From Escherichia coli (lineage in GTDB: Bacteria; Pseudomonadota; Gammaproteobacteria; Enterobacterales; Enterobacteriaceae): a stretch of DNA of 64,000 bases. The stretch lies in NCBI RefSeq assembly GCF_045037415.1, contig NZ_CP173438.1, one strand, 5' to 3'. The notes beneath the pieces were generated by a model. The model was not told the DNA's origin and did not search any database. It saw only the letters and a program-made list of their open reading frames with translations. Positions within the stretch are counted from its first letter, which is position 1; each line of letters opens with the position of its first letter. The position numbers and the translations under genes were made by a program. Shown here in pieces: positions 1 to 64,000 of this stretch.

Positions 1-341
1 TCGTGAAAACCGTCGCTTTTCATGCTGCTGCCCAGCGCAATCATGACCGTAACAAATGAAAAATTGACTGACTGAATTGAAAGTAAACCAGAACCGACGA
101 TGCCGTAGCGGTTTACTTGTAACCAGGTACCAATACCAGAGGCGATCATCGCCATAGAAACAAGATAGGCAGTTGTTTCAGCGGAAAGCTGTAAGGCCGC
201 ACCCACGATTAACGCGGGGGTTACCATCGGAACGAAAATTGCCAACAGATGGGTAATGGCACCTACGAGAGCCTGATGAAAGGGAGGGCGATCCTCCAGT
301 TCAAATATAAGGTCAGAACCTGCATGGTTTATATCAGACAT
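1..341 (-). CDS. xanQ: Xanthine/nucleobase:H+ symporter XanQ (YgfO); N-terminal ~113 codons only, the gene runs off the left edge
   Basis: The reverse complement from ATG (341..339) reads MSDINHAGSDLIFELEDRPPFHQALVGAITHLLA..., a hydrophobic NCS2-type N-terminus I recognise as XanQ. It is not in the ORF track because it has no stop codon inside the window. Confidence 0.85.
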   Translation of the reverse strand, partial: MSDINHAGSDLIFELEDRPPFHQALVGAITHLLAIFVPMVTPALIVGAALQLSAETTAYLVSMAMIASGIGTWLQVNRYGIVGSGLLSIQSVNFSFVTVMIALGSSMKSDGFH

Positions 342-466
342 CCCTTCACTCCTTTTAAAGTAAATTTGATCATCTGAATTAGTAAAATAAATTCCCACGA
401 ATTTGGGGCGCAGGACGCCTTGAGAACGGCTTATCTCATTTTCGCAGTCACTATTTAGTCATCGTT

Positions 467-496
467 CAAACAGAGAAACAGGCCGCCGAAGCGGCC
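467..496 (-). terminator. Probable intrinsic terminator after xdhD
   Basis: GGCCGC-ttcg-GCGGCC hairpin (481..496), followed on the minus strand by the T-rich tail tgtttctctgttt. It lies 10 nt after the xdhD stop. Confidence 0.55.
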
Positions 497-505
497 ATTT
501 ATTAC

Positions 506-3376
506 TTATATTTTTTCCAGCGCGGTGAGTATTTTCTCCGGTGTGAAATGCCATTCGCGTAACCAGATGCCGCAGGCATCGTGAATTGCGGTAGCAATCG
601 CCGGAGCTGCGCCATTTACACCGATTTCCGAGATCGATTTCGCCCCGAATGGGCCGACTTTATCGTCGCTCGGCACCAGCACAGCGCGGAAATCACGCGG
701 AATGTCACCAATTTTCGGTGCGCCGTAACTGCGTAAATCACGCGTTAACGGGTGACCTTCGGCGTCATAAATGATCTCTTCGCTCATACTGTGGCCGATA
801 GCACGCAGGGTGGCACCGTAGATTTGTCCCAACGCTAACTCTGGATTGACCGGTGTACCGCAGTCCAGCAAGGCGTAGAATTTATCCAGGCGGATTTCAC
901 CCGTACGCGTGTTGACGGCAACTTCAGCGAAGTTTGCGCCATACGGGAAGGCGAAATCAGGTGTGATATAACTGCCAGTTCCCACCAGTGAACCAAAGCC
1001 GGTGCCGGTTTCGCCTTTATGGGCTATCTCTCCGAAACTAACTTCGCCTTTCTTGCCGCGAACGACGCCCGGCGTTGCTAGTTGAACATCTGCCACTGGC
1101 TCACCCAATATTTGCGCGCCGTGGAACAGGATTTTCTCCCGCAGATTTTCCGCTGCCAAACGCGCAGCGTTACCCGAGAAGCAAGTACCGGACGAGGCAT
1201 ATGCGCCTTTATCAAACAGTGCATGATCGGTATCACCAGAGATAACATGCACGTCCTGCGGTGGGCAGTGCAGCACTTCTGCTGCCAGTTTGGTCACCAC
1301 AGTATCCAGACCAGTACCAATATCCGCACCACCGGAATGAACGATAAAGGTGCCATCCGATTCCAGTTTGATCATGCAGTTAGCCTGATCGATATCCGGG
1401 ATACCCGATTTCTGCATGATAATGGCGACGCCGCGACCGATGTGCCAGTCACCATTTTGCGGTTTTGGTGAAGACCATTGGATCATCTCGCGACCCTGAC
1501 GCAGGATCTCTTCCAGTGCGCAGCTGGCGGCGGAAGGAACGGAGGTCGGCGCTTTACCTTCACCGATTGCACCGAGAATTTTCAGCTCTTGCCCTTCGTG
1601 TACCCGGTTACGTTCGATAATTTCCAGTTGGTCGATCTGTAACTGTTCAGCCAGTTCCGCTAATGCCATGGTGATAGCGAAGTTACCTTTCGGTGCGCCA
1701 TAACCCTGATAAGCACCATTTGGGCAAATGTTGCTGTAGTAGGTGGTGACCTGAAAATCGACGTTATCGCATGGATATAACGGCAGCGACAGCGCCGGTC
1801 CGTTACACGGTACGGTGAGTGAGTGGTTACCGTAAGGACCCGTGTTGGCGCGGAAATCCATCTTCACTGCCGTCAGGCGACCATCTTTTTTCGCGCCCAG
1901 TTTGACGGTGACTTTCGCGACGTGACGAGAGGTGTTAGCAATAAACTCTTCTTCACGGGTGTAGCGGAAAAGTACCGGACGCCCGGTCACGCAGGTTGCC
2001 CAGGCGCACACTTCTTCCAGCAGGATGTCCTGTTTGGAACCAAAACCGCCGCCAACTCGCTCTTTAATGACATGAACTTTATGCTGTTTCATGCCCACGA
2101 GGCGCGCGACCTGGCGGCGTAAGTGCCATGGTACCTGGGTGGAGGCGTGGATCACCAGACGATCGCCGTCCATACGGGTAAAGCAGATATGTGTTTCAGT
2201 CGGGCACTGCTGTGCCTGCGTTGAATTATAGGTTCGCTCAATGATCACATCGGCATCGGCAAAGCCTTTGTCCATATCGCCAATATGACCATGAATACTG
2301 GCGGCGATATTTTTGCGTGGGCGAGAACCGATCGGGAAGTTGATGATCATATGCTCGCCGCGCTGGGCTGCATGGCTGTTATCATCTTCCAGAGTATCTG
2401 GCGCACCAGCAACATACACCACCGGTTCATCGTGCACGACAGGCGCATCTTCCGCCATTGCCTCGTCAATCGACATTACCGGCTTAAGCACTTCATATTC
2501 AACGTCGATGAGCTTCAGTGCTTCGAGCGCAATGTCTTCACTTTCGGCTACTACCGCAGCAACGCGATCGCCGACGTGACGCATTTTCTTGCCGAACATT
2601 CGGCGGTCAAGCGGTGACGGTTCCGGTGCGCTCTGACCACCCGGGGTATAGTAAATATCCGGGCAATTCAGGTGAGTAATAACGTGAACGACGCCCGGTA
2701 AGGCTTCAGCTTTGCTGACATCCAGATGAGTAATCAGTGCGTGAGCGTGTGGGCTACGTAACATTTTAATGACGCAGGCGTCAGCCGTTACGCGATCTTC
2801 AACATAGCAGGGTTTCGCCTGCACCATTTTCGCGGCATCAGTTTTAGGATAATGCTTGCCAATGACTTCAAGGTCGTCACGGAAAGTCGGAGCGATATCA
2901 ATGGTGGCCTGCGGATTATTTTTACGTGCAACCGCCAGTTCAATGACCTGATAGTATTGCTGCCAGCCAGCATCGCGGCTAAACAGACCTGAGAGTGCGT
3001 CGTCGATCTCTTCGCGGGTAGGTGCGTCGATGCGATCGAGAAGATCGGTGATAATCAGAGCCGCAGCTGGATCGTTATAACCAGACTGCACCACGCCAAC
3101 ATCAACCATGGCCTGTTGAACCAGACTTAACTCATTCCATTTGCCCAGAGATTCTGCGGTACGAATATCTGCCTTCTCTAACTGTGCGGCGATAAGCAAG
3201 GACGCGTTAACGATATTACCGTTAAAGATAATTGCGTCAGAACCGGCAAACCCAAAGCCATCATCACTGTTGCGTACAGAGTGCATTCCCATGTTAAACA
3301 ACAGCTTTTGCACGTTTTCGCCTGGATTAACGGTTAGCTCCTGAGGCGCGCCATTTAAAGTAAAGTGGATGATCAT
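506..3376 (-). CDS. xdhD: Molybdenum hydroxylase large subunit fused to a degenerate (Cys-less) ferredoxin-like N-terminal region; putative selenium-dependent purine hydroxylase XdhD (YgfN)
   Basis: 956-aa ORF, full-length match to my memory of E. coli XdhD. It is paralogous to XdhA in this window (aldehyde oxidase/xanthine dehydrogenase Mo-binding domains) and overlaps ygfM by 4 nt. Confidence 0.95.
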   Translation of the reverse strand: MIIHFTLNGAPQELTVNPGENVQKLLFNMGMHSVRNSDDGFGFAGSDAIIFNGNIVNASLLIAAQLEKADIRTAESLGKWNELSLVQQAMVDVGVVQSGYNDPAAALIITDLLDRIDAPTREEIDDALSGLFSRDAGWQQYYQVIELAVARKNNPQATIDIAPTFRDDLEVIGKHYPKTDAAKMVQAKPCYVEDRVTADACVIKMLRSPHAHALITHLDVSKAEALPGVVHVITHLNCPDIYYTPGGQSAPEPSPLDRRMFGKKMRHVGDRVAAVVAESEDIALEALKLIDVEYEVLKPVMSIDEAMAEDAPVVHDEPVVYVAGAPDTLEDDNSHAAQRGEHMIINFPIGSRPRKNIAASIHGHIGDMDKGFADADVIIERTYNSTQAQQCPTETHICFTRMDGDRLVIHASTQVPWHLRRQVARLVGMKQHKVHVIKERVGGGFGSKQDILLEEVCAWATCVTGRPVLFRYTREEEFIANTSRHVAKVTVKLGAKKDGRLTAVKMDFRANTGPYGNHSLTVPCNGPALSLPLYPCDNVDFQVTTYYSNICPNGAYQGYGAPKGNFAITMALAELAEQLQIDQLEIIERNRVHEGQELKILGAIGEGKAPTSVPSAASCALEEILRQGREMIQWSSPKPQNGDWHIGRGVAIIMQKSGIPDIDQANCMIKLESDGTFIVHSGGADIGTGLDTVVTKLAAEVLHCPPQDVHVISGDTDHALFDKGAYASSGTCFSGNAARLAAENLREKILFHGAQILGEPVADVQLATPGVVRGKKGEVSFGEIAHKGETGTGFGSLVGTGSYITPDFAFPYGANFAEVAVNTRTGEIRLDKFYALLDCGTPVNPELALGQIYGATLRAIGHSMSEEIIYDAEGHPLTRDLRSYGAPKIGDIPRDFRAVLVPSDDKVGPFGAKSISEIGVNGAAPAIATAIHDACGIWLREWHFTPEKILTALEKI

Positions 3377-4152
3377 ACGGCTTCCTCCCCAGCCTGTTGG
3401 CAGTCGGCATACAGGTCGGCTACCAGAACTCCCGTGATATAGCGTTTATAGGCCACGCTGCCCCGCAAATCTTCCTGCGGGAAAATGGCGTTGGCGACAG
3501 CCTGTTCCAGTGCATTGCCTTCCAGATTTTGAGTTTCAACATCATGCAGACGCAGTGCTTTACTGGCGACGCCATCCAGCGCAATTCGCATACCGTCGTG
3601 GTCTGTTATTGCAACGGCTGCCGTCACGACGGTTAAACCTGCCTGAGAACGGCTAATTTTGCGAGTCGCACAGGTGCGATACGGATCTTTAATGATAATT
3701 TCGGTTAACAGGCGATCGCATGGGCAGGCCAGGTAGTCCTCGATTGACAGCGTTTCGCCGTTGCCAAAAACCAGTTCAGCATCCAGTGCCAGCAGGACGG
3801 GAAGCAGCACTGACTCTTCTTGCCGGGCGGCAATTTCACCACCAATGGTCGACTGATTACGAACATGGCGAGAGTAGACAAAACCGAGAGCTTCCCGCAG
3901 TGCTGCAGGAATAAATCGCGCATCACGCAGTGGCTGCAAGCGAGACATTGCGCCAATTCGTAGTGCACCGTTATCCCAGTCAATCCAGTCCAGCTCCAGA
4001 TCCTGCAAGGAAATGGCAATCTTTTTATCGGTACGGGTTGGTGTAGCGTTGAGTTTGCTGCCCCCGGCGAACCAGACGGCTTCATCCTGGTAGCGGCGCT
4101 TCAGTTCCAGCGCCTGTTCGACAGAGTCGGGTCTGAAAAATTGTTCAATCAT
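3373..4152 (-). CDS. ygfM: FAD-binding subunit of a molybdenum hydroxylase (CO dehydrogenase flavoprotein-like) YgfM
   Basis: 259-aa ORF resembling XdhB/CoxM FAD-binding subunits (AGGSKL..., GGEIA motifs). It is translationally coupled to xdhD. Confidence 0.9.
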   Translation of the reverse strand: MIEQFFRPDSVEQALELKRRYQDEAVWFAGGSKLNATPTRTDKKIAISLQDLELDWIDWDNGALRIGAMSRLQPLRDARFIPAALREALGFVYSRHVRNQSTIGGEIAARQEESVLLPVLLALDAELVFGNGETLSIEDYLACPCDRLLTEIIIKDPYRTCATRKISRSQAGLTVVTAAVAITDHDGMRIALDGVASKALRLHDVETQNLEGNALEQAVANAIFPQEDLRGSVAYKRYITGVLVADLYADCQQAGEEAV

Positions 4153-4202
4153 CGTCTTTCCTTAATTTCCCCTCTTCTCTGAAAGAAGAGGGGAGCTGTT
4201 AT

Positions 4203-5531
4203 TTATGCCAGCGCATCCATCCGACGCCACATACTGGCAGCGGCTTTTCTGGCTTGCGCATAAATGGAATCGCAATCGAAGTTAAACTGACGGTCTTCAT
4301 AGACCATCACACCATTGACCATCACGCTGTGAACGCTACCTGAGCCCATACCGAAAGCGATATGCCCGGCGATATTGTCTGCCAGCAGCGGCGTCGGCGA
4401 GTTGTAATCGCAAATGGTTAAATCGGCTTTGTAACCGGCTTCCAGAAGCCCAAATTTCGCGCCAAAGTTGCGGCTCATCAGTTCGTTGCCGTTAGCCAGT
4501 GCTTTGGCAAAACTGTCAGGCCACAGCGGGCCACCCGCATCGCGATGTTTAAAGAAGGCAAATTTCATCTCTTCAAACATGTCCGAACCAATGCCGTCCG
4601 TTCCCAACGCCAGATTGCGGATGTCGCTAAGGTGATGGTTGTAGCCGACATGGTTGTTCATGTTTGAACGGGCGTTATGCACCAGGAACGCATCGCGCTG
4701 ATTGAGTAGGACGATGTCATCTTTCGACAGGTACAGCCCATGAGCGACCAGCGTTTTGCTGTCGATGAGATCGAATTGCGCAAGTCGTGCCAGCAGGTCT
4801 TTGCCGTACCAATGGTGACTGTAGGAAACGTCGTAAAGGTCTTCCGCAACGTGAATATGCAAACCACGACCTGTGCTTTTCACGGCTTCACGCAGCATCT
4901 CCAGACCGGCATCCGGCACGGTAAACGGCGCGTGAGCGCCGATATGTGCTTCCACCAGATACGGCTCGGTTGCTGCTTTCTTCGCCTCATCAATCTGACG
5001 GGTGAAGCGGATGTTTTCTTCTACACCTTCCTGCAACTCTTTGATGCCGTTGTTACGGTCAGTAGTTTCAAAACAGGTCATCGCGCGCAGGCCAACTTTT
5101 AAAAATGCGTTGCGCAATGTGGAGAGCGACCCGTCGATATACGCCGGAGAGGCATGGTGATCGATAACCGATGTACATCCGCTCTTAATCGCTTCCAGGG
5201 AACAAATCAGTCCGCTGTAATAGAGCGACTCTTCATCAAGAGCGCGATCGAGCCGCCACCAGAGATTTTTCAGCGTTGAGATGAAATCCGGGCAGGGGGC
5301 GATGTTTGCCATAATTCCGCGGGAAAGCCCCGAGTAAAAATGGTTGTGCGAGCAGACAATTCCCGGCATCACAATCCGACCATGCATCTCTTTGTAGCTG
5401 GCATCGGGGTAGCGTTGCGTCAGGGCATCGCCGATAGCGACAATCACATCATTTTCGATGGCGATATCAACGCCTTCCTGCACTTTCGCCGGGTGTAACT
5501 GCACTGCGGTGACATTCTTCAGAATCAACAT
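4203..5531 (-). CDS. ssnA: Amidohydrolase-superfamily protein SsnA (aminohydrolase/deaminase-like)
   Basis: 442-aa ORF with the HxH metal motif (CSHNHFYSG) typical of the guanine/cytosine-deaminase-like amidohydrolase fold. Recognised as E. coli SsnA. Its start codon lies 3 nt after the ygfK stop. Confidence 0.95.
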   Translation of the reverse strand: MLILKNVTAVQLHPAKVQEGVDIAIENDVIVAIGDALTQRYPDASYKEMHGRIVMPGIVCSHNHFYSGLSRGIMANIAPCPDFISTLKNLWWRLDRALDEESLYYSGLICSLEAIKSGCTSVIDHHASPAYIDGSLSTLRNAFLKVGLRAMTCFETTDRNNGIKELQEGVEENIRFTRQIDEAKKAATEPYLVEAHIGAHAPFTVPDAGLEMLREAVKSTGRGLHIHVAEDLYDVSYSHHWYGKDLLARLAQFDLIDSKTLVAHGLYLSKDDIVLLNQRDAFLVHNARSNMNNHVGYNHHLSDIRNLALGTDGIGSDMFEEMKFAFFKHRDAGGPLWPDSFAKALANGNELMSRNFGAKFGLLEAGYKADLTICDYNSPTPLLADNIAGHIAFGMGSGSVHSVMVNGVMVYEDRQFNFDCDSIYAQARKAAASMWRRMDALA

Positions 5532-5533
5532 GA

Positions 5534-8500
5534 TTACACCTCCACGCGGCCCAGCAGATAATGATGATGCTGGTGGACATGGCTAATGATGCGGCACATA
5601 TCGTTCAGCTCCGGTGGTACGTTGTTGAACTGACCTTCGCTGTCGATGTTTAACACCCAGCTTTGGTTATTCAGACGTACGCGTACCCGGCAATCTTCCA
5701 CAAGGAAGCCTGGGTTACTGCTGTTATCAAAGTCTTGCGACAGGCTGAAGACGGTGATTTTGTCTTTGTACGGTTTACCGTTCCACGGGCAGAATTGGGC
5801 GCAGTTGCCGCATTCGTTGCAGTAGGCATCGAGATGCAGCGTCTGGAAACGGTTCTGGAAGCCAGGAACCGCAATGGATACGTTGGCGCGGTTCGGGCAG
5901 ACATCCACACACTTGCTGCAAACGTAGTTACATTCAAGGCAGCGTGCGGCTTCCTGTGCGACAAACGCGTCACGATCGTCACTGTTCACCAGAGTGACAG
6001 AGATATCGCCTTTACGTTGATAGATTTCCGCCGGATTTACGTTGTTCCAGTATTTATCGTTCTGGTGGGAACGGATATTTTCCCGACTAAGGATGGTATC
6101 GGTCGCCCGACGCGCGGTTCCGACAGCAGCGACAATGGAGGATGGTCCGCGCTGTACGTCGCCGATCATAAAGACGTCAGTCAGACGCGTTTCGCCATTA
6201 TGGTCGACGTCTGGCCAGCCGTTTTTGTCCAGCGGCACGCCCATCGCATTCAGGGCTTCAGTATCCTGCTGTTCACCAATGGCGGTGATCAGACTGTCCA
6301 CATGCAGTGTTACTGTTTCGTTGGTTTCAACCGGACGGCGACGACCTTTCTCATCAGGTTCGCCAAGCGACATAACGCGCAAGGTTAAGGTGCCATCAGC
6401 ATCGAAACGTTCCGGATTATTCAGAAAACGGAACTCCACGCCGTCGTGCAACGCTTCTTCATACTCTTCGCGCCATGCGGGCATTTCTTGCAGTGAACGA
6501 CGGTAAACGACCGTTGCTTTTTCTACGCCTGGAACGCGTAACGCCGCACGAGCGCAGTCCATTGCGGTGTTACCCGCCCCGACAACGACCACATGTTTGC
6601 CCAGCTTGAGCGCGGTGCCCTTGTTGTATTCACGCAGGAAAGGGAGTGATTTCCAGACATTTTGGTTGTCGCCCGCCAGTTTCACACCGCTATTTTTATC
6701 AGTGCCGGTGGCAATCAGAACATAGTGGAAGCCCTGATTTTTTAACTGTTCAACGGTCAAATCGGGTGAGCAACCGTACTCAAATTTCACGCCGTGAGCG
6801 GCAACAAAATCGATATCGTGCTGAATTAACTCTGCAGGAATACGGAACTGAGGAATGATATTTTTCACCACGCCGCCCGCATTGGCTTCGCGTTCAAACA
6901 GCGTGACCGGATGGCCCGCTCTGGCAAGGAAGTAACCTGCGGCCAGACCCGCCGGACCTGCACCAATCACGGCTACCGGATGGCGTGAACCGGAACCGGC
7001 TGGTTTGTGCCAGCGTTGCTTATATTCATCCCAACCTTTTTCCAGGGCGACTTTTTTCAGTTCGCGGATATTCAGCGCACTGTCGTAATCCAGGCGGGTA
7101 CAGTTGTATTGGCACTGGTGATCGCAAATATGACCGGTAATGGCGGGCAGGGCGTTGCGTTGATAGATGAGTTCCAGCGCGTCGGCATAGCGGTGTTCGC
7201 CAAGCAGACGGATGTATTCCGGAATATCTTGCTTGATAGCGCAGGCAGTAACACAGGGGGCAACGTAGCAATCGGTCAGCGGCAGGTCTTCAGCCACTTC
7301 AATACGCTCTTCTGGCTTCCAGTGTTTCTGGGTGTATTCCATGGTTAACGCGTCTGCTGCCAGTCTGTTCAGTCGTTCGACGTCAACGTGGTTAAGCTCC
7401 CAGGCGTCGGAGCCTTCCAGCTCGCGCATGCAGGCACTTAAGCGCAGATAGCCGCCAGGTTTCAGCAGGTCGGTTGCCATAGTAATAGGGCGAATACCAG
7501 TATCAAAAATATCGCGGATAGTCAGCTGACTGGCACCACCGGAATAAGAAATGGGCAGTTTGCCGTCAAAGGCGCGAGAGAGAACTGCTGCAACGTTGAT
7601 GGAGAGCGGGAACAGCGCACGGCCTGACATATACATCTCTTCACCGGGCAGTGCGCCTTTATTGTTGATGGTGCCGAGAGTGTTAGTCAGTTTTACGCCA
7701 AAGCCGAGTGATTTTTCTTTTGCCAGTGCCATCAGGCGTTCCAGCATTTCCAGTGCTTGCGTCAGCTTGAGGTCGTGATCAAATGACTCTTCTTTTAAGC
7801 CGATGTAACCGAAACCGCAGACATCGAGGATCTCACGAACACGCGCGTACCCCAGTAAGGTCGGGTTGAGTTTCACAAAGGTGTTGAGTCCTTTTTCTTC
7901 CAGCATGTAGCGGCAAATGGCTTCGATTTCATGCGGAGGACAGCCGTGCATGGTGGAGAGGGTAACACCTTGTACCATGCTGGTGGGGATGCGAGCGGGT
8001 AAGGCTTGCAAGCTTTCGCGTTTTTCCTGCAATCCGTGGCGGGCTAAAAATGCCTCATCCTGGAGTAGCTTATTAAGTGCATCGCGGTATTGAGCGAATT
8101 TCGGATGGTCAGATGCGTCCATCATATTGTCGATGAACTGCTGCATCGGCGGTTGCTTAATACCTTCGAGGTTGTAACCGACGCTCATATTAAAGATGAA
8201 CGATTTACCGGAATCAGAAGGCTGGAACATCGCTTCGAGAAGGTGCAGGGCAAACCAGGCTTTGAGGTATTCATCCCAGGCTTTAAGCAGGGTAAATTCG
8301 GTAGACCATTCGGTGTTAAAGCACTCGTCTTCGGCATCGATACAGGGCTTTTCCAGCTCCAGACGGTCAAGAATTTGGACGGTTTTTAGTTCGATGAAGC
8401 GTCCGCCAGTCAGCCAGGAAGTGACAATATTTTGCGCGAGTTGCGTGTGCGGGCCAGCGGCAGGGCCGACGGGAGTGGCACAGGTTTCACCGAAGACGCT

Positions 8501-8632
8501 AACAGTTTTACTTTTTACGGGTGAGTAAAACTGTTGCTCGGGAATACCAAAGATTGAGCGTTGTTGTTGGTATTCATCAAATATGCGCGTCAAAAGTTCC
8601 TCAAACGGAATGGGACGCATAATATCCCCCAT
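5534..8632 (-). CDS. ygfK: Large Fe-S flavoprotein YgfK: N-terminal DPD/PyrD-like barrel + GltD/PreT-like NAD(P)H/FAD module + C-terminal 2x[4Fe-4S] ferredoxin
   Basis: 1032-aa ORF. It contains dinucleotide folds VAVIGAGPAGLAAG and VVVVGAGNTAMD, the GltD-like Cys cluster CYVAPCVTAC...CDHQCQYNC, and the C-terminal motifs CSKCVDVCP and CNECGNCAQFCP. Recognised as E. coli YgfK. Confidence 0.95.
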   Translation of the reverse strand: MGDIMRPIPFEELLTRIFDEYQQQRSIFGIPEQQFYSPVKSKTVSVFGETCATPVGPAAGPHTQLAQNIVTSWLTGGRFIELKTVQILDRLELEKPCIDAEDECFNTEWSTEFTLLKAWDEYLKAWFALHLLEAMFQPSDSGKSFIFNMSVGYNLEGIKQPPMQQFIDNMMDASDHPKFAQYRDALNKLLQDEAFLARHGLQEKRESLQALPARIPTSMVQGVTLSTMHGCPPHEIEAICRYMLEEKGLNTFVKLNPTLLGYARVREILDVCGFGYIGLKEESFDHDLKLTQALEMLERLMALAKEKSLGFGVKLTNTLGTINNKGALPGEEMYMSGRALFPLSINVAAVLSRAFDGKLPISYSGGASQLTIRDIFDTGIRPITMATDLLKPGGYLRLSACMRELEGSDAWELNHVDVERLNRLAADALTMEYTQKHWKPEERIEVAEDLPLTDCYVAPCVTACAIKQDIPEYIRLLGEHRYADALELIYQRNALPAITGHICDHQCQYNCTRLDYDSALNIRELKKVALEKGWDEYKQRWHKPAGSGSRHPVAVIGAGPAGLAAGYFLARAGHPVTLFEREANAGGVVKNIIPQFRIPAELIQHDIDFVAAHGVKFEYGCSPDLTVEQLKNQGFHYVLIATGTDKNSGVKLAGDNQNVWKSLPFLREYNKGTALKLGKHVVVVGAGNTAMDCARAALRVPGVEKATVVYRRSLQEMPAWREEYEEALHDGVEFRFLNNPERFDADGTLTLRVMSLGEPDEKGRRRPVETNETVTLHVDSLITAIGEQQDTEALNAMGVPLDKNGWPDVDHNGETRLTDVFMIGDVQRGPSSIVAAVGTARRATDTILSRENIRSHQNDKYWNNVNPAEIYQRKGDISVTLVNSDDRDAFVAQEAARCLECNYVCSKCVDVCPNRANVSIAVPGFQNRFQTLHLDAYCNECGNCAQFCPWNGKPYKDKITVFSLSQDFDNSSNPGFLVEDCRVRVRLNNQSWVLNIDSEGQFNNVPPELNDMCRIISHVHQHHHYLLGRVEV

Positions 8633-8711
8633 AACCCTCTCCTTAGCTTATACAGATATCATTGAGTGACCGGTGTTGAGAAATCCGGTGGTTTAGGGGG
8701 ATAGAGCAACA

Positions 8712-8731
8712 ATCGCACCACTCTTGCCAGG
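8712..8731 (-). promoter_or_regulatory. Candidate sigma54 (-24/-12) promoter for ygfK-ssnA-ygfM-xdhD
   Basis: The minus strand reads cCTGGCAAGAGTGGTGCGa. GG and GC have the correct GG-N10-GC spacing of TGGCAC-N5-TTGCW. The site is about 85-100 nt upstream of the ygfK ATG, and a sigma54 activator gene (ygeV) lies in the cluster. Confidence 0.35.
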
Positions 8732-8953
8732 TTTGACGGGAAATATAAAAAAATGTGAGGCGGCTCGAAACTTAATGGCTTTTTGTGAATGAACTCACAG
8801 GTGCCAAATGAGAATTAAAATCACTCCTGAAAATTATTATTGCCAGCCCATTTATCACTTTTTCTCTTTTCTCAAAATCAGTGATTCCTTATCATTATGA
8901 TAAAGAGTGCTGGAGGGATTAAATATTTGAACGCAATCGTTTAACTACGTTTT

Positions 8954-9532
8954 CTAAATTTCAGTATACCTTTTCTTCGCTGTAATAAAGTCGTCCGGAG
9001 TATCAATATCTAAAATTATTTCTGCATTTTCTATTTCGACGGAATAATGTTCTCCCATAAGGAGTGCCTGACGCATATTGGTGACATTGGGGCGCTGGAT
9101 TGCCTGCATCAGGCATGGTTTTGACACTAAAATCGGATGGCCGGGGATGCCATTATGGAGTGGCAGTATTGCGCCATCATTTCGTAACGACCAGATTTTT
9201 CTAAAAATATCGATGGTGAGGGTTGGCATATCTCCGTGGGTGAGAAAACAATGTTCTGTTTGCACCGCGGGTACTGCGGCCTTTACTGATGTCAGTAAAC
9301 CCTGCGCATAATCTGGGTTGTGGATAATAGTGATATTGCTCTGGTTCGCATAACGTTCGTGCAGTTCATTACCACGATAGCCGGTGACTAAAATAATTCG
9401 GCTACAAAACTGCAACGCATTTTTGATACTTGTATCAAGAATTGTTCCCTGTTGCCAGGGTAACATCATTTTCCATTGCCCCATTCTTGATGATAATCCT
9501 GCGGCGGTAATTATACAGTCGATGGCTGACAT
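8954..9532 (-). CDS. mocA: Molybdenum cofactor cytidylyltransferase MocA (YgfJ)
   Basis: 192-aa ORF with a MobA-like nucleotidyltransferase N-terminus (IITAAGLSSRMG). Recognised as E. coli MocA, which makes the MCD cofactor used by xanthine-dehydrogenase-family enzymes. Confidence 0.93.
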   Translation of the reverse strand: MSAIDCIITAAGLSSRMGQWKMMLPWQQGTILDTSIKNALQFCSRIILVTGYRGNELHERYANQSNITIIHNPDYAQGLLTSVKAAVPAVQTEHCFLTHGDMPTLTIDIFRKIWSLRNDGAILPLHNGIPGHPILVSKPCLMQAIQRPNVTNMRQALLMGEHYSVEIENAEIILDIDTPDDFITAKKRYTEI

Positions 9533-9635
9533 AGTGATTCCATTATTTACAGGAGCTAATAACGCCTGATAATTGCGTTACTTCCTGATGGATTACGTTG
9601 AGGGTAATTTATCCCAGAGAGGTCCATAAAGACGC

Positions 9636-10406
9636 GTGAAAAGTATAATTGACCCATCGGCATTATTCATTGATTTAGGCGCGCAGAAACGTCCCACTGT
9701 GATTTCTATTGTTGGTGCTGGGGGGAAAACCAGCTTGCTTTTTTGGCTGGCAGAACTGTTCCAGGCGAGTGGCAGGCGTGTATTAATCACTACGACGACA
9801 CATATGTTTATGCCAACATCTCACTGGCCCGTGGTTTTCTGTCGTGATCCCGCCATGCTTCCTCATGCGTCTTTTATATCCCCCATTTCATTTTGTTTTC
9901 ACTGCTGGAAAGCGAACCAGGGAAAAGTGCAGGGATTTACGCCAGAAGCGATTGATGCACTGGTACAACGACCAGAGTGTGACGTAATTCTCATTGAGGC
10001 AGATGGCTCGCGTGGAATGCCGTTAAAAGCGCCTGATGAGCACGAACCTTGCATACCTAAAAGCAGTTGCTGCGTGATTGCTGTGATGGGAGGACATATT
10101 TTGGGTGCGAAAGTGAGCACAGAAAATGTCCATCGCTGGTCGCAGTTTGCTGATATTACTGGGTTAACACCTGATGCACCCTTGCAACTGAGCGATCTCG
10201 TTGCGCTGGTTCGCCACCCTCAGGGCGCGTTTAAAAACGTACCGCAAGGTTGTCGGCGAGTCTGGTTCATTAACCGTTTTTCTCAATGTGAGAATGCGAT
10301 TGCGCAAAGCGAGCTCCTTCAACCGCTGCAACAACACAACGTAGAGGCAATCTGGCTGGGCGATATACAAGAACATCCTGCAATCGCGCGCAGATTTGTG
10401 AATTAG
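9636..10406 (+). CDS. yqeC: Probable selenium-dependent hydroxylase accessory protein YqeC (P-loop NTPase)
   Basis: 256-aa ORF with a GTG start and Walker A motif VGAGGKTSLL. Recognised as E. coli YqeC. Confidence 0.9.
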   Translation: MKSIIDPSALFIDLGAQKRPTVISIVGAGGKTSLLFWLAELFQASGRRVLITTTTHMFMPTSHWPVVFCRDPAMLPHASFISPISFCFHCWKANQGKVQGFTPEAIDALVQRPECDVILIEADGSRGMPLKAPDEHEPCIPKSSCCVIAVMGGHILGAKVSTENVHRWSQFADITGLTPDAPLQLSDLVALVRHPQGAFKNVPQGCRRVWFINRFSQCENAIAQSELLQPLQQHNVEAIWLGDIQEHPAIARRFVN

Positions 10407-10453
10407 CGGCCCGGGTATTCCGGGTTACTGAAAGGATATCCATTGAGGTTGGT

Positions 10454-12079
10454 ATGAATATTTTCACAGAGGCTGCAAAACTCGAAGAGCAAAATTGTCC
10501 GTTTGCGATGGCGCAAATTGTTGATAGCCGAGGCTCAACCCCCCGCCATTCTGCACAAATGTTAGTGCGCGCCGATGGTTCTATCGTCGGTACAATTGGT
10601 GGCGGAATGGTTGAGCGGAAGGTGATTGAAGAGTCGCTTCAGGCATTGCAGGAACGTAAGCCGCGATTATTCCATGGACGTATGGCTCGTAACGGTGCGG
10701 ATGCTGTCGGGTCAGATTGTGGAGGTGCAATGTCAGTATTTATCAGCGTCCATGGTATGCGTCCACGTCTGGTGTTGATTGGTGCGGGGCATGTCAACCG
10801 GGCGATAGCCCAGAGTGCGGCGCTATTAGGATTTGATATCGCCGTTGCCGATATTTATCGCGAAAGCCTCAATCCTGAACTATTCCCACCATCAACCACG
10901 CTTCTCCATGCTGAGTCGTTTGGTGCGGCAGTGGAAGCACTGGATATTCGCCCTGATAATTTTGTCCTGATTGCCACGAATAATCAGGATCGTGAAGCCC
11001 TCGACAAACTCATTGAACAACCCATTGCATGGCTGGGGTTGCTGGCAAGTCGCCGCAAGGTTCAGCTTTTCCTACACCAATTGCGTGAGAAAGGCGTGGC
11101 TGAAGAACATATTGCCCGTTTACATGCGCCCGTTGGTTACAACATAGGTGCGGAAACGCCGCAGGAGATCGCCATCAGCGTGCTGGCAGAAATATTACAG
11201 GTGAAAAATAACGCGCCGGGTGGGCTGATGATGAAGCCTTCTCATCCTTCCGGACACCAGCTGGTGGTGATTCGCGGTGCGGGGGATATCGCCAGTGGTG
11301 TAGCGCTACGTCTGTATCATGCGGGTTTTAAAGTGATCATGTTGGAAGTGGAAAAACCGACAGTGATTCGTTGTACCGTGGCGTTTGCCCAGGCCGTGTT
11401 CGATGGCGAAATGACGGTCGAAGGCGTCACCGCCCGCCTGGCAACCAGCTCTGCGGAAGCGATGAAACTTACCGAACGCGGATTTATCCCTGTGATGGTA
11501 GATCCCACCTGTTCATTGCTTGATGAACTGAAACCGCTTTGCGTGGTGGACGCTATTCTGGCGAAACAGAATTTGGGAACGCGGGCAGATATGGCACCAG
11601 TAACAATCGCGCTTGGGCCGGGCTTTACTGCAGGGAAGGATTGTCATGCGGTAATTGAAACAAATCGCGGGCACTGGCTCGGTCAGGTGATTTACTCAGG
11701 TTGTGCGCAGGAGAATACCGGTGTTCCCGGCAATATTATGGGGCATACCACCCGACGAGTGATCCGCGCTCCTGCTGCAGGCATTATGCGATCCAACGTG
11801 AAATTAGGCGATCTGGTGAAAGAGGGCGATGTCATTGCCTGGATTGGTGAGCATGAAATTAAAGCACCGTTGACGGGGATGGTGCGTGGCTTGTTGAACG
11901 ACGGACTGGCCGTGGTCGGTGGTTTTAAAATTGGTGATATCGATCCTCGTGGTGAAACGGCTGATTTCACCAGCGTTTCTGATAAAGCCCGGGCGATTGG
12001 CGGCGGCGTACTTGAGGCGTTAATGATGTTGATGCATCAGGGCGTTAAAGCGACAAAAGAAGTGCTGGAAGTGGCTTAA
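10454..12079 (+). CDS. yqeB: Selenium-dependent molybdenum hydroxylase system protein YqeB (XdhC/CoxI-like maturation domain + C-terminal domain)
   Basis: 541-aa ORF. The N-terminal half resembles the XdhC/CoxI Moco-insertion chaperone family with a Rossmann-like segment (LVLIGAGHV). Recognised as E. coli YqeB. Confidence 0.9.
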   Translation: MNIFTEAAKLEEQNCPFAMAQIVDSRGSTPRHSAQMLVRADGSIVGTIGGGMVERKVIEESLQALQERKPRLFHGRMARNGADAVGSDCGGAMSVFISVHGMRPRLVLIGAGHVNRAIAQSAALLGFDIAVADIYRESLNPELFPPSTTLLHAESFGAAVEALDIRPDNFVLIATNNQDREALDKLIEQPIAWLGLLASRRKVQLFLHQLREKGVAEEHIARLHAPVGYNIGAETPQEIAISVLAEILQVKNNAPGGLMMKPSHPSGHQLVVIRGAGDIASGVALRLYHAGFKVIMLEVEKPTVIRCTVAFAQAVFDGEMTVEGVTARLATSSAEAMKLTERGFIPVMVDPTCSLLDELKPLCVVDAILAKQNLGTRADMAPVTIALGPGFTAGKDCHAVIETNRGHWLGQVIYSGCAQENTGVPGNIMGHTTRRVIRAPAAGIMRSNVKLGDLVKEGDVIAWIGEHEIKAPLTGMVRGLLNDGLAVVGGFKIGDIDPRGETADFTSVSDKARAIGGGVLEALMMLMHQGVKATKEVLEVA

Positions 12080-12087
12080 ATGAAAAT

Positions 12088-12113
12088 GGCCGGATGGTAT
12101 TACCCATCCGGCC
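12088..12113. terminator. Bidirectional hairpin between convergent yqeB and yqeA
   Basis: GGCCGGATGG-tatta-CCCATCCGGCC, about a 10-bp GC-rich stem, occupying nearly the whole 40-bp convergent gap. Confidence 0.6.
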
Positions 12114-12119
12114 TTTAAA

Positions 12120-13052
12120 TTACTGACAAATCACCGTTCCGGTTTTGCCTTCAATCCCTTCTTTCGCTTTGCTCAATACGGTAATCAGTGCTTCACGACC
12201 TGCGCGAGAGCGAGCAAACGAGGCGGCAGCTTCCACTTTAGGCAGCATAGAACCTTTCGCAAAATGACCTTCTTCGATAAAGCGTTCAGCATCACTTAAT
12301 GACAGGCGATCGAGCCACTGTTCATTCTCTTTTCCGAAGTTAATGGCCACTTTTTCTACCGCAGTCAGAATGATCAGCATATCGGCATCGATCATTTCTG
12401 CTAAACGGGCACTGGCCCAGTCTTTATCGATAACCGCGCTGGCACCACGCAGATGGTTACCTTCACGAATAACAGGGATACCACCACCGCCAACGGTGAT
12501 CACCACCTGTCCGGCATCTACCAGAGCTTTAACCGTTTCTTTTTCAATGATATCAACCGGTTTTGGCGAAGCAACGACACGACGATAGCCGCGACCCGCA
12601 TCTTCTTTCAGAGTGTAACCCTGTTTTGTCAGTAGCTCTGCTTCTTGCTCGGTAAAGAACGAACCAATCGGCTTGGTCGGGTTGAGGAATGCCGGATCGT
12701 TAGCATCGACTTCGACCTGGGTAACCAGCGTTGCTACAGGTTTATTAATGCCACGAGAAAGCAGTTCTTCTCTTAAGGCGTTTTGTAGATCGTAACCAAT
12801 ATAACCCTGGCTTAAGGCAACACAGACAGACATCGGCAGCATTGGCGAGTGCGCTTCAGTTTTTGCGGCAGCTTCAAAGGCCTGGTTAATCATGCCCACC
12901 TGTGGCCCGTTGCCATGAGTGACGATGACCTCATGTCCCTGGGCAATTAAATCAACAATTGCCTGAGAAGTAATTTTTACCGCTTTCATTTGTCCGGCCA
13001 GGTCATCGCCCAGCGCATTCCCGCCCAGGGCGAGAACAATTTTCTTACTCAT
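12120..13052 (-). CDS. yqeA: Carbamate kinase-like protein YqeA
   Basis: 310-aa ORF with a carbamate kinase family N-terminus (KIVLALGGNAL...HGNGPQVG). Recognised as E. coli YqeA. Confidence 0.95.
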   Translation of the reverse strand: MSKKIVLALGGNALGDDLAGQMKAVKITSQAIVDLIAQGHEVIVTHGNGPQVGMINQAFEAAAKTEAHSPMLPMSVCVALSQGYIGYDLQNALREELLSRGINKPVATLVTQVEVDANDPAFLNPTKPIGSFFTEQEAELLTKQGYTLKEDAGRGYRRVVASPKPVDIIEKETVKALVDAGQVVITVGGGGIPVIREGNHLRGASAVIDKDWASARLAEMIDADMLIILTAVEKVAINFGKENEQWLDRLSLSDAERFIEEGHFAKGSMLPKVEAAASFARSRAGREALITVLSKAKEGIEGKTGTVICQ

Positions 13053-13099
13053 TTTTCCTCACTCATCATTCTTGATTGTGTATAGATCCCTGGCAGTGG

Positions 13100-14485
13100 T
13101 TAGAGCACGGGAGGGACAAACGGTTTGCGTCGCAGGAAACGACCTCGCCCGGCTTTGCCTGTAAAGGTGCCGTCGCAGAAAATCGTTTCACCACGGGATA
13201 AGGTTCTGACAATCGCGCCCTGACAGGTAAAACCCTCCCATGGCGAGTAGTCAGCGTTGTCGTGGAGATGGCGATGCTGAATTTGTTGGCTCTGACGTGG
13301 GTCTATAATCACCACGTCGCCATCGGAACCGGGCGCTAATAATCCTTTTTGTGGCCACAGGCCAAACAGCCTGGCGGGCATTGCACTGGTTAACTCAACA
13401 AAACGCTCCGGTGAGATACGCCCCGTCATCACGCCACTGGAGAACAGCAGTTGCATGCGGTTCTCCACACCGGGTAAGCCATTTGGGCAGCGGCTGAAAT
13501 CGCCTTTAGAAATTTGCAGGCGTTGAGCCATCGAGAAGGTGCAGTGATCGGTTGCCACCACGTCAATCGCACCATCGCTGATGCCACACCACAGTTTGTC
13601 CTGCTCGCGTACGTTACGCAGCGGTGGGCTAAGAATGAACTTCATGCCATCTTCTGTATCGTAACTGCGTTCGTCCAACAGGAGATATTGTGGGCAGGTT
13701 TCAACCCAGACTGGCTGGTGATTCGCACGGGCAAGACGCAGATAATCCAGACCTAAGCCGTTAGACAGGTGCACGATATAGAGCGGGGCGTTACCGGCAA
13801 TTTGTGCCAGGTTAATCATGCGGGCGATGGCTTCCGCTTCGCATTCCAGAGGTCGACTCAAGGCATGATAACGCGGCGCGGTTAACCCTGCGGCGATAAA
13901 CTCCGCCCGCTTGCTGGCGATAGCTGCGTCATTTTCCGGGTGCACGGTGGTCAGCGCGCCGGACTCATGCAAGCGGCGTAATGCCTGCAACACTTCATCA
14001 TCGTTGAGTTTATATTGATAGGTTAAATAGAGTTTAAAACTGCTCAGTCCTTCCTCAACCATCATCGGAATTTCGTCGAGGATAGCGTGATTAATATGTT
14101 GAATGACACCGTGAAAGCTGTAGTCGATGACTGCTTTGTGGGCGGCATAACCGCGATAAACTTCCAGTTGATGGCGTAACCGGCAGCCATTTGGGCCAAA
14201 TCCCATATGGTCAATAATGGTTGTTGTACCGCCACACGCAGCTGCGCGGGTACCGGTAAAAAAATCATCACAACTGCGCGCGATGCCGACATCAATATTG
14301 AAATGCGTATGGACATCCACGCCGCCAGGGAAAACGTAACAGCCAGAGGCATCAATTTCTTCGCAAGGGAGTTGCGGCGAAATATCGGTACCCAACTGGC
14401 GAACAATCCCGCTTTCAATCAGCAAATCCTGCTTCGCCTGTCCATCTGCATTAACAACAATGCCGTTTTTTATCAATACGCGCAT
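13100..14485 (-). CDS. hyuA: D-phenylhydantoinase / dihydropyrimidinase-family cyclic amidohydrolase HyuA (YgeZ)
   Basis: The track ORF is 465 aa from a TTG. I take the ATG at 14485 (MRVLIKNGIVV..., 461 aa), which is preceded by GGAG. The HxH motif GGVDVHTHF is present. Recognised as E. coli HyuA. Confidence 0.93.
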   Translation of the reverse strand: MRVLIKNGIVVNADGQAKQDLLIESGIVRQLGTDISPQLPCEEIDASGCYVFPGGVDVHTHFNIDVGIARSCDDFFTGTRAAACGGTTTIIDHMGFGPNGCRLRHQLEVYRGYAAHKAVIDYSFHGVIQHINHAILDEIPMMVEEGLSSFKLYLTYQYKLNDDEVLQALRRLHESGALTTVHPENDAAIASKRAEFIAAGLTAPRYHALSRPLECEAEAIARMINLAQIAGNAPLYIVHLSNGLGLDYLRLARANHQPVWVETCPQYLLLDERSYDTEDGMKFILSPPLRNVREQDKLWCGISDGAIDVVATDHCTFSMAQRLQISKGDFSRCPNGLPGVENRMQLLFSSGVMTGRISPERFVELTSAMPARLFGLWPQKGLLAPGSDGDVVIIDPRQSQQIQHRHLHDNADYSPWEGFTCQGAIVRTLSRGETIFCDGTFTGKAGRGRFLRRKPFVPPVL

Positions 14486-14495
14486 AGCAAACTCC

Positions 14496-14520
14496 AAAAA
14501 CCCTCCGGTGAACCGGAGGG
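14496..14520 (-). terminator. Intra-operon intrinsic terminator/attenuator-like hairpin between ygeY and hyuA
   Basis: The minus strand reads CCCTCCGG-ttca-CCGGAGGG followed by TTTTT, and this runs directly into the hyuA Shine-Dalgarno GGAG. Confidence 0.55.
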
Positions 14521-14537
14521 GAATAAGTGAAGAGTAA

Positions 14538-15749
14538 TTATTCGGTTGCCAGCCAGCTTAATGGGATTGCAGCGTACATAGCGGCACAGGTTACCAGGTG
14601 AGATTTCCAGGTTTTTTCGTTTGGCGCGTGCGCTTCCGGTTCTTTACCGGGGCCAAAACCGATGACCGGAATGCCGTGGCGACCCATGATGGATACGCCA
14701 TTAGTCGAGAAGGTCCACTTATCAACGACAGGCGCTTTACCAAACAGCCCTTCATAAGCATTCACCAGTGCTTTAACGGTGAAGTGATCTTCTTCCACTT
14801 TCCAGGTCGGGAAGTAGCATTCGGTTGGGTAAACCAGGCCAGTCCAGGACGGGCGGTCGTAGTTGTACATAGAAACGACAGCATTCGCTTTTTGTACTGC
14901 AGGCAGGGCACGGATCTCGTCCAGCGCGCCTTCCCAGGTTTCGCCCCAGGTCAGACGACGGTCGATTGAAACTGCGCAGCTGTCTGCGACAGCGCAACGG
15001 CTTGGGGAGGTGAAGAAAATTTCAGAAACGGTGAGGGTGCCTTTGCCGAGGAATTCGTCATAACCCAGACGTTGGGAGAGTTCTTGTAATTCGCCAAGAA
15101 TCGGACCCATTTTGAAAATGGCGTTATCACCGCGTTCTGGTGCCGAACCGTGGCAGCTAACACCCTGAACATCAATACGAATTTCCATACGACCGCGTTG
15201 ACCACGGTATACCTGGCAGTCGGTTGGTTCGGTACTGACCACAAATTCCGGGCGAATGCCGGATTGTTCAATAATGTACTGCCAGCACAGGCCGTCGCAG
15301 TCTTCTTCCTGCACAGTACCGGTAACCAGCAGGGTATATTCATCTTCCAGACCGAGATCTTTAATGATTTTACCGGCATATACCATAGACGCCATGCCGC
15401 CTTCCTGGTCGGAAGTACCACGACCACCGATCAGCTCGTCGGTTTCCATGCCTTCATACGGATCGAAGTCCCAGTTTTTGATGTTGCCAATGCCGACTGT
15501 ATCGATATGAGCGTCCATTGCCACCAGACGCGGGCCGTGGCCGATATAACCGAGAACGTTGCCCATTGGGTCGATTTCAACTTTATCGAAGCCGACTTTT
15601 TCCATCTCTTCTTTAATACGATGTACTACGCGTTTCTCGTCGCAGCTTTCACTGGGAATAGCAACCATATCGCGCAGGAAGCGAGTCATGTCTGCCTGGT
15701 AATCTTTTGCTTTTTCAAGAATCAGTTTGAATGGAATATTCTTAGCCAT
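14538..15749 (-). CDS. ygeY: M20-family (ArgE/DapE/CPG2-like) metallo-hydrolase YgeY
   Basis: 403-aa ORF with M20 peptidase motifs (AHIDTV, SDQEGG, GTVQEED). Recognised as E. coli YgeY. Confidence 0.95.
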
Positions 15750-15806
15750 TATTTTTCTCCAGATTTTTTACTCCCCGTTTTGCAGGGAGCAGTTCCAATA
15801 GGGTGA

Positions 15807-17003
15807 TTAAGGTGCTACAGCGTGTTTGCCTTCCCAGACAACTTCGCGGTAGTGCTTCACGTCGGTGTCGCCTTCAGTGCTGATAACCAGCACCACGGCA
15901 TCTTTGTTCAGCGCCAGTTTTTCCATCAGGCTTTGACGTTGCGGGTGATAATGAACCGCTGCGAGAACGCCCAAACCGACAGCGCCGGATTCACCGGAGA
16001 TGATGCGCGGGTCGTTGCCGTACGGATTACCCAGCACGCGCATACCTAATGCGGCAACGCTGTCCTGGCAGGAGATGAATTGGGTGGCGCAGTTACGTAG
16101 GATTTCCCAGCCCAGCGGGTTAGGTTCGCCGCAGGCCAGGCCCGCCATGATGGTGGCCATATCACCGCCAACGTTGACGATGTCGCCTTTGACGCCGGAG
16201 CGATAAATACAGTCAGCTTTGTCAGGTTCAACAATAATGCTGTGCAGATTTTGCGGGCTATAGACGTCGACCAGATAACCCAGCACACCACCGGCCATTG
16301 CACCGACACCTGCTTGCAGCAGAACGTGTGTCGGGGTTACGCCCATTTCACGCATTTGCTCGACGGCTTCATCCGCCAGTGTTGCGTAGCCTTGCATGAT
16401 CCAGGTTGGGATTTTGGTGTAACCTTCCCATGCCGTGTCCTGTACCACTTCCCAGCCGTGCTGCTGCGCGTGTTGCATGGTCAGGCGAACGGTATCGTCA
16501 TAGTTCATATCCGTGACGATGCACTCGGCACCGAGGTTTAGAATGGCGTCAACGCGTTCCTGAGCAGAACCTTTCGGCATGTAAATCACCGCATTCTGTC
16601 CGAGTTGCTGAGCGGCCCATGCCACACCGCGCCCGTGGTTGCCGTCGGTGGTGGTCGCGAAAGTCATTTTTTCGCCAATGGCATTTTTCAGGTGCTCAAA
16701 TGATAGCGTTTCGATATCAAGATGATATTTTTCACACAATAATTGAGCGATGGCGTATGCGCCGCCGAGCATTTTGAAGGCGTTCAGACCGAAGCGTTTT
16801 GATTCGTCCTTAACGAGAATTTTCTTTACACCAAACAGGTTTGCGAGATCGTCCAGCGCACAAAGCGGTGTTGGGCGATAACCAGCAATTTTCTGGTGGA
16901 ACTGGCGTGCCAGTTTTGCCTGGCTTTGCGAAAAAAGCGGTGATGTTTCGCCGTTGAAAAATTTGTTATCGGCGATATCAATCTTTAATGAGAAAACGGA
17001 CAT
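15807..17003 (-). CDS. ygeX: PLP-dependent 2,3-diaminopropionate ammonia-lyase YgeX (DpaL)
   Basis: 398-aa ORF with the PLP-lysine context GLNAFKMLGG. Recognised as E. coli YgeX/DpaL. Confidence 0.95.
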   Translation of the reverse strand: MSVFSLKIDIADNKFFNGETSPLFSQSQAKLARQFHQKIAGYRPTPLCALDDLANLFGVKKILVKDESKRFGLNAFKMLGGAYAIAQLLCEKYHLDIETLSFEHLKNAIGEKMTFATTTDGNHGRGVAWAAQQLGQNAVIYMPKGSAQERVDAILNLGAECIVTDMNYDDTVRLTMQHAQQHGWEVVQDTAWEGYTKIPTWIMQGYATLADEAVEQMREMGVTPTHVLLQAGVGAMAGGVLGYLVDVYSPQNLHSIIVEPDKADCIYRSGVKGDIVNVGGDMATIMAGLACGEPNPLGWEILRNCATQFISCQDSVAALGMRVLGNPYGNDPRIISGESGAVGLGVLAAVHYHPQRQSLMEKLALNKDAVVLVISTEGDTDVKHYREVVWEGKHAVAP

Positions 17004-17060
17004 ATCCTATCCTTTTGGCCTCTGGAAATAGAGGGCCGACCAGCTGATCGGCCCGAGGGG

Positions 17061-18251
17061 TTATTTCACGCGTTCTTGCGCTTCTTTCAGCAGTTGCTCG
17101 AGCAGTGCACCTGGTTTGGCGTATTTACGGGACAGGATCATCGCGGCGATGATATAAGGCTTCCAGCTGGCTTCTTTGTAGGTAGCGATACGGTATTTTT
17201 CGAATACGCCTTCAGTCACTTCACCTTCTTTGCAGGATACGCCGCTGATATCAGCTGGCAGGCAGTGCATGTACAGGGCTTCGCCATCACGGGTCAGCTC
17301 CATCATCTCTTCGGTACAATGCCAGTCTTTGTGCTGTGCGTTCTGTGCCAGACACTGTTTTTCCAGCGCTTTCAGTCCTTCGTGATCGTTCGCACGCAGC
17401 AGTTCAGTACGCTCTTCCATCACTTTGTAAGGTGCCCAGGACTTCGGATAAACGATGTCTGCGTCTTTGAAGGCTTCTTCCATGCTGGTGACCTGACGGA
17501 AGCTACCACCGGAGGCTTTAGCATTGTTTTTAGCAACTTCAACGACATCCGGGATCAGGTCGTAGCCTTCCGGATGGGCCAGGGTGACATCCATACCGAA
17601 GCGGGTCATCAGACCGATGATGCCTTGTGGTACAGAGAGCGGTTTGCCATAGCTTGGGGAGTAGGCCCAGGTCATGGCGATTTTTTTACCTTTCAGGTTT
17701 TCCAGTGAACCAAAGTGTTCACGTAACCATGCCAGATCAGCCATTGATTGAGTCGGGTGGTCAATATCGCATTGCAGGTTCACTAAAGCCGGACGCTGCG
17801 GCAGCACACCCTGCTTGTAACCGTCATCAAGTGCAGCGCCAACTTCACGCATATAGGCGTTGCCTGCGCCCAGATACATATCGTCGCGAATACCGATAGC
17901 GTCAGCGCAGAAGGAGATCATATTGGCGGTTTCACGCACGGTTTCGCCGTGAGCGATTTGTGATTTACCTTCGTCAAGATCTTGTTGTGCAAGGCCGAGC
18001 AGGTTAAGCGCGGAAGCATAAGAGAAGCGGGTACGGGTGGAATTGTCGCGGAATACGGAAATACCTAATCCACTATTAAAGACTTTGGTTGAGATGTTTT
18101 CAGCACGCAGTGCTTTTAACGCGGCGGCAACGTCCAGTACTTGTTTCAGTTCGTCTGGCGTCTGTTCCCACGTTAACAAAAAATCTTTTTCATGCAGGTG
18201 AGAGGTCAGCGAATTGATATCCTTAATCAGCTCATTAACAGTTTTCATCAT
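17061..18251 (-). CDS. ygeW: Knotted carbamoyltransferase YgeW (ATCase/OTCase fold, physiological substrate unresolved)
   Basis: 396-aa ORF with the carbamoyl-phosphate binding STRTR motif (NSTRTRFS) and HCLP motif (MHCLPA). Recognised as E. coli YgeW. Confidence 0.95.
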   Translation of the reverse strand: MMKTVNELIKDINSLTSHLHEKDFLLTWEQTPDELKQVLDVAAALKALRAENISTKVFNSGLGISVFRDNSTRTRFSYASALNLLGLAQQDLDEGKSQIAHGETVRETANMISFCADAIGIRDDMYLGAGNAYMREVGAALDDGYKQGVLPQRPALVNLQCDIDHPTQSMADLAWLREHFGSLENLKGKKIAMTWAYSPSYGKPLSVPQGIIGLMTRFGMDVTLAHPEGYDLIPDVVEVAKNNAKASGGSFRQVTSMEEAFKDADIVYPKSWAPYKVMEERTELLRANDHEGLKALEKQCLAQNAQHKDWHCTEEMMELTRDGEALYMHCLPADISGVSCKEGEVTEGVFEKYRIATYKEASWKPYIIAAMILSRKYAKPGALLEQLLKEAQERVK

Positions 18252-18340
18252 AAAGTCCCGATAGTGGAATGACAGGCAAAGTGGTTTATTTCACTGTGAC
18301 GTGCCAAAGTGATTGGTGTTTTCACAGCTATACCTCGGAC

Positions 18341-18358
18341 TAACAATAAGTGTGCCAG
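18341..18358 (-). promoter_or_regulatory. Candidate sigma54 promoter for the ygeW-ygeX-ygeY-hyuA-yqeA operon
   Basis: The minus strand reads TGGCAC-actta-TTGTT, a perfect -24 element with correct spacing, but the -12 is TTGT rather than TTGC. It is about 95 nt upstream of the ygeW ATG. A second GTGCCA at 18301..18306 has a poorer -12. Confidence 0.25.
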
Positions 18359-18609
18359 AATTATCCACGCGGCTGCGAAAGGCTAATTTGACGGATAATG
18401 TGTGGGGTTGATCACATATTGATGCCAGTTTCCGGTTGTTTGTAAAATACGAAAACGTTTGGCTTTTTTTATTACGTTATTTATTTGCTGCTAAGTATCA
18501 GAAATAAGATAAAGAGGCAGGCTATCTCTCTTCAGTTTGATAAACTTGCCGCTGTAATTCTCATATTGATATAGAAATGTGATATCTCTTCCATAATTTT
18601 ATTAGAAAG

Positions 18610-18634
18610 TGATAAAAATCTTATGTTTTTATCA
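18610..18634. promoter_or_regulatory. Perfect 9-bp inverted repeat in the ygeW/ygeV divergent control region (possible operator/UAS)
   Basis: TGATAAAAA-tcttatg-TTTTTATCA, about 95 bp upstream of the ygeV ATG. The function is not known to me. Confidence 0.3.
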
Positions 18635-18726
18635 AAGCCAATTTCGCCTGAGTTAATATCATCATGATCTGTGAACCATCAACGTCTTCAATGATCGACT
18701 TTTAAGTAAGTCTGGAAGGTAAAGCT

Positions 18727-20505
18727 ATGGAGCTTGCGACTACGCAGTCAGTATTGATGCAAATTCAACCAACAATTCAGCGTTTTGCCAGAATGCTTGC
18801 CAGCGTTTTGCAGCTTGAGGTTGAGATCGTTGATGAAAACTTGTGTCGCGTCGCCGGAACGGGCGCGTATGGGAAGTTTCTTGGCCGCCAGTTGAGCGGC
18901 AACTCACGTCTGCTCCGCCACGTCCTGGAAACGAAAACTGAAAAAGTTGTGACACAGTCTCGCTTCGATCCCCTTTGTGAAGGTTGCGATAGTAAAGAAA
19001 ATTGCCGCGAAAAAGCATTTCTGGGTACGCCAGTCATTTTACAGGATCGTTGTGTTGGGGTGATAAGTTTGATTGCCGTTACCCACGAGCAACAAGAACA
19101 TATCAGTGATAATTTACGCGAATTTTCCGATTACGTTCGCCATATATCCACCATTTTTGTTTCTAAACTTCTGGAGGATCAGGGACCAGGAGATAACATC
19201 AGTAAAATATTCGCGACCATGATCGATAATATGGATCAGGGCGTGTTAGTGGTTGATGCTGATAATCGGGTTCAGTTTGTTAATCAGACAGCTTTAAAAA
19301 CACTCGGTGTTGTACAAAATAATATTATTGGAAAACCTGTTCGTTTCAGACCATTAACATTTGAGAGTAATTTTACCCATGGTCATATGCAACATATTGT
19401 TTCGTGGGATGATAAAAGTGAATTAATCATTGGTCAGTTGCATAACATCCAGGGCCGACAACTATTTTTAATGGCGTTTCACCAATCGCATACCAGTTTT
19501 TCTGTAGCAAATGCACCTGATGAACCGCATATTGAACAATTGGTTGGCGAGTGCCGTGTTATGCGGCAATTAAAACGACTCATTAGCCGTATTGCACCCA
19601 GCCCATCCAGCGTTATGGTGGTTGGTGAAAGCGGCACGGGTAAAGAAGTCGTCGCCCGTGCAATCCATAAGTTGAGCGGAAGACGGAATAAACCCTTTAT
19701 TGCTATCAACTGTGCCGCGATTCCGGAACAGCTTCTGGAGAGCGAACTGTTCGGTTATGTTAAAGGCGCATTTACTGGCGCTTCTGCCAACGGTAAAACA
19801 GGGTTGATTCAGGCGGCGAATACGGGCACGCTGTTTCTCGATGAAATTGGTGATATGCCATTAATGTTGCAGGCTAAATTACTGCGCGCTATTGAGGCGC
19901 GTGAAATTCTGCCGATTGGTGCCAGTAGCCCAATACAAGTCGACATCCGCATCATTTCTGCAACTAATCAGAATTTGGCCCAGTTCATTGCCGAAGGTAA
20001 ATTCCGCGAAGATCTCTTCTACCGACTTAATGTTATCCCGATAACTCTTCCACCGCTGCGTGAACGTCAGGAAGATATTGAATTACTAGTGCATTACTTT
20101 TTACATCTGCATACCCGTCGTCTGGGATCGGTTTATCCTGGCATTGCTCCTGATGTCGTCGAAATATTGCGTAAGCATCGTTGGCCCGGAAACCTGCGCG
20201 AGTTAAGCAATTTGATGGAATATCTGGTTAACGTTGTTCCTTCAGGTGAAGTTATCGACAGCACGCTATTGCCGCCAAATCTGCTGAATAATGGCACAAC
20301 GGAGCAAAGTGATGTAACAGAGGCCAGTGAGGCGCACCTGTCACTCGATGATGCGGGCGGCACGGCGCTGGAAGAGATGGAAAAGCAAATGATCCGCGAG
20401 GCGCTTTCACGTCATAACAGCAAGAAGGAAGTTGCTGATGAACTGGGCATCGGCATTGCTACGCTCTATCGCAAGATTAAGAAATATGAGTTGTTAAACA
20501 CATAA
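18727..20505 (+). CDS. ygeV: Sigma54-dependent transcriptional activator YgeV (N-terminal sensor + PAS + AAA+ + HTH)
   Basis: 592-aa ORF with Walker A GESGTGKE, the sigma54-contact GAFTGA motif (KGAFTGAS) and a C-terminal Fis-type HTH (IGIATLYRKIKKY). Recognised as E. coli YgeV. Confidence 0.95.
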   Translation: MELATTQSVLMQIQPTIQRFARMLASVLQLEVEIVDENLCRVAGTGAYGKFLGRQLSGNSRLLRHVLETKTEKVVTQSRFDPLCEGCDSKENCREKAFLGTPVILQDRCVGVISLIAVTHEQQEHISDNLREFSDYVRHISTIFVSKLLEDQGPGDNISKIFATMIDNMDQGVLVVDADNRVQFVNQTALKTLGVVQNNIIGKPVRFRPLTFESNFTHGHMQHIVSWDDKSELIIGQLHNIQGRQLFLMAFHQSHTSFSVANAPDEPHIEQLVGECRVMRQLKRLISRIAPSPSSVMVVGESGTGKEVVARAIHKLSGRRNKPFIAINCAAIPEQLLESELFGYVKGAFTGASANGKTGLIQAANTGTLFLDEIGDMPLMLQAKLLRAIEAREILPIGASSPIQVDIRIISATNQNLAQFIAEGKFREDLFYRLNVIPITLPPLRERQEDIELLVHYFLHLHTRRLGSVYPGIAPDVVEILRKHRWPGNLRELSNLMEYLVNVVPSGEVIDSTLLPPNLLNNGTTEQSDVTEASEAHLSLDDAGGTALEEMEKQMIREALSRHNSKKEVADELGIGIATLYRKIKKYELLNT

Positions 20506-20514
20506 CCTCTGAGA

Positions 20515-20538
20515 ATCCGGCCTGAATTCAGGCCGGAT
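20515..20538. terminator. Bidirectional terminator hairpin between convergent ygeV and xdhC
   Basis: Perfect palindrome ATCCGGCCTGAATTCAGGCCGGAT filling the 38-bp gap. Confidence 0.65.
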
Positions 20539-20543
20539 ATCTT

Positions 20544-21023
20544 TTACTTTGTTTTCTCGCAATCCAGAACTGTATTTACAATCATCTGATACCCCGTGCA
20601 GCGACAAAGATTTCCCGCCAGTCCACGACGAATTTCCGTAATGGTTAATGGCTTCTCGCGTGGTTTCGCCAGCATTGCCGTGGTAGCCATAATCAGGCCC
20701 GGCGTACAAAACCCGCATTGCACTGCACCAGATTTCGCATAAGCCAGTTGGACATGAGAAAGTTTACCGCCTTTCGCTTCACCTTCCAGCGTGCGGATCT
20801 CTTTTCCTTCAGCCCAGGCCGCAAGGAATAAGCAACTGTCTATCGCAGTGCCGTCGACCAGCACCGTACAGGCACCACATTCACCCACGCAGCACCCTTG
20901 TTTGACACTTAGCAGTCCTTGTTCGCGGAGTAATTCCGAGAGCGGCGTGCCTGGTGCGGCGTGAAGCTGAAAAGGCATCCCGTTAATGGTGCATTCGATG
21001 GTAATTGTTTCGCTGTGATTCAT
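20544..21023 (-). CDS. xdhC: Xanthine dehydrogenase [2Fe-2S] subunit XdhC
   Basis: 159-aa ORF with both canonical cluster motifs: [11 protein letters not shown]...C and QCGFCTPG...CRCTGY. Confidence 0.96.
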
Positions 21024-21897
21024 TGCAATTTCCCCCCGCCGCGGCGACGGCTTCGCTAATCACTTTTTTGGTCATCGTCTGGATGAGATGCAGACGAAAC
21101 TCTTTACTGGCCCGCCATGACGAACGCGGGGCGACATCTTGCAGGACTGATTCGCTGATGGCTTCCAGCGTTTGCAGGTTTAATGGCGCATTTTGTGCAG
21201 TCTGTTCGGCATGTTGGCAGCGAATCGGCGTTGGCGCGGCAACACCAAATGCCAGGCGTAATTCGCTGAAATTGCCGTTATCCAGTCGGCAATGTGCGGC
21301 GCAGCCAATTGTTGAAATATCCATTGCGTCGCGCATGGCATATTTAAAATGCGCGCTGCCCGCGTGTTCTTTCGGCTGTGGCGGAAAATGAAAGGCGACA
21401 AGGATTTCGTCATGCTCAAGAGACACTTTGCCCGGCCCGGTGTGAAAGCCATTAATCGGGACGAAACGAACACCGCGCGGGGAGTGGATCTCCAGTTTCG
21501 CGTCATAAATTAGCGTTGGCGTGGCAGAATCTGCGCTGGTGGCACCGTTGCAAATATTTCCGCCGTAGGTGGCGACATTACGGATCTGCGGCCCGGCGAT
21601 TGATGCAGCCGCAGCACATAACGCCGGGAGATGACGTTGAGTTACAGGATCTTCAATGAGCTGGGTAAATGTCGTTGCAGAGCCGATACGTAGCGCGCCA
21701 TCTTCCGCCAGCGTAATTCCCCGCAGCTCCGCCAGATTATGAATATCAACAATATGGCGATAACGGTCATTGTGATGGTGAAGCTGTATCAGTACGTCAG
21801 TGCCACCGGCGAGCAGTTTGGCCTGCGGGTTGTCAGTCAGCAGGTTGATGGCATCGGCAAGGGTTGCTGCGCGATGGTAAGAAGCAAAATCAAACAT
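20983..21897 (-). CDS. xdhB: Xanthine dehydrogenase FAD-binding subunit XdhB, here 304 aa with an altered, extended C-terminus
   Basis: The ORF matches XdhB through ...SEAVAAAGG and then reads [15 protein letters not shown], overlapping xdhC by 41 nt. From memory K-12 XdhB is 292 aa, ending GGKLQ* at an ATGA overlap with xdhC. Confidence 0.85.
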
Positions 21898-21907
21898 GAT
21901 GTTATCC

Positions 21908-24166
21908 TCAAATCAATCCTGCCAGATGGAATTCTTCATATAATCGTTTTGGCGTTAGCGGCAGTGTATTGATTGCAACACCGGTAGCCATCTTCACCGC
22001 GTTACGAATAGCAGCGGCTACAGGAATTATGGGTGGCTCACCCAGTGACTTATGTCCGTATGCGGATTGCGGCTCATTGATTTCGACGAACGCGCTTTCC
22101 AGTTGTGGCAGATCCGGCATGGTCGGCATTTTGTAATCCAGCAGATTGGGGTTACGGACCACGCCGCTTTTCGCATCGATGATCATCTCTTCAAATAGCG
22201 CCCAGCCAATGCCCATCCCCATTCCGCCGTGTACCTGACCTTCTGCCAGCAGCGGATTAAGAATATGGCCCGAATCATGAACGTTGAGGATGCGGTTGAT
22301 GGTTACTTTACACAGTGCAATATCGACCGTCAGATCAACAAAGGTACAGCCAAACGCCGGTGGGTTAGTGGTGGTTTTGATGGAGCTTTCGGCAGAGAGC
22401 TGCCCGCCGCGTTCAGGGTGGTAGAAAGCGTCCATCGCCAAATCTTTTAACGACATTAACGGCTCTTCCGGTCGTTCAACCAGCACGATATGGCCTTTTA
22501 TCAGGGTCAGATTCATCGCTGACTGATGTAGCATGACTGCGGCGTGAGCGATGATTTTCTCTTTTAATAACAGTGCCGCACTGCGCAGCGCAGGCGCGGC
22601 AACATAGCTCTGACGTGAGGCAAATGCGCCGGGGTCGAATGGTGTAACGTCGGTGTCTTGTGTCGAAATTACGCGGACATCGCTGACCGGAACTCCCACG
22701 GTTTCTGCCACCATTTGCGAGAACACGGTGTCGGCACCCTGGCCGATTTCCGTCGCGCCGCTTTGCACGTTGATGGTTCCATCCTGATTCATCAACAGGC
22801 GCGCGCCTGCTATTTCTACGCCGACAGGCCAGGTGTTAGAGGTGTAGCTAAAACAGGCGACGCCAACGCCACGACGTAAATTGCCTTGCTGGTTCTGGCA
22901 CTCTGCACGGCGTTTTTCCCATTCAAAGATTTTCCGGCCTTTTTCAAGACACTCCGGCAACCCTGCGCTGTAAATACGTTTTCCCGTGAGCGGATTAGCA
23001 TCTCCTTCGCGGGCGGCGTTGCGTAAACGAATTTCAACAGGATCAATACCTAACGCTGTCGCGGCATCATCAAGCATAGACTCAACGGCAAATACGACTT
23101 GTGGCGCGCCATAACCACGCATCGCACCAGCCGAGGGGAGGTTGGTATAGCAGGTCTTTGAACTGTAAGCGTAGGCACAACGAGGATAAAGGTAAGCGAC
23201 TTTATTCCCCCCAGCAGAAGCAATGGAGTGCCCGTGAGATGCATAAGCGCCGGTGTTAGACAGAACATCCAGACTATAACCTTTCAATGTTCCGTCGCGG
23301 TTCACGCCCATTTGCCCGTCAATAGTAAAAGCGTGGCGGGTACGGGTTGCGAGGAAACACTCTTCACGGCTAAGAGAAACTTTCACCGGAATGCCGCCAA
23401 GTTTGCTTGTCAGGAATGCCGCCATTGGCTCTTCCAGTACATCCTGTTTATTACCAAAACCGCCACCGATAAACGGTTTGATGACTCGTACGCATGACCA
23501 GGGAATATCCAGCGCCTGACCAACCACGCGGCGAACAATGTGCGGGATCTGGGTGCTGGAAACGATGGTAATTCGCGAGTCATCCTCCATCCATGCCAGC
23601 GATGTCACGCTTTCCATATGACAATGTTGAATAACGGGCGTCTGATAGTGCCCCTGTACCTGGTAGTCGGCGGCATCGATTGTTTGTTGGACATTACCCG
23701 TCGACATCGTGCTTTGTTTCAGTAAATTGCCACCGTTATGGATTGGTGCAGCGTCTTCTGCCAGCGCCGCTTCTGACGAGGTGATAACGGGTAATTCTTG
23801 CCACTCAATGCTGACCAATTGCACCGCTTTTTCTGCCGTGAGTTCATCGCGGGCTACGACGATGGCAACGGCGTCACCATGATGACGAACATGACGCGTT
23901 AGCAGGGCACGATCGGCAGTATCGCGCTTGTTTTCGTCAAGTGTCCAGGCATGCCCTGCCGTGGCGAATGGGATTTCTGGCACATCTTCCCAGGTAAAAA
24001 TCGCCAGGACGCCCGGCAAACTCCTGGCTTGTTCATCATTAATACTTACGGCATAACCATGTGCGATAGGGCTACGTACATATTTCGCGTAACACATGCC
24101 CGCCATAACATAATCGTCAGTATATCGTGCCCGCCCGGTGACCTTAGCAATGGCATCGACGCGCAT
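21908..24166 (-). CDS. xdhA: Xanthine dehydrogenase molybdenum-binding subunit XdhA
   Basis: The track ORF is 765 aa. I take the internal ATG at 24166 (MRVDAIAKVTGRARYTDDY..., 752 aa), which matches the K-12 length I remember. The Mo-hydroxylase GEPP motif is present. Confidence 0.93.
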   Translation of the reverse strand: MRVDAIAKVTGRARYTDDYVMAGMCYAKYVRSPIAHGYAVSINDEQARSLPGVLAIFTWEDVPEIPFATAGHAWTLDENKRDTADRALLTRHVRHHGDAVAIVVARDELTAEKAVQLVSIEWQELPVITSSEAALAEDAAPIHNGGNLLKQSTMSTGNVQQTIDAADYQVQGHYQTPVIQHCHMESVTSLAWMEDDSRITIVSSTQIPHIVRRVVGQALDIPWSCVRVIKPFIGGGFGNKQDVLEEPMAAFLTSKLGGIPVKVSLSREECFLATRTRHAFTIDGQMGVNRDGTLKGYSLDVLSNTGAYASHGHSIASAGGNKVAYLYPRCAYAYSSKTCYTNLPSAGAMRGYGAPQVVFAVESMLDDAATALGIDPVEIRLRNAAREGDANPLTGKRIYSAGLPECLEKGRKIFEWEKRRAECQNQQGNLRRGVGVACFSYTSNTWPVGVEIAGARLLMNQDGTINVQSGATEIGQGADTVFSQMVAETVGVPVSDVRVISTQDTDVTPFDPGAFASRQSYVAAPALRSAALLLKEKIIAHAAVMLHQSAMNLTLIKGHIVLVERPEEPLMSLKDLAMDAFYHPERGGQLSAESSIKTTTNPPAFGCTFVDLTVDIALCKVTINRILNVHDSGHILNPLLAEGQVHGGMGMGIGWALFEEMIIDAKSGVVRNPNLLDYKMPTMPDLPQLESAFVEINEPQSAYGHKSLGEPPIIPVAAAIRNAVKMATGVAINTLPLTPKRLYEEFHLAGLI

Positions 24167-24618
24167 GCATGATTCACCCGTAGCGGTTGCTTCCCGCGCT
24201 TCCATAGAAATCCCCTCGGTTTGAACATTTGGTTCTTATGGCAAAGATTTAGTCTTAGCAGGCAAGAATTACGCCAGAAACGACTATATGCGTGAGGGGA
24301 GGAAGGAAGTGTGATGACGTTAAAAAAACACAGATATGATACGAAACAGGACTCTGAATAGGGACAGTGATACGTATCAATATGAGTGGCGATAAAATCA
24401 ATGTGATAAATTAGGATTATTACGCATCAAGGTGGGAAATAGGGTAAAAGTCAGGAAATTCGATACCACTACAGCAAATATTTTGCTGATGATACTTCCC
24501 TTTGCCAAATGAAATTAACCTCTTTCTCTATTACATCGTTTTTCCAGAAGCAAGAGATTGGGTATCAAGAGGCTGGCTGCTATGATATGGCGTCTTGTTT
24601 TTTAAGCGAGGAAAGATT

Positions 24619-25374
24619 TTGAGTGCGGGACGCCTGAATAAAAAATCTCTGGGTATCGTGATGTTGTTATCGGTTGGACTGCTTTTGGCGGGCTGTTCGG
24701 GTAGCAAATCATCCGATACAGGAACGTATTCCGGCTCCGTTTACACCGTGAAACGGGGGGATACGCTATATCGTATTTCGCGCACCACGGGAACCAGCGT
24801 AAAAGAACTGGCGCGACTGAACGGCATTTCCCCCCCTTACACCATTGAAGTAGGTCAGAAACTAAAACTGGGTGGGGCGAAAAGTAGCAGTAGTACACGT
24901 AAATCAACCGCCAAATCCACGACCAAAACCGCATCGGTTACACCGTCATCAGCGGTACCGAAATCTTCCTGGCCGCCAGTAGGGCAACGTTGTTGGTTAT
25001 GGCCAACGACAGGGAAAGTTATCATGCCGTATTCGACAGCAGATGGCGGCAATAAAGGGATTGATATCTCAGCTCCACGAGGTACACCTATTTACGCCGC
25101 GGGTGCAGGAAAGGTGGTGTATGTGGGCAACCAGCTGCGTGGCTACGGTAATCTCATCATGATTAAACACAGTGAAGATTACATTACGGCTTACGCTCAT
25201 AATGACACGATGCTGGTAAATAATGGGCAAAGCGTGAAGGCTGGGCAAAAAATCGCCACTATGGGGAGCACTGATGCGGCATCTGTTCGCCTGCATTTCC
25301 AGATTCGTTACCGTGCAACGGCAATTGATCCGCTACGTTACTTGCCGCCTCAGGGCAGCAAGCCAAAATGCTGA
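24619..25374 (+). CDS. ygeR: LysM + M23 (LytM) domain lipoprotein YgeR
   Basis: Lipobox LLLAGCSGS, a LysM segment (YTVKRGDTLYRISR) and a C-terminal M23-like domain. I take the TTG start at 24619 (251 aa, GAGGA 6 nt upstream) rather than the upstream TTG in the track. Confidence 0.85.
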   Translation: MSAGRLNKKSLGIVMLLSVGLLLAGCSGSKSSDTGTYSGSVYTVKRGDTLYRISRTTGTSVKELARLNGISPPYTIEVGQKLKLGGAKSSSSTRKSTAKSTTKTASVTPSSAVPKSSWPPVGQRCWLWPTTGKVIMPYSTADGGNKGIDISAPRGTPIYAAGAGKVVYVGNQLRGYGNLIMIKHSEDYITAYAHNDTMLVNNGQSVKAGQKIATMGSTDAASVRLHFQIRYRATAIDPLRYLPPQGSKPKC

Positions 25375-25407
25375 TGGCGAATTAATCAGCAGTCAGCAGC
25401 GTGGTAC

Positions 25408-25435
25408 TTGCTAAGGAGAGCGTAAGGTTTATAAT
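25408..25435 (+). promoter_or_regulatory. Probable sigma70 promoter of glyU
   Basis: TTGCTA (25408..25413), a 16-nt spacer, then TATAAT (25430..25435). This is about 17 nt upstream of the mature tRNA 5' end. Confidence 0.5.
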
Positions 25436-25452
25436 GCCTTACGCATCTCGAA

Positions 25453-25526
25453 GCGGGCGTAGTTCAATGGTAGAACGAGAGCTTCCCAAGCTCTATACGA
25501 GGGTTCGATTCCCTTCGCCCGCTCCA
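25453..25526 (+). tRNA. glyU: tRNA-Gly (anticodon CCC)
   Basis: GCGGGCGTAGTTCAATGGTAGAACGAGAGCTTCCCAAGCTCTATACGAGGGTTCGATTCCCTTCGCCCGCTCCA is 74 nt. The acceptor stem GCGGGCG/CGCCCGC pairs, a T-loop GGTTCGATTCC is present, the anticodon loop is CTTCCCAAG, and CCA is encoded. Confidence 0.95.
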
Positions 25527-25797
25527 ATTTATCTTCACATCATCTACCTGCCATTTTTGTTGTATCTGATTTTCTATATTATCTTAATTCAAGCGCTTCA
25601 GACTTTTCGCAATCGCCGTAATACTTCCCCATTTTTTTGTAAATAAAAAGCGTTTACGCAATGCAATCGTCATGTATCTTAAATAGTCTTATTTAAGATG
25701 TTCAGAACTCTTTGTGTGTTTAACTGGCTGATAATTATATAATATTACGAGAGAAGTGATAGAGCGGAATAATAACAAATGAACATTATGAAAACTG

Positions 25798-25833
25798 GGA
25801 TGGTTCAAAATTGAAGCAATTTTGAACCATCCA
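25798..25833 (-). terminator. Intrinsic terminator of yqeG
   Basis: Perfect 16-bp stem GGATGGTTCAAAATTG / CAATTTTGAACCATCC with a 4-nt loop, 10 nt after the yqeG stop. On the minus strand it is followed by cagTTTTc. Confidence 0.6.
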
Positions 25834-25842
25834 CAACGGATA

Positions 25843-27072
25843 TTAGCTAAAGAACATTACCGATACGCACAGGATACCCACGATCAGGGTAATCAGATTT
25901 CCGATGGAACGCCAGGGTTTAAGCGCCGGGATGAGATACGTTGACAGCGTAGGCATGATGAAAAGTATCATGGCAATGAGCGGGCCGCTGATCGCGTAAA
26001 TCATCGAAATCGCGTTCGGGTTAATGCAACAAACAATGAAGGTAATCAGCGATACCAACATAATTGATAGTGCGCGGTTAAATGCACGACTTTTCTTTAC
26101 ACCAACCTGCTGTAATGTTGTTTTGACGACCTCTGTGGCACCTTCAATAACGCCAAAGTACGTACCCAGGAATGATTTCGACATCGCAACTACTGCGACA
26201 ATAATCCCGGAAATTGACAACCATGCTGGGGCGTTCGGCAGCATAGAAAGCGCCGATAAAATGGTAACCCCTTCTTCTTTAGCCGCTTCAATATACGAAG
26301 GTGGAATAGAAAGCAGGCAGCTAAAGACAAAGAACAATACACTTATGCAGATGATGAGATAAGCGACTTTCATAATTTTTTTGCATTTATCCATAGCATG
26401 TTCGCCATATTTTTCACGTCTGTCTATGGCAAACGTAGAAATAATGGGCGTATGGCTAAAAGCGAAAACCATCACGGGAATCGATATCCATATCTGGTGA
26501 AGGGTATTCTGATTGAACTCTACCTGGGTTGTTAATAGATCAGGTTGCCAACTACCGACCAGGTAAATAGAAAGAAATAAGAAATAGGCAATCAATGGGA
26601 ATACCAAAAATCCCATTACCCGAATAGTGGCATGGCGTCCCATCAGAAAAATGAGATTCAGGATTAATACAACCCCCAGACTCACTAGCATACGGATGCG
26701 AAGATCAATAACCATATGCTTTGCCAGCTGTTCCGTAAGTGAGTTGGTAATTGCCACTGCATATATCAACACGACGACAAAAAAGGCGATGAAGTACAGC
26801 GTGGTAATCAGATTACCAATCTTCTTGCCATAGTAGTGTGTTACCGCGCCCGTTATCCCTTCACCTGCTGATGTTTTCGATGAGAGGATGAACTGGCATA
26901 AGGCTTTATGTGGCCAATATGTTAAAGGCCAGGCGACCAGAGCAGTAATAAACAGGACCACAGCCCCCGCCGAACCTAACTGAATAGGAAGGAAGAGCGT
27001 GCCTGCACCAACGGCTGTGCCGTAGAGTGCGAAACTCCACAGAGTTTCTTCTTTTGACCAAATATTAGACAT
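25843..27072 (-). CDS. yqeG: HAAAP-family (SdaC/TdcC-like) amino-acid transporter YqeG
   Basis: 409-aa polytopic membrane ORF. Recognised as E. coli YqeG. Confidence 0.9.
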   Translation of the reverse strand: MSNIWSKEETLWSFALYGTAVGAGTLFLPIQLGSAGAVVLFITALVAWPLTYWPHKALCQFILSSKTSAGEGITGAVTHYYGKKIGNLITTLYFIAFFVVVLIYAVAITNSLTEQLAKHMVIDLRIRMLVSLGVVLILNLIFLMGRHATIRVMGFLVFPLIAYFLFLSIYLVGSWQPDLLTTQVEFNQNTLHQIWISIPVMVFAFSHTPIISTFAIDRREKYGEHAMDKCKKIMKVAYLIICISVLFFVFSCLLSIPPSYIEAAKEEGVTILSALSMLPNAPAWLSISGIIVAVVAMSKSFLGTYFGVIEGATEVVKTTLQQVGVKKSRAFNRALSIMLVSLITFIVCCINPNAISMIYAISGPLIAMILFIMPTLSTYLIPALKPWRSIGNLITLIVGILCVSVMFFS

Positions 27073-27326
27073 TATCTGAACGTATCATCTACAAATTAAA
27101 CAAAATGGAGGGCAATTTACCATAAACCAGGTTAAGTATGGGAGATTAACGCCTTATCTACCTCTCTATTGGTGGGTTAGTGGTTGCAAACCTTACGTGC
27201 CAGTTATGTCTCTGACTACTACTCAGGCGTATTTCCTTTGTGATAATGGTCACTTTTTTTAAACAATTAAGATAACTGTAATTAACAATCATTTACTATT
27301 GCACTGTTAATTGGTGCGAGGTTGTG

Positions 27327-28508
27327 ATGAAAGACGTTGTGATTGTCGGGGCGTTACGGACACCTATCGGCTGCTTTCGTGGTGCGTTAGCGGGTCATTC
27401 CGCCGTGGAACTTGGCAGCCTGGTCGTCAAAGCGTTAATAGAACGTACCGGCGTTCCTGCATATGCGGTGGATGAAGTGATTCTTGGTCAGGTGTTGACT
27501 GCAGGGGCAGGGCAGAATCCGGCAAGACAATCGGCTATTAAAGGTGGTCTTCCTAATAGCGTTTCTGCAATCACTATTAATGACGTTTGTGGTTCCGGGC
27601 TTAAAGCACTGCATCTGGCTACTCAGGCGATACAGTGTGGCGAGGCTGATATTGTCATCGCCGGTGGCCAGGAAAACATGAGCCGCGCACCACATGTTCT
27701 GACTGATAGCCGCACCGGCGCACAGCTTGGCAATAGCCAGTTGGTTGATAGTCTTGTGCATGATGGGTTGTGGGATGCCTTCAATGATTATCATATTGGT
27801 GTCACCGCCGAAAATCTGGCTCGCGAATATGGCATCAGCCGTCAGTTGCAGGATGCTTACGCACTTAGCTCGCAACAAAAAGCGCGAGCGGCGATTGACG
27901 CCGGACGATTTAAAGATGAGATCGTCCCGGTAATAACCCAAAGTAACGGTCAGACGTTGGTTGTTGATACCGATGAACAGCCACGCACTGACACCAGCGC
28001 AGAAGGCTTAGCCCGTTTAAATCCTTCATTTGATAGTCTCGGTTCTGTGACAGCGGGTAATGCATCATCCATAAACGATGGGGCAGCTGCAGTAATGATG
28101 ATGAGCGAAGCCAAAGCACGAGCGTTGAATTTACCCGTGCTGGCCCGCATCCGCGCATTTGCCAGCGTTGGTGTGGATCCGGCATTGATGGGAATTGCGC
28201 CGGTGTATGCGACCCGCCGTTGCCTGGAGCGTGTTGGCTGGCAGTTGGCTGATGTCGATCTTATCGAGGCTAATGAAGCGTTTGCTGCACAGGCGCTTTC
28301 GGTTGGCAAGATGCTTGAATGGGATGAGCGTCGGGTCAATGTTAATGGTGGTGCGATCGCACTCGGTCACCCGATAGGCGCTTCCGGTTGCCGAATCCTG
28401 GTTTCTCTTGTTCATGAAATGGTGAAACGTAATGCCCGCAAAGGACTGGCAACGCTTTGTATCGGCGGAGGCCAGGGTGTGGCATTGACCATTGAACGTG
28501 ACGAGTAG
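27327..28508 (+). CDS. yqeF: Acetyl-CoA acetyltransferase (thiolase II) paralogue YqeF
   Basis: Thiolase motifs are present (active-site Cys in NDVCGSGLKA, C-terminal CIGGGQG). The ATG at 27327 has better spacing to GAGG than the GTG at 27324, giving 393 aa. Confidence 0.93.
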   Translation: MKDVVIVGALRTPIGCFRGALAGHSAVELGSLVVKALIERTGVPAYAVDEVILGQVLTAGAGQNPARQSAIKGGLPNSVSAITINDVCGSGLKALHLATQAIQCGEADIVIAGGQENMSRAPHVLTDSRTGAQLGNSQLVDSLVHDGLWDAFNDYHIGVTAENLAREYGISRQLQDAYALSSQQKARAAIDAGRFKDEIVPVITQSNGQTLVVDTDEQPRTDTSAEGLARLNPSFDSLGSVTAGNASSINDGAAAVMMMSEAKARALNLPVLARIRAFASVGVDPALMGIAPVYATRRCLERVGWQLADVDLIEANEAFAAQALSVGKMLEWDERRVNVNGGAIALGHPIGASGCRILVSLVHEMVKRNARKGLATLCIGGGQGVALTIERDE

Positions 28509-28665
28509 CTCTGCATTACCTCCTTACCGATAAATATCTGCCGTCATTAATCTGTTGAATAATGATGGCTGGTGAGTCGACATACCTTTTCAGGGCTCCC
28601 TGATTTTTCCATTCTCATGACATATTCGTGATCGACACTGCACTTTTTTTAATCCTTAACTTGAA

Positions 28666-28751
28666 AATGAAACATTGTTTTATTTTTAATTGAAAACCCT
28701 ATCCCATGGGCATATCATCCCCTCATAGAGAAAACGAAACAGTGTTTTATT
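28666..28751. promoter_or_regulatory. Two KdgR operator boxes in the kduI promoter region
   Basis: AATGAAACATTGTTTTATT (28666..28684) matches the KdgR consensus AATRAAAYRNYRTTTYATT at every defined position. AACGAAACAGTGTTTTATT (28733..28751) has one mismatch. Confidence 0.6.
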
Positions 28752-28794
28752 ATTGTTTTCTATTTTCACGCTTCACTGATTATCGGAGGTTGAT

Positions 28795-29631
28795 GTGGAC
28801 GTAAGACAGAGCATCCACAGCGCGCACGCAAAAACGCTGGATACCCAGGGGCTGCGCAATGAATTTTTGGTTGAAAAGGTATTTGTCGCCGATGAGTACA
28901 CCATGGTTTACAGCCACATTGACCGTATTATTGTTGGCGGCATTATGCCGGTAACTAAAACGGTTTCCGTTGGCGGGGAAGTTGGTAAACAACTCGGCGT
29001 AAGCTATTTCCTTGAACGTCGCGAGTTAGGTGTTATCAATATTGGCGGTGCCGGTACGATTACTGTCGATGGTCAATGCTATGAAATCGGTCACCGCGAC
29101 GCCCTGTATGTTGGTAAAGGTGCAAAAGAAGTTGTCTTTGCCAGTATTGATACCGCCACTCCGGCGAAGTTTTATTACAATTGCGCACCCGCGCATACGA
29201 CGTATCCCACCAAAAAAGTCACACCGGACGAAGTATCTCCAGTCACGTTAGGCGATAACCTCACCAGTAACCGTCGCACGATTAACAAATATTTTGTCCC
29301 GGATGTGCTGGAAACCTGCCAATTGAGTATGGGGCTGACGGAGCTGGCTCCAGGTAACTTGTGGAACACCATGCCGTGTCACACCCACGAGCGCCGGATG
29401 GAAGTTTATTTCTATTTCAATATGGATGATGACGCCTGCGTTTTCCACATGATGGGGCAACCGCAAGAAACGCGTCACATTGTGATGCATAACGAGCAGG
29501 CGGTGATCTCCCCGAGCTGGTCGATCCATTCCGGCGTCGGAACCAAAGCTTATACCTTTATCTGGGGCATGGTCGGTGAAAACCAGGTTTTTGATGATAT
29601 GGACCATGTGGCCGTTAAAGATTTGCGCTAG
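28795..29631 (+). CDS. kduI: 5-dehydro-4-deoxy-D-glucuronate isomerase KduI
   Basis: 278-aa ORF with a GTG start preceded by GGAGG. Recognised as E. coli KduI (cupin). Confidence 0.95.
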
Positions 29632-29660
29632 TTGTGGGCATAAACGAATAAGGTATTGTT

Positions 29661-30422
29661 ATGATTTTAAGTGCATTTTCTCTCGAAGGTAAAGTTGCGG
29701 TCGTCACTGGTTGTGATACTGGGCTGGGCCAGGGGATGGCGTTGGGGCTGGCGCAAGCGGGCTGTGACATTGTTGGCATTAACATCGTTGAACCGACTGA
29801 AACCATCAAGCAGGTCACGGCGCTGGGGCGTCGTTTTTTAAGCCTGACCGCCGATCTGCGAAAGATTGATGGCATTCCAGCACTGCTGGATCGCGCGGTA
29901 GCGGAGTTTGGTCATATTGATATCCTGGTGAATAACGCCGGATTGATTCGCCGCGAAGACGCTCTCGAATTCAGCGAAAAAGACTGGGACGATGTCATGA
30001 ACCTGAATATCAAGAGCGTATTCTTCATGTCTCAGGCAGCGGCGAAACACTTTATCGCGCAAGGCAATGGCGGCAAGATTATCAATATCGCGTCAATGCT
30101 CTCCTTCCAGGGCGGGATCCGTGTGCCTTCTTATACCGCATCAAAAAGCGGTGTGATGGGCGTGACGCGATTGATGGCGAACGAATGGGCTAAACACAAC
30201 ATTAATGTTAATGCGATAGCTCCGGGTTACATGGCGACCAACAATACTCAACAACTGCGGGCAGATGAACAACGTAGCGCGGAAATTCTCGACCGCATTC
30301 CAGCTGGCCGTTGGGGACTGCCGAGTGACCTGATGGGGCCGGTGGTGTTCCTTGCCTCCAGCGCTTCAGATTATGTGAATGGTTATACCATTGCCGTGGA
30401 TGGCGGTTGGCTGGCGCGTTAA
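29661..30422 (+). CDS. kduD: 2-dehydro-3-deoxy-D-gluconate 5-dehydrogenase KduD (SDR)
   Basis: 253-aa ORF with the SDR motifs TGCDTGLG and YTASK. Confidence 0.95.
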   Translation: MILSAFSLEGKVAVVTGCDTGLGQGMALGLAQAGCDIVGINIVEPTETIKQVTALGRRFLSLTADLRKIDGIPALLDRAVAEFGHIDILVNNAGLIRREDALEFSEKDWDDVMNLNIKSVFFMSQAAAKHFIAQGNGGKIINIASMLSFQGGIRVPSYTASKSGVMGVTRLMANEWAKHNINVNAIAPGYMATNNTQQLRADEQRSAEILDRIPAGRWGLPSDLMGPVVFLASSASDYVNGYTIAVDGGWLAR

Positions 30423-30443
30423 TTCATTCCTCTTACTTTTATG

Positions 30444-30469
30444 ACCCTGTCGCATGGCAGGGTTTTTTA
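30444..30469 (+). terminator. Intrinsic terminator after kduD
   Basis: ACCCTG-tcgcatgg-CAGGGT followed by TTTTTT. Confidence 0.6.
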
Positions 30470-30637
30470 TACCTGTAGATCATCATAATCCATATCATGG
30501 TTATGAAATAATCCATATCAATTATCAATTGATGAACTTTATGAATTTTATCTGCTTTAAAATTAGGTGGTTAATAATAATCTCAATAATTCAACTTAAT
30601 TTGAAAATTGGAATATCCATCACATAACGACATGTCG

Positions 30638-30671
30638 TAGCAATTTAATCCATATTTATGCTATTTCCGAC
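30638..30671 (+). promoter_or_regulatory. AraC I1-I2-type activator site of the araE promoter
   Basis: TAGCAATTTAATCCATA (30638..30654) closely resembles araI1 TAGCATTTTTATCCATA. It is followed directly by a second 17-bp half-site, TTTATGCTATTTCCGAC, about 65 nt upstream of the araE ATG. Confidence 0.5.
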
Positions 30672-30736
30672 CTGACACCTGTGTGAATTGTTCACGTATT
30701 TTTTCACTATGTCTTACTCTCTGCTGGCAGGAAAAA

Positions 30737-32155
30737 ATGGTTACTATCAATACGGAATCTGCTTTAACGCCACGTCCTCTGCGGGATACGCGGCGTATGA
30801 ATATGTTTGTTTCGGTAGCTGCTGCGGTCGCAGGATTGTTATTTGGTCTTGATATCGGCGTAATCGCCGGAGCGTTGCCGTTCATTACCGATCACTTTGT
30901 GCTGACCAGTCGTTTGCAGGAATGGGTGGTCAGTAGCATGATGCTCGGTGCAGCAATTGGTGCGCTGTTTAATGGTTGGCTGTCGTTCCGCCTGGGGCGT
31001 AAATACAGCCTGATGGCGGGGGCCATCCTGTTTGTACTCGGTTCGATAGGGTCCGCTTTTGCGACCAGCGTAGAGATGTTAATCGCCGCTCGTGTGGTGT
31101 TGGGCATTGCTGTCGGGATCGCGTCTTACACCGCTCCTCTATATCTTTCTGAAATGGCAAGTGAAAACGTTCGCGGTAAGATGATCAGCATGTACCAGTT
31201 GATGGTCACTCTCGGCATCGTGCTGGCGTTTTTATCCGATACAGCGTTCAGTTATAGCGGTAACTGGCGCGCAATGTTGGGGGTTCTTGCTTTACCAGCA
31301 GTTCTGCTGATTATTCTGGTGGTCTTCCTGCCAAATAGCCCGCGCTGGCTGGCGGAAAAGGGGCGTCATATTGAGGCGGAAGAAGTATTGCGTATGCTGC
31401 GCGATACGTCGGAAAAAGCGCGAGAAGAACTCAACGAAATTCGCGAAAGCCTGAAGTTAAAACAGGGCGGTTGGGCACTGTTTAAGATCAACCGTAACGT
31501 CCGTCGTGCTGTATTTCTCGGTATGTTGTTGCAGGCGATGCAGCAGTTTACCGGTATGAACATCATCATGTACTACGCGCCACGTATCTTCAAAATGGCG
31601 GGCTTTACGACCACAGAACAACAGATGATTGCGACTCTGGTCGTGGGGCTGACCTTTATGTTCGCTACCTTCATTGCGGTCTTTACGGTAGATAAAGCAG
31701 GGCGTAAGCCGGCGCTGAAAATTGGTTTCAGCGTGATGGCGTTAGGCACTCTGGTGCTGGGTTACTGCCTGATGCAGTTTGATAACGGTACGGCTTCCAG
31801 TGGCTTGTCCTGGCTCTCTGTTGGCATGACGATGATGTGTATTGCCGGTTATGCGATGAGCGCCGCGCCAGTGGTGTGGATCTTGTGCTCTGAAATTCAG
31901 CCGCTGAAATGCCGCGATTTTGGCATCACCTGCTCAACGACGACAAACTGGGTGTCGAATATGATTATCGGCGCGACCTTCCTGACACTGCTTGATAGCA
32001 TTGGCGCTGCCGGTACGTTCTGGCTCTACACTGCGCTGAACATTGCGTTTGTGGGCATCACTTTCTGGCTCATTCCGGAAACCAAAAATGTCACGCTGGA
32101 ACATATCGAGCGCAAACTGATGGCAGGCGAAAAGTTGAGAAATATCGGCGTCTGA
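30737..32155 (+). CDS. araE: Arabinose:H+ symporter AraE (MFS sugar porter)
   Basis: From the ATG at 30737 the product is [27 protein letters not shown]..., 472 aa, recognised as AraE. The 18 upstream codons in the track ORF are a spurious extension running through the promoter. Confidence 0.95.
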
Positions 32156-32161
32156 TTTCAC

Positions 32162-32194
32162 GGGCCGGATGTGCTGTACATCCGGCCCTTTTTT
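32162..32194 (+). terminator. Intrinsic terminator after araE
   Basis: GGGCCGGATGT-gctgt-ACATCCGGCCC followed by TTTTTT. Confidence 0.75.
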
Positions 32195-32283
32195 CGTTAA
32201 TAGAGATTAGGCACCTGGCCGTTGAGGCGTTTGCCTCGTTCCTTATTCAGCCTTGTTGCGGTAACACTCATCAGGAGAGAGGA

Positions 32284-32976
32284 ATGAAAACAATTGGTTT
32301 GCTGGGAGGAATGAGCTGGGAATCCACTATTCCTTACTATCGTCTGATAAATGAAGGCATTAAACAGCGGCTTGGTGGGCTTCACTCTGCGCAAGTGCTG
32401 CTACATAGCGTCGATTTTCATGAAATAGAAGAGTGCCAGCGTCGCGGTGAGTGGGACAAAACCGGGGATATTCTGGCTGAGGCGGCGCTTGGCTTACAGC
32501 GGGCGGGCGCAGAAGGTATTGTGTTATGCACCAATACGATGCACAAAGTGGCGGATGCCATTGAGTCTCGTTGCTCTCTGCCTTTCTTACACATAGCGGA
32601 TGCCACTGGACGTGCAATTACCGGGGCAGGAATGACTCGTGTGGCGCTGCTGGGTACACGTTACACCATGGAACAGGATTTTTATCGCGGGCGGCTGACG
32701 GAACAATTTTCCATCAACTGTCTTATTCCTGAAGCGGATGACCGGGCGAAAATTAATCAGATTATTTTTGAAGAACTGTGTCTGGGGCAATTTACCGAAG
32801 CGTCACGCGCTTATTATGCGCAAGTGATTGCTCGCCTTGCAGAACAGGGCGCACAGGGCGTCATTTTTGGCTGCACAGAAATTGGTTTACTGGTGCCAGA
32901 AGAGCGCAGTGTTCTGCCTGTGTTTGATACCGCGGCGATCCATGCCGAGGATGCTGTCGCTTTTATGCTGTCGTAG
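32284..32976 (+). CDS. ygeA: Asp/Glu/hydantoin racemase-family amino-acid racemase YgeA
   Basis: 230-aa ORF ([15 protein letters not shown]...). The two catalytic-Cys contexts are LCTNTMH and FGCTEIGL. Confidence 0.9.
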
Positions 32977-33898
32977 CTGACGACAAAATAGCGTCAAGAG
33001 AAGTGACCAGTTTCGGTAATCCCGCTTGTAAATGCTCACTAAACGCCTGCACCAGCGCTGATGACGGGCGGTGCAGGGGGCGGATCAGGCTGACGGTGAA
33101 TGGAACCGCAATGCTGAACCGCCGCACCACTAAACCGCTTGCCGCATAATCCAGTGCGGTGAGCGGGTTAACCACTGAAACGCCTACCCCCGCCCGTACC
33201 ATTGCGCAGACTGACGCGGCGCTGTGGGTTTCTACGATCATGCGTCGTTTAACCTGATTCTCAGTAAACAATTGATCCAGCAACTGGCGATAGCTGTCAG
33301 TACGGGAAAGGCTGATGTAGTTCTCACCGTGAAAATCATCCGGCGTTAATACCTTTTTTACCGCCAGCGGATGGCCCGGAGGTAACACACACACTTCATC
33401 TAAAGAGAGTAATTCGGTACGTTCTGTTCCCGCAGGCGTATGGAGCGTTTCAGTGAGTCCTAAATCATGACGCTGGGCCGAGAGCCACTCTTCAAGTAGC
33501 GGTGATTCCTGGGGCACGATATTTAAGCTGACATCGGGATAACGTGCCAGAAAGGGTTGCAGGAGCTGCGGTAAAAAAGATTGCGAAAAGACCGGCAGGC
33601 AGGCAATAGACAGTTCTCCCTGGCGAAACTCGCGCAGACTTTCTGCGGCACTGACAATGCGATCCAGTCCGTACCAGGATCGTTGCACTTCTTCAAACAG
33701 ACGCAGTCCTTGCACGGTAGGATGTAATCGTCCACGTATGCGCTCAAACAATTTCAGCCCGATCACCTTCTCAAAGCGCGCCAGTTCGCGGCTGACGGTT
33801 GGCTGTGAGGTGTGTAGCAGGTGTGCCGCCTCAGTCAGGCTTCCGGCGGTCATTACCGCATGAAAAATTTCAATATGACGTAAGTTAACGGCGGCCAT
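32963..33898 (-). CDS. lysR: LysR, transcriptional activator of lysA
   Basis: 311-aa ORF with an LTTR HTH N-terminus ([38 protein letters not shown]). It is divergent from lysA, and its 3' end overlaps ygeA by 14 bp. Confidence 0.95.
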
Positions 33899-34019
33899 TA
33901 GCGCTCTCTCGCAATCCGGTAATCCATATCATTTTTGCATAGACTCGACATAAATCGATATTTTTTATTCTTTTTATGATGTGGCGTAATCATAAAAAAG
34001 CACTTATCTGGAGTTTGTT

Positions 34020-35282
34020 ATGCCACATTCACTGTTCAGCACTGATACCGATCTCACCGCCGAAAATCTGCTGCGTTTGCCCGCAGAATTTGGCTGCCCG
34101 GTGTGGGTCTACGATGCGCAAATTATTCGTCGGCAGATTGCGGCGCTGAAACAGTTTGATGTGGTGCGCTTTGCACAGAAAGCCTGTTCCAATATTCATA
34201 TTTTGCGCTTAATGCGTGAGCAGGGCGTAAAAGTGGATTCCGTCTCGTTAGGTGAAATAGAGCGTGCACTGGCGGCGGGTTACAATCCGCAAACGCACCC
34301 TGATGATATTGTTTTTACGGCAGATGTTATCGATCAGGCGACGCTTGAACGCGTCAGTGAATTGCAAATTCCGGTGAATGCGGGTTCTGTTGATATGCTC
34401 GACCAACTGGGGCAGGTTTCGCCAGGGCATCGGGTATGGCTGCGTGTTAATCCGGGGTTTGGTCACGGGCATAGCCAAAAAACCAATACCGGTGGCGAAA
34501 ACAGCAAGCACGGTATCTGGTACACCGATCTGCCCGCCGCACTGGACGTGATACAACGTCATCATCTACAGCTGGTCGGCATTCACATGCACATTGGTTC
34601 TGGCGTCGATTATGCCCATCTGGAACAGGTATGTGGTGCTATGGTGCGTCAAGTCCTCGAATTCGGTCAGGATTTACAGGCTATTTCTGCGGGCGGTGGG
34701 CTTTCTATTCCTTATCAACAGGGTGAAGAGGCGGTTGATACCGAACATTATTATGGTCTGTGGAATGCCGCGCGTGAGCAAATCGCCCGCCATTTGGGCC
34801 ATCCTGTGAAACTGGAAATTGAACCGGGTCGCTTTCTGGTAGCGCAGGCTGGCGTATTAATTACTCAAGTGCGGAGCGTCAAACAAATGGGTAGCCGCCA
34901 CTTTGTTCTGGTTGATGCCGGGTTCAACGATCTGATGCGCCCGGCAATGTACGGTAGTTACCACCATATCAGTGCCCTGGCAGCTGATGGTCGTTCTCTG
35001 GAACACGCGCCAACGGTGGAAACCGTCGTCGCCGGGCCGTTATGTGAATCGGGCGATGTCTTTACCCAGCAGGAAGGGGGAAATGTCGAAACCCGCGCCT
35101 TGCCGGAAGTGAAGGCGGGTGATTATCTGGTACTGCATGATACAGGGGCATATGGCGCGTCAATGTCATCCAACTACAACAGCCGTCCGCTGTTACCAGA
35201 AGTTCTGTTTGATAATGGTCAGGCGCGGTTGATTCGCCGTCGCCAGACCATTGAAGAATTACTGGCGCTGGAATTGCTTTAA
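34020..35282 (+). CDS. lysA: Diaminopimelate decarboxylase LysA
   Basis: 420-aa ORF, recognised as E. coli LysA (PLP lysine context FAQKACSN). Confidence 0.96.
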   Translation: MPHSLFSTDTDLTAENLLRLPAEFGCPVWVYDAQIIRRQIAALKQFDVVRFAQKACSNIHILRLMREQGVKVDSVSLGEIERALAAGYNPQTHPDDIVFTADVIDQATLERVSELQIPVNAGSVDMLDQLGQVSPGHRVWLRVNPGFGHGHSQKTNTGGENSKHGIWYTDLPAALDVIQRHHLQLVGIHMHIGSGVDYAHLEQVCGAMVRQVLEFGQDLQAISAGGGLSIPYQQGEEAVDTEHYYGLWNAAREQIARHLGHPVKLEIEPGRFLVAQAGVLITQVRSVKQMGSRHFVLVDAGFNDLMRPAMYGSYHHISALAADGRSLEHAPTVETVVAGPLCESGDVFTQQEGGNVETRALPEVKAGDYLVLHDTGAYGASMSSNYNSRPLLPEVLFDNGQARLIRRRQTIEELLALELL

Positions 35283-35288
35283 CTGCGG

Positions 35289-36320
35289 TTAGTCGCTGGT
35301 TGCATGATGACTTGCCTCCAGCGACGGAGTTGACACTGAATGGCGACGTACCAGCGTCGGACTAAAGACATTAGTGATTTCCGGGAGAGGGCGATTATCC
35401 GCCAGCGCCAAAGCCAGTTCGGCAGCCTGCGTCGCCATCGTCACGATTGGGTAACGCACGGTGGTCAGGCGCGGACGCACATAGCGTGACACCAGCACAT
35501 CATCAAAGCCAATTAACGAAATCTCACCCGGTACATCAATACCATTATCATTGAGCACGCCCATCGCGCCCGCCGCCATTGAATCGTTATAACAGGCTAC
35601 CGCAGTGAAATTTCTGCCTCGTCCCAAAAGCTCGGTCATTGCCTGTTCGCCGCCGCTTTCGTCTGGTTCGCCAAATGTCACCAGCCGGTCATTGGCCGGA
35701 ATACCACTTTCAGCAAGGGCATCGTAATACCCTTGCAGACGATCTTCGGCGTCAGAAATAGAGTGGTTAGAGCACAGATAACCAATGCGGGTATGACCTT
35801 GCTGAATTAAATGACGCGTTGCCAGCCAGGCACCGTAACGATCGTCCAGAGCAATACAACGGTTTTCAAAGCCAGGCAGGATACGGTTGATCAGCACCAT
35901 ACCGGGCATTTGTTTCATTAATGAGGCTAAATCGGCATCCGGGATCATTTTGGCATGGACAACCAGCGCAGCACAGCGATGGCGGATCAGTTGCTCAATG
36001 GCCTGACGCTCTTTTTGTTCGTTGTGGTAACCGTTGCCAATCAATAAAAAATTACCAGTGTGATAAGCCACCTGTTCGACCGCTTTCACCATTGCACCGA
36101 AAAACGGATCGGAAACATCACCAACGACCAGACCGATCGTTTCAGTGGTCTGCTGCGCCAGCGCACGGGCGTTGGCGTTCGGGTGATAGCTAAGAGACTC
36201 CATTGCACTATGCACAGCCAGTCGGGAAGCTTCGCTGGCTTTGGGTGAATTATTAATGACGCGGGAAACGGTGGCGACTGAAACGCCTGCCAGTCGGGCT
36301 ACATCCTTTATGGTCGCCAT
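35289..36320 (-). CDS. galR: Galactose repressor GalR (LacI family)
   Basis: 343-aa ORF, MATIKDVARLAGVSVATVSRVINN..., recognised as GalR. Confidence 0.96.
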   Translation of the reverse strand: MATIKDVARLAGVSVATVSRVINNSPKASEASRLAVHSAMESLSYHPNANARALAQQTTETIGLVVGDVSDPFFGAMVKAVEQVAYHTGNFLLIGNGYHNEQKERQAIEQLIRHRCAALVVHAKMIPDADLASLMKQMPGMVLINRILPGFENRCIALDDRYGAWLATRHLIQQGHTRIGYLCSNHSISDAEDRLQGYYDALAESGIPANDRLVTFGEPDESGGEQAMTELLGRGRNFTAVACYNDSMAAGAMGVLNDNGIDVPGEISLIGFDDVLVSRYVRPRLTTVRYPIVTMATQAAELALALADNRPLPEITNVFSPTLVRRHSVSTPSLEASHHATSD

Positions 36321-36334
36321 GAAAATACCTTAGT

Positions 36335-36350
36335 GGGTAAACGCTTACAT
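36335..36350. promoter_or_regulatory. GalR/GalS-type operator in the galR leader
   Basis: The minus strand reads ATGTAAGCGTTTACCC, matching the gal operator pattern nTGTAAnCGnTTaCAn. It is 15 nt upstream of the galR ATG. Confidence 0.45.
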
Positions 36351-36533
36351 TCTTTCAGTGTTACGGAAAACGCCCGTTGGTTCAAGGGGCGGCGTGTTTT
36401 CATTGTGGGAATGTGAGCCAAACGCAAATAAGTAAGACAAAAAAAGAGATTGCAAACCTTTGGTTACACTTTGCGAAACGCTGTTGCGATTGACCGCTGG
36501 TGGCGTTTGGCTTCAGGTTGCTAAAGTGGTGAT

Positions 36534-36615
36534 CCCAGAGGTATTGATAGGTGAAGTCAACTTCGGGTTGAGCACATGAATTACACCAGCCTGCGCAGAT
36601 GCGCAGGTTTTTTTT
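36534..36615 (+). ncRNA. omrB: Hfq-dependent sRNA OmrB (RygB)
   Basis: CCCAGAGGTATTGATAGGTGAAGTCAACTTCGGGTTGAGCACATGAATTACACCAGCCTGCGCAGATGCGCAGGTTTTTTTT matches OmrB as I remember it. It ends in a GC hairpin plus T-run terminator. Confidence 0.9.
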
Positions 36616-36730
36616 TGCCGGTCATCAATCTGTAACAGTAACCGACAATTTACACACCTCGTTGCATTTCCCTTCATTCCTTTGCGTTTTCTCGCTGGCG
36701 AAGAGTCGTCGTGCAGACCACAATCAAGAT

Positions 36731-36818
36731 CCCAGAGGTATTGATTGGTGAGATTATTCGGTACGCTCTTCGTACCCTGTCTCTTGCACCAACCTGCGCG
36801 GATGCGCAGGTTTTTTTT
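36731..36818 (+). ncRNA. omrA: Hfq-dependent sRNA OmrA (RygA)
   Basis: CCCAGAGGTATTGATTGGTGAGATTATTCGGTACGCTCTTCGTACCCTGTCTCTTGCACCAACCTGCGCGGATGCGCAGGTTTTTTTT, 88 nt. It shares its 5' seed and terminator with OmrB, 197 bp upstream. Confidence 0.9.
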
Positions 36819-36884
36819 CGCACCTAATTTACTGTCGCTCGCGTTCTTTATCTCGTGTAATCTCCCTCCATTCGCTTTTACTGA

Positions 36885-40251
<3,367 letters not shown>

Positions 40252-40254
40252 TAT

Positions 40255-40280
40255 TTAACGCCGGTTTTAACCGGCGTTAA
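40255..40280. terminator. Bidirectional hairpin between convergent lplT and tas
   Basis: TTAACGCCGG-ttttaa-CCGGCGTTAA, a perfect 10-bp stem. Confidence 0.6.
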
Positions 40281-40282
40281 TC

Positions 40283-41323
40283 TTATGGTGCAGGATACGT
40301 ATAAACCTGATGCACCGCTTCAATTTCAGCTAATACGTCTTCGCTCAACTCCAGATGCAAACTTTCGACGTTAGTTTTCAGCTGCTCCATCGTGGTTGCG
40401 CCCAGCAGAGTGCTGGCAACAAACGGTTGACGGCGTACAAATGCGAGCGCCATCTGAGCAGGGTCCAGGCTATGACGTCTGGCGATATCAACATACGCCG
40501 CGACGGCTTTTTGCGTTTGCTCACCGCTATAGCGGGTGAAGCGACTAAAGAGCGTATTACGTGCGCCAGCGGGTTTTGCACCATTGAGATATTTCCCGGT
40601 CAGCGTGCCGAAACCCAGGCACGAATAGGCCAGCAGTTCGACCCCTTCATACTGGCTGACTTCTGCCAGACCTACTTCAAAACTGCGGTTTAACAGGCTG
40701 TAGGGGTTCTGAATGGTGACAATACGCGGCAGATCGTGTTTGTCCGCCAGATGCAGGTAGCGCATTACGCCAAATGCAGTTTCGTTCGACACGCCTATAT
40801 AACGAATTTTTCCCGCGCGTTGGTACTCTGCCAGTGCGTCCAGCGTATCCAGCAGCGAAACCGCAGGCGCAGAATCTGTCCAGCTATAACCGAGTTTGCC
40901 GAAGCAGTTGGTTGGGCGCTGCGGCCAGTGCACCTGATAGAGATCGAGGTAATCAGTCTGCAGACGCTTGAGGCTGTCATGCAGCGCTTCACGGATATTC
41001 TTCCGATCCAGCGCCTGATCCGGGCGGATGCCTTTGTCATTATTGCGCGACGGTCCGCTCACTTTGGAGGCGATAATTAACTTTTCGCGGCTGCCATGTT
41101 TCGCCAGCCAGTTGCCGACGTAGGTTTCGGTTAGCCCTTGAGTTTCGGGGCGCGGAGGTACTGGGTACATTTCGGCAACGTCGATAAGGTTAATGCCCTG
41201 AGCGACGGCATAGTCGAGTTGTGCGTGGGCGTCGGCTTCGCTGTTCTGTTCACCAAACGTCATCGTGCCAAGCCCCAGCGTGCTGACTTCCAGCGAACTG
41301 TGGGGTATACGGTGATATTGCAT
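40283..41323 (-). CDS. tas: NADP(H)-dependent aldo-keto reductase Tas
   Basis: 346-aa ORF, MQYHRIPHSSLEVSTLGLGTMTFG..., AKR family. Confidence 0.95.
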   Translation of the reverse strand: MQYHRIPHSSLEVSTLGLGTMTFGEQNSEADAHAQLDYAVAQGINLIDVAEMYPVPPRPETQGLTETYVGNWLAKHGSREKLIIASKVSGPSRNNDKGIRPDQALDRKNIREALHDSLKRLQTDYLDLYQVHWPQRPTNCFGKLGYSWTDSAPAVSLLDTLDALAEYQRAGKIRYIGVSNETAFGVMRYLHLADKHDLPRIVTIQNPYSLLNRSFEVGLAEVSQYEGVELLAYSCLGFGTLTGKYLNGAKPAGARNTLFSRFTRYSGEQTQKAVAAYVDIARRHSLDPAQMALAFVRRQPFVASTLLGATTMEQLKTNVESLHLELSEDVLAEIEAVHQVYTYPAP

Positions 41324-41402
41324 AGCCGTTTCCTTTTTATAATCACGACATAAGGAATATAAAAATGGCAGAGGGAAGGGAAAAGGGAAAGAGAAAAATC
41401 TT

Positions 41403-41425
41403 AAGGCCAGCCGGATGCTGACCTT
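41403..41425 (-). terminator. Probable terminator after ygdR
   Basis: The minus strand reads AAGGTCAGC-atccg-GCTGGCCTT (one G-U pair), followed by aagaTTTTTc. Confidence 0.5.
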
Positions 41426-41430
41426 ATTTG

Positions 41431-41649
41431 TTAACGTTCAATAATTTGCGAAACATCATCACGGTTAATTTGCATCGCGTTACCTTGCTGATCGTGATAA
41501 CTCACCAGCCCGGTATCATCATCAATTTCAGGTTTTCCATCGGTCAAAATCATACGGCCATCTTTGGTCGCCATGACGTAATCACTGGAACACCCGGAAA
41601 CAGCAAACGCCAGTCCGACTGCAGAAATTATTACTGCCCATTTTTTCAT
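41431..41649 (-). CDS. ygdR: Small lipoprotein YgdR (DUF903)
   Basis: 72-aa ORF with a signal peptide and lipobox (AFAVSGCSS). Confidence 0.85.
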
Positions 41650-41754
41650 CCGGTTATCCTCATTTGGCCCACCTATGATAATAGTCTGTTTATAAACCGA
41701 CGTTATATATCTTGAAAGCAGGAAAATCTTAAACTGTGAGGGTAACAGGAGTGA

Positions 41755-41780
41755 GTACGCCCTCCCGCAGGAGAGCGTAC
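41755..41780 (-). terminator. Probable terminator after ygdQ
   Basis: The minus strand reads GTACGCTCTCC-tgcg-GGAGGGCGTAC (one wobble pair), 7 nt after the ygdQ stop. Confidence 0.45.
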
Positions 41781-41786
41781 GGAGTA

Positions 41787-42500
41787 TCAGAGCGGATTCT
41801 TTTTGTTGCGAATCAGGTTTAGGCTTTCAACCGCAATAGAGAAGAACATCGCGAAGTAGATGTAACCTTTCGGTACGTGGATGTCGAAACTTTCCAGAAT
41901 CAGGGTAAAGCCCACCAGAATCAGGAAAGAGAGCGCCAGCATTTTTACCGAAGGATGGCGCTCGACAAAATCACCAATCGAGCGCGCGGCGAACATCATC
42001 ACGCCTACGGCAATCACCACGGCAGCCATCATAATAAACAGGTGATCTGACAGACCCACAGCGGTAATCACCGAGTCGAGGCTGAAGATAATATCCAGCA
42101 GCATAATCTGCACGATAGCGCCGAGGAATGATGAAACGCGTGTTTTCAGCCCTTCTTCTTCACCTTCGATGGATTCGTGGATTTCCTTGCTGGCTTTCCA
42201 GATAAGGAACAAGCCACCCAGAAGCAGAATCAAATCACGGGCGGAAATTTCCTGACTGAATATTGTAAAAAGCGGATTCGTCAGGCGCGTAACCCAGGCG
42301 ATGGATGCCAGCAGCGCCAGACGCATGACCATGGCTCCCGCCAACCCCAGACGGCGCGCATGAGCACGTTGTGCTGTTGGGAGCTTTGCCACCACCAGAG
42401 AAAGGAAAATAATATTGTCGATCCCAAGAACGATCTCCAGCAGCGTCAGCGTACCGAGCGCAAGCCAGGCGTTAGGATCGGTTATCCATGCAAATAACAT
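41787..42500 (-). CDS. ygdQ: TerC-family inner-membrane protein YgdQ
   Basis: 237-aa polytopic ORF with TerC-like repeats ([14 protein letters not shown] / [16 protein letters not shown]). Confidence 0.9.
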
Positions 42501-42568
42501 CTAAAAAGCCCTGCCAAAAAAATGAAGCGGTAATTATATGCCCGGAAAGCGGCAGGTCAAAGCGATGG

Positions 42569-43258
42569 CTACTGGATCAGAAAATGACGGGCCAGTAGCG
42601 CACTGGTGAAATTCTTCTTCAAATAAAATCCGCGCGGCAGCGTCAGAATCCGTTCGCCCCGGGCACCAATAGCTTCGGTCAGCGCTTTCGCATTCGCTGC
42701 TTTCGGTCGTATCTGTAAATATTCCCCGTGACGAGCGGTGATCCGCTCAATCTGACCGAGAACAATCATATCCATTAATTCTTCCCAGTCTTCGCGTAGC
42801 TGCCGGTCTTCCTCTTCATTCGGGCTCCACAGCAACGGTGATCCTACGCGACGCTTTGCCAGCGGGATGCTGCGCTCGCCTTCAACCGGTATCCACAGCA
42901 CGCGTTTGAGCTTGTGGCGCACGTGGCTGGTTTCCCATGTCACCCCGCTATTGCCCGTTAACGGGGCAACACAAACGAATGTTGTTTCCAGCGGACGACC
43001 AAGACTATCCACAGGGATAGTTTTAAGTTCCACGCCCAGAGCAGCAAAATCTTGCTCAGGTTTACTCCCTGCGCTGGCACCTAGCCAGATCTCCAGTAAC
43101 ACGCCAATCCAGCCCTTATCGCGTTTTAAATTCTCCGGCGTAACCAGCCCGGCAAGTGCCGCCAGTTCTCCCAATGTATAACCAGAAAGTTGTTGTGCTT
43201 GCGCTAACAATTGTTCTTCAGTTTCGGGAGGAGAGAGCAGTGGGCGAGGTTGGGACAT
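42569..43258 (-). CDS. mutH: Methyl-directed mismatch repair endonuclease MutH
   Basis: 229-aa ORF, recognised as MutH (…[15 protein letters not shown]…ELKTIP…). Confidence 0.96.
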
Positions 43259-43439
43259 GTCATGATACCTTGGTTAAAAAACAAACAGCAATTATGTGCC
43301 GAATATTCGCAGTGTAACTTTTTCCACATGCGTTGTTCAATTCTCTGATTTATATTGCTTTTTAGGTTGCCGGTAATCGAGTTGCGCAACACTGCAACGG
43401 GTTTTCCAAATCTGGTCACTGAAAATAAACAGGATCTTA

Positions 43440-43900
43440 CACCATGTTATCCACAGAAAGCTGGGATAACTGTGAAAAACCTTCACTACTGTTTCCATTT
43501 ACAGCCTTGACGTGCGACGAAACTCCAGTTTTTAGTGGTTCAGTGCTTAACTTAGTGGCACATTCTGTGGATAAATACGGCGTTGGTTGATCTTTCGCCA
43601 ACCCGTAAATGAGAGGTGTGACCTGGGTCACGAATTACTCTTTTTTATTACTCAAATCACATGTAATACATTGACTGATAATGAATATTTTAAAATCTCT
43701 ATATCTGTCTTATTCAGAATGCTCCGGGTTTTCCCGTAGTAATTCCGTAGTTCTTCACAACTCTATCCACAGAAAAGGTGAATAAAAACGGCTATCCACC
43801 CCTTCCTCTGTTTATAACTCTGCACATAACTGTGAGTTATTCAATTGTTATTAGTGTGTAATGCCCTGCAGAGAGTGGTTTACCGTCTTCCTGGAGTATG
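43440..43900. promoter_or_regulatory. DARS2 (DnaA-reactivating sequence 2) region: DnaA-box cluster in the mutH-rppH spacer
   Basis: Perfect DnaA boxes TTATCCACA at 43447..43455 (+) and 43566..43574 (-). Near-consensus boxes TTCTTCACA (43751..43759), CTATCCACA (43763..43771) and CTATCCACC (43792..43800). DARS2 is known to lie in the mutH-rppH(ygpD) intergenic region. The boundaries given here are approximate. Confidence 0.6.
43444..43590 (+). CDS. ygdT: Small hypothetical ORF YgdT (48 aa); coding status uncertain
   Basis: ATG..TGA reads MLSTESWDNCEKPSLLFPFTALTCDETPVFSGSVLNLVAHSVDKYGVG. It matches the position and length of the K-12 annotation ygdT as I recall it. It is bracketed by the two perfect DnaA boxes and has no convincing SD. 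Confidence 0.35.
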   Translation: MLSTESWDNCEKPSLLFPFTALTCDETPVFSGSVLNLVAHSVDKYGVG

Positions 43901-43942
43901 AAACAATCATTCGTATATAAAGCTTTATTTTGAGGTAGTCCG

Positions 43943-44473
43943 GTGATTGATGACGATGGCTACCGCCCAAACGTAGGTATCGTGATTTGTAATCGCCAGG
44001 GGCAGGTAATGTGGGCCCGGCGATTTGGTCAGCACTCCTGGCAATTTCCGCAAGGCGGAATCAACCCCGGAGAATCCGCAGAGCAGGCGATGTACCGTGA
44101 ATTGTTTGAAGAAGTAGGATTAAGCCGCAAAGACGTTCGAATCCTTGCTTCAACGCGTAACTGGTTGCGCTACAAATTACCGAAACGTTTGGTGCGTTGG
44201 GACACGAAGCCGGTTTGTATCGGCCAAAAACAAAAATGGTTTCTCTTGCAGCTGGTGAGCGGCGATGCAGAAATCAATATGCAAACCAGCAGTACACCAG
44301 AGTTTGACGGCTGGCGATGGGTAAGTTACTGGTATCCAGTCAGACAGGTGGTGTCATTTAAACGTGATGTCTACCGTAGGGTAATGAAAGAGTTCGCGAG
44401 TGTGGTGATGTCACTGCAGGAAAATACGCCAAAACCACAAAACGCATCTGCTTATCGACGTAAAAGAGGTTAA
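43943..44473 (+). CDS. rppH: RNA pyrophosphohydrolase RppH (NudH)
   Basis: 176-aa ORF with a GTG start and Nudix box [23 protein letters not shown]. Confidence 0.95.
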
Positions 44474-44485
44474 GTCACGCCAATT

Positions 44486-46732
44486 ATGCTCACTCGCCTG
44501 CGCGAAATAGTCGAAAAGGTAGCCAGCGCACCACGCCTGAATGAGGCGTTAAATATTCTGGTTACCGACATCTGTCTTGCGATGGATACCGAGGTCTGTT
44601 CGGTCTACCTGGCTGATCATGATCGACGTTGTTACTACCTGATGGCGACCCGGGGACTGAAAAAACCACGCGGTCGCACTGTAACGCTCGCGTTTGATGA
44701 AGGGATCGTCGGCCTGGTTGGCAGGCTGGCGGAACCGATAAACCTTGCAGATGCGCAAAAGCACCCCAGCTTCAAATACATCCCCTCCGTAAAAGAAGAA
44801 CGTTTCCGCGCGTTTTTAGGCGTACCAATTATTCAACGTCGCCAGTTGCTTGGTGTACTGGTGGTACAGCAACGAGAGTTGCGCCAGTATGACGAAAGTG
44901 AAGAATCCTTCCTGGTGACGCTTGCCACCCAGATGGCAGCTATTCTTTCTCAGTCGCAGTTGACTGCCTTGTTTGGGCAATATCGCCAGACGCGAATCCG
45001 TGCATTACCGGCAGCACCTGGTGTGGCGATTGCCGAAGGCTGGCAGGATGCCACGTTACCTTTAATGGAACAGGTGTATCAGGCATCAACGCTGGATCCG
45101 GCTCTGGAACGCGAACGACTGACCGGGGCGTTGGAAGAGGCGGCTAACGAGTTTCGCCGCTATAGCAAACGCTTTGCTGCCGGTGCACAAAAAGAAACGG
45201 CGGCTATTTTCGATCTTTACTCACACCTGCTTTCGGATACCCGGCTGCGTCGCGAATTGTTTGCCGAGGTTGATAAAGGCTCGGTGGCAGAGTGGGCGGT
45301 AAAAACGGTCATTGAAAAATTTGCCGAACAGTTTGCCGCGCTAAGCGATAACTATCTCAAAGAGCGGGCTGGCGATTTACGTGCACTTGGTCAGCGATTG
45401 CTGTTTCATCTTGATGACGCTAATCAAGGGCCGAACGCCTGGCCGGAACGTTTCATTCTGGTGGCAGATGAACTGTCAGCGACAACGCTTGCTGAGCTGC
45501 CCCAGGATCGCTTAGTCGGTGTTGTCGTGCGCGATGGCGCTGCCAACTCCCATGCTGCGATCATGGTACGTGCGCTGGGGATCCCTACCGTGATGGGCGC
45601 GGATATTCAGCCTTCGGTACTGCATCGTCGGACGCTGATCGTCGATGGTTATCGCGGTGAATTGCTGGTCGATCCGGAGCCGGTACTGCTGCAAGAATAT
45701 CAGCGGCTAATTAGTGAAGAGATCGAGCTTAGCCGTCTGGCGGAAGATGACGTCAATTTACCCGCCCAGTTAAAAAGCGGCGAACGCATTAAAGTCATGC
45801 TCAATGCCGGTTTAAGCCCGGAACATGAAGAAAAACTGGGCAGCCGTATTGATGGCATAGGACTTTATCGCACTGAAATCCCATTCATGCTGCAAAGTGG
45901 TTTTCCGTCGGAAGAAGAACAGGTGGCGCAGTATCAGGGGATGCTGCAAATGTTTAATGATAAACCCGTCACCTTGCGTACGCTGGATGTCGGAGCAGAT
46001 AAGCAGCTGCCTTACATGCCGATCAGCGAAGAGAATCCATGCCTGGGTTGGCGTGGGATTCGCATTACGCTCGATCAGCCGGAGATCTTCTTGATCCAGG
46101 TGCGGGCGATGCTGCGTGCTAATGCCGCTACGGGCAACCTGAATATTCTGTTGCCGATGGTCACAAGCCTCGATGAAGTTGACGAAGCACGCCGCCTGAT
46201 TGAACGTGCCGGACGTGAAGTCGAGGAGATGATCGGTTACGAAATTCCCAAACCACGTATCGGCATCATGCTGGAAGTGCCGTCAATGGTGTTTATGCTG
46301 CCGCATCTGGCAAAGCGGGTCGATTTCATCTCTGTTGGCACCAACGATCTGACGCAATACATCCTGGCCGTTGATCGCAACAATACCCGGGTGGCGAACA
46401 TTTATGACAGTCTTCATCCTGCAATGTTACGAGCTCTGGCGATGATCGCCCGGGAAGCGGAAATACATGGAATCGATCTCCGTTTGTGCGGTGAAATGGC
46501 GGGCGATCCGATGTGCGTGGCAATCCTCATTGGGCTTGGGTATCGCCATCTGTCTATGAACGGACGTTCTGTAGCGCGCGTAAAATACCTGCTGCGGCGC
46601 ATTGATTTTGCCGAAGCAGAAAATCTTGCGCAGCGTAGTCTGGAAGCGCAACTGGCGACCGAAGTTCGCCATCAGGTTGCAGCCTTTATGGAGCGTCGCG
46701 GCATGGGCGGGCTGATTCGTGGGGGGTTATAG
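44486..46732 (+). CDS. ptsP: Nitrogen-PTS enzyme I (EI-Ntr) PtsP, GAF + PEP-utilising domains
   Basis: 748-aa ORF. An N-terminal GAF domain is followed by an EI-type region (active-site His context GAANSHAAIM). Confidence 0.95.
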   Translation: MLTRLREIVEKVASAPRLNEALNILVTDICLAMDTEVCSVYLADHDRRCYYLMATRGLKKPRGRTVTLAFDEGIVGLVGRLAEPINLADAQKHPSFKYIPSVKEERFRAFLGVPIIQRRQLLGVLVVQQRELRQYDESEESFLVTLATQMAAILSQSQLTALFGQYRQTRIRALPAAPGVAIAEGWQDATLPLMEQVYQASTLDPALERERLTGALEEAANEFRRYSKRFAAGAQKETAAIFDLYSHLLSDTRLRRELFAEVDKGSVAEWAVKTVIEKFAEQFAALSDNYLKERAGDLRALGQRLLFHLDDANQGPNAWPERFILVADELSATTLAELPQDRLVGVVVRDGAANSHAAIMVRALGIPTVMGADIQPSVLHRRTLIVDGYRGELLVDPEPVLLQEYQRLISEEIELSRLAEDDVNLPAQLKSGERIKVMLNAGLSPEHEEKLGSRIDGIGLYRTEIPFMLQSGFPSEEEQVAQYQGMLQMFNDKPVTLRTLDVGADKQLPYMPISEENPCLGWRGIRITLDQPEIFLIQVRAMLRANAATGNLNILLPMVTSLDEVDEARRLIERAGREVEEMIGYEIPKPRIGIMLEVPSMVFMLPHLAKRVDFISVGTNDLTQYILAVDRNNTRVANIYDSLHPAMLRALAMIAREAEIHGIDLRLCGEMAGDPMCVAILIGLGYRHLSMNGRSVARVKYLLRRIDFAEAENLAQRSLEAQLATEVRHQVAAFMERRGMGGLIRGGL

Positions 46733-46882
46733 CGCGGATCATATACATATCTTTTAACGGTATCCGGCAACCAGCCAGGTCCCCTTGTGCTATTATTCGC
46801 ACCTTTGGAGCGCCTGAAACCTGCGGCGCGCATTTCAATCGCTGTTCTCTTTCAGCGAAATAACAAGAACTTGTGGTGACAG

Positions 46883-47758
46883 ATGACCAGTAGCTATCTG
46901 CATTTTCCGGAGTTTGATCCGGTCATTTTCTCAATAGGACCCGTGGCGCTTCACTGGTACGGACTGATGTATCTGGTGGGTTTCATTTTTGCAATGTGGC
47001 TGGCAACACGACGGGCGAATCGTCCGGGCAGTGGCTGGACCAAAAATGAAGTTGAAAACTTACTCTATGCGGGCTTCCTCGGCGTCTTCCTCGGTGGACG
47101 TATTGGTTATGTTCTGTTCTACAATTTCCCGCAGTTTATGGCCGATCCGCTGTATCTTTTCCGTGTCTGGGACGGCGGCATGTCCTTCCACGGCGGCCTG
47201 ATTGGCGTTATCGTGGTGATGATTATCTTCGCCCGCCGTACTAAACGTTCCTTCTTCCAGGTCTCTGATTTTATTGCTCCACTCATTCCGTTTGGTCTTG
47301 GTGCCGGGCGTCTGGGCAACTTTATTAACGGTGAATTGTGGGGCCGCGTTGACCCGAACTTCCCGTTTGCCATGCTGTTCCCTGGCTCCCGTACAGAAGA
47401 TATTTTGCTGCTGCAAACCAACCCGCAGTGGCAATCCATTTTCGACACTTACGGTGTGCTGCCGCGCCACCCATCACAGCTTTACGAGCTGCTGCTGGAA
47501 GGTGTGGTGCTGTTTATTATCCTCAACCTGTATATTCGTAAACCGCGCCCAATGGGAGCTGTCTCAGGCTTGTTCCTGATTGGTTACGGAGCGTTTCGCA
47601 TCATTGTTGAGTTTTTCCGCCAGCCCGACGCGCAGTTTACTGGTGCCTGGGTGCAGTACATCAGCATGGGGCAAATTCTTTCCATCCCGATGATTGTCGC
47701 GGGTGTGATCATGATGGTCTGGGCATATCGTCGCAGCCCACAGCAACACGTTTCCTGA
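46883..47758 (+). CDS. lgt: Phosphatidylglycerol:prolipoprotein diacylglyceryl transferase Lgt
   Basis: 291-aa membrane ORF, recognised as Lgt (…[11 protein letters not shown]…[11 protein letters not shown]…). Confidence 0.96.
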
Positions 47759-47764
47759 GGAACC

Positions 47765-48559
47765 ATGAAACAGTATTTAGAACTGATGCAAAAAGTGCTC
47801 GACGAAGGCACACAGAAAAACGACCGTACCGGAACCGGAACGCTTTCCATTTTTGGTCATCAGATGCGTTTTAACCTGCAGGATGGATTCCCGCTGGTGA
47901 CAACTAAACGTTGCCACCTGCGTTCCATCATCCACGAACTGCTGTGGTTCCTGCAGGGCGACACTAACATTGCTTATCTACACGAAAACAATGTCACCAT
48001 CTGGGACGAATGGGCCGATGAAAACGGCGACCTCGGGCCAGTGTATGGTAAACAGTGGCGCGCCTGGCCAACGCCGGATGGTCGTCATATTGACCAGATC
48101 ACTACGGTACTGAACCAGCTGAAAAACGACCCGGATTCCCGTCGCATTATTGTTTCAGCGTGGAACGTAGGCGAACTGGATAAAATGGCGCTGGCACCGT
48201 GCCATGCATTCTTCCAGTTCTATGTGGCAGACGGCAAACTCTCTTGCCAGCTTTATCAGCGCTCCTGTGACGTCTTCCTCGGCCTGCCGTTCAACATTGC
48301 CAGCTACGCGTTACTGGTGCATATGATGGCGCAGCAGTGCGATCTGGAAGTGGGTGATTTTGTCTGGACCGGTGGCGACACGCATCTGTACAGCAACCAT
48401 ATGGATCAAACTCATCTGCAATTAAGCCGCGAACCGCGTCCGCTGCCGAAGTTGATTATCAAACGTAAACCCGAATCCATCTTCGACTACCGTTTCGAAG
48501 ACTTTGAGATTGAAGGATACGATCCACATCCGGGCATTAAAGCGCCGGTGGCTATCTAA
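47765..48559 (+). CDS. thyA: Thymidylate synthase ThyA
   Basis: 264-aa [31 protein letters not shown]..., with the active-site context [13 protein letters not shown]. Confidence 0.97.
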
Positions 48560-48580
48560 TTACGAAACATCCTGCCAGAG

Positions 48581-48608
48581 CCGACGCCAGTGTGCGTCGG
48601 TTTTTTTT
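48581..48608 (+). terminator. Intrinsic terminator after thyA
   Basis: CCGACGC-cagtgt-GCGTCGG followed by TTTTTTTT. Confidence 0.8.
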
Positions 48609-48743
48609 GCCCTCCGTTAAATTCTTCGAGACACCTTCCCGAAATTTTGCAACGTCCTGCAACGACGTAAATAGTCCGGAAGATGCGCCGAAGAAATAGA
48701 AACTGGCCCTCGTCTTTTTTTCTCCTCGCTCCATACTGCCGGC

Positions 48744-49214
48744 ATGAAAAAACAACGTGGTTATACGCTGATTGAAACGCTGGTCGCGATGCTGATTCTG
48801 GTCATGCTAAGCGCAAGTGGGCTCTATGGCTGGCAATACTGGCAGCAGTCGCAACGGCTTTGGCAAACCGCCAGCCAGGCGCGGGACTATTTGCTCTATT
48901 TACGTGAAGATGCCAACTGGCATAACCGCGACCACAGTATCAGTCTTATCAGGGAGGGGACGTTATGGTGCCTTGTGAGTTCCGTTGCTGGGGCGAATAC
49001 CTGTCATGGCAGTTCACCATTGGTCTTTGTGCCGCGCTGGCCCGAAGTCGAAATGAGCGACCTGACACCTTCGCTTGCTTTCTTTGGCCTGCGCAATACC
49101 GCATGGGCCGGGCATATTCGCTTCAAAAACTCAACGGGCGAGTGGTGGCTAGTGGTTTCGCCGTGGGGAAGACTCCGGCTTTGTCAGCAAGGAGAAACAG
49201 AAGGATGCCTGTAA
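48744..49214 (+). CDS. ppdA: Prepilin-type N-terminal cleavage/methylation protein PpdA (minor pilin/pseudopilin)
   Basis: 156-aa ORF with the class III signal MKKQRG|[13 protein letters not shown]. Confidence 0.9.
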
Positions 49215-49768
49215 AAGAGCAAGGTTTTTCTCTGCTGGAAGTGTTGATTGCTATGGCGATCAGTAGCGTATTGTTGCTGGGGGCTGCACGCTTTCTGCCT
49301 GCGTTACAGCGTGAAAGTTTAACGAACACCCGTAAGCTGGCGCTGGAAGATGAAATCTGGCTGCGGGTATTTACCGTCGCGAAGCATCTCCAGAGGGCGG
49401 GTTATTGCCATGGCAGCTGTACGGGCGAAGGGCTGGAAATTGTCGGACAGGGTGACTGTGTCATTGTGCAGTGGGATGCGAACAGTAATGGTATCTGGGA
49501 TCGCGAACCGGTAAAAGAGTCCGACCAGATTGGATTTCGTCTGAAGGAGCATGTGCTGGAAACGCTACGCGGTGCGACATCCTGTGAAGGTAAGGGCTGG
49601 GATAAAGTCACTAATCCGGATGCCATCATTATCGACACTTTTCAGGTCGTACGTCAGGATGTCAGCGGCTTCTCGCCGGTGTTGACGGTTAATATGCACG
49701 CTGCCAGCAAGGCTGATCCGCAAACCGTGGTGGATGCCAGCTATAGCGTGACAGGATCCAACCTGTGA
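49205..49768 (+). CDS. ppdB: Prepilin-type protein PpdB
   Basis: I take the internal ATG at 49205 (MPVKEQG|[12 protein letters not shown]..., 187 aa), which overlaps the ppdA stop. The longer track ORF (from 48965) runs through ppdA in another frame. Confidence 0.85.
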
Positions 49769-50172
49769 ACCGCGAAAAGGGTGTTTCGTCACTGGCTCTG
49801 GTCCTGATGCTGCTGATTTTGGGTAGCTTGCTATTGCAAGGAATGAGTCAGCAGGATCGCAGTTTTGCTTCTCGCGTGAGCATGGAAAGTCAGTCATTGC
49901 GCCGCCAGGCCATCGTTCAGTCGGCGCTGGAGTGGGGAAAAATGCACTCCTGGCAGACGCTGCCCGCAGTTCAGTGCTTACTGTATGCTGCCACCGGTGC
50001 CCGGGTTTGTCTGCGTTTACTGGCAGATAATGAAGCCTTATTGATTGCTGGTTATGAAGGCGTTTCGTTGTGGCGAACAGGCGAAGTCATCGATGGAAAC
50101 ATTGTTTTTTCGCCACGCGGCTGGAGCGATTTTTGTCCGCTGAAAGAGAGGGCGTTATGTCAGCTTCCCTGA
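49765..50172 (+). CDS. ygdB: YgdB, pilin-like protein of the ppd operon (DUF2509)
   Basis: 135-aa ORF with a hydrophobic N-terminal helix ([20 protein letters not shown]) lacking the conserved Glu5. Its GTG start overlaps the ppdB stop by 4 nt. Confidence 0.8.
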
Positions 50173-50480
50173 GGAATCAACAAGGCTTTAGTCTGCCGGA
50201 GGTAATGTTGGCGATGGTGTTGATGGTGATGATTGTCACTGCGTTATCGGGTTTCCAGCGAACATTAATGAACAGTCTTGCCAGCAGAAACCAGTACCAA
50301 CAGCTCTGGCGGCATGGCTGGCAGCAAACGCAACTGCGCGCGATTTCGCCACCTGCTAACTGGCAGGTCAACCGAATGCAGACATCGCAGGCGGGATGTG
50401 TCAGCATCAGCGTTACGCTAGTTTCACCCGGGGGCAGAGAAGGCGAGATGACCCGCCTGCATTGCCCGAATCGTCAGTAG
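50157..50480 (+). CDS. ppdC: Prepilin-type protein PpdC
   Basis: ATG at 50157 gives [10 protein letters not shown]|[14 protein letters not shown]..., 107 aa. It overlaps the ygdB end by 16 nt. Confidence 0.85.
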
Positions 50481-50492
50481 TCAGGAGCCGCT

Positions 50493-53400
50493 ATGTTAAG
50501 GGTCTACCATTCCAATCGTCTGGACGTGCTGGAAGCGTTGATGGAGTTTATTGTCGAACGCGAACGGCTGGACGATCCTTTCGAACCAGAGATGATTCTG
50601 GTGCAAAGTACCGGTATGGCACAGTGGCTGCAAATGACCCTGTCGCAAAAGTTTGGTATTGCGGCAAACATTGATTTTCCGCTGCCAGCGAGCTTTATCT
50701 GGGATATGTTCGTCCGGGTGTTACCGGAGATCCCCAAAGAGAGCGCCTTTAACAAACAGAGCATGAGCTGGAAACTGATGACACTGCTGCCGCAACTGTT
50801 GGAGCGCGAAGACTTTACCCTGTTGCGGCATTATCTGACTGACGATAGTGACAAGCGAAAACTGTTCCAGCTTTCTTCAAAAGCGGCGGACCTGTTTGAC
50901 CAGTATCTGGTCTATCGTCCGGACTGGCTGGCACAGTGGGAAACAGGACATCTGGTAGAAGGGTTGGGAGAAGCACAGGCCTGGCAAGCGCCGTTGTGGA
51001 AGGCGTTGGTGGAATATACCGACGAACTTGGGCAACCGCGCTGGCACCGCGCCAATCTCTATCAGCGCTTTATCGAAACGCTGGAGTCCGCGACGACCTG
51101 CCCGCCGGGGTTACCTTCGCGCGTCTTTATATGCGGTATTTCCGCGTTACCGCCTGTTTATCTCCAGGCGCTACAGGCGCTGGGTAAACATATTGAAATC
51201 CATCTCCTGTTTACCAACCCCTGCCGTTATTACTGGGGCGACATTAAAGATCCCGCTTATCTGGCGAAACTACTGACTCGCCAGCGCCGACACAGTTTTG
51301 AAGATCGCGAATTACCGCTATTTCGCGACAGCGAAAATGCCGGGCAGCTCTTTAACAGCGATGGTGAACAGGATGTCGGCAACCCGCTGCTGGCTTCATG
51401 GGGCAAGCTTGGGCGCGACTACATTTATCTCCTTTCTGACCTGGAGAGCAGCCAGGAGCTGGACGCTTTTGTCGATGTGACGCCAGATAACCTGCTGCAT
51501 AATATTCAGTCTGACATTCTGGAACTGGAAAACCGCGCCGTTGCTGGTGTGAACATCGAAGAGTTTTCCCGTAGCGATAACAAACGCCCGCTTGATCCAC
51601 TGGATAGCAGTATCACCTTCCACGTTTGCCATAGCCCGCAGCGTGAAGTTGAAGTTTTACACGATCGCCTGCTGGCGATGCTGGAGGAAGACCCGACACT
51701 TACTCCGCGCGACATCATCGTGATGGTGGCTGATATCGACAGCTACAGTCCGTTTATTCAGGCTGTGTTTGGTAGCGCACCTGCGGATCGTTACCTGCCT
51801 TACGCCATTTCCGACCGTCGGGCGCGGCAGTCGCATCCTGTACTTGAAGCGTTTATCAGCCTGTTATCGTTGCCAGACAGCCGCTTTGTGTCGGAAGACG
51901 TGCTGGCATTACTGGATGTGCCGGTGCTGGCGGCGCGGTTTGACATCACCGAAGAAGGGCTGCGTTATTTACGCCAGTGGGTCAACGAGTCCGGCATTCG
52001 TTGGGGGATAGATGACGACAACGTTCGCGAGCTGGAACTTCCCGCTACCGGTCAACACACCTGGCGGTTTGGCCTGACGCGCATGTTGCTGGGCTACGCG
52101 ATGGAGAGCGCGCAGGGCGAGTGGCAATCGGTTCTACCTTATGATGAATCGAGCGGCTTAATTGCAGAACTGGTGGGGCATCTGGCTTCACTGCTAATGC
52201 AGCTAAATATCTGGCGTCGCGGGCTGGCGCAGGAGCGTCCGCTGGAAGAGTGGTTGCCGGTTTGTCGCGATATGCTCAACGCCTTCTTCCTGCCGGATGC
52301 GGAAACCGAAGCGGCGATGACGCTGATCGAACAACAATGGCAGGCGATTATCGCCGAAGGTTTAGGTGCGCAGTATGGCGACGCGGTGCCGCTGTCACTA
52401 TTGCGTGATGAACTGGCACAGCGCCTGGATCAAGAACGTATCAGCCAGCGTTTTCTCGCCGGACCGGTTAACATTTGTACTCTGATGCCAATGCGTTCAA
52501 TTCCGTTCAAAGTGGTTTGCCTGCTGGGAATGAACGACGGCGTTTATCCACGTCAGCTTGCGCCATTGGGCTTTGATCTGATGAGCCAGAAACCGAAGCG
52601 TGGCGACCGTAGCCGTCGCGATGACGACCGCTATCTGTTCCTGGAAGCGTTAATTTCCGCGCAGCAAAAACTCTATATCAGCTATATCGGGCGTTCCATT
52701 CAGGATAACAGTGAACGTTTCCCGTCGGTACTGGTGCAGGAACTGATCGACTACATCGGGCAAAGCCATTATCTACCGGGCGATGAAGCGCTCAACTGTG
52801 ATGAAAGCGAGGCAAGGGTAAAAGCGCATCTTACTTGCCTCCATACCCGAATGCCGTTTGATCCACAAAACTACCAGCCAGGCGAACGACAAAGTTATGC
52901 TCGTGAATGGCTACCTGCGGCCAGCCAGGCTGGTAAAGCACATTCTGAATTTGTTCAGCCGCTGCCATTTACCTTACCGGAAACCGTGCCGCTGGAAACG
53001 CTACAACGATTCTGGGCACATCCGGTGCGGGCATTTTTCCAGATGCGTTTGCAGGTGAACTTCCGTACCGAAGACAGCGAAATCCCCGACACCGAGCCAT
53101 TTATTCTGGAAGGACTTAGCCGTTATCAAATCAATCAGCAGTTATTGAATGCACTGGTTGAGCAGGATGATGCCGAACGCTTGTTCCGTCGCTTCCGGGC
53201 GGCAGGGGATTTACCGTATGGCGCTTTTGGTGAAATTTTCTGGGAAACGCAGTGTCAGGAGATGCAGCAGCTTGCCGACAGAGTCATTGCCTGTCGCCAG
53301 CCGGGGCAGAGTATGGAGATTGATCTCGCCTGCAACGGTGTGCAAATAACGGGCTGGTTGCCGCAGGTGCAGCCGGATGGCCTGTTGCGCTGGCGTCCCT

Positions 53401-53861
53401 CTTTATTAAGTGTGGCGCAGGGAATGCAACTTTGGCTGGAACACCTTGTCTACTGTGCCAGCGGTGGTAATGGTGAAAGTCGCCTTTTTCTACGCAAAGA
53501 CGGCGAGTGGCGTTTTCCGCCGCTTGCAGCCGAACAGGCTTTGCATTACCTCTCACAACTGATTGAGGGGTATCGTGAAGGAATGTCCGCGCCATTGCTG
53601 GTGTTACCTGAAAGTGGCGGCGCGTGGCTAAAAACCTGTTATGACGCGCAAAACGATGCCATGCTGGATGACGATTCCACGTTGCAAAAAGCCCGTACGA
53701 AATTCCTTCAGGCTTACGAAGGCAACATGATGGTGCGTGGCGAAGGTGATGATATCTGGTATCAACGGCTCTGGCGGCAATTAACACCAGAGACAATGGA
53801 GGCTATCGTTGAACAGTCGCAACGTTTCCTGTTACCGCTGTTTCGCTTTAATCAGTCATGA
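50493..53861 (+). CDS. recC: RecBCD exonuclease V subunit RecC
   Basis: 1122-aa ORF, MLRVYHSNRLDVLEALMEFIVERE..., recognised as RecC. It starts 12 nt after the ppdC stop. Confidence 0.97.
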   Translation: MLRVYHSNRLDVLEALMEFIVERERLDDPFEPEMILVQSTGMAQWLQMTLSQKFGIAANIDFPLPASFIWDMFVRVLPEIPKESAFNKQSMSWKLMTLLPQLLEREDFTLLRHYLTDDSDKRKLFQLSSKAADLFDQYLVYRPDWLAQWETGHLVEGLGEAQAWQAPLWKALVEYTDELGQPRWHRANLYQRFIETLESATTCPPGLPSRVFICGISALPPVYLQALQALGKHIEIHLLFTNPCRYYWGDIKDPAYLAKLLTRQRRHSFEDRELPLFRDSENAGQLFNSDGEQDVGNPLLASWGKLGRDYIYLLSDLESSQELDAFVDVTPDNLLHNIQSDILELENRAVAGVNIEEFSRSDNKRPLDPLDSSITFHVCHSPQREVEVLHDRLLAMLEEDPTLTPRDIIVMVADIDSYSPFIQAVFGSAPADRYLPYAISDRRARQSHPVLEAFISLLSLPDSRFVSEDVLALLDVPVLAARFDITEEGLRYLRQWVNESGIRWGIDDDNVRELELPATGQHTWRFGLTRMLLGYAMESAQGEWQSVLPYDESSGLIAELVGHLASLLMQLNIWRRGLAQERPLEEWLPVCRDMLNAFFLPDAETEAAMTLIEQQWQAIIAEGLGAQYGDAVPLSLLRDELAQRLDQERISQRFLAGPVNICTLMPMRSIPFKVVCLLGMNDGVYPRQLAPLGFDLMSQKPKRGDRSRRDDDRYLFLEALISAQQKLYISYIGRSIQDNSERFPSVLVQELIDYIGQSHYLPGDEALNCDESEARVKAHLTCLHTRMPFDPQNYQPGERQSYAREWLPAASQAGKAHSEFVQPLPFTLPETVPLETLQRFWAHPVRAFFQMRLQVNFRTEDSEIPDTEPFILEGLSRYQINQQLLNALVEQDDAERLFRRFRAAGDLPYGAFGEIFWETQCQEMQQLADRVIACRQPGQSMEIDLACNGVQITGWLPQVQPDGLLRWRPSLLSVAQGMQLWLEHLVYCASGGNGESRLFLRKDGEWRFPPLAAEQALHYLSQLIEGYREGMSAPLLVLPESGGAWLKTCYDAQNDAMLDDDSTLQKARTKFLQAYEGNMMVRGEGDDIWYQRLWRQLTPETMEAIVEQSQRFLLPLFRFNQS

Positions 53862-54036
53862 GTGTTGTATAAAAATTGCGCAATCTATCCGCTTACTTTA
53901 TGATGCGCACCAGTCACGGACTGATGGTTATATAGACATAGGCTGACTCGTTCAGCACAAGATTAAATTCTGGCAGATGATTTGCGTTAACGTGTTGAAT
54001 CTGGCCAGAAAATAAAGTTGATTATGAGGTCCGTGA

Positions 54037-56925
54037 ATGCCCCGCAGCATCTGGTTCAAAGCATTATTGTTGTTTGTTGCCCTCTGGGCACCCTTAAGTC
54101 AGGCAGAAACGGGATGGCAGCCGATTCAGGAAACCATCCGTAAAAGTGATAAAGATAACCGCCAGTATCAGGCTATACGTCTGGATAACGGTATGGTGGT
54201 CTTACTGGTTTCTGATCCGCAGGCAGTTAAATCGCTCTCGGCGCTGGTGGTGCCCGTTGGGTCGCTGGAAGATCCTGAGGCGTACCAGGGGCTGGCACAT
54301 TACCTTGAACATATGAGTCTGATGGGGTCGAAAAAGTATCCGCAGGCTGACAGTCTGGCCGAATATCTCAAAATGCACGGCGGCAGTCACAATGCCAGCA
54401 CGGCACCGTATCGCACGGCTTTCTATCTGGAAGTTGAGAACGATGCCTTACCCGGTGCGGTAGACCGCCTGGCCGATGCTATTGCAGAACCCTTGCTCGA
54501 CAAGAAATACGCCGAACGTGAGCGTAATGCAGTGAATGCCGAATTAACCATGGCGCGTACGCGTGACGGGATGCGCATGGCACAGGTCAGCGCAGAAACC
54601 ATTAACCCGGCACACCCCGGTTCAAAGTTTTCTGGTGGTAACCTCGAAACTTTAAGCGACAAACCAGGTAATCCGGTACAGCAGGCGCTGAAAGATTTCC
54701 ACGAGAAGTACTATTCCGCCAATCTGATGAAGGCGGTTATTTACAGCAATAAACCGTTGCCGGAGTTGGCGAAAATGGCGGCGGACACCTTTGGTCGCGT
54801 GCCGAACAAAGAGAGCAAAAAACCGGAAATCACCGTGCCGGTAGTCACCGACGCGCAAAAGGGCATTATCATTCATTACGTCCCGGCGCTGCCGCGTAAA
54901 GTTCTGCGCGTTGAGTTTCGCATCGATAACAATTCAGCGAAGTTCCGTAGTAAAACGGATGAATTGATTACCTATCTGATTGGTAATCGCAGCCCTGGTA
55001 CACTTTCTGACTGGCTGCAAAAGCAGGGATTAGTTGAGGGCATTAGCGCCAATTCCGATCCTATCGTCAACGGCAACAGCGGCGTATTAGCGATCTCTGC
55101 GTCTTTAACCGATAAAGGTCTGGCGAATCGCGATCAGGTTGTGGCGGCCATTTTTAGCTACCTCAATCTGTTACGTGAAAAAGGGATCGATAAACAATAC
55201 TTCGATGAACTGGCGAATGTGCTGGATATCGACTTCCGTTATCCGTCAATCACCCGTGATATGGATTACGTCGAATGGCTGGCAGATACCATGATTCGCG
55301 TTCCTGTTGAGCATACACTGGATGCAGTCAATATTGCCGATCGGTACGACGCTAAAGCGGTAAAAGAACGTCTGGCGATGATGACGCCACAGAATGCGCG
55401 TATCTGGTATATCAGCCCGAAAGAGCCGCACAACAAAACGGCTTACTTTGTCGATGCGCCGTATCAGGTCGATAAAATTAGCGCACAAACTTTCGCTGAC
55501 TGGCAGAAAAAAGCCGCCAATATTGCGCTCTCCTTACCGGAGCTTAACCCCTATATTCCTGACGATTTCTCGCTGATTAAGTCAGAGAAGAAATACGACC
55601 ATCCAGAGTTGATTGTTGATGAGTCGAATCTGCGCGTGGTGTATGCGCCAAGCCGTTATTTTGCCAGCGAGCCCAAAGCTGATGTCAGCCTGATTTTGCG
55701 TAATCCGAAAGCCATGGACAGCGCCCGCAATCAGGTGATGTTTGCACTCAATGATTATCTCGCAGGGCTGGCGCTTGATCAGTTAAGCAACCAGGCGTCG
55801 GTTGGTGGCATAAGTTTTTCCACCAATGCTAACAACGGCCTTATGGTTAATGCTAATGGTTACACCCAGCGTCTGCCGCAGCTGTTCCAGGCTCTGCTGG
55901 AGGGCTACTTTAGCTATACCGCTACGGAAGATCAGCTTGAGCAGGCGAAGTCCTGGTATAACCAGATGATGGATTCCGCAGAAAAGGGCAAAGCGTTCGA
56001 GCAGGCGATTATGCCCGCGCAGATGCTCTCGCAAGTGCCGTACTTCTCGCGAGATGAACGGCGCAAAATTTTGCCCTCCATTACGTTGAAAGAGGTGCTG
56101 GCCTATCGCGACGCCTTAAAATCAGGGGCTAGACCAGAGTTTATGGTTATCGGCAACATGACTGAAGCCCAGGCAATAACGCTGGCACGCCATGTGCAAA
56201 AACAGTTGGGCGCTGATGGTTCAGAGTGGTGTCGTAACAAAGATGTCGTGGTCGATAAAAAACAATCCGTCATCTTTGAAAAAGCCGGTAACAGCACCGA
56301 CTCCGCACTGGCAGCGGTATTTGTACCGACTGGCTACGATGAATACACCAGCTCAGCGTATAGTTCTCTGTTGGGGCAGATCGTACAGCCGTGGTTCTAC
56401 AATCAGTTGCGTACCGAAGAACAGTTGGGCTATGCCGTGTTTGCGTTTCCAATGAGCGTGGGGCGTCAGTGGGGCATGGGCTTCCTTTTGCAAAGCAATG
56501 ATAAACAGCCTTCATTCTTGTGGGAGCGTTACAAGGCGTTTTTCCCAACCGCAGAGGCAAAATTGCGGGCGATGAAGCCAGAAGAGTTTGCGCAAATCCA
56601 GCAGGCGGTAATTACCCAGATGCTGCAGGCACCGCAAACGCTCGGCGAAGAAGCATCGAAGTTAAGTAAAGATTTCGATCGCGGCAATATGCGCTTCGAT
56701 TCGCGTGATAAAATCGTGGCCCAGATAAAACTGCTGACGCCGCAAAAAATTGCTGATTTCTTCCATCAGGCGGTGGTCGAGCCGCAAGGTATGGCTATTC
56801 TGTCGCAGATTTCCGGCAGCCAGAATGGGAAAGCCGAATATGTGCATCCTGAAGGCTGGAAAGTGTGGGAGAACGTCAGCGCGTTGCAGCAAACAATGCC
56901 CCTGATGAGTGAAAAGAATGAGTGA
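54037..56925 (+). CDS. ptrA: Periplasmic protease III (pitrilysin, M16) PtrA
   Basis: 962-aa ORF with a signal peptide and the inverted zinc motif HYLEH (GLAHYLEHMSLMGS). Confidence 0.96.
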   Translation: MPRSIWFKALLLFVALWAPLSQAETGWQPIQETIRKSDKDNRQYQAIRLDNGMVVLLVSDPQAVKSLSALVVPVGSLEDPEAYQGLAHYLEHMSLMGSKKYPQADSLAEYLKMHGGSHNASTAPYRTAFYLEVENDALPGAVDRLADAIAEPLLDKKYAERERNAVNAELTMARTRDGMRMAQVSAETINPAHPGSKFSGGNLETLSDKPGNPVQQALKDFHEKYYSANLMKAVIYSNKPLPELAKMAADTFGRVPNKESKKPEITVPVVTDAQKGIIIHYVPALPRKVLRVEFRIDNNSAKFRSKTDELITYLIGNRSPGTLSDWLQKQGLVEGISANSDPIVNGNSGVLAISASLTDKGLANRDQVVAAIFSYLNLLREKGIDKQYFDELANVLDIDFRYPSITRDMDYVEWLADTMIRVPVEHTLDAVNIADRYDAKAVKERLAMMTPQNARIWYISPKEPHNKTAYFVDAPYQVDKISAQTFADWQKKAANIALSLPELNPYIPDDFSLIKSEKKYDHPELIVDESNLRVVYAPSRYFASEPKADVSLILRNPKAMDSARNQVMFALNDYLAGLALDQLSNQASVGGISFSTNANNGLMVNANGYTQRLPQLFQALLEGYFSYTATEDQLEQAKSWYNQMMDSAEKGKAFEQAIMPAQMLSQVPYFSRDERRKILPSITLKEVLAYRDALKSGARPEFMVIGNMTEAQAITLARHVQKQLGADGSEWCRNKDVVVDKKQSVIFEKAGNSTDSALAAVFVPTGYDEYTSSAYSSLLGQIVQPWFYNQLRTEEQLGYAVFAFPMSVGRQWGMGFLLQSNDKQPSFLWERYKAFFPTAEAKLRAMKPEEFAQIQQAVITQMLQAPQTLGEEASKLSKDFDRGNMRFDSRDKIVAQIKLLTPQKIADFFHQAVVEPQGMAILSQISGSQNGKAEYVHPEGWKVWENVSALQQTMPLMSEKNE

Positions 56926-59900
56926 TGTCGCCGAGACACTAGATCCTTTGCGCTTGCCCTTACAGGGCGAGCGCCTGATTGAAGCCTCTGCCGGCACAGG
57001 CAAAACCTTTACGATTGCGGCGCTCTATTTGCGCCTGTTACTTGGACTAGGCGGTTCGGCCGCCTTTCCCCGCCCGCTGACCGTTGAAGAACTGCTGGTG
57101 GTGACCTTTACCGAGGCTGCCACGGCAGAATTGCGTGGTCGTATCCGTAGCAATATCCACGAGTTGCGCATCGCCTGTCTGCGTGAAACCACCGACAATC
57201 CACTGTACAAACGCCTGCTGGAAGAGATCGACGATAAAGCGCAAGCCGCGCAGTGGTTGTTGTTAGCCGAGCGGCAGATGGATGAAGCGGCAGTCTTTAC
57301 TATCCACGGCTTTTGCCAGCGCATGCTCAACCTGAATGCCTTTGAATCCGGCATGCTGTTTGAGCAGCAGCTGATTGAAGATGAGTCTCTGCTACGCTAC
57401 CAGGCCTGCGCCGATTTCTGGCGTCGCCACTGCTACCCGCTGCCGCGTGAAATTGCCCAGGTCGTCTTTGAAACCTGGAAAGGGCCGCAGGCGTTGCTGC
57501 GCGATATTAATCGTTATCTGCAAGGCGAAGCGCCAGTTATCAAAGCACCGCCCCCCGATGATGAAACGCTGGCTTCCCGCCACGCGCAAATTGTGGCGCG
57601 TATTGATGCCGTAAAACAGCAGTGGCGCGACGCAGTGGGTGAACTGGATGCGCTGATCGAATCTTCTGGTATTGATCGACGCAAGTTTAACCGTAGCAAT
57701 CAGGCTAAATGGATCGAGAAGATCAGCGCCTGGGCAGAAGAAGAGACCAATAGCTATCAGTTGCCGGAGTCGCTGGAAAAATTCTCTCAGCGTTTCTTAG
57801 AAGATCGCACGAAAGCCGGGGGGGAAACCCCGCGACATCCACTGTTTGAGGCGATCGATCAACTGCTTGCAGAACCATTGTCGATCCGCGATCTGGTGAT
57901 CACCCGCGCATTGGCTGAGATCCGCGAAACAGTAGCGCGTGAAAAACGCCGCCGTGGCGAATTGGGTTTTGATGACATGTTAAGTCGGCTCGATTCCGCG
58001 CTGCGTAGTGAAAGCGGCGAGGTATTGGCAGCGGCGATCCGTACGCGATTCCCGGTGGCAATGATCGATGAATTTCAGGATACCGACCCCCAGCAGTACC
58101 GAATTTTTCGCCGTATCTGGCACCATCAGCCGGAAACCGCATTGTTGCTGATTGGCGACCCGAAACAGGCCATATATGCATTCCGGGGTGCGGATATCTT
58201 CACTTATATGAAGGCGCGTAGCGAAGTTCATGCTCACTACACCTTAGATACCAACTGGCGTTCCGCACCGGGAATGGTGAACAGCGTTAACAAACTTTTC
58301 AGCCAGACTGATGACGCGTTCATGTTTCGTGAAATACCGTTTATTCCTGTGAAATCTGCCGGGAAAAATCAGGCGTTACGCTTTGTGTTTAAAGGTGAAA
58401 TGCAGCCTGCGATGAAAATGTGGCTGATGGAAGGCGAAAGCTGCGGCGTTGGCGACTATCAAAGTACCATGGCGCAGGTATGTGCTGCGCAAATCCGCGA
58501 CTGGCTACAAGCCGGACAGCGGGGCGAAGCGTTGCTGATGAACGGCGACGATGCGCGTCCGGTGCGTGCTTCGGACATCAGTGTGCTGGTGCGCAGCCGC
58601 CAGGAGGCCGCTCAGGTGCGCGATGCCTTAACGCTGCTGGAAATCCCTTCCGTTTACCTTTCGAACCGCGACAGTGTTTTTGAAACTCTGGAAGCACAGG
58701 AGATGCTTTGGCTGTTGCAGGCGGTGATGACGCCCGAACGTGAGAACACCCTGCGCAGTGCGCTGGCAACGTCAATGATGGGGCTGAATGCGCTGGATAT
58801 TGAAACGCTGAATAATGACGAACATGCGTGGGATGCGGTAGTCGAAGAGTTCGATGGTTATCGGCAAATCTGGCGCAAACGTGGCGTTATGCCGATGCTG
58901 CGGGCGCTGATGTCGGCGCGTAACATTGCAGAAAACTTGCTGGCAACGGCAGGCGGTGAGCGGCGTCTTACCGATATCTTGCATATCAGCGAACTGCTAC
59001 AAGAAGCCGGAACGCAGCTGGAAAGTGAACATGCGCTGGTACGCTGGTTATCGCAACATATCCTCGAGCCAGACAGTAATGCCTCCAGCCAACAAATGCG
59101 CCTCGAAAGTGATAAACATCTGGTGCAGATTGTCACGATACACAAATCAAAAGGGCTGGAATATCCGCTGGTCTGGTTGCCATTTATTACCAATTTCCGC
59201 GTCCAGGATCAGGCGTTTTATCACGATCGCCACTCGTTTGAGGCCGTTCTGGATCTTAATGCTGCGCCAGAAAGCGTCGACCTCGCGGAGGCCGAACGTC
59301 TGGCGGAAGATCTGCGTTTACTTTACGTGGCGCTGACGCGTTCGGTTTGGCATTGCAGTCTCGGCGTTGCACCGCTGGTGCGCCGTCGTGGCGATAAAAA
59401 AGGTGATACCGACGTCCACCAAAGTGCGCTCGGGCGTTTGCTGCAAAAAGGAGAACCGCAAGATGTGGCAGGGCTTCGTACCTGCATTGAAGCGTTGTGC
59501 GATGATGATATTGCCTGGCAAACGGCACAAATTGGTGATAACCAGCCCTGGCAGGTTAATGATGCATTAACTGCAGAACTGAATGCGAGGACGCTACAAC
59601 GATTGCCCGGCGATAACTGGCGTGTCACCAGCTACTCCGGTTTGCAGCAGCGTGGTCACGGTATCGCTCAGGATCTGATGCCACGGTTGGATGTTGATGC
59701 CGCAGGCGTGGTCAGCGTCGTTGAAGTACCGACGTTAACACCGCATCAGTTCCCGCGCGGTGCGTCACCGGGGACATTCTTGCACAGTTTGTTTGAAGAC
59801 CTCGATTTTACCCAGCCGGTTGACCCGAACTGGGTACAGGAAAAACTGGAGCTCGGTGGCTTTGAACCGCAGTGGGAACCGGTGTTGACTGAGTGGATCA

Positions 59901-60460
59901 CGGCTGTCCTCCTGGCACCTCTCAATGAAACGGGTATTAGCCTGAGTCAGCTTTCCGATCGCGATAAACAGGTGGAGATGGAGTTTTACCTGCCAATTAG
60001 CGAACCGCTCATCGCCAGCCAGCTTGATGCACTAATTCGCCAGTTTGACCCGCTATCTGCTGGCTGCCCGCCGCTGGAGTTCATGCAGGTACGTGGCATG
60101 TTAAAAGGCTTTATCGATCTGGTGTTCCGCCACGAAGGGCGTTATTACCTGCTCGACTATAAATCCAACTGGTTGGGTGAAGACAGTTCGGCTTACACCC
60201 AACAGGCTATGGCAGCGGCAATGCAGGCACACCGCTATGATCTGCAATATCAGCTTTATACCCTGGCGCTGCACCGTTATCTGCGCCATCGTATTGCTGA
60301 TTACGACTATGAGCGCCACTTTGGCGGCGTTATTTATCTGTTCCTGCGTGGCGTTGATAAAGAACATCCGCAACAAGGGATCTACGCGACCCGACCCAAC
60401 GCCGGGTTGATTGACCTGATGGATGAGATGTTTGCCGGTATGACCCTGGAGGAGGCGTAA
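56918..60460 (+). CDS. recB: RecBCD subunit RecB (SF1 helicase + nuclease)
   Basis: ATG at 56918 gives [31 protein letters not shown]..., 1180 aa. It overlaps the ptrA stop by 8 nt. The track ORF starts 3 codons earlier at a GTG. Confidence 0.96.
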
Positions 60461-62286
60461 TGAAATTGCAAAAGCAATTACTGGAAGCTGTGGAGCACAA
60501 ACAGCTACGCCCGCTGGACGTGCAGTTTGCCCTGACCGTGGCGGGAGATGAACATCCTGCCGTCACCCTCGCGGCGGCACTATTAAGTCATGATGCCGGA
60601 GAGGGACACGTTTGTTTGCCGCTTTCACGACTGGAAAATAACGAGGCGTCGCATCCGCTGTTGGCGACCTGTGTCAGTGAAATCGGTGAGCTACAAAATT
60701 GGGAAGAATGCTTGCTGGCTTCACAAGCGGTCAGCCGGGGAGATGAACCAACGCCGATGATCCTCTGTGGCGATCGTCTTTATTTGAATCGCATGTGGTG
60801 TAACGAGCGCACAGTGGCACGTTTTTTCAACGAAGTGAATCATGCCATTGAGGTTGATGAAGCTCTACTGGCGCAAACCCTGGACAAACTTTTTCCAGTA
60901 AGCGATGAAATTAACTGGCAAAAAGTTGCGGCGGCAGTGGCGCTGACGCGGCGGATTTCGGTGATTTCCGGCGGTCCTGGCACCGGTAAAACGACCACCG
61001 TAGCGAAGTTGCTGGCAGCCTTAATTCAAATGGCCGACGGAGAACGCTGCCGTATCCGTCTGGCTGCACCAACGGGTAAAGCTGCCGCGCGCTTAACCGA
61101 ATCTCTCGGCAAGGCTTTGCGACAGTTACCGCTGACCGCTGAACAAAAGAAACGCATTCCGGAAGATGCCAGCACTTTGCACCGATTGCTGGGCGCGCAG
61201 CCGGGTAGCCAGCGTTTACGTCATCATGCCGGTAACCCGCTGCATCTTGATGTGCTGGTGGTAGATGAAGCGTCAATGATCGATCTTCCTATGATGTCGA
61301 GACTGATCGACGCCTTGCCCGATCATGCGCGAGTGATCTTTCTCGGCGATCGTGATCAACTGGCCTCGGTTGAGGCTGGGGCTGTGCTGGGCGATATCTG
61401 CGCTTATGCCAACGCGGGCTTTACCGCCGAGCGTGCCGGGCAGTTGAGCCGCCTGACGGGAAGCCACGTTCCAGCAGGAACTGGCACAGAAGCGGCATCT
61501 TTGCGCGACAGCCTCTGCCTGCTGCAAAAAAGCTATCGTTTCGGCAGCGATTCTGGCATTGGTCAGTTAGCTGCGGCGATTAACCGAGGTGATAAAACGG
61601 CAGTGAAAACCGTTTTTCAGCAGGATTTTACTGATATCGAAAAACGGCTTTTACAGAGTGGCGAAGATTATATTGCGATGCTTGAGGAAGTTCTTGCGGG
61701 TTACGGACGTTATCTGGATCTGCTGCAAGCGCGTGCCGAGCCGGATTTAATCATTCAGGCGTTCAATGAGTACCAGCTTTTGTGCGCCCTGCGGGAAGGA
61801 CCGTTTGGCGTGGCTGGATTGAATGAGCGAATTGAGCAATTTATGCAACAGAAGCGCAAAATTCATCGTCATCCGCACTCTCGTTGGTACGAAGGTCGAC
61901 CAGTGATGATTGCCCGTAATGACAGCGCGCTTGGGTTGTTTAATGGCGATATTGGTATTGCGCTGGATCGCGGGCAGGGGACGCGCGTCTGGTTTGCGAT
62001 GCCGGACGGCAATATTAAGTCTGTGCAACCGAGTCGCCTGCCAGAGCACGAAACGACGTGGGCGATGACGGTACATAAATCGCAGGGATCGGAGTTCGAC
62101 CATGCGGCGTTGATTTTACCGAGTCAACGCACGCCGGTAGTAACGCGAGAGCTGGTTTACACCGCGGTGACCCGCGCGCGTCGCCGTCTGTCGCTGTATG
62201 CCGATGAGCGCATTTTAAGTGCGGCAATTGCCACGCGCACCGAGCGGCGCAGTGGTCTGGCGGCGTTGTTTAGTTCACGGGGATAA
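60460..62286 (+). CDS. recD: RecBCD subunit RecD (SF1 5'-3' helicase)
   Basis: 608-aa ORF with Walker [10 protein letters not shown] and a TAATG overlap with recB. Confidence 0.97.
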
Positions 62287-62294
62287 ACGTAATT

Positions 62295-62355
62295 GCCTGA
62301 TGCGACGCATGTGGGTCTTATCATACCTATGAATGTTGTGCATGTCGCATCCGGC
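62295..62355. repeat. REP-like imperfect inverted repeat between convergent recD and argA
   Basis: GCCTGATGCGAC (62295..62306) pairs with GTCGCATCCGGC (62344..62355), 11/12 complementary. The arms resemble REP/BIME sequences. Confidence 0.5.
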
Positions 62356-62367
62356 GATTTGCATCGC

Positions 62368-63699
62368 TTAACCCAAATCCGCCATCAACACTTTGGATTT
62401 ACGCTGGTAGTTGTACAACTGCTTTTTGCTCTCGGGTAGTAAATCAATATCCACTGGGGTAAATCCACGTTCCTGGAACCAGTGAATACTGCGCGTGGTC
62501 AGCACAAACAATTTGCTTAAGCCGCTCTGCTTCGCCTGAGCGGCAATGCGTTCCAGCAGAACCTCGCCCCGTGATGAACTGCGGTAATCCGGGTGAACTG
62601 CCACACAGGCCATTTCCCCAATCTTCTCTTCCGGGAACGGATAGAGCGCGGCGCAGGCAATAGTCGTGTTATCGCGCTGAATAATGGTGAATTTGTCGAT
62701 TTCCATCTCCAGCTGCTCGCGAGAACGGCGTACCAGAATACCTTGTTGCTCCAGCGGGCGAATCAACTCCAGAATACCGCCAATATCGTTGATTGTTGCG
62801 CGACGAATCTGCTCGGCGCTTTCCATCACAATCTGCGTACCGATACCGTCGCGTGAGAACAACTCTTGCAATAGCGCGCCATCTTCCTGATAACTGATTA
62901 AATGACAGCGACGCACGCCGCTGCGGCAGGCTTTCACTGCGCCACGCAAAAAGCGCACCGTACCGGAGTTGTAATCGCCTTTCTCTTCCTGGGCTTCTAC
63001 CCGCGTTTGCGCTTCGTTAGGGAAAAGTTCGGAGACAATATCACCGTCGTCATTAGTGACGCCCTGGGAAGAGCAAAAACCAATCATTTTTTCAGCTTTC
63101 AGTTTGATGGCCAGTTGAGTGGCAATCTCTTCCGAGGTCAGATTAAAGCTCTCGCCAGTGACCGAAACAGCGACCGGCCCCATTAGCACTATTGCACCGC
63201 TGTCCAGTTGACGATGGATCGCGTCTTCATCAATCCGCCGGATACGCCCGCTATGACAGTAATCCACGCCGTCATCGACGCCCAGCGGCTGGGCAATAAT
63301 AAAATTACCACTGACGACGTTGATATGCGCGCCCTGCAGCGGTGTGTTATTGAGACTCATCGACAGGCGAGCAGTAATATCCAGTTGCAATGTTCCCGCA
63401 GCCTGCTTCACCAGTTCCAGTGTTTTGGCGTCGGTCACACGTATATTCTTGTGATACAGCGGTTCGTGGTGATGTGCAGCCAGATTTGCGTCGATCTGCG
63501 GACGTGCGCCATAGACCACCACCAGACGGATGCCGAGGCTGTGCAACAACCCGATATCATTAACGATACTGGAGAAATTCTCATGCTCAATGGCTTCACC
63601 GCCGAGCATGATGACAAACGTTTTTCCCCGGTGGGTATTGATATAGGGAACCGAATGGCGGAATCCCTCGACCAGCTCGGTTTTACGTTCCTTTACCAC
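62368..63699 (-). CDS. argA: N-acetylglutamate synthase ArgA
   Basis: 443-aa ORF with a GTG start, [34 protein letters not shown]..., recognised as ArgA. Confidence 0.96.
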
Positions 63700-63710
63700 G
63701 GTACACCTCT

Positions 63711-63747
63711 TTGCATGATTATTCTAAATTATTGTATTTTTATTCTG
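63711..63747. promoter_or_regulatory. Tandem ARG boxes (ArgR operator) in the argA promoter
   Basis: The minus strand reads cAGAATAAAAATACAa-taa-ttTAGAATAATCATGCAa. These are two 18-bp units resembling TNTGAATWWWWATTCANW, separated by 3 bp and immediately upstream of argA. Confidence 0.5.
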
Positions 63748-63930
63748 TTTTTTCGCAGGGTGCAAGTGTAAATTTTATGCGGGAGCGAGTTTTTTATCAG
63801 TAATACCGTGAATATAAAAAGAATGTTTACCGTTTTATAGATGACAGATTATGCGTCTTTCGCTAAAGTTTCCGGTCAAATTGGTCGTTTACTTGTTACA
63901 CAGCTTAGATTTCTTTTGCTCGGGAGAGGC

Positions 63931-64000
63931 ATGTCAGGATCCAACACTGCAATCAGCCGTCGTCGTTTACTGCAAGGCGCGGGTGCCATGTGGCTATTGA
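63931..64000 (+). CDS. amiC: N-acetylmuramoyl-L-alanine amidase AmiC, first 23 codons only (runs off the right edge)
   Basis: ATG at 63931 gives [23 protein letters not shown], a twin-arginine signal peptide recognised as the AmiC N-terminus. Confidence 0.8.

Follow-up and report, generated by a model that had tools for sequence, protein, structure and literature searches.

What do the five adjacent genes ygeW, ygeX, ygeY, hyuA and yqeA of E. coli accomplish together, and are they read as a single transcript? This question was addressed for the copy carried by the window, i.e. the whole stretch of 64,000 nucleotides of E. coli DNA that was analysed. We conclude with high confidence that the gene row constitutes the lower half of the reductive route by which E. 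coli degrades uric acid anaerobically, also described as the 2,8-dioxopurine or 'yanthine' pathway, and that it is probably expressed as one YgeV-activated sigma-54 transcript. The window is normal E. coli chromosomal DNA, at least 80% of which is present in 5160 of 5426 complete genomes, and the five genes are colinear with K-12 b2870-b2874. An earlier note on this DNA had described five co-directional genes here. This was confirmed: they follow one another in the same orientation on the minus strand, from 18251 to 12120, as five intact ORFs, none of the five containing an internal stop:

18251..17061, minus strand: ygeW, 396 amino acids
17003..15807, minus strand: ygeX (dpaL), 398 amino acids
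15749..14538, minus strand: ygeY, 403 amino acids
14485..13100, minus strand: hyuA, 461 amino acids from the ATG, 465 if the TTG at 14497 is used
13052..12120, minus strand: yqeA (arcC-type), 310 amino acids

From ygeW to yqeA, the intergenic gaps measure 57, 57, 52 and 47 bp. The range of 40-57 bp given previously is correct, as the measured gaps span 47-57 bp and the gap between ygeY and hyuA shortens to 40 bp only with the TTG start of hyuA. In RefSeq, the second ATG (18248) is used as the start of ygeW.

Each of the five proteins scores above the curated cut-off of its NCBIfam model and has consistent Pfam domains, which upholds their assignment as carbamoyltransferase, carbamate kinase, hydantoinase, M20 hydrolase and diaminopropionate ammonia-lyase. 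YgeW scores 825 bits against the knotted carbamoyltransferase model NF005538 (cut-off 453) and 676 bits against TIGR03316 (cut-off 500), both matches covering residues 2-396, and both the OTCace_N and the OTCace Pfam domains were found in it. The STRTR and HCLP motifs that had been called intact were located in the protein, with STRTR (residues 71-75) and HPTQ (165-168) as the carbamoyl-phosphate motifs and HCLP (329-332) as the second-domain motif. The top match of YgeW in the PDB is 3Q98, over the full length; together with the identity to the K-12 protein, this match predicts a trefoil knot in the fold. The paper on the 3Q98 protein speaks in its title of 'a knotted ancestral catabolic transcarbamylase' (ref 25 in PMC11326118).

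YgeY reaches 722 bits against TIGR03526, the YgeY family of selenium-metabolism-linked M20 hydrolases (cut-off 322), and contains the Pfam domains Peptidase_M20 and M20_dimer; a PDB search returned no close solved structure at E <= 1e-40. HyuA scores 668 bits against the D-hydantoinase/dihydropyrimidinase model TIGR02033 (cut-off 393), carries the HxH metal motif of cyclic amidohydrolases as HTH at residues 59-61, and has D-hydantoinases as its nearest PDB chains (about 1e-108). For YqeA, the arcC carbamate kinase model TIGR00746 gives 385 bits (cut-off 358), an AA_kinase Pfam domain is present, and the nearest PDB chains are the carbamate kinases 1B7B and 1E19 (about 1e-89). YgeX, finally, scores 651 bits against the diaminopropionate ammonia-lyase model TIGR03528 (cut-off 532) and matches PDB 4D9G best, over its full length. 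Its PLP lysine Lys77 and the catalytic Asp120 and Asp189 are all present, in the residue numbering of the E. coli enzyme.

The upper half of the pathway is encoded in the same window on the minus strand (506..8632), in a region colinear with K-12 at 97% and with ORF lengths equal to those of the K-12 annotation:

5534-8632, minus strand: ygfK
4203-5531, minus strand: ssnA
3373-4152, minus strand: ygfM
506-3376, minus strand: xdhD

By XdhD-YgfM, YgfK and SsnA, urate is reduced to 2,8-dioxopurine, dearomatised and opened at the six-membered ring, giving ureidomethyl-hydantoin (PMC12507026; commentary). HyuA then opens the remaining ring to yield 2,3-diureidopropionate, from which YgeW, using phosphate, releases one ureido group as carbamoyl phosphate. 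From carbamoyl phosphate and ADP, YqeA forms ATP and carbamate, so that each urate gives one ATP by substrate-level phosphorylation; this step pulls the unfavourable YgeW phosphorolysis forward. The second ureido group is hydrolysed by YgeY, an ArgE/DapE-like amidohydrolase, and the resulting 2,3-diaminopropionate is converted by the PLP-dependent YgeX to pyruvate and 2 NH3.

These enzyme steps were demonstrated in published experiments with proteins identical or near-identical to those encoded here. Liu et al. derived the order HyuA, YgeW, YgeY, YgeX from mutant metabolomics and from recombinant K-12 enzymes reconstituted in vitro, showed that YgeW and YqeA form ATP from 2,3-diureidopropanoate, and likened this to the arginine deiminase pathway (bioRxiv 10.1101/2025.04.24.650524). 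Independently, Li et al. reported that HyuA cleaves ureidomethyl-hydantoin, that cleavage by YgeW is phosphate-dependent, and that YgeY and YgeX lead to pyruvate (PMC12507026). The earlier note had proposed that the carbamoyltransferase/carbamate kinase pair makes ATP from an N-carbamoyl compound, as was shown for YgeW and YqeA (bioRxiv 10.1101/2025.04.24.650524). It had also proposed 2,3-diaminopropionate as an intermediate, which turned out to be the last one, converted to pyruvate by YgeX (bioRxiv 10.1101/2025.04.24.650524; PMC12507026). The literature places the cluster in the anaerobic breakdown of urate. This biochemical reading is correct but was already published in 2025 and is not new. 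The view that YgeW is an orphan whose second substrate is unknown did not stand: 2,3-diureidopropionate, which the identical K-12 YgeW cleaves in a phosphate-dependent manner, was identified as its substrate in 2025 (bioRxiv 10.1101/2025.04.24.650524; PMC12507026), and the orphan label has ceased to apply. The two studies differ as to which ureido group is removed. According to Liu et al., YgeW takes off the 3-ureido group and leaves 3-amino-2-ureidopropanoate (bioRxiv 10.1101/2025.04.24.650524); according to Li et al., it is the 2-ureido group that is lost, with albizziin as the product (PMC12507026). The commentary summarising both 2025 studies lists the regiochemistry of YgeW as unsettled.

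Gut bacteria use this route to remove that share of human urate, about one third, which is excreted into the intestine; the pathway provides the bacterium with ATP, and work is under way to build it into probiotics against hyperuricaemia and gout. This significance belongs to the literature of 2023-2025, to which the window contributes no more than an intact copy under strong constraint.

Two older readings of these genes have to be weighed against the urate pathway. In one of them, YgeW serves the allantoin/oxalurate branch as oxamate transcarbamoylase and YqeA is the carbamate kinase belonging to it. The analogy is a formal one, as a catabolic transcarbamoylase and a carbamate kinase are found together in surroundings related to purines; oxamate was also among the candidate amines of the earlier note. 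However, this amine had been assayed before with YgeW, and the outcome was negative according to the account that PMC11326118 gives of the 2011 work. The E. coli oxamate transcarbamoylase is AllFGH (PMC11326118), and YgeW acts on 2,3-diureidopropionate, as described above. The oxalurate branch of anaerobic allantoin degradation likewise converts a purine-derived ureido compound and phosphate to carbamoyl phosphate, but AllFGH, unlike YgeW, is a three-gene enzyme without similarity to the OTCase/ATCase family, with another substrate and at another locus (PMC11326118). An oxamate transcarbamoylase activity of YgeW is refuted by published enzyme assays, and we accord this reading practically no probability. 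In the other reading, the genes form a loose set unrelated to urate, in which HyuA as a 'phenylhydantoinase' scavenges D-hydantoins or N-carbamoyl-D-amino acids from outside the cell while YgeX detoxifies 2,3-diaminopropionate. The K-12/RefSeq product names 'phenylhydantoinase' and '2,3-diaminopropionate ammonia-lyase' and the similarity of HyuA to industrial D-hydantoinases speak for it. Against it, E. coli ygeW, ygeX, ygeY and hyuA mutants are impaired in the conversion of urate to acetate and accumulate pathway intermediates, the cluster shows linkage to xdh, ygfK and ssnA and has its regulator in common with them, and Liu et al. report no growth of E. coli on diaminopropionate (bioRxiv 10.1101/2025.04.24.650524). 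A scavenging set of this kind, contradicted by isotope-tracing data, is highly improbable.

The following features were found upstream of ygeW and upstream of the upper-half genes:

18342..18358, minus strand: putative sigma-54 promoter of ygeW with the -24/-12 element CTGGCACACTTATTGTT, from a motif scan, about 90-105 nt 5' of the ygeW ATG
18401..18416, no strand assigned: CRP-like site TGTGATCAACCCCACA, 5' of the sigma-54 promoter and deviating from TGTGA-N6-TCACA at one position
18727..20505, plus strand: ygeV, a sigma-54-dependent activator of 592 amino acids, divergent ORF colinear with K-12 b2869
8705-8721: upper-half sigma-54 site just outside the 506-8632 range, identical to ChIP-seq site OS31 (PMC4591121)
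8784-8799: upper-half CRP site, perfect, likewise just outside the 506-8632 range

The element CTGGCACACTTATTGTT is identical to the K-12 sigma-54 ChIP-seq site OS30, which is assigned to ygeW (PMC4591121), and binding of the RpoN holoenzyme in the ygeV/ygeW spacer was detected by gSELEX. A similar sigma-54 motif is found 5' of ygeW in 33 of the 46 loci that keep the five-gene order. According to Li et al., a native Crp-binding site lies between ygeV and ygeW, and uricolysis is repressed by glucose (PMC12507026); we infer that the site at 18401..18416 is the one they mention. YgeV is presumed to be the regulator of the cluster. Among 80 related loci, ygeV is divergent to ygeW in 47 and ygeY adjoins ygeW in 72. 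The genes ygeW, ygeX, ygeY and hyuA fall together into one YgeV iModulon (PMC10602906), the list of which does not contain yqeA.

The following hairpins lie in and behind the gene row:

17033..17054, minus strand: 9-bp GC-rich hairpin with a weak T tail, TCTATTTCC, directly 3' of the ygeW stop
15769..15791, minus strand: 9-bp hairpin without T tract, 3' of the ygeX stop, z-score -2.79
14496..14520, minus strand: 8-bp GC hairpin CCCTCCGG-TTCA-CCGGAGGG followed by TTTTT, between ygeY and hyuA, abutting the hyuA ribosome-binding site
12088..12113, no strand assigned: strong bidirectional terminator hairpin of 10 bp and -23 kcal/mol, common to the convergent yqeA and yqeB, z-score -7.26

The hairpin behind ygeW has a stem of -18 kcal/mol and a z-score of only -1.07; its position is kept in most related loci with different stem sequences, and the K-12 copy is identical. 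The hairpin between ygeY and hyuA reaches a z-score of -3.31, with none of 200 shuffles folding equally well, and a hairpin at this position has z < -2 in 77% of 30 gaps across genera. Less conserved across genera than these two is the hairpin behind ygeX. In E. coli, the sequence of the ygeY-hyuA hairpin with its five T residues resembles that of an intrinsic terminator. It speaks for two units, in which ygeWXY would end at the hairpin at 14496-14520 and hyuA-yqeA would be transcribed from a promoter within the 3' portion of ygeY, with no change to the biochemistry. In line with such a division, Lamoureux et al. named the transcription unit 'ygeWXY' (PMC10602906), and the YgeV iModulon list lacks yqeA. 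However, hyuA shares this iModulon with ygeWXY, a sigma-54 motif is absent from the 400 bp upstream of ygeX, ygeY, hyuA and yqeA in all 46 loci with the five-gene order, a sigma-70 consensus scan returned no promoter-like site upstream of hyuA, and the hairpin is conserved in other genera, whereas the T run behind it is not. We regard two units as rather unlikely.

The comparative analysis of these sequences favours one sigma-54 promoter with read-through of all five genes. The gaps of 47-57 bp are too short to hold a promoter, and in 20 of the 46 loci hyuA and yqeA are separated by 12 bp or less or overlap. Transcription would start at the YgeV-activated promoter at 18342-18358, be modulated by CRP and continue over all five genes as far as the terminator hairpin at 12088-12113. 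Behind ygeW, and especially behind ygeY, the hairpins would act as partial terminators or mRNA stabilisers, so that the ygeWXY message would exceed the hyuA-yqeA message. In this way, the conserved post-ygeW and post-ygeY hairpins may attenuate or stabilise the transcript.

How does the system relate to known routes? The arginine deiminase pathway (ArcB and ArcC) follows the same energy logic, i.e. phosphorolysis of a ureido group to carbamoyl phosphate and ATP formation by carbamate kinase. The likeness extends to the proteins, as YgeW has OTCase/ATCase fold domains and YqeA passes the arcC equivalog model. However, the substrate is urate-derived 2,3-diureidopropionate here and citrulline there, YgeW scores 133 bits against the OTCase model TIGR00658, far below its cut-off of 281, and belongs to its own knotted subfamily. 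Genes for arginine deiminase or an arginine/ornithine antiporter are absent among the five genes and their immediate neighbours. The system thus works like the arginine deiminase pathway and is not a member of it.

A further likeness concerns YgeW and YgeY. After the YgeW-family chains 3Q98 and 2YFK, the best solved structures for YgeW are N-acetylornithine carbamoyltransferases, and the nearest broader family of YgeY are the ArgE/DapE deacylases. Both remain below the respective cut-offs (YgeW 129 bits against 288 for AOTCase, YgeY 184 against 218 for the ArgE/DapE subfamily). The Xanthomonas-type arginine route likewise combines an N-acetylornithine carbamoyltransferase with an ArgE-type deacylase, whereas the system here is catabolic, runs in the reverse direction and has a carbamoyl instead of an acetyl group at N-alpha. 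By this analogy, we infer that a transcarbamoylase would have the terminal amine of a diamino acid acylated at N-alpha as its target and that the N-alpha group would be taken off by a deacylase, matching the order of Liu et al. The analogy suggests cleavage of the 3-ureido group by YgeW, yet it cannot settle the regiochemistry. Tentatively, and with somewhat less than even confidence, we propose that the stem-loops behind ygeW and ygeY, which are fixed in position but vary in stem sequence from genus to genus, are functional intercistronic elements, either partial terminators or stabilisers of 3' ends, which would grade the stoichiometry within one sigma-54 transcript and keep YgeW, YgeX and YgeY above HyuA and YqeA and, separately, that YgeW cleaves the 3-ureido group. 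If true, either would leave the known pathway unchanged.

The K-12 uric-acid cluster b2870-b2874 is the same locus, and the window is colinear with it at 97% nucleotide identity. YgeW, YgeX and YgeY are 100% identical to the K-12 proteins, while HyuA differs by 7 amino acids and YqeA by 1. Across the five genes, 192 nucleotide changes affect 161 codons, 153 of them synonymously, which leaves 8 amino acid changes in total. Unlike K-12, the window carries no REP-like insert and no second copy of the hairpin in the yqeA-yqeB interval, and it lacks the ETT2 remnant beside glyU. These differences are strain-level only. Between the two strains, the coding parts differ at 2-4% of positions and the four spacers at 1 of 213 nucleotides. 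The spacers are thus almost invariant in E. coli, while the synonymous sites around them diverge.

The ygeW-ygeX-ygeY-hyuA-yqeA cluster of the window is the published cluster for reductive urate (2,8-dioxopurine) breakdown itself. Its five open reading frames are all intact:

18251..17061, minus strand: ygeW, 396 aa
17003..15807, minus strand: ygeX, 398 aa
15749..14538, minus strand: ygeY, 403 aa
14485..13100, minus strand: hyuA, 461 aa
13052..12120, minus strand: yqeA, 310 aa

The spacers ygeW/ygeX, ygeX/ygeY, ygeY/hyuA and hyuA/yqeA measure 57, 57, 52 and 47 bp, respectively; the gaps of 40-57 bp in the earlier note are in line with this, the lower value arising with an upstream in-frame TTG start of hyuA. 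Each protein exceeds the curated NCBIfam threshold for the family to which it had been assigned from sequence, and the Pfam domains concur. As had also been stated, YgeW carries the motifs STRTR (residues 71-75) and HCLP (329-332); HPTQ is found at 165-168. The 5' end of ygeW reads ATGATG (window 18246-18251), the first ATG being the start in the K-12 annotation (396 aa) and the second in the current RefSeq annotation of other strains (395 aa). The alignment to the YgeW family model begins at residue 2.

The enzymes characterized in two independent studies from 2025, which are summed up in a commentary (PMC12990295), are K-12 proteins identical or nearly identical to those of the window. Liu et al. 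(bioRxiv 10.1101/2025.04.24.650524) combined 13C-urate tracing in mutants of C. sporogenes and E. coli K-12 with work on recombinant K-12 enzymes. In their work 2,3-diaminopropanoate is the substrate of YgeX and builds up in ygeX mutants, and ATP was formed from 2,3-diureidopropanoate in the presence of Mg and ADP by YgeW together with YqeA, but not by either enzyme alone. Li et al. (PMC12507026) rebuilt the E. coli route in vitro. Urate is first reduced by XdhD-YgfM to 2,8-dioxopurine ("yanthine"), which YgfK and SsnA dearomatise and ring-open to ureidomethyl-hydantoin. Opening of the hydantoin ring by HyuA is followed by phosphate-dependent removal of one ureido group by YgeW, and YgeY and YgeX carry out the final steps to pyruvate. 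In earlier genetic work, E. coli ygeW, ygeX, ygeY and hyuA mutants were impaired in making labelled acetate from urate. Both proposals of the earlier note, an ATP-yielding carbamoyl branch and diaminopropionate as an intermediate, are therefore correct and were published in 2025, and with its role described in the same year YgeW is no longer the orphan it had been called there. The reasoning of the note was sound; its result is a rediscovery of what is already known.

The energy-conserving step of the cluster is like that of the arginine deiminase pathway. However, the cluster is not an arginine deiminase system, as YgeW reaches 133 bits against an ornithine carbamoyltransferase cut-off of 281. 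The oxalurate branch encoded by AllFGH is likewise unrelated to the cluster (PMC11326118). Oxamate, which had been suggested as a candidate substrate of YgeW, had already been assayed with a negative result according to PMC11326118, where AllFGH is the true oxamate transcarbamoylase; this assignment for YgeW was rejected, as was a hydantoin-scavenging reading of the cluster. That paper also relays, second-hand, the knot of YgeW and the negative substrate screen from the work of Li et al. 2011 on the YgeW crystal structure.

For comparison, 80 loci encoding YgeW relatives were fetched, one genome per species. YgeW identity ranges from 70 to 100% across phyla. In 72 of the 80 loci ygeY adjoins ygeW, directly or via ygeX, and yqeA lies at most 10 kb from ygeW in 52. 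What is kept throughout seems to be a ygeY-ygeW core, accompanied in some loci by yqeA or ssnA. YgeW from distant phyla (loci L050-L081; metagenome-assembled genomes of Rifleibacteriota, Bacteroidota, Verrucomicrobiota and Spirochaetota) retains 70-78% identity with E. coli YgeW, and its gene usually lies directly downstream of a ygeY homologue. Homologues of ygeX and hyuA were mostly not detected beside these genes within flanks of up to 10 kb, which were often ended by contig ends.

The two 2025 papers conflict on which ureido group YgeW removes, and the commentary (PMC12990295) counts the point as unsettled. Removal of the 3-ureido group yields 3-amino-2-ureidopropanoate (Liu et al., bioRxiv 10.1101/2025.04.24.650524), and removal of the 2-ureido group yields albizziin (Li et al., PMC12507026). 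Besides the YgeW-family structures 3Q98 and 2YFK, YgeW best matches solved structures of N-acetylornithine carbamoyltransferases, enzymes whose target is the terminal amine of a diamino acid acylated at N-alpha. YgeY is nearest to the ArgE/DapE N-alpha-deacylases. Both proteins score below the cut-offs of these respective families. By analogy, the sequence relationships lean weakly towards 3-ureido cleavage as described by Liu et al.

Furthermore, the question of one transcript or two was assessed. Gene order is kept in 45 of the 80 loci, so that together with the window 46 loci from Enterobacterales, Aeromonas, Vibrionaceae and Shewanella were analyzed. In 33 of these 46, a sigma-54 motif (one mismatch allowed) precedes ygeW by 80-250 bp; none of the 46 has such a motif in the 400 bp in front of ygeX, ygeY, hyuA or yqeA. 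In addition, hyuA and yqeA overlap or are at most 12 bp apart in 20 loci. Taken together, these counts speak for a single promoter that serves the whole set of genes. The topic of operon structure in E. coli is absent from both 2025 papers, and it is only for C. sporogenes that insertions in ygeW and ygeX are described as polar. Three features of the window speak against a simple operon:

17054..17033: GC-rich stem-loop directly after ygeW
15791..15769: GC-rich stem-loop directly after ygeX
14520..14501: GC-rich stem-loop directly after ygeY, followed by TTTTT

The last of these looks like an intrinsic terminator. The name "ygeWXY" given to the transcription unit in one paper also speaks against a simple operon. 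The alternative of two transcription units, in which a promoter within ygeY would have escaped detection, is one that we consider rather unlikely. Under the favoured single sigma-54 transcript, the internal hairpins may instead attenuate it or stabilise its upstream segment. Most genera have a stem-loop in the corresponding place after ygeW and after ygeY, formed by stems that differ considerably in sequence, and 77% of 30 ygeY-hyuA spacers fold better than shuffles (z < -2). The T run after the ygeY hairpin is not conserved across genera, cross-genus folding showed no structure in the hyuA-yqeA spacer, and in the window the ygeW hairpin is stable but not significant against dinucleotide shuffles (z -1.07). 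Generic scans of the region gave no enrichment, with 2 sigma-70 promoter-like sites against 8.1 expected from shuffles and 8 terminator-like sites against 7.2, which leaves position, z-scores and recurrence across species as the grounds for the individual hairpins.

The region upstream of ygeW contains the following features:

18358..18342, minus strand: sigma-54 -24/-12 element CTGGCACACTTATTGTT
18401-18416: CRP-like site
18727-20505, divergent from ygeW: ygeV, gene for a sigma-54 activator

CTGGCACACTTATTGTT is identical to the K-12 sigma-54 ChIP-seq site assigned to ygeW (PMC4591121), and by Genomic SELEX the RpoN holoenzyme likewise binds between ygeV and ygeW. The CRP-like site agrees with what Li et al. 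(PMC12507026) describe, namely a Crp site and repression by glucose. A repeat search of 18252-18726 for YgeV upstream activator sites gave weak AT-rich imperfect repeats only, and no site was assigned. The -12 element (18342-18346; database loci L005-L056) is TTGT, TTGA or TTGG and not the consensus TTGC in nearly all of the 33 loci with the motif, so that the deviation itself is conserved. Elsewhere in the window, a sigma-54 site upstream of ygfK (8705-8721) matches a published ChIP-seq site exactly, one upstream of xdhA (24261-24277) matches with one mismatch, and ygfK is also preceded by a perfect CRP consensus, TGTGAATGAACTCACA (8784-8799). These sites fit a YgeV/sigma-54 regulon under catabolite control.

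The window is E. coli chromosomal DNA; of 5426 complete E. coli genomes, 5178 carry the stretch 12120-18251 with an identity of 90-100%. Positions 1-25564 are colinear, in reverse orientation and at 97% identity, with K-12 MG1655 3,024,691-2,998,947, where the matching stretch is annotated as ygeW, ygeX, ygeY, hyuA and yqeA (b2870-b2874). YgeW, YgeX and YgeY are identical to the K-12 proteins, with 110 synonymous codon differences and zero amino-acid changes in the three genes together; HyuA has 7 substitutions and YqeA has 1. In the four spacers (within 13053-17060) 1 of 213 nt is changed, in a hairpin loop, as compared to a 2-4% difference in the flanking coding DNA. This pattern suggests strong constraint on the proteins and the spacers alike.

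The convergent yqeA/yqeB spacer is 40 bp long with one terminator hairpin (window 12080-12119); that of K-12 (3012394-3012613) is 220 bp long, with two copies of the hairpin flanking about 150 nt of inserted, REP/BIME-like sequence. Directly after the glyU gene for tRNA-Gly(CCC) (25453-25526) come yqeG, yqeF and kduI (window 25453-27072), and the remnant of the ETT2 type III secretion island that lies beside glyU in K-12 (ygeQ back to yqeH) is absent. Database genomes 100% identical to window 12120-18251 carry IS insertions in the cluster, the window copy being uninterrupted: ISEc52 interrupts ygeY in E. coli U12A-U15A (annotation checked for U15A, L082), and IS26 interrupts the carbamate kinase gene in E. 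coli isolate 131 (L083).
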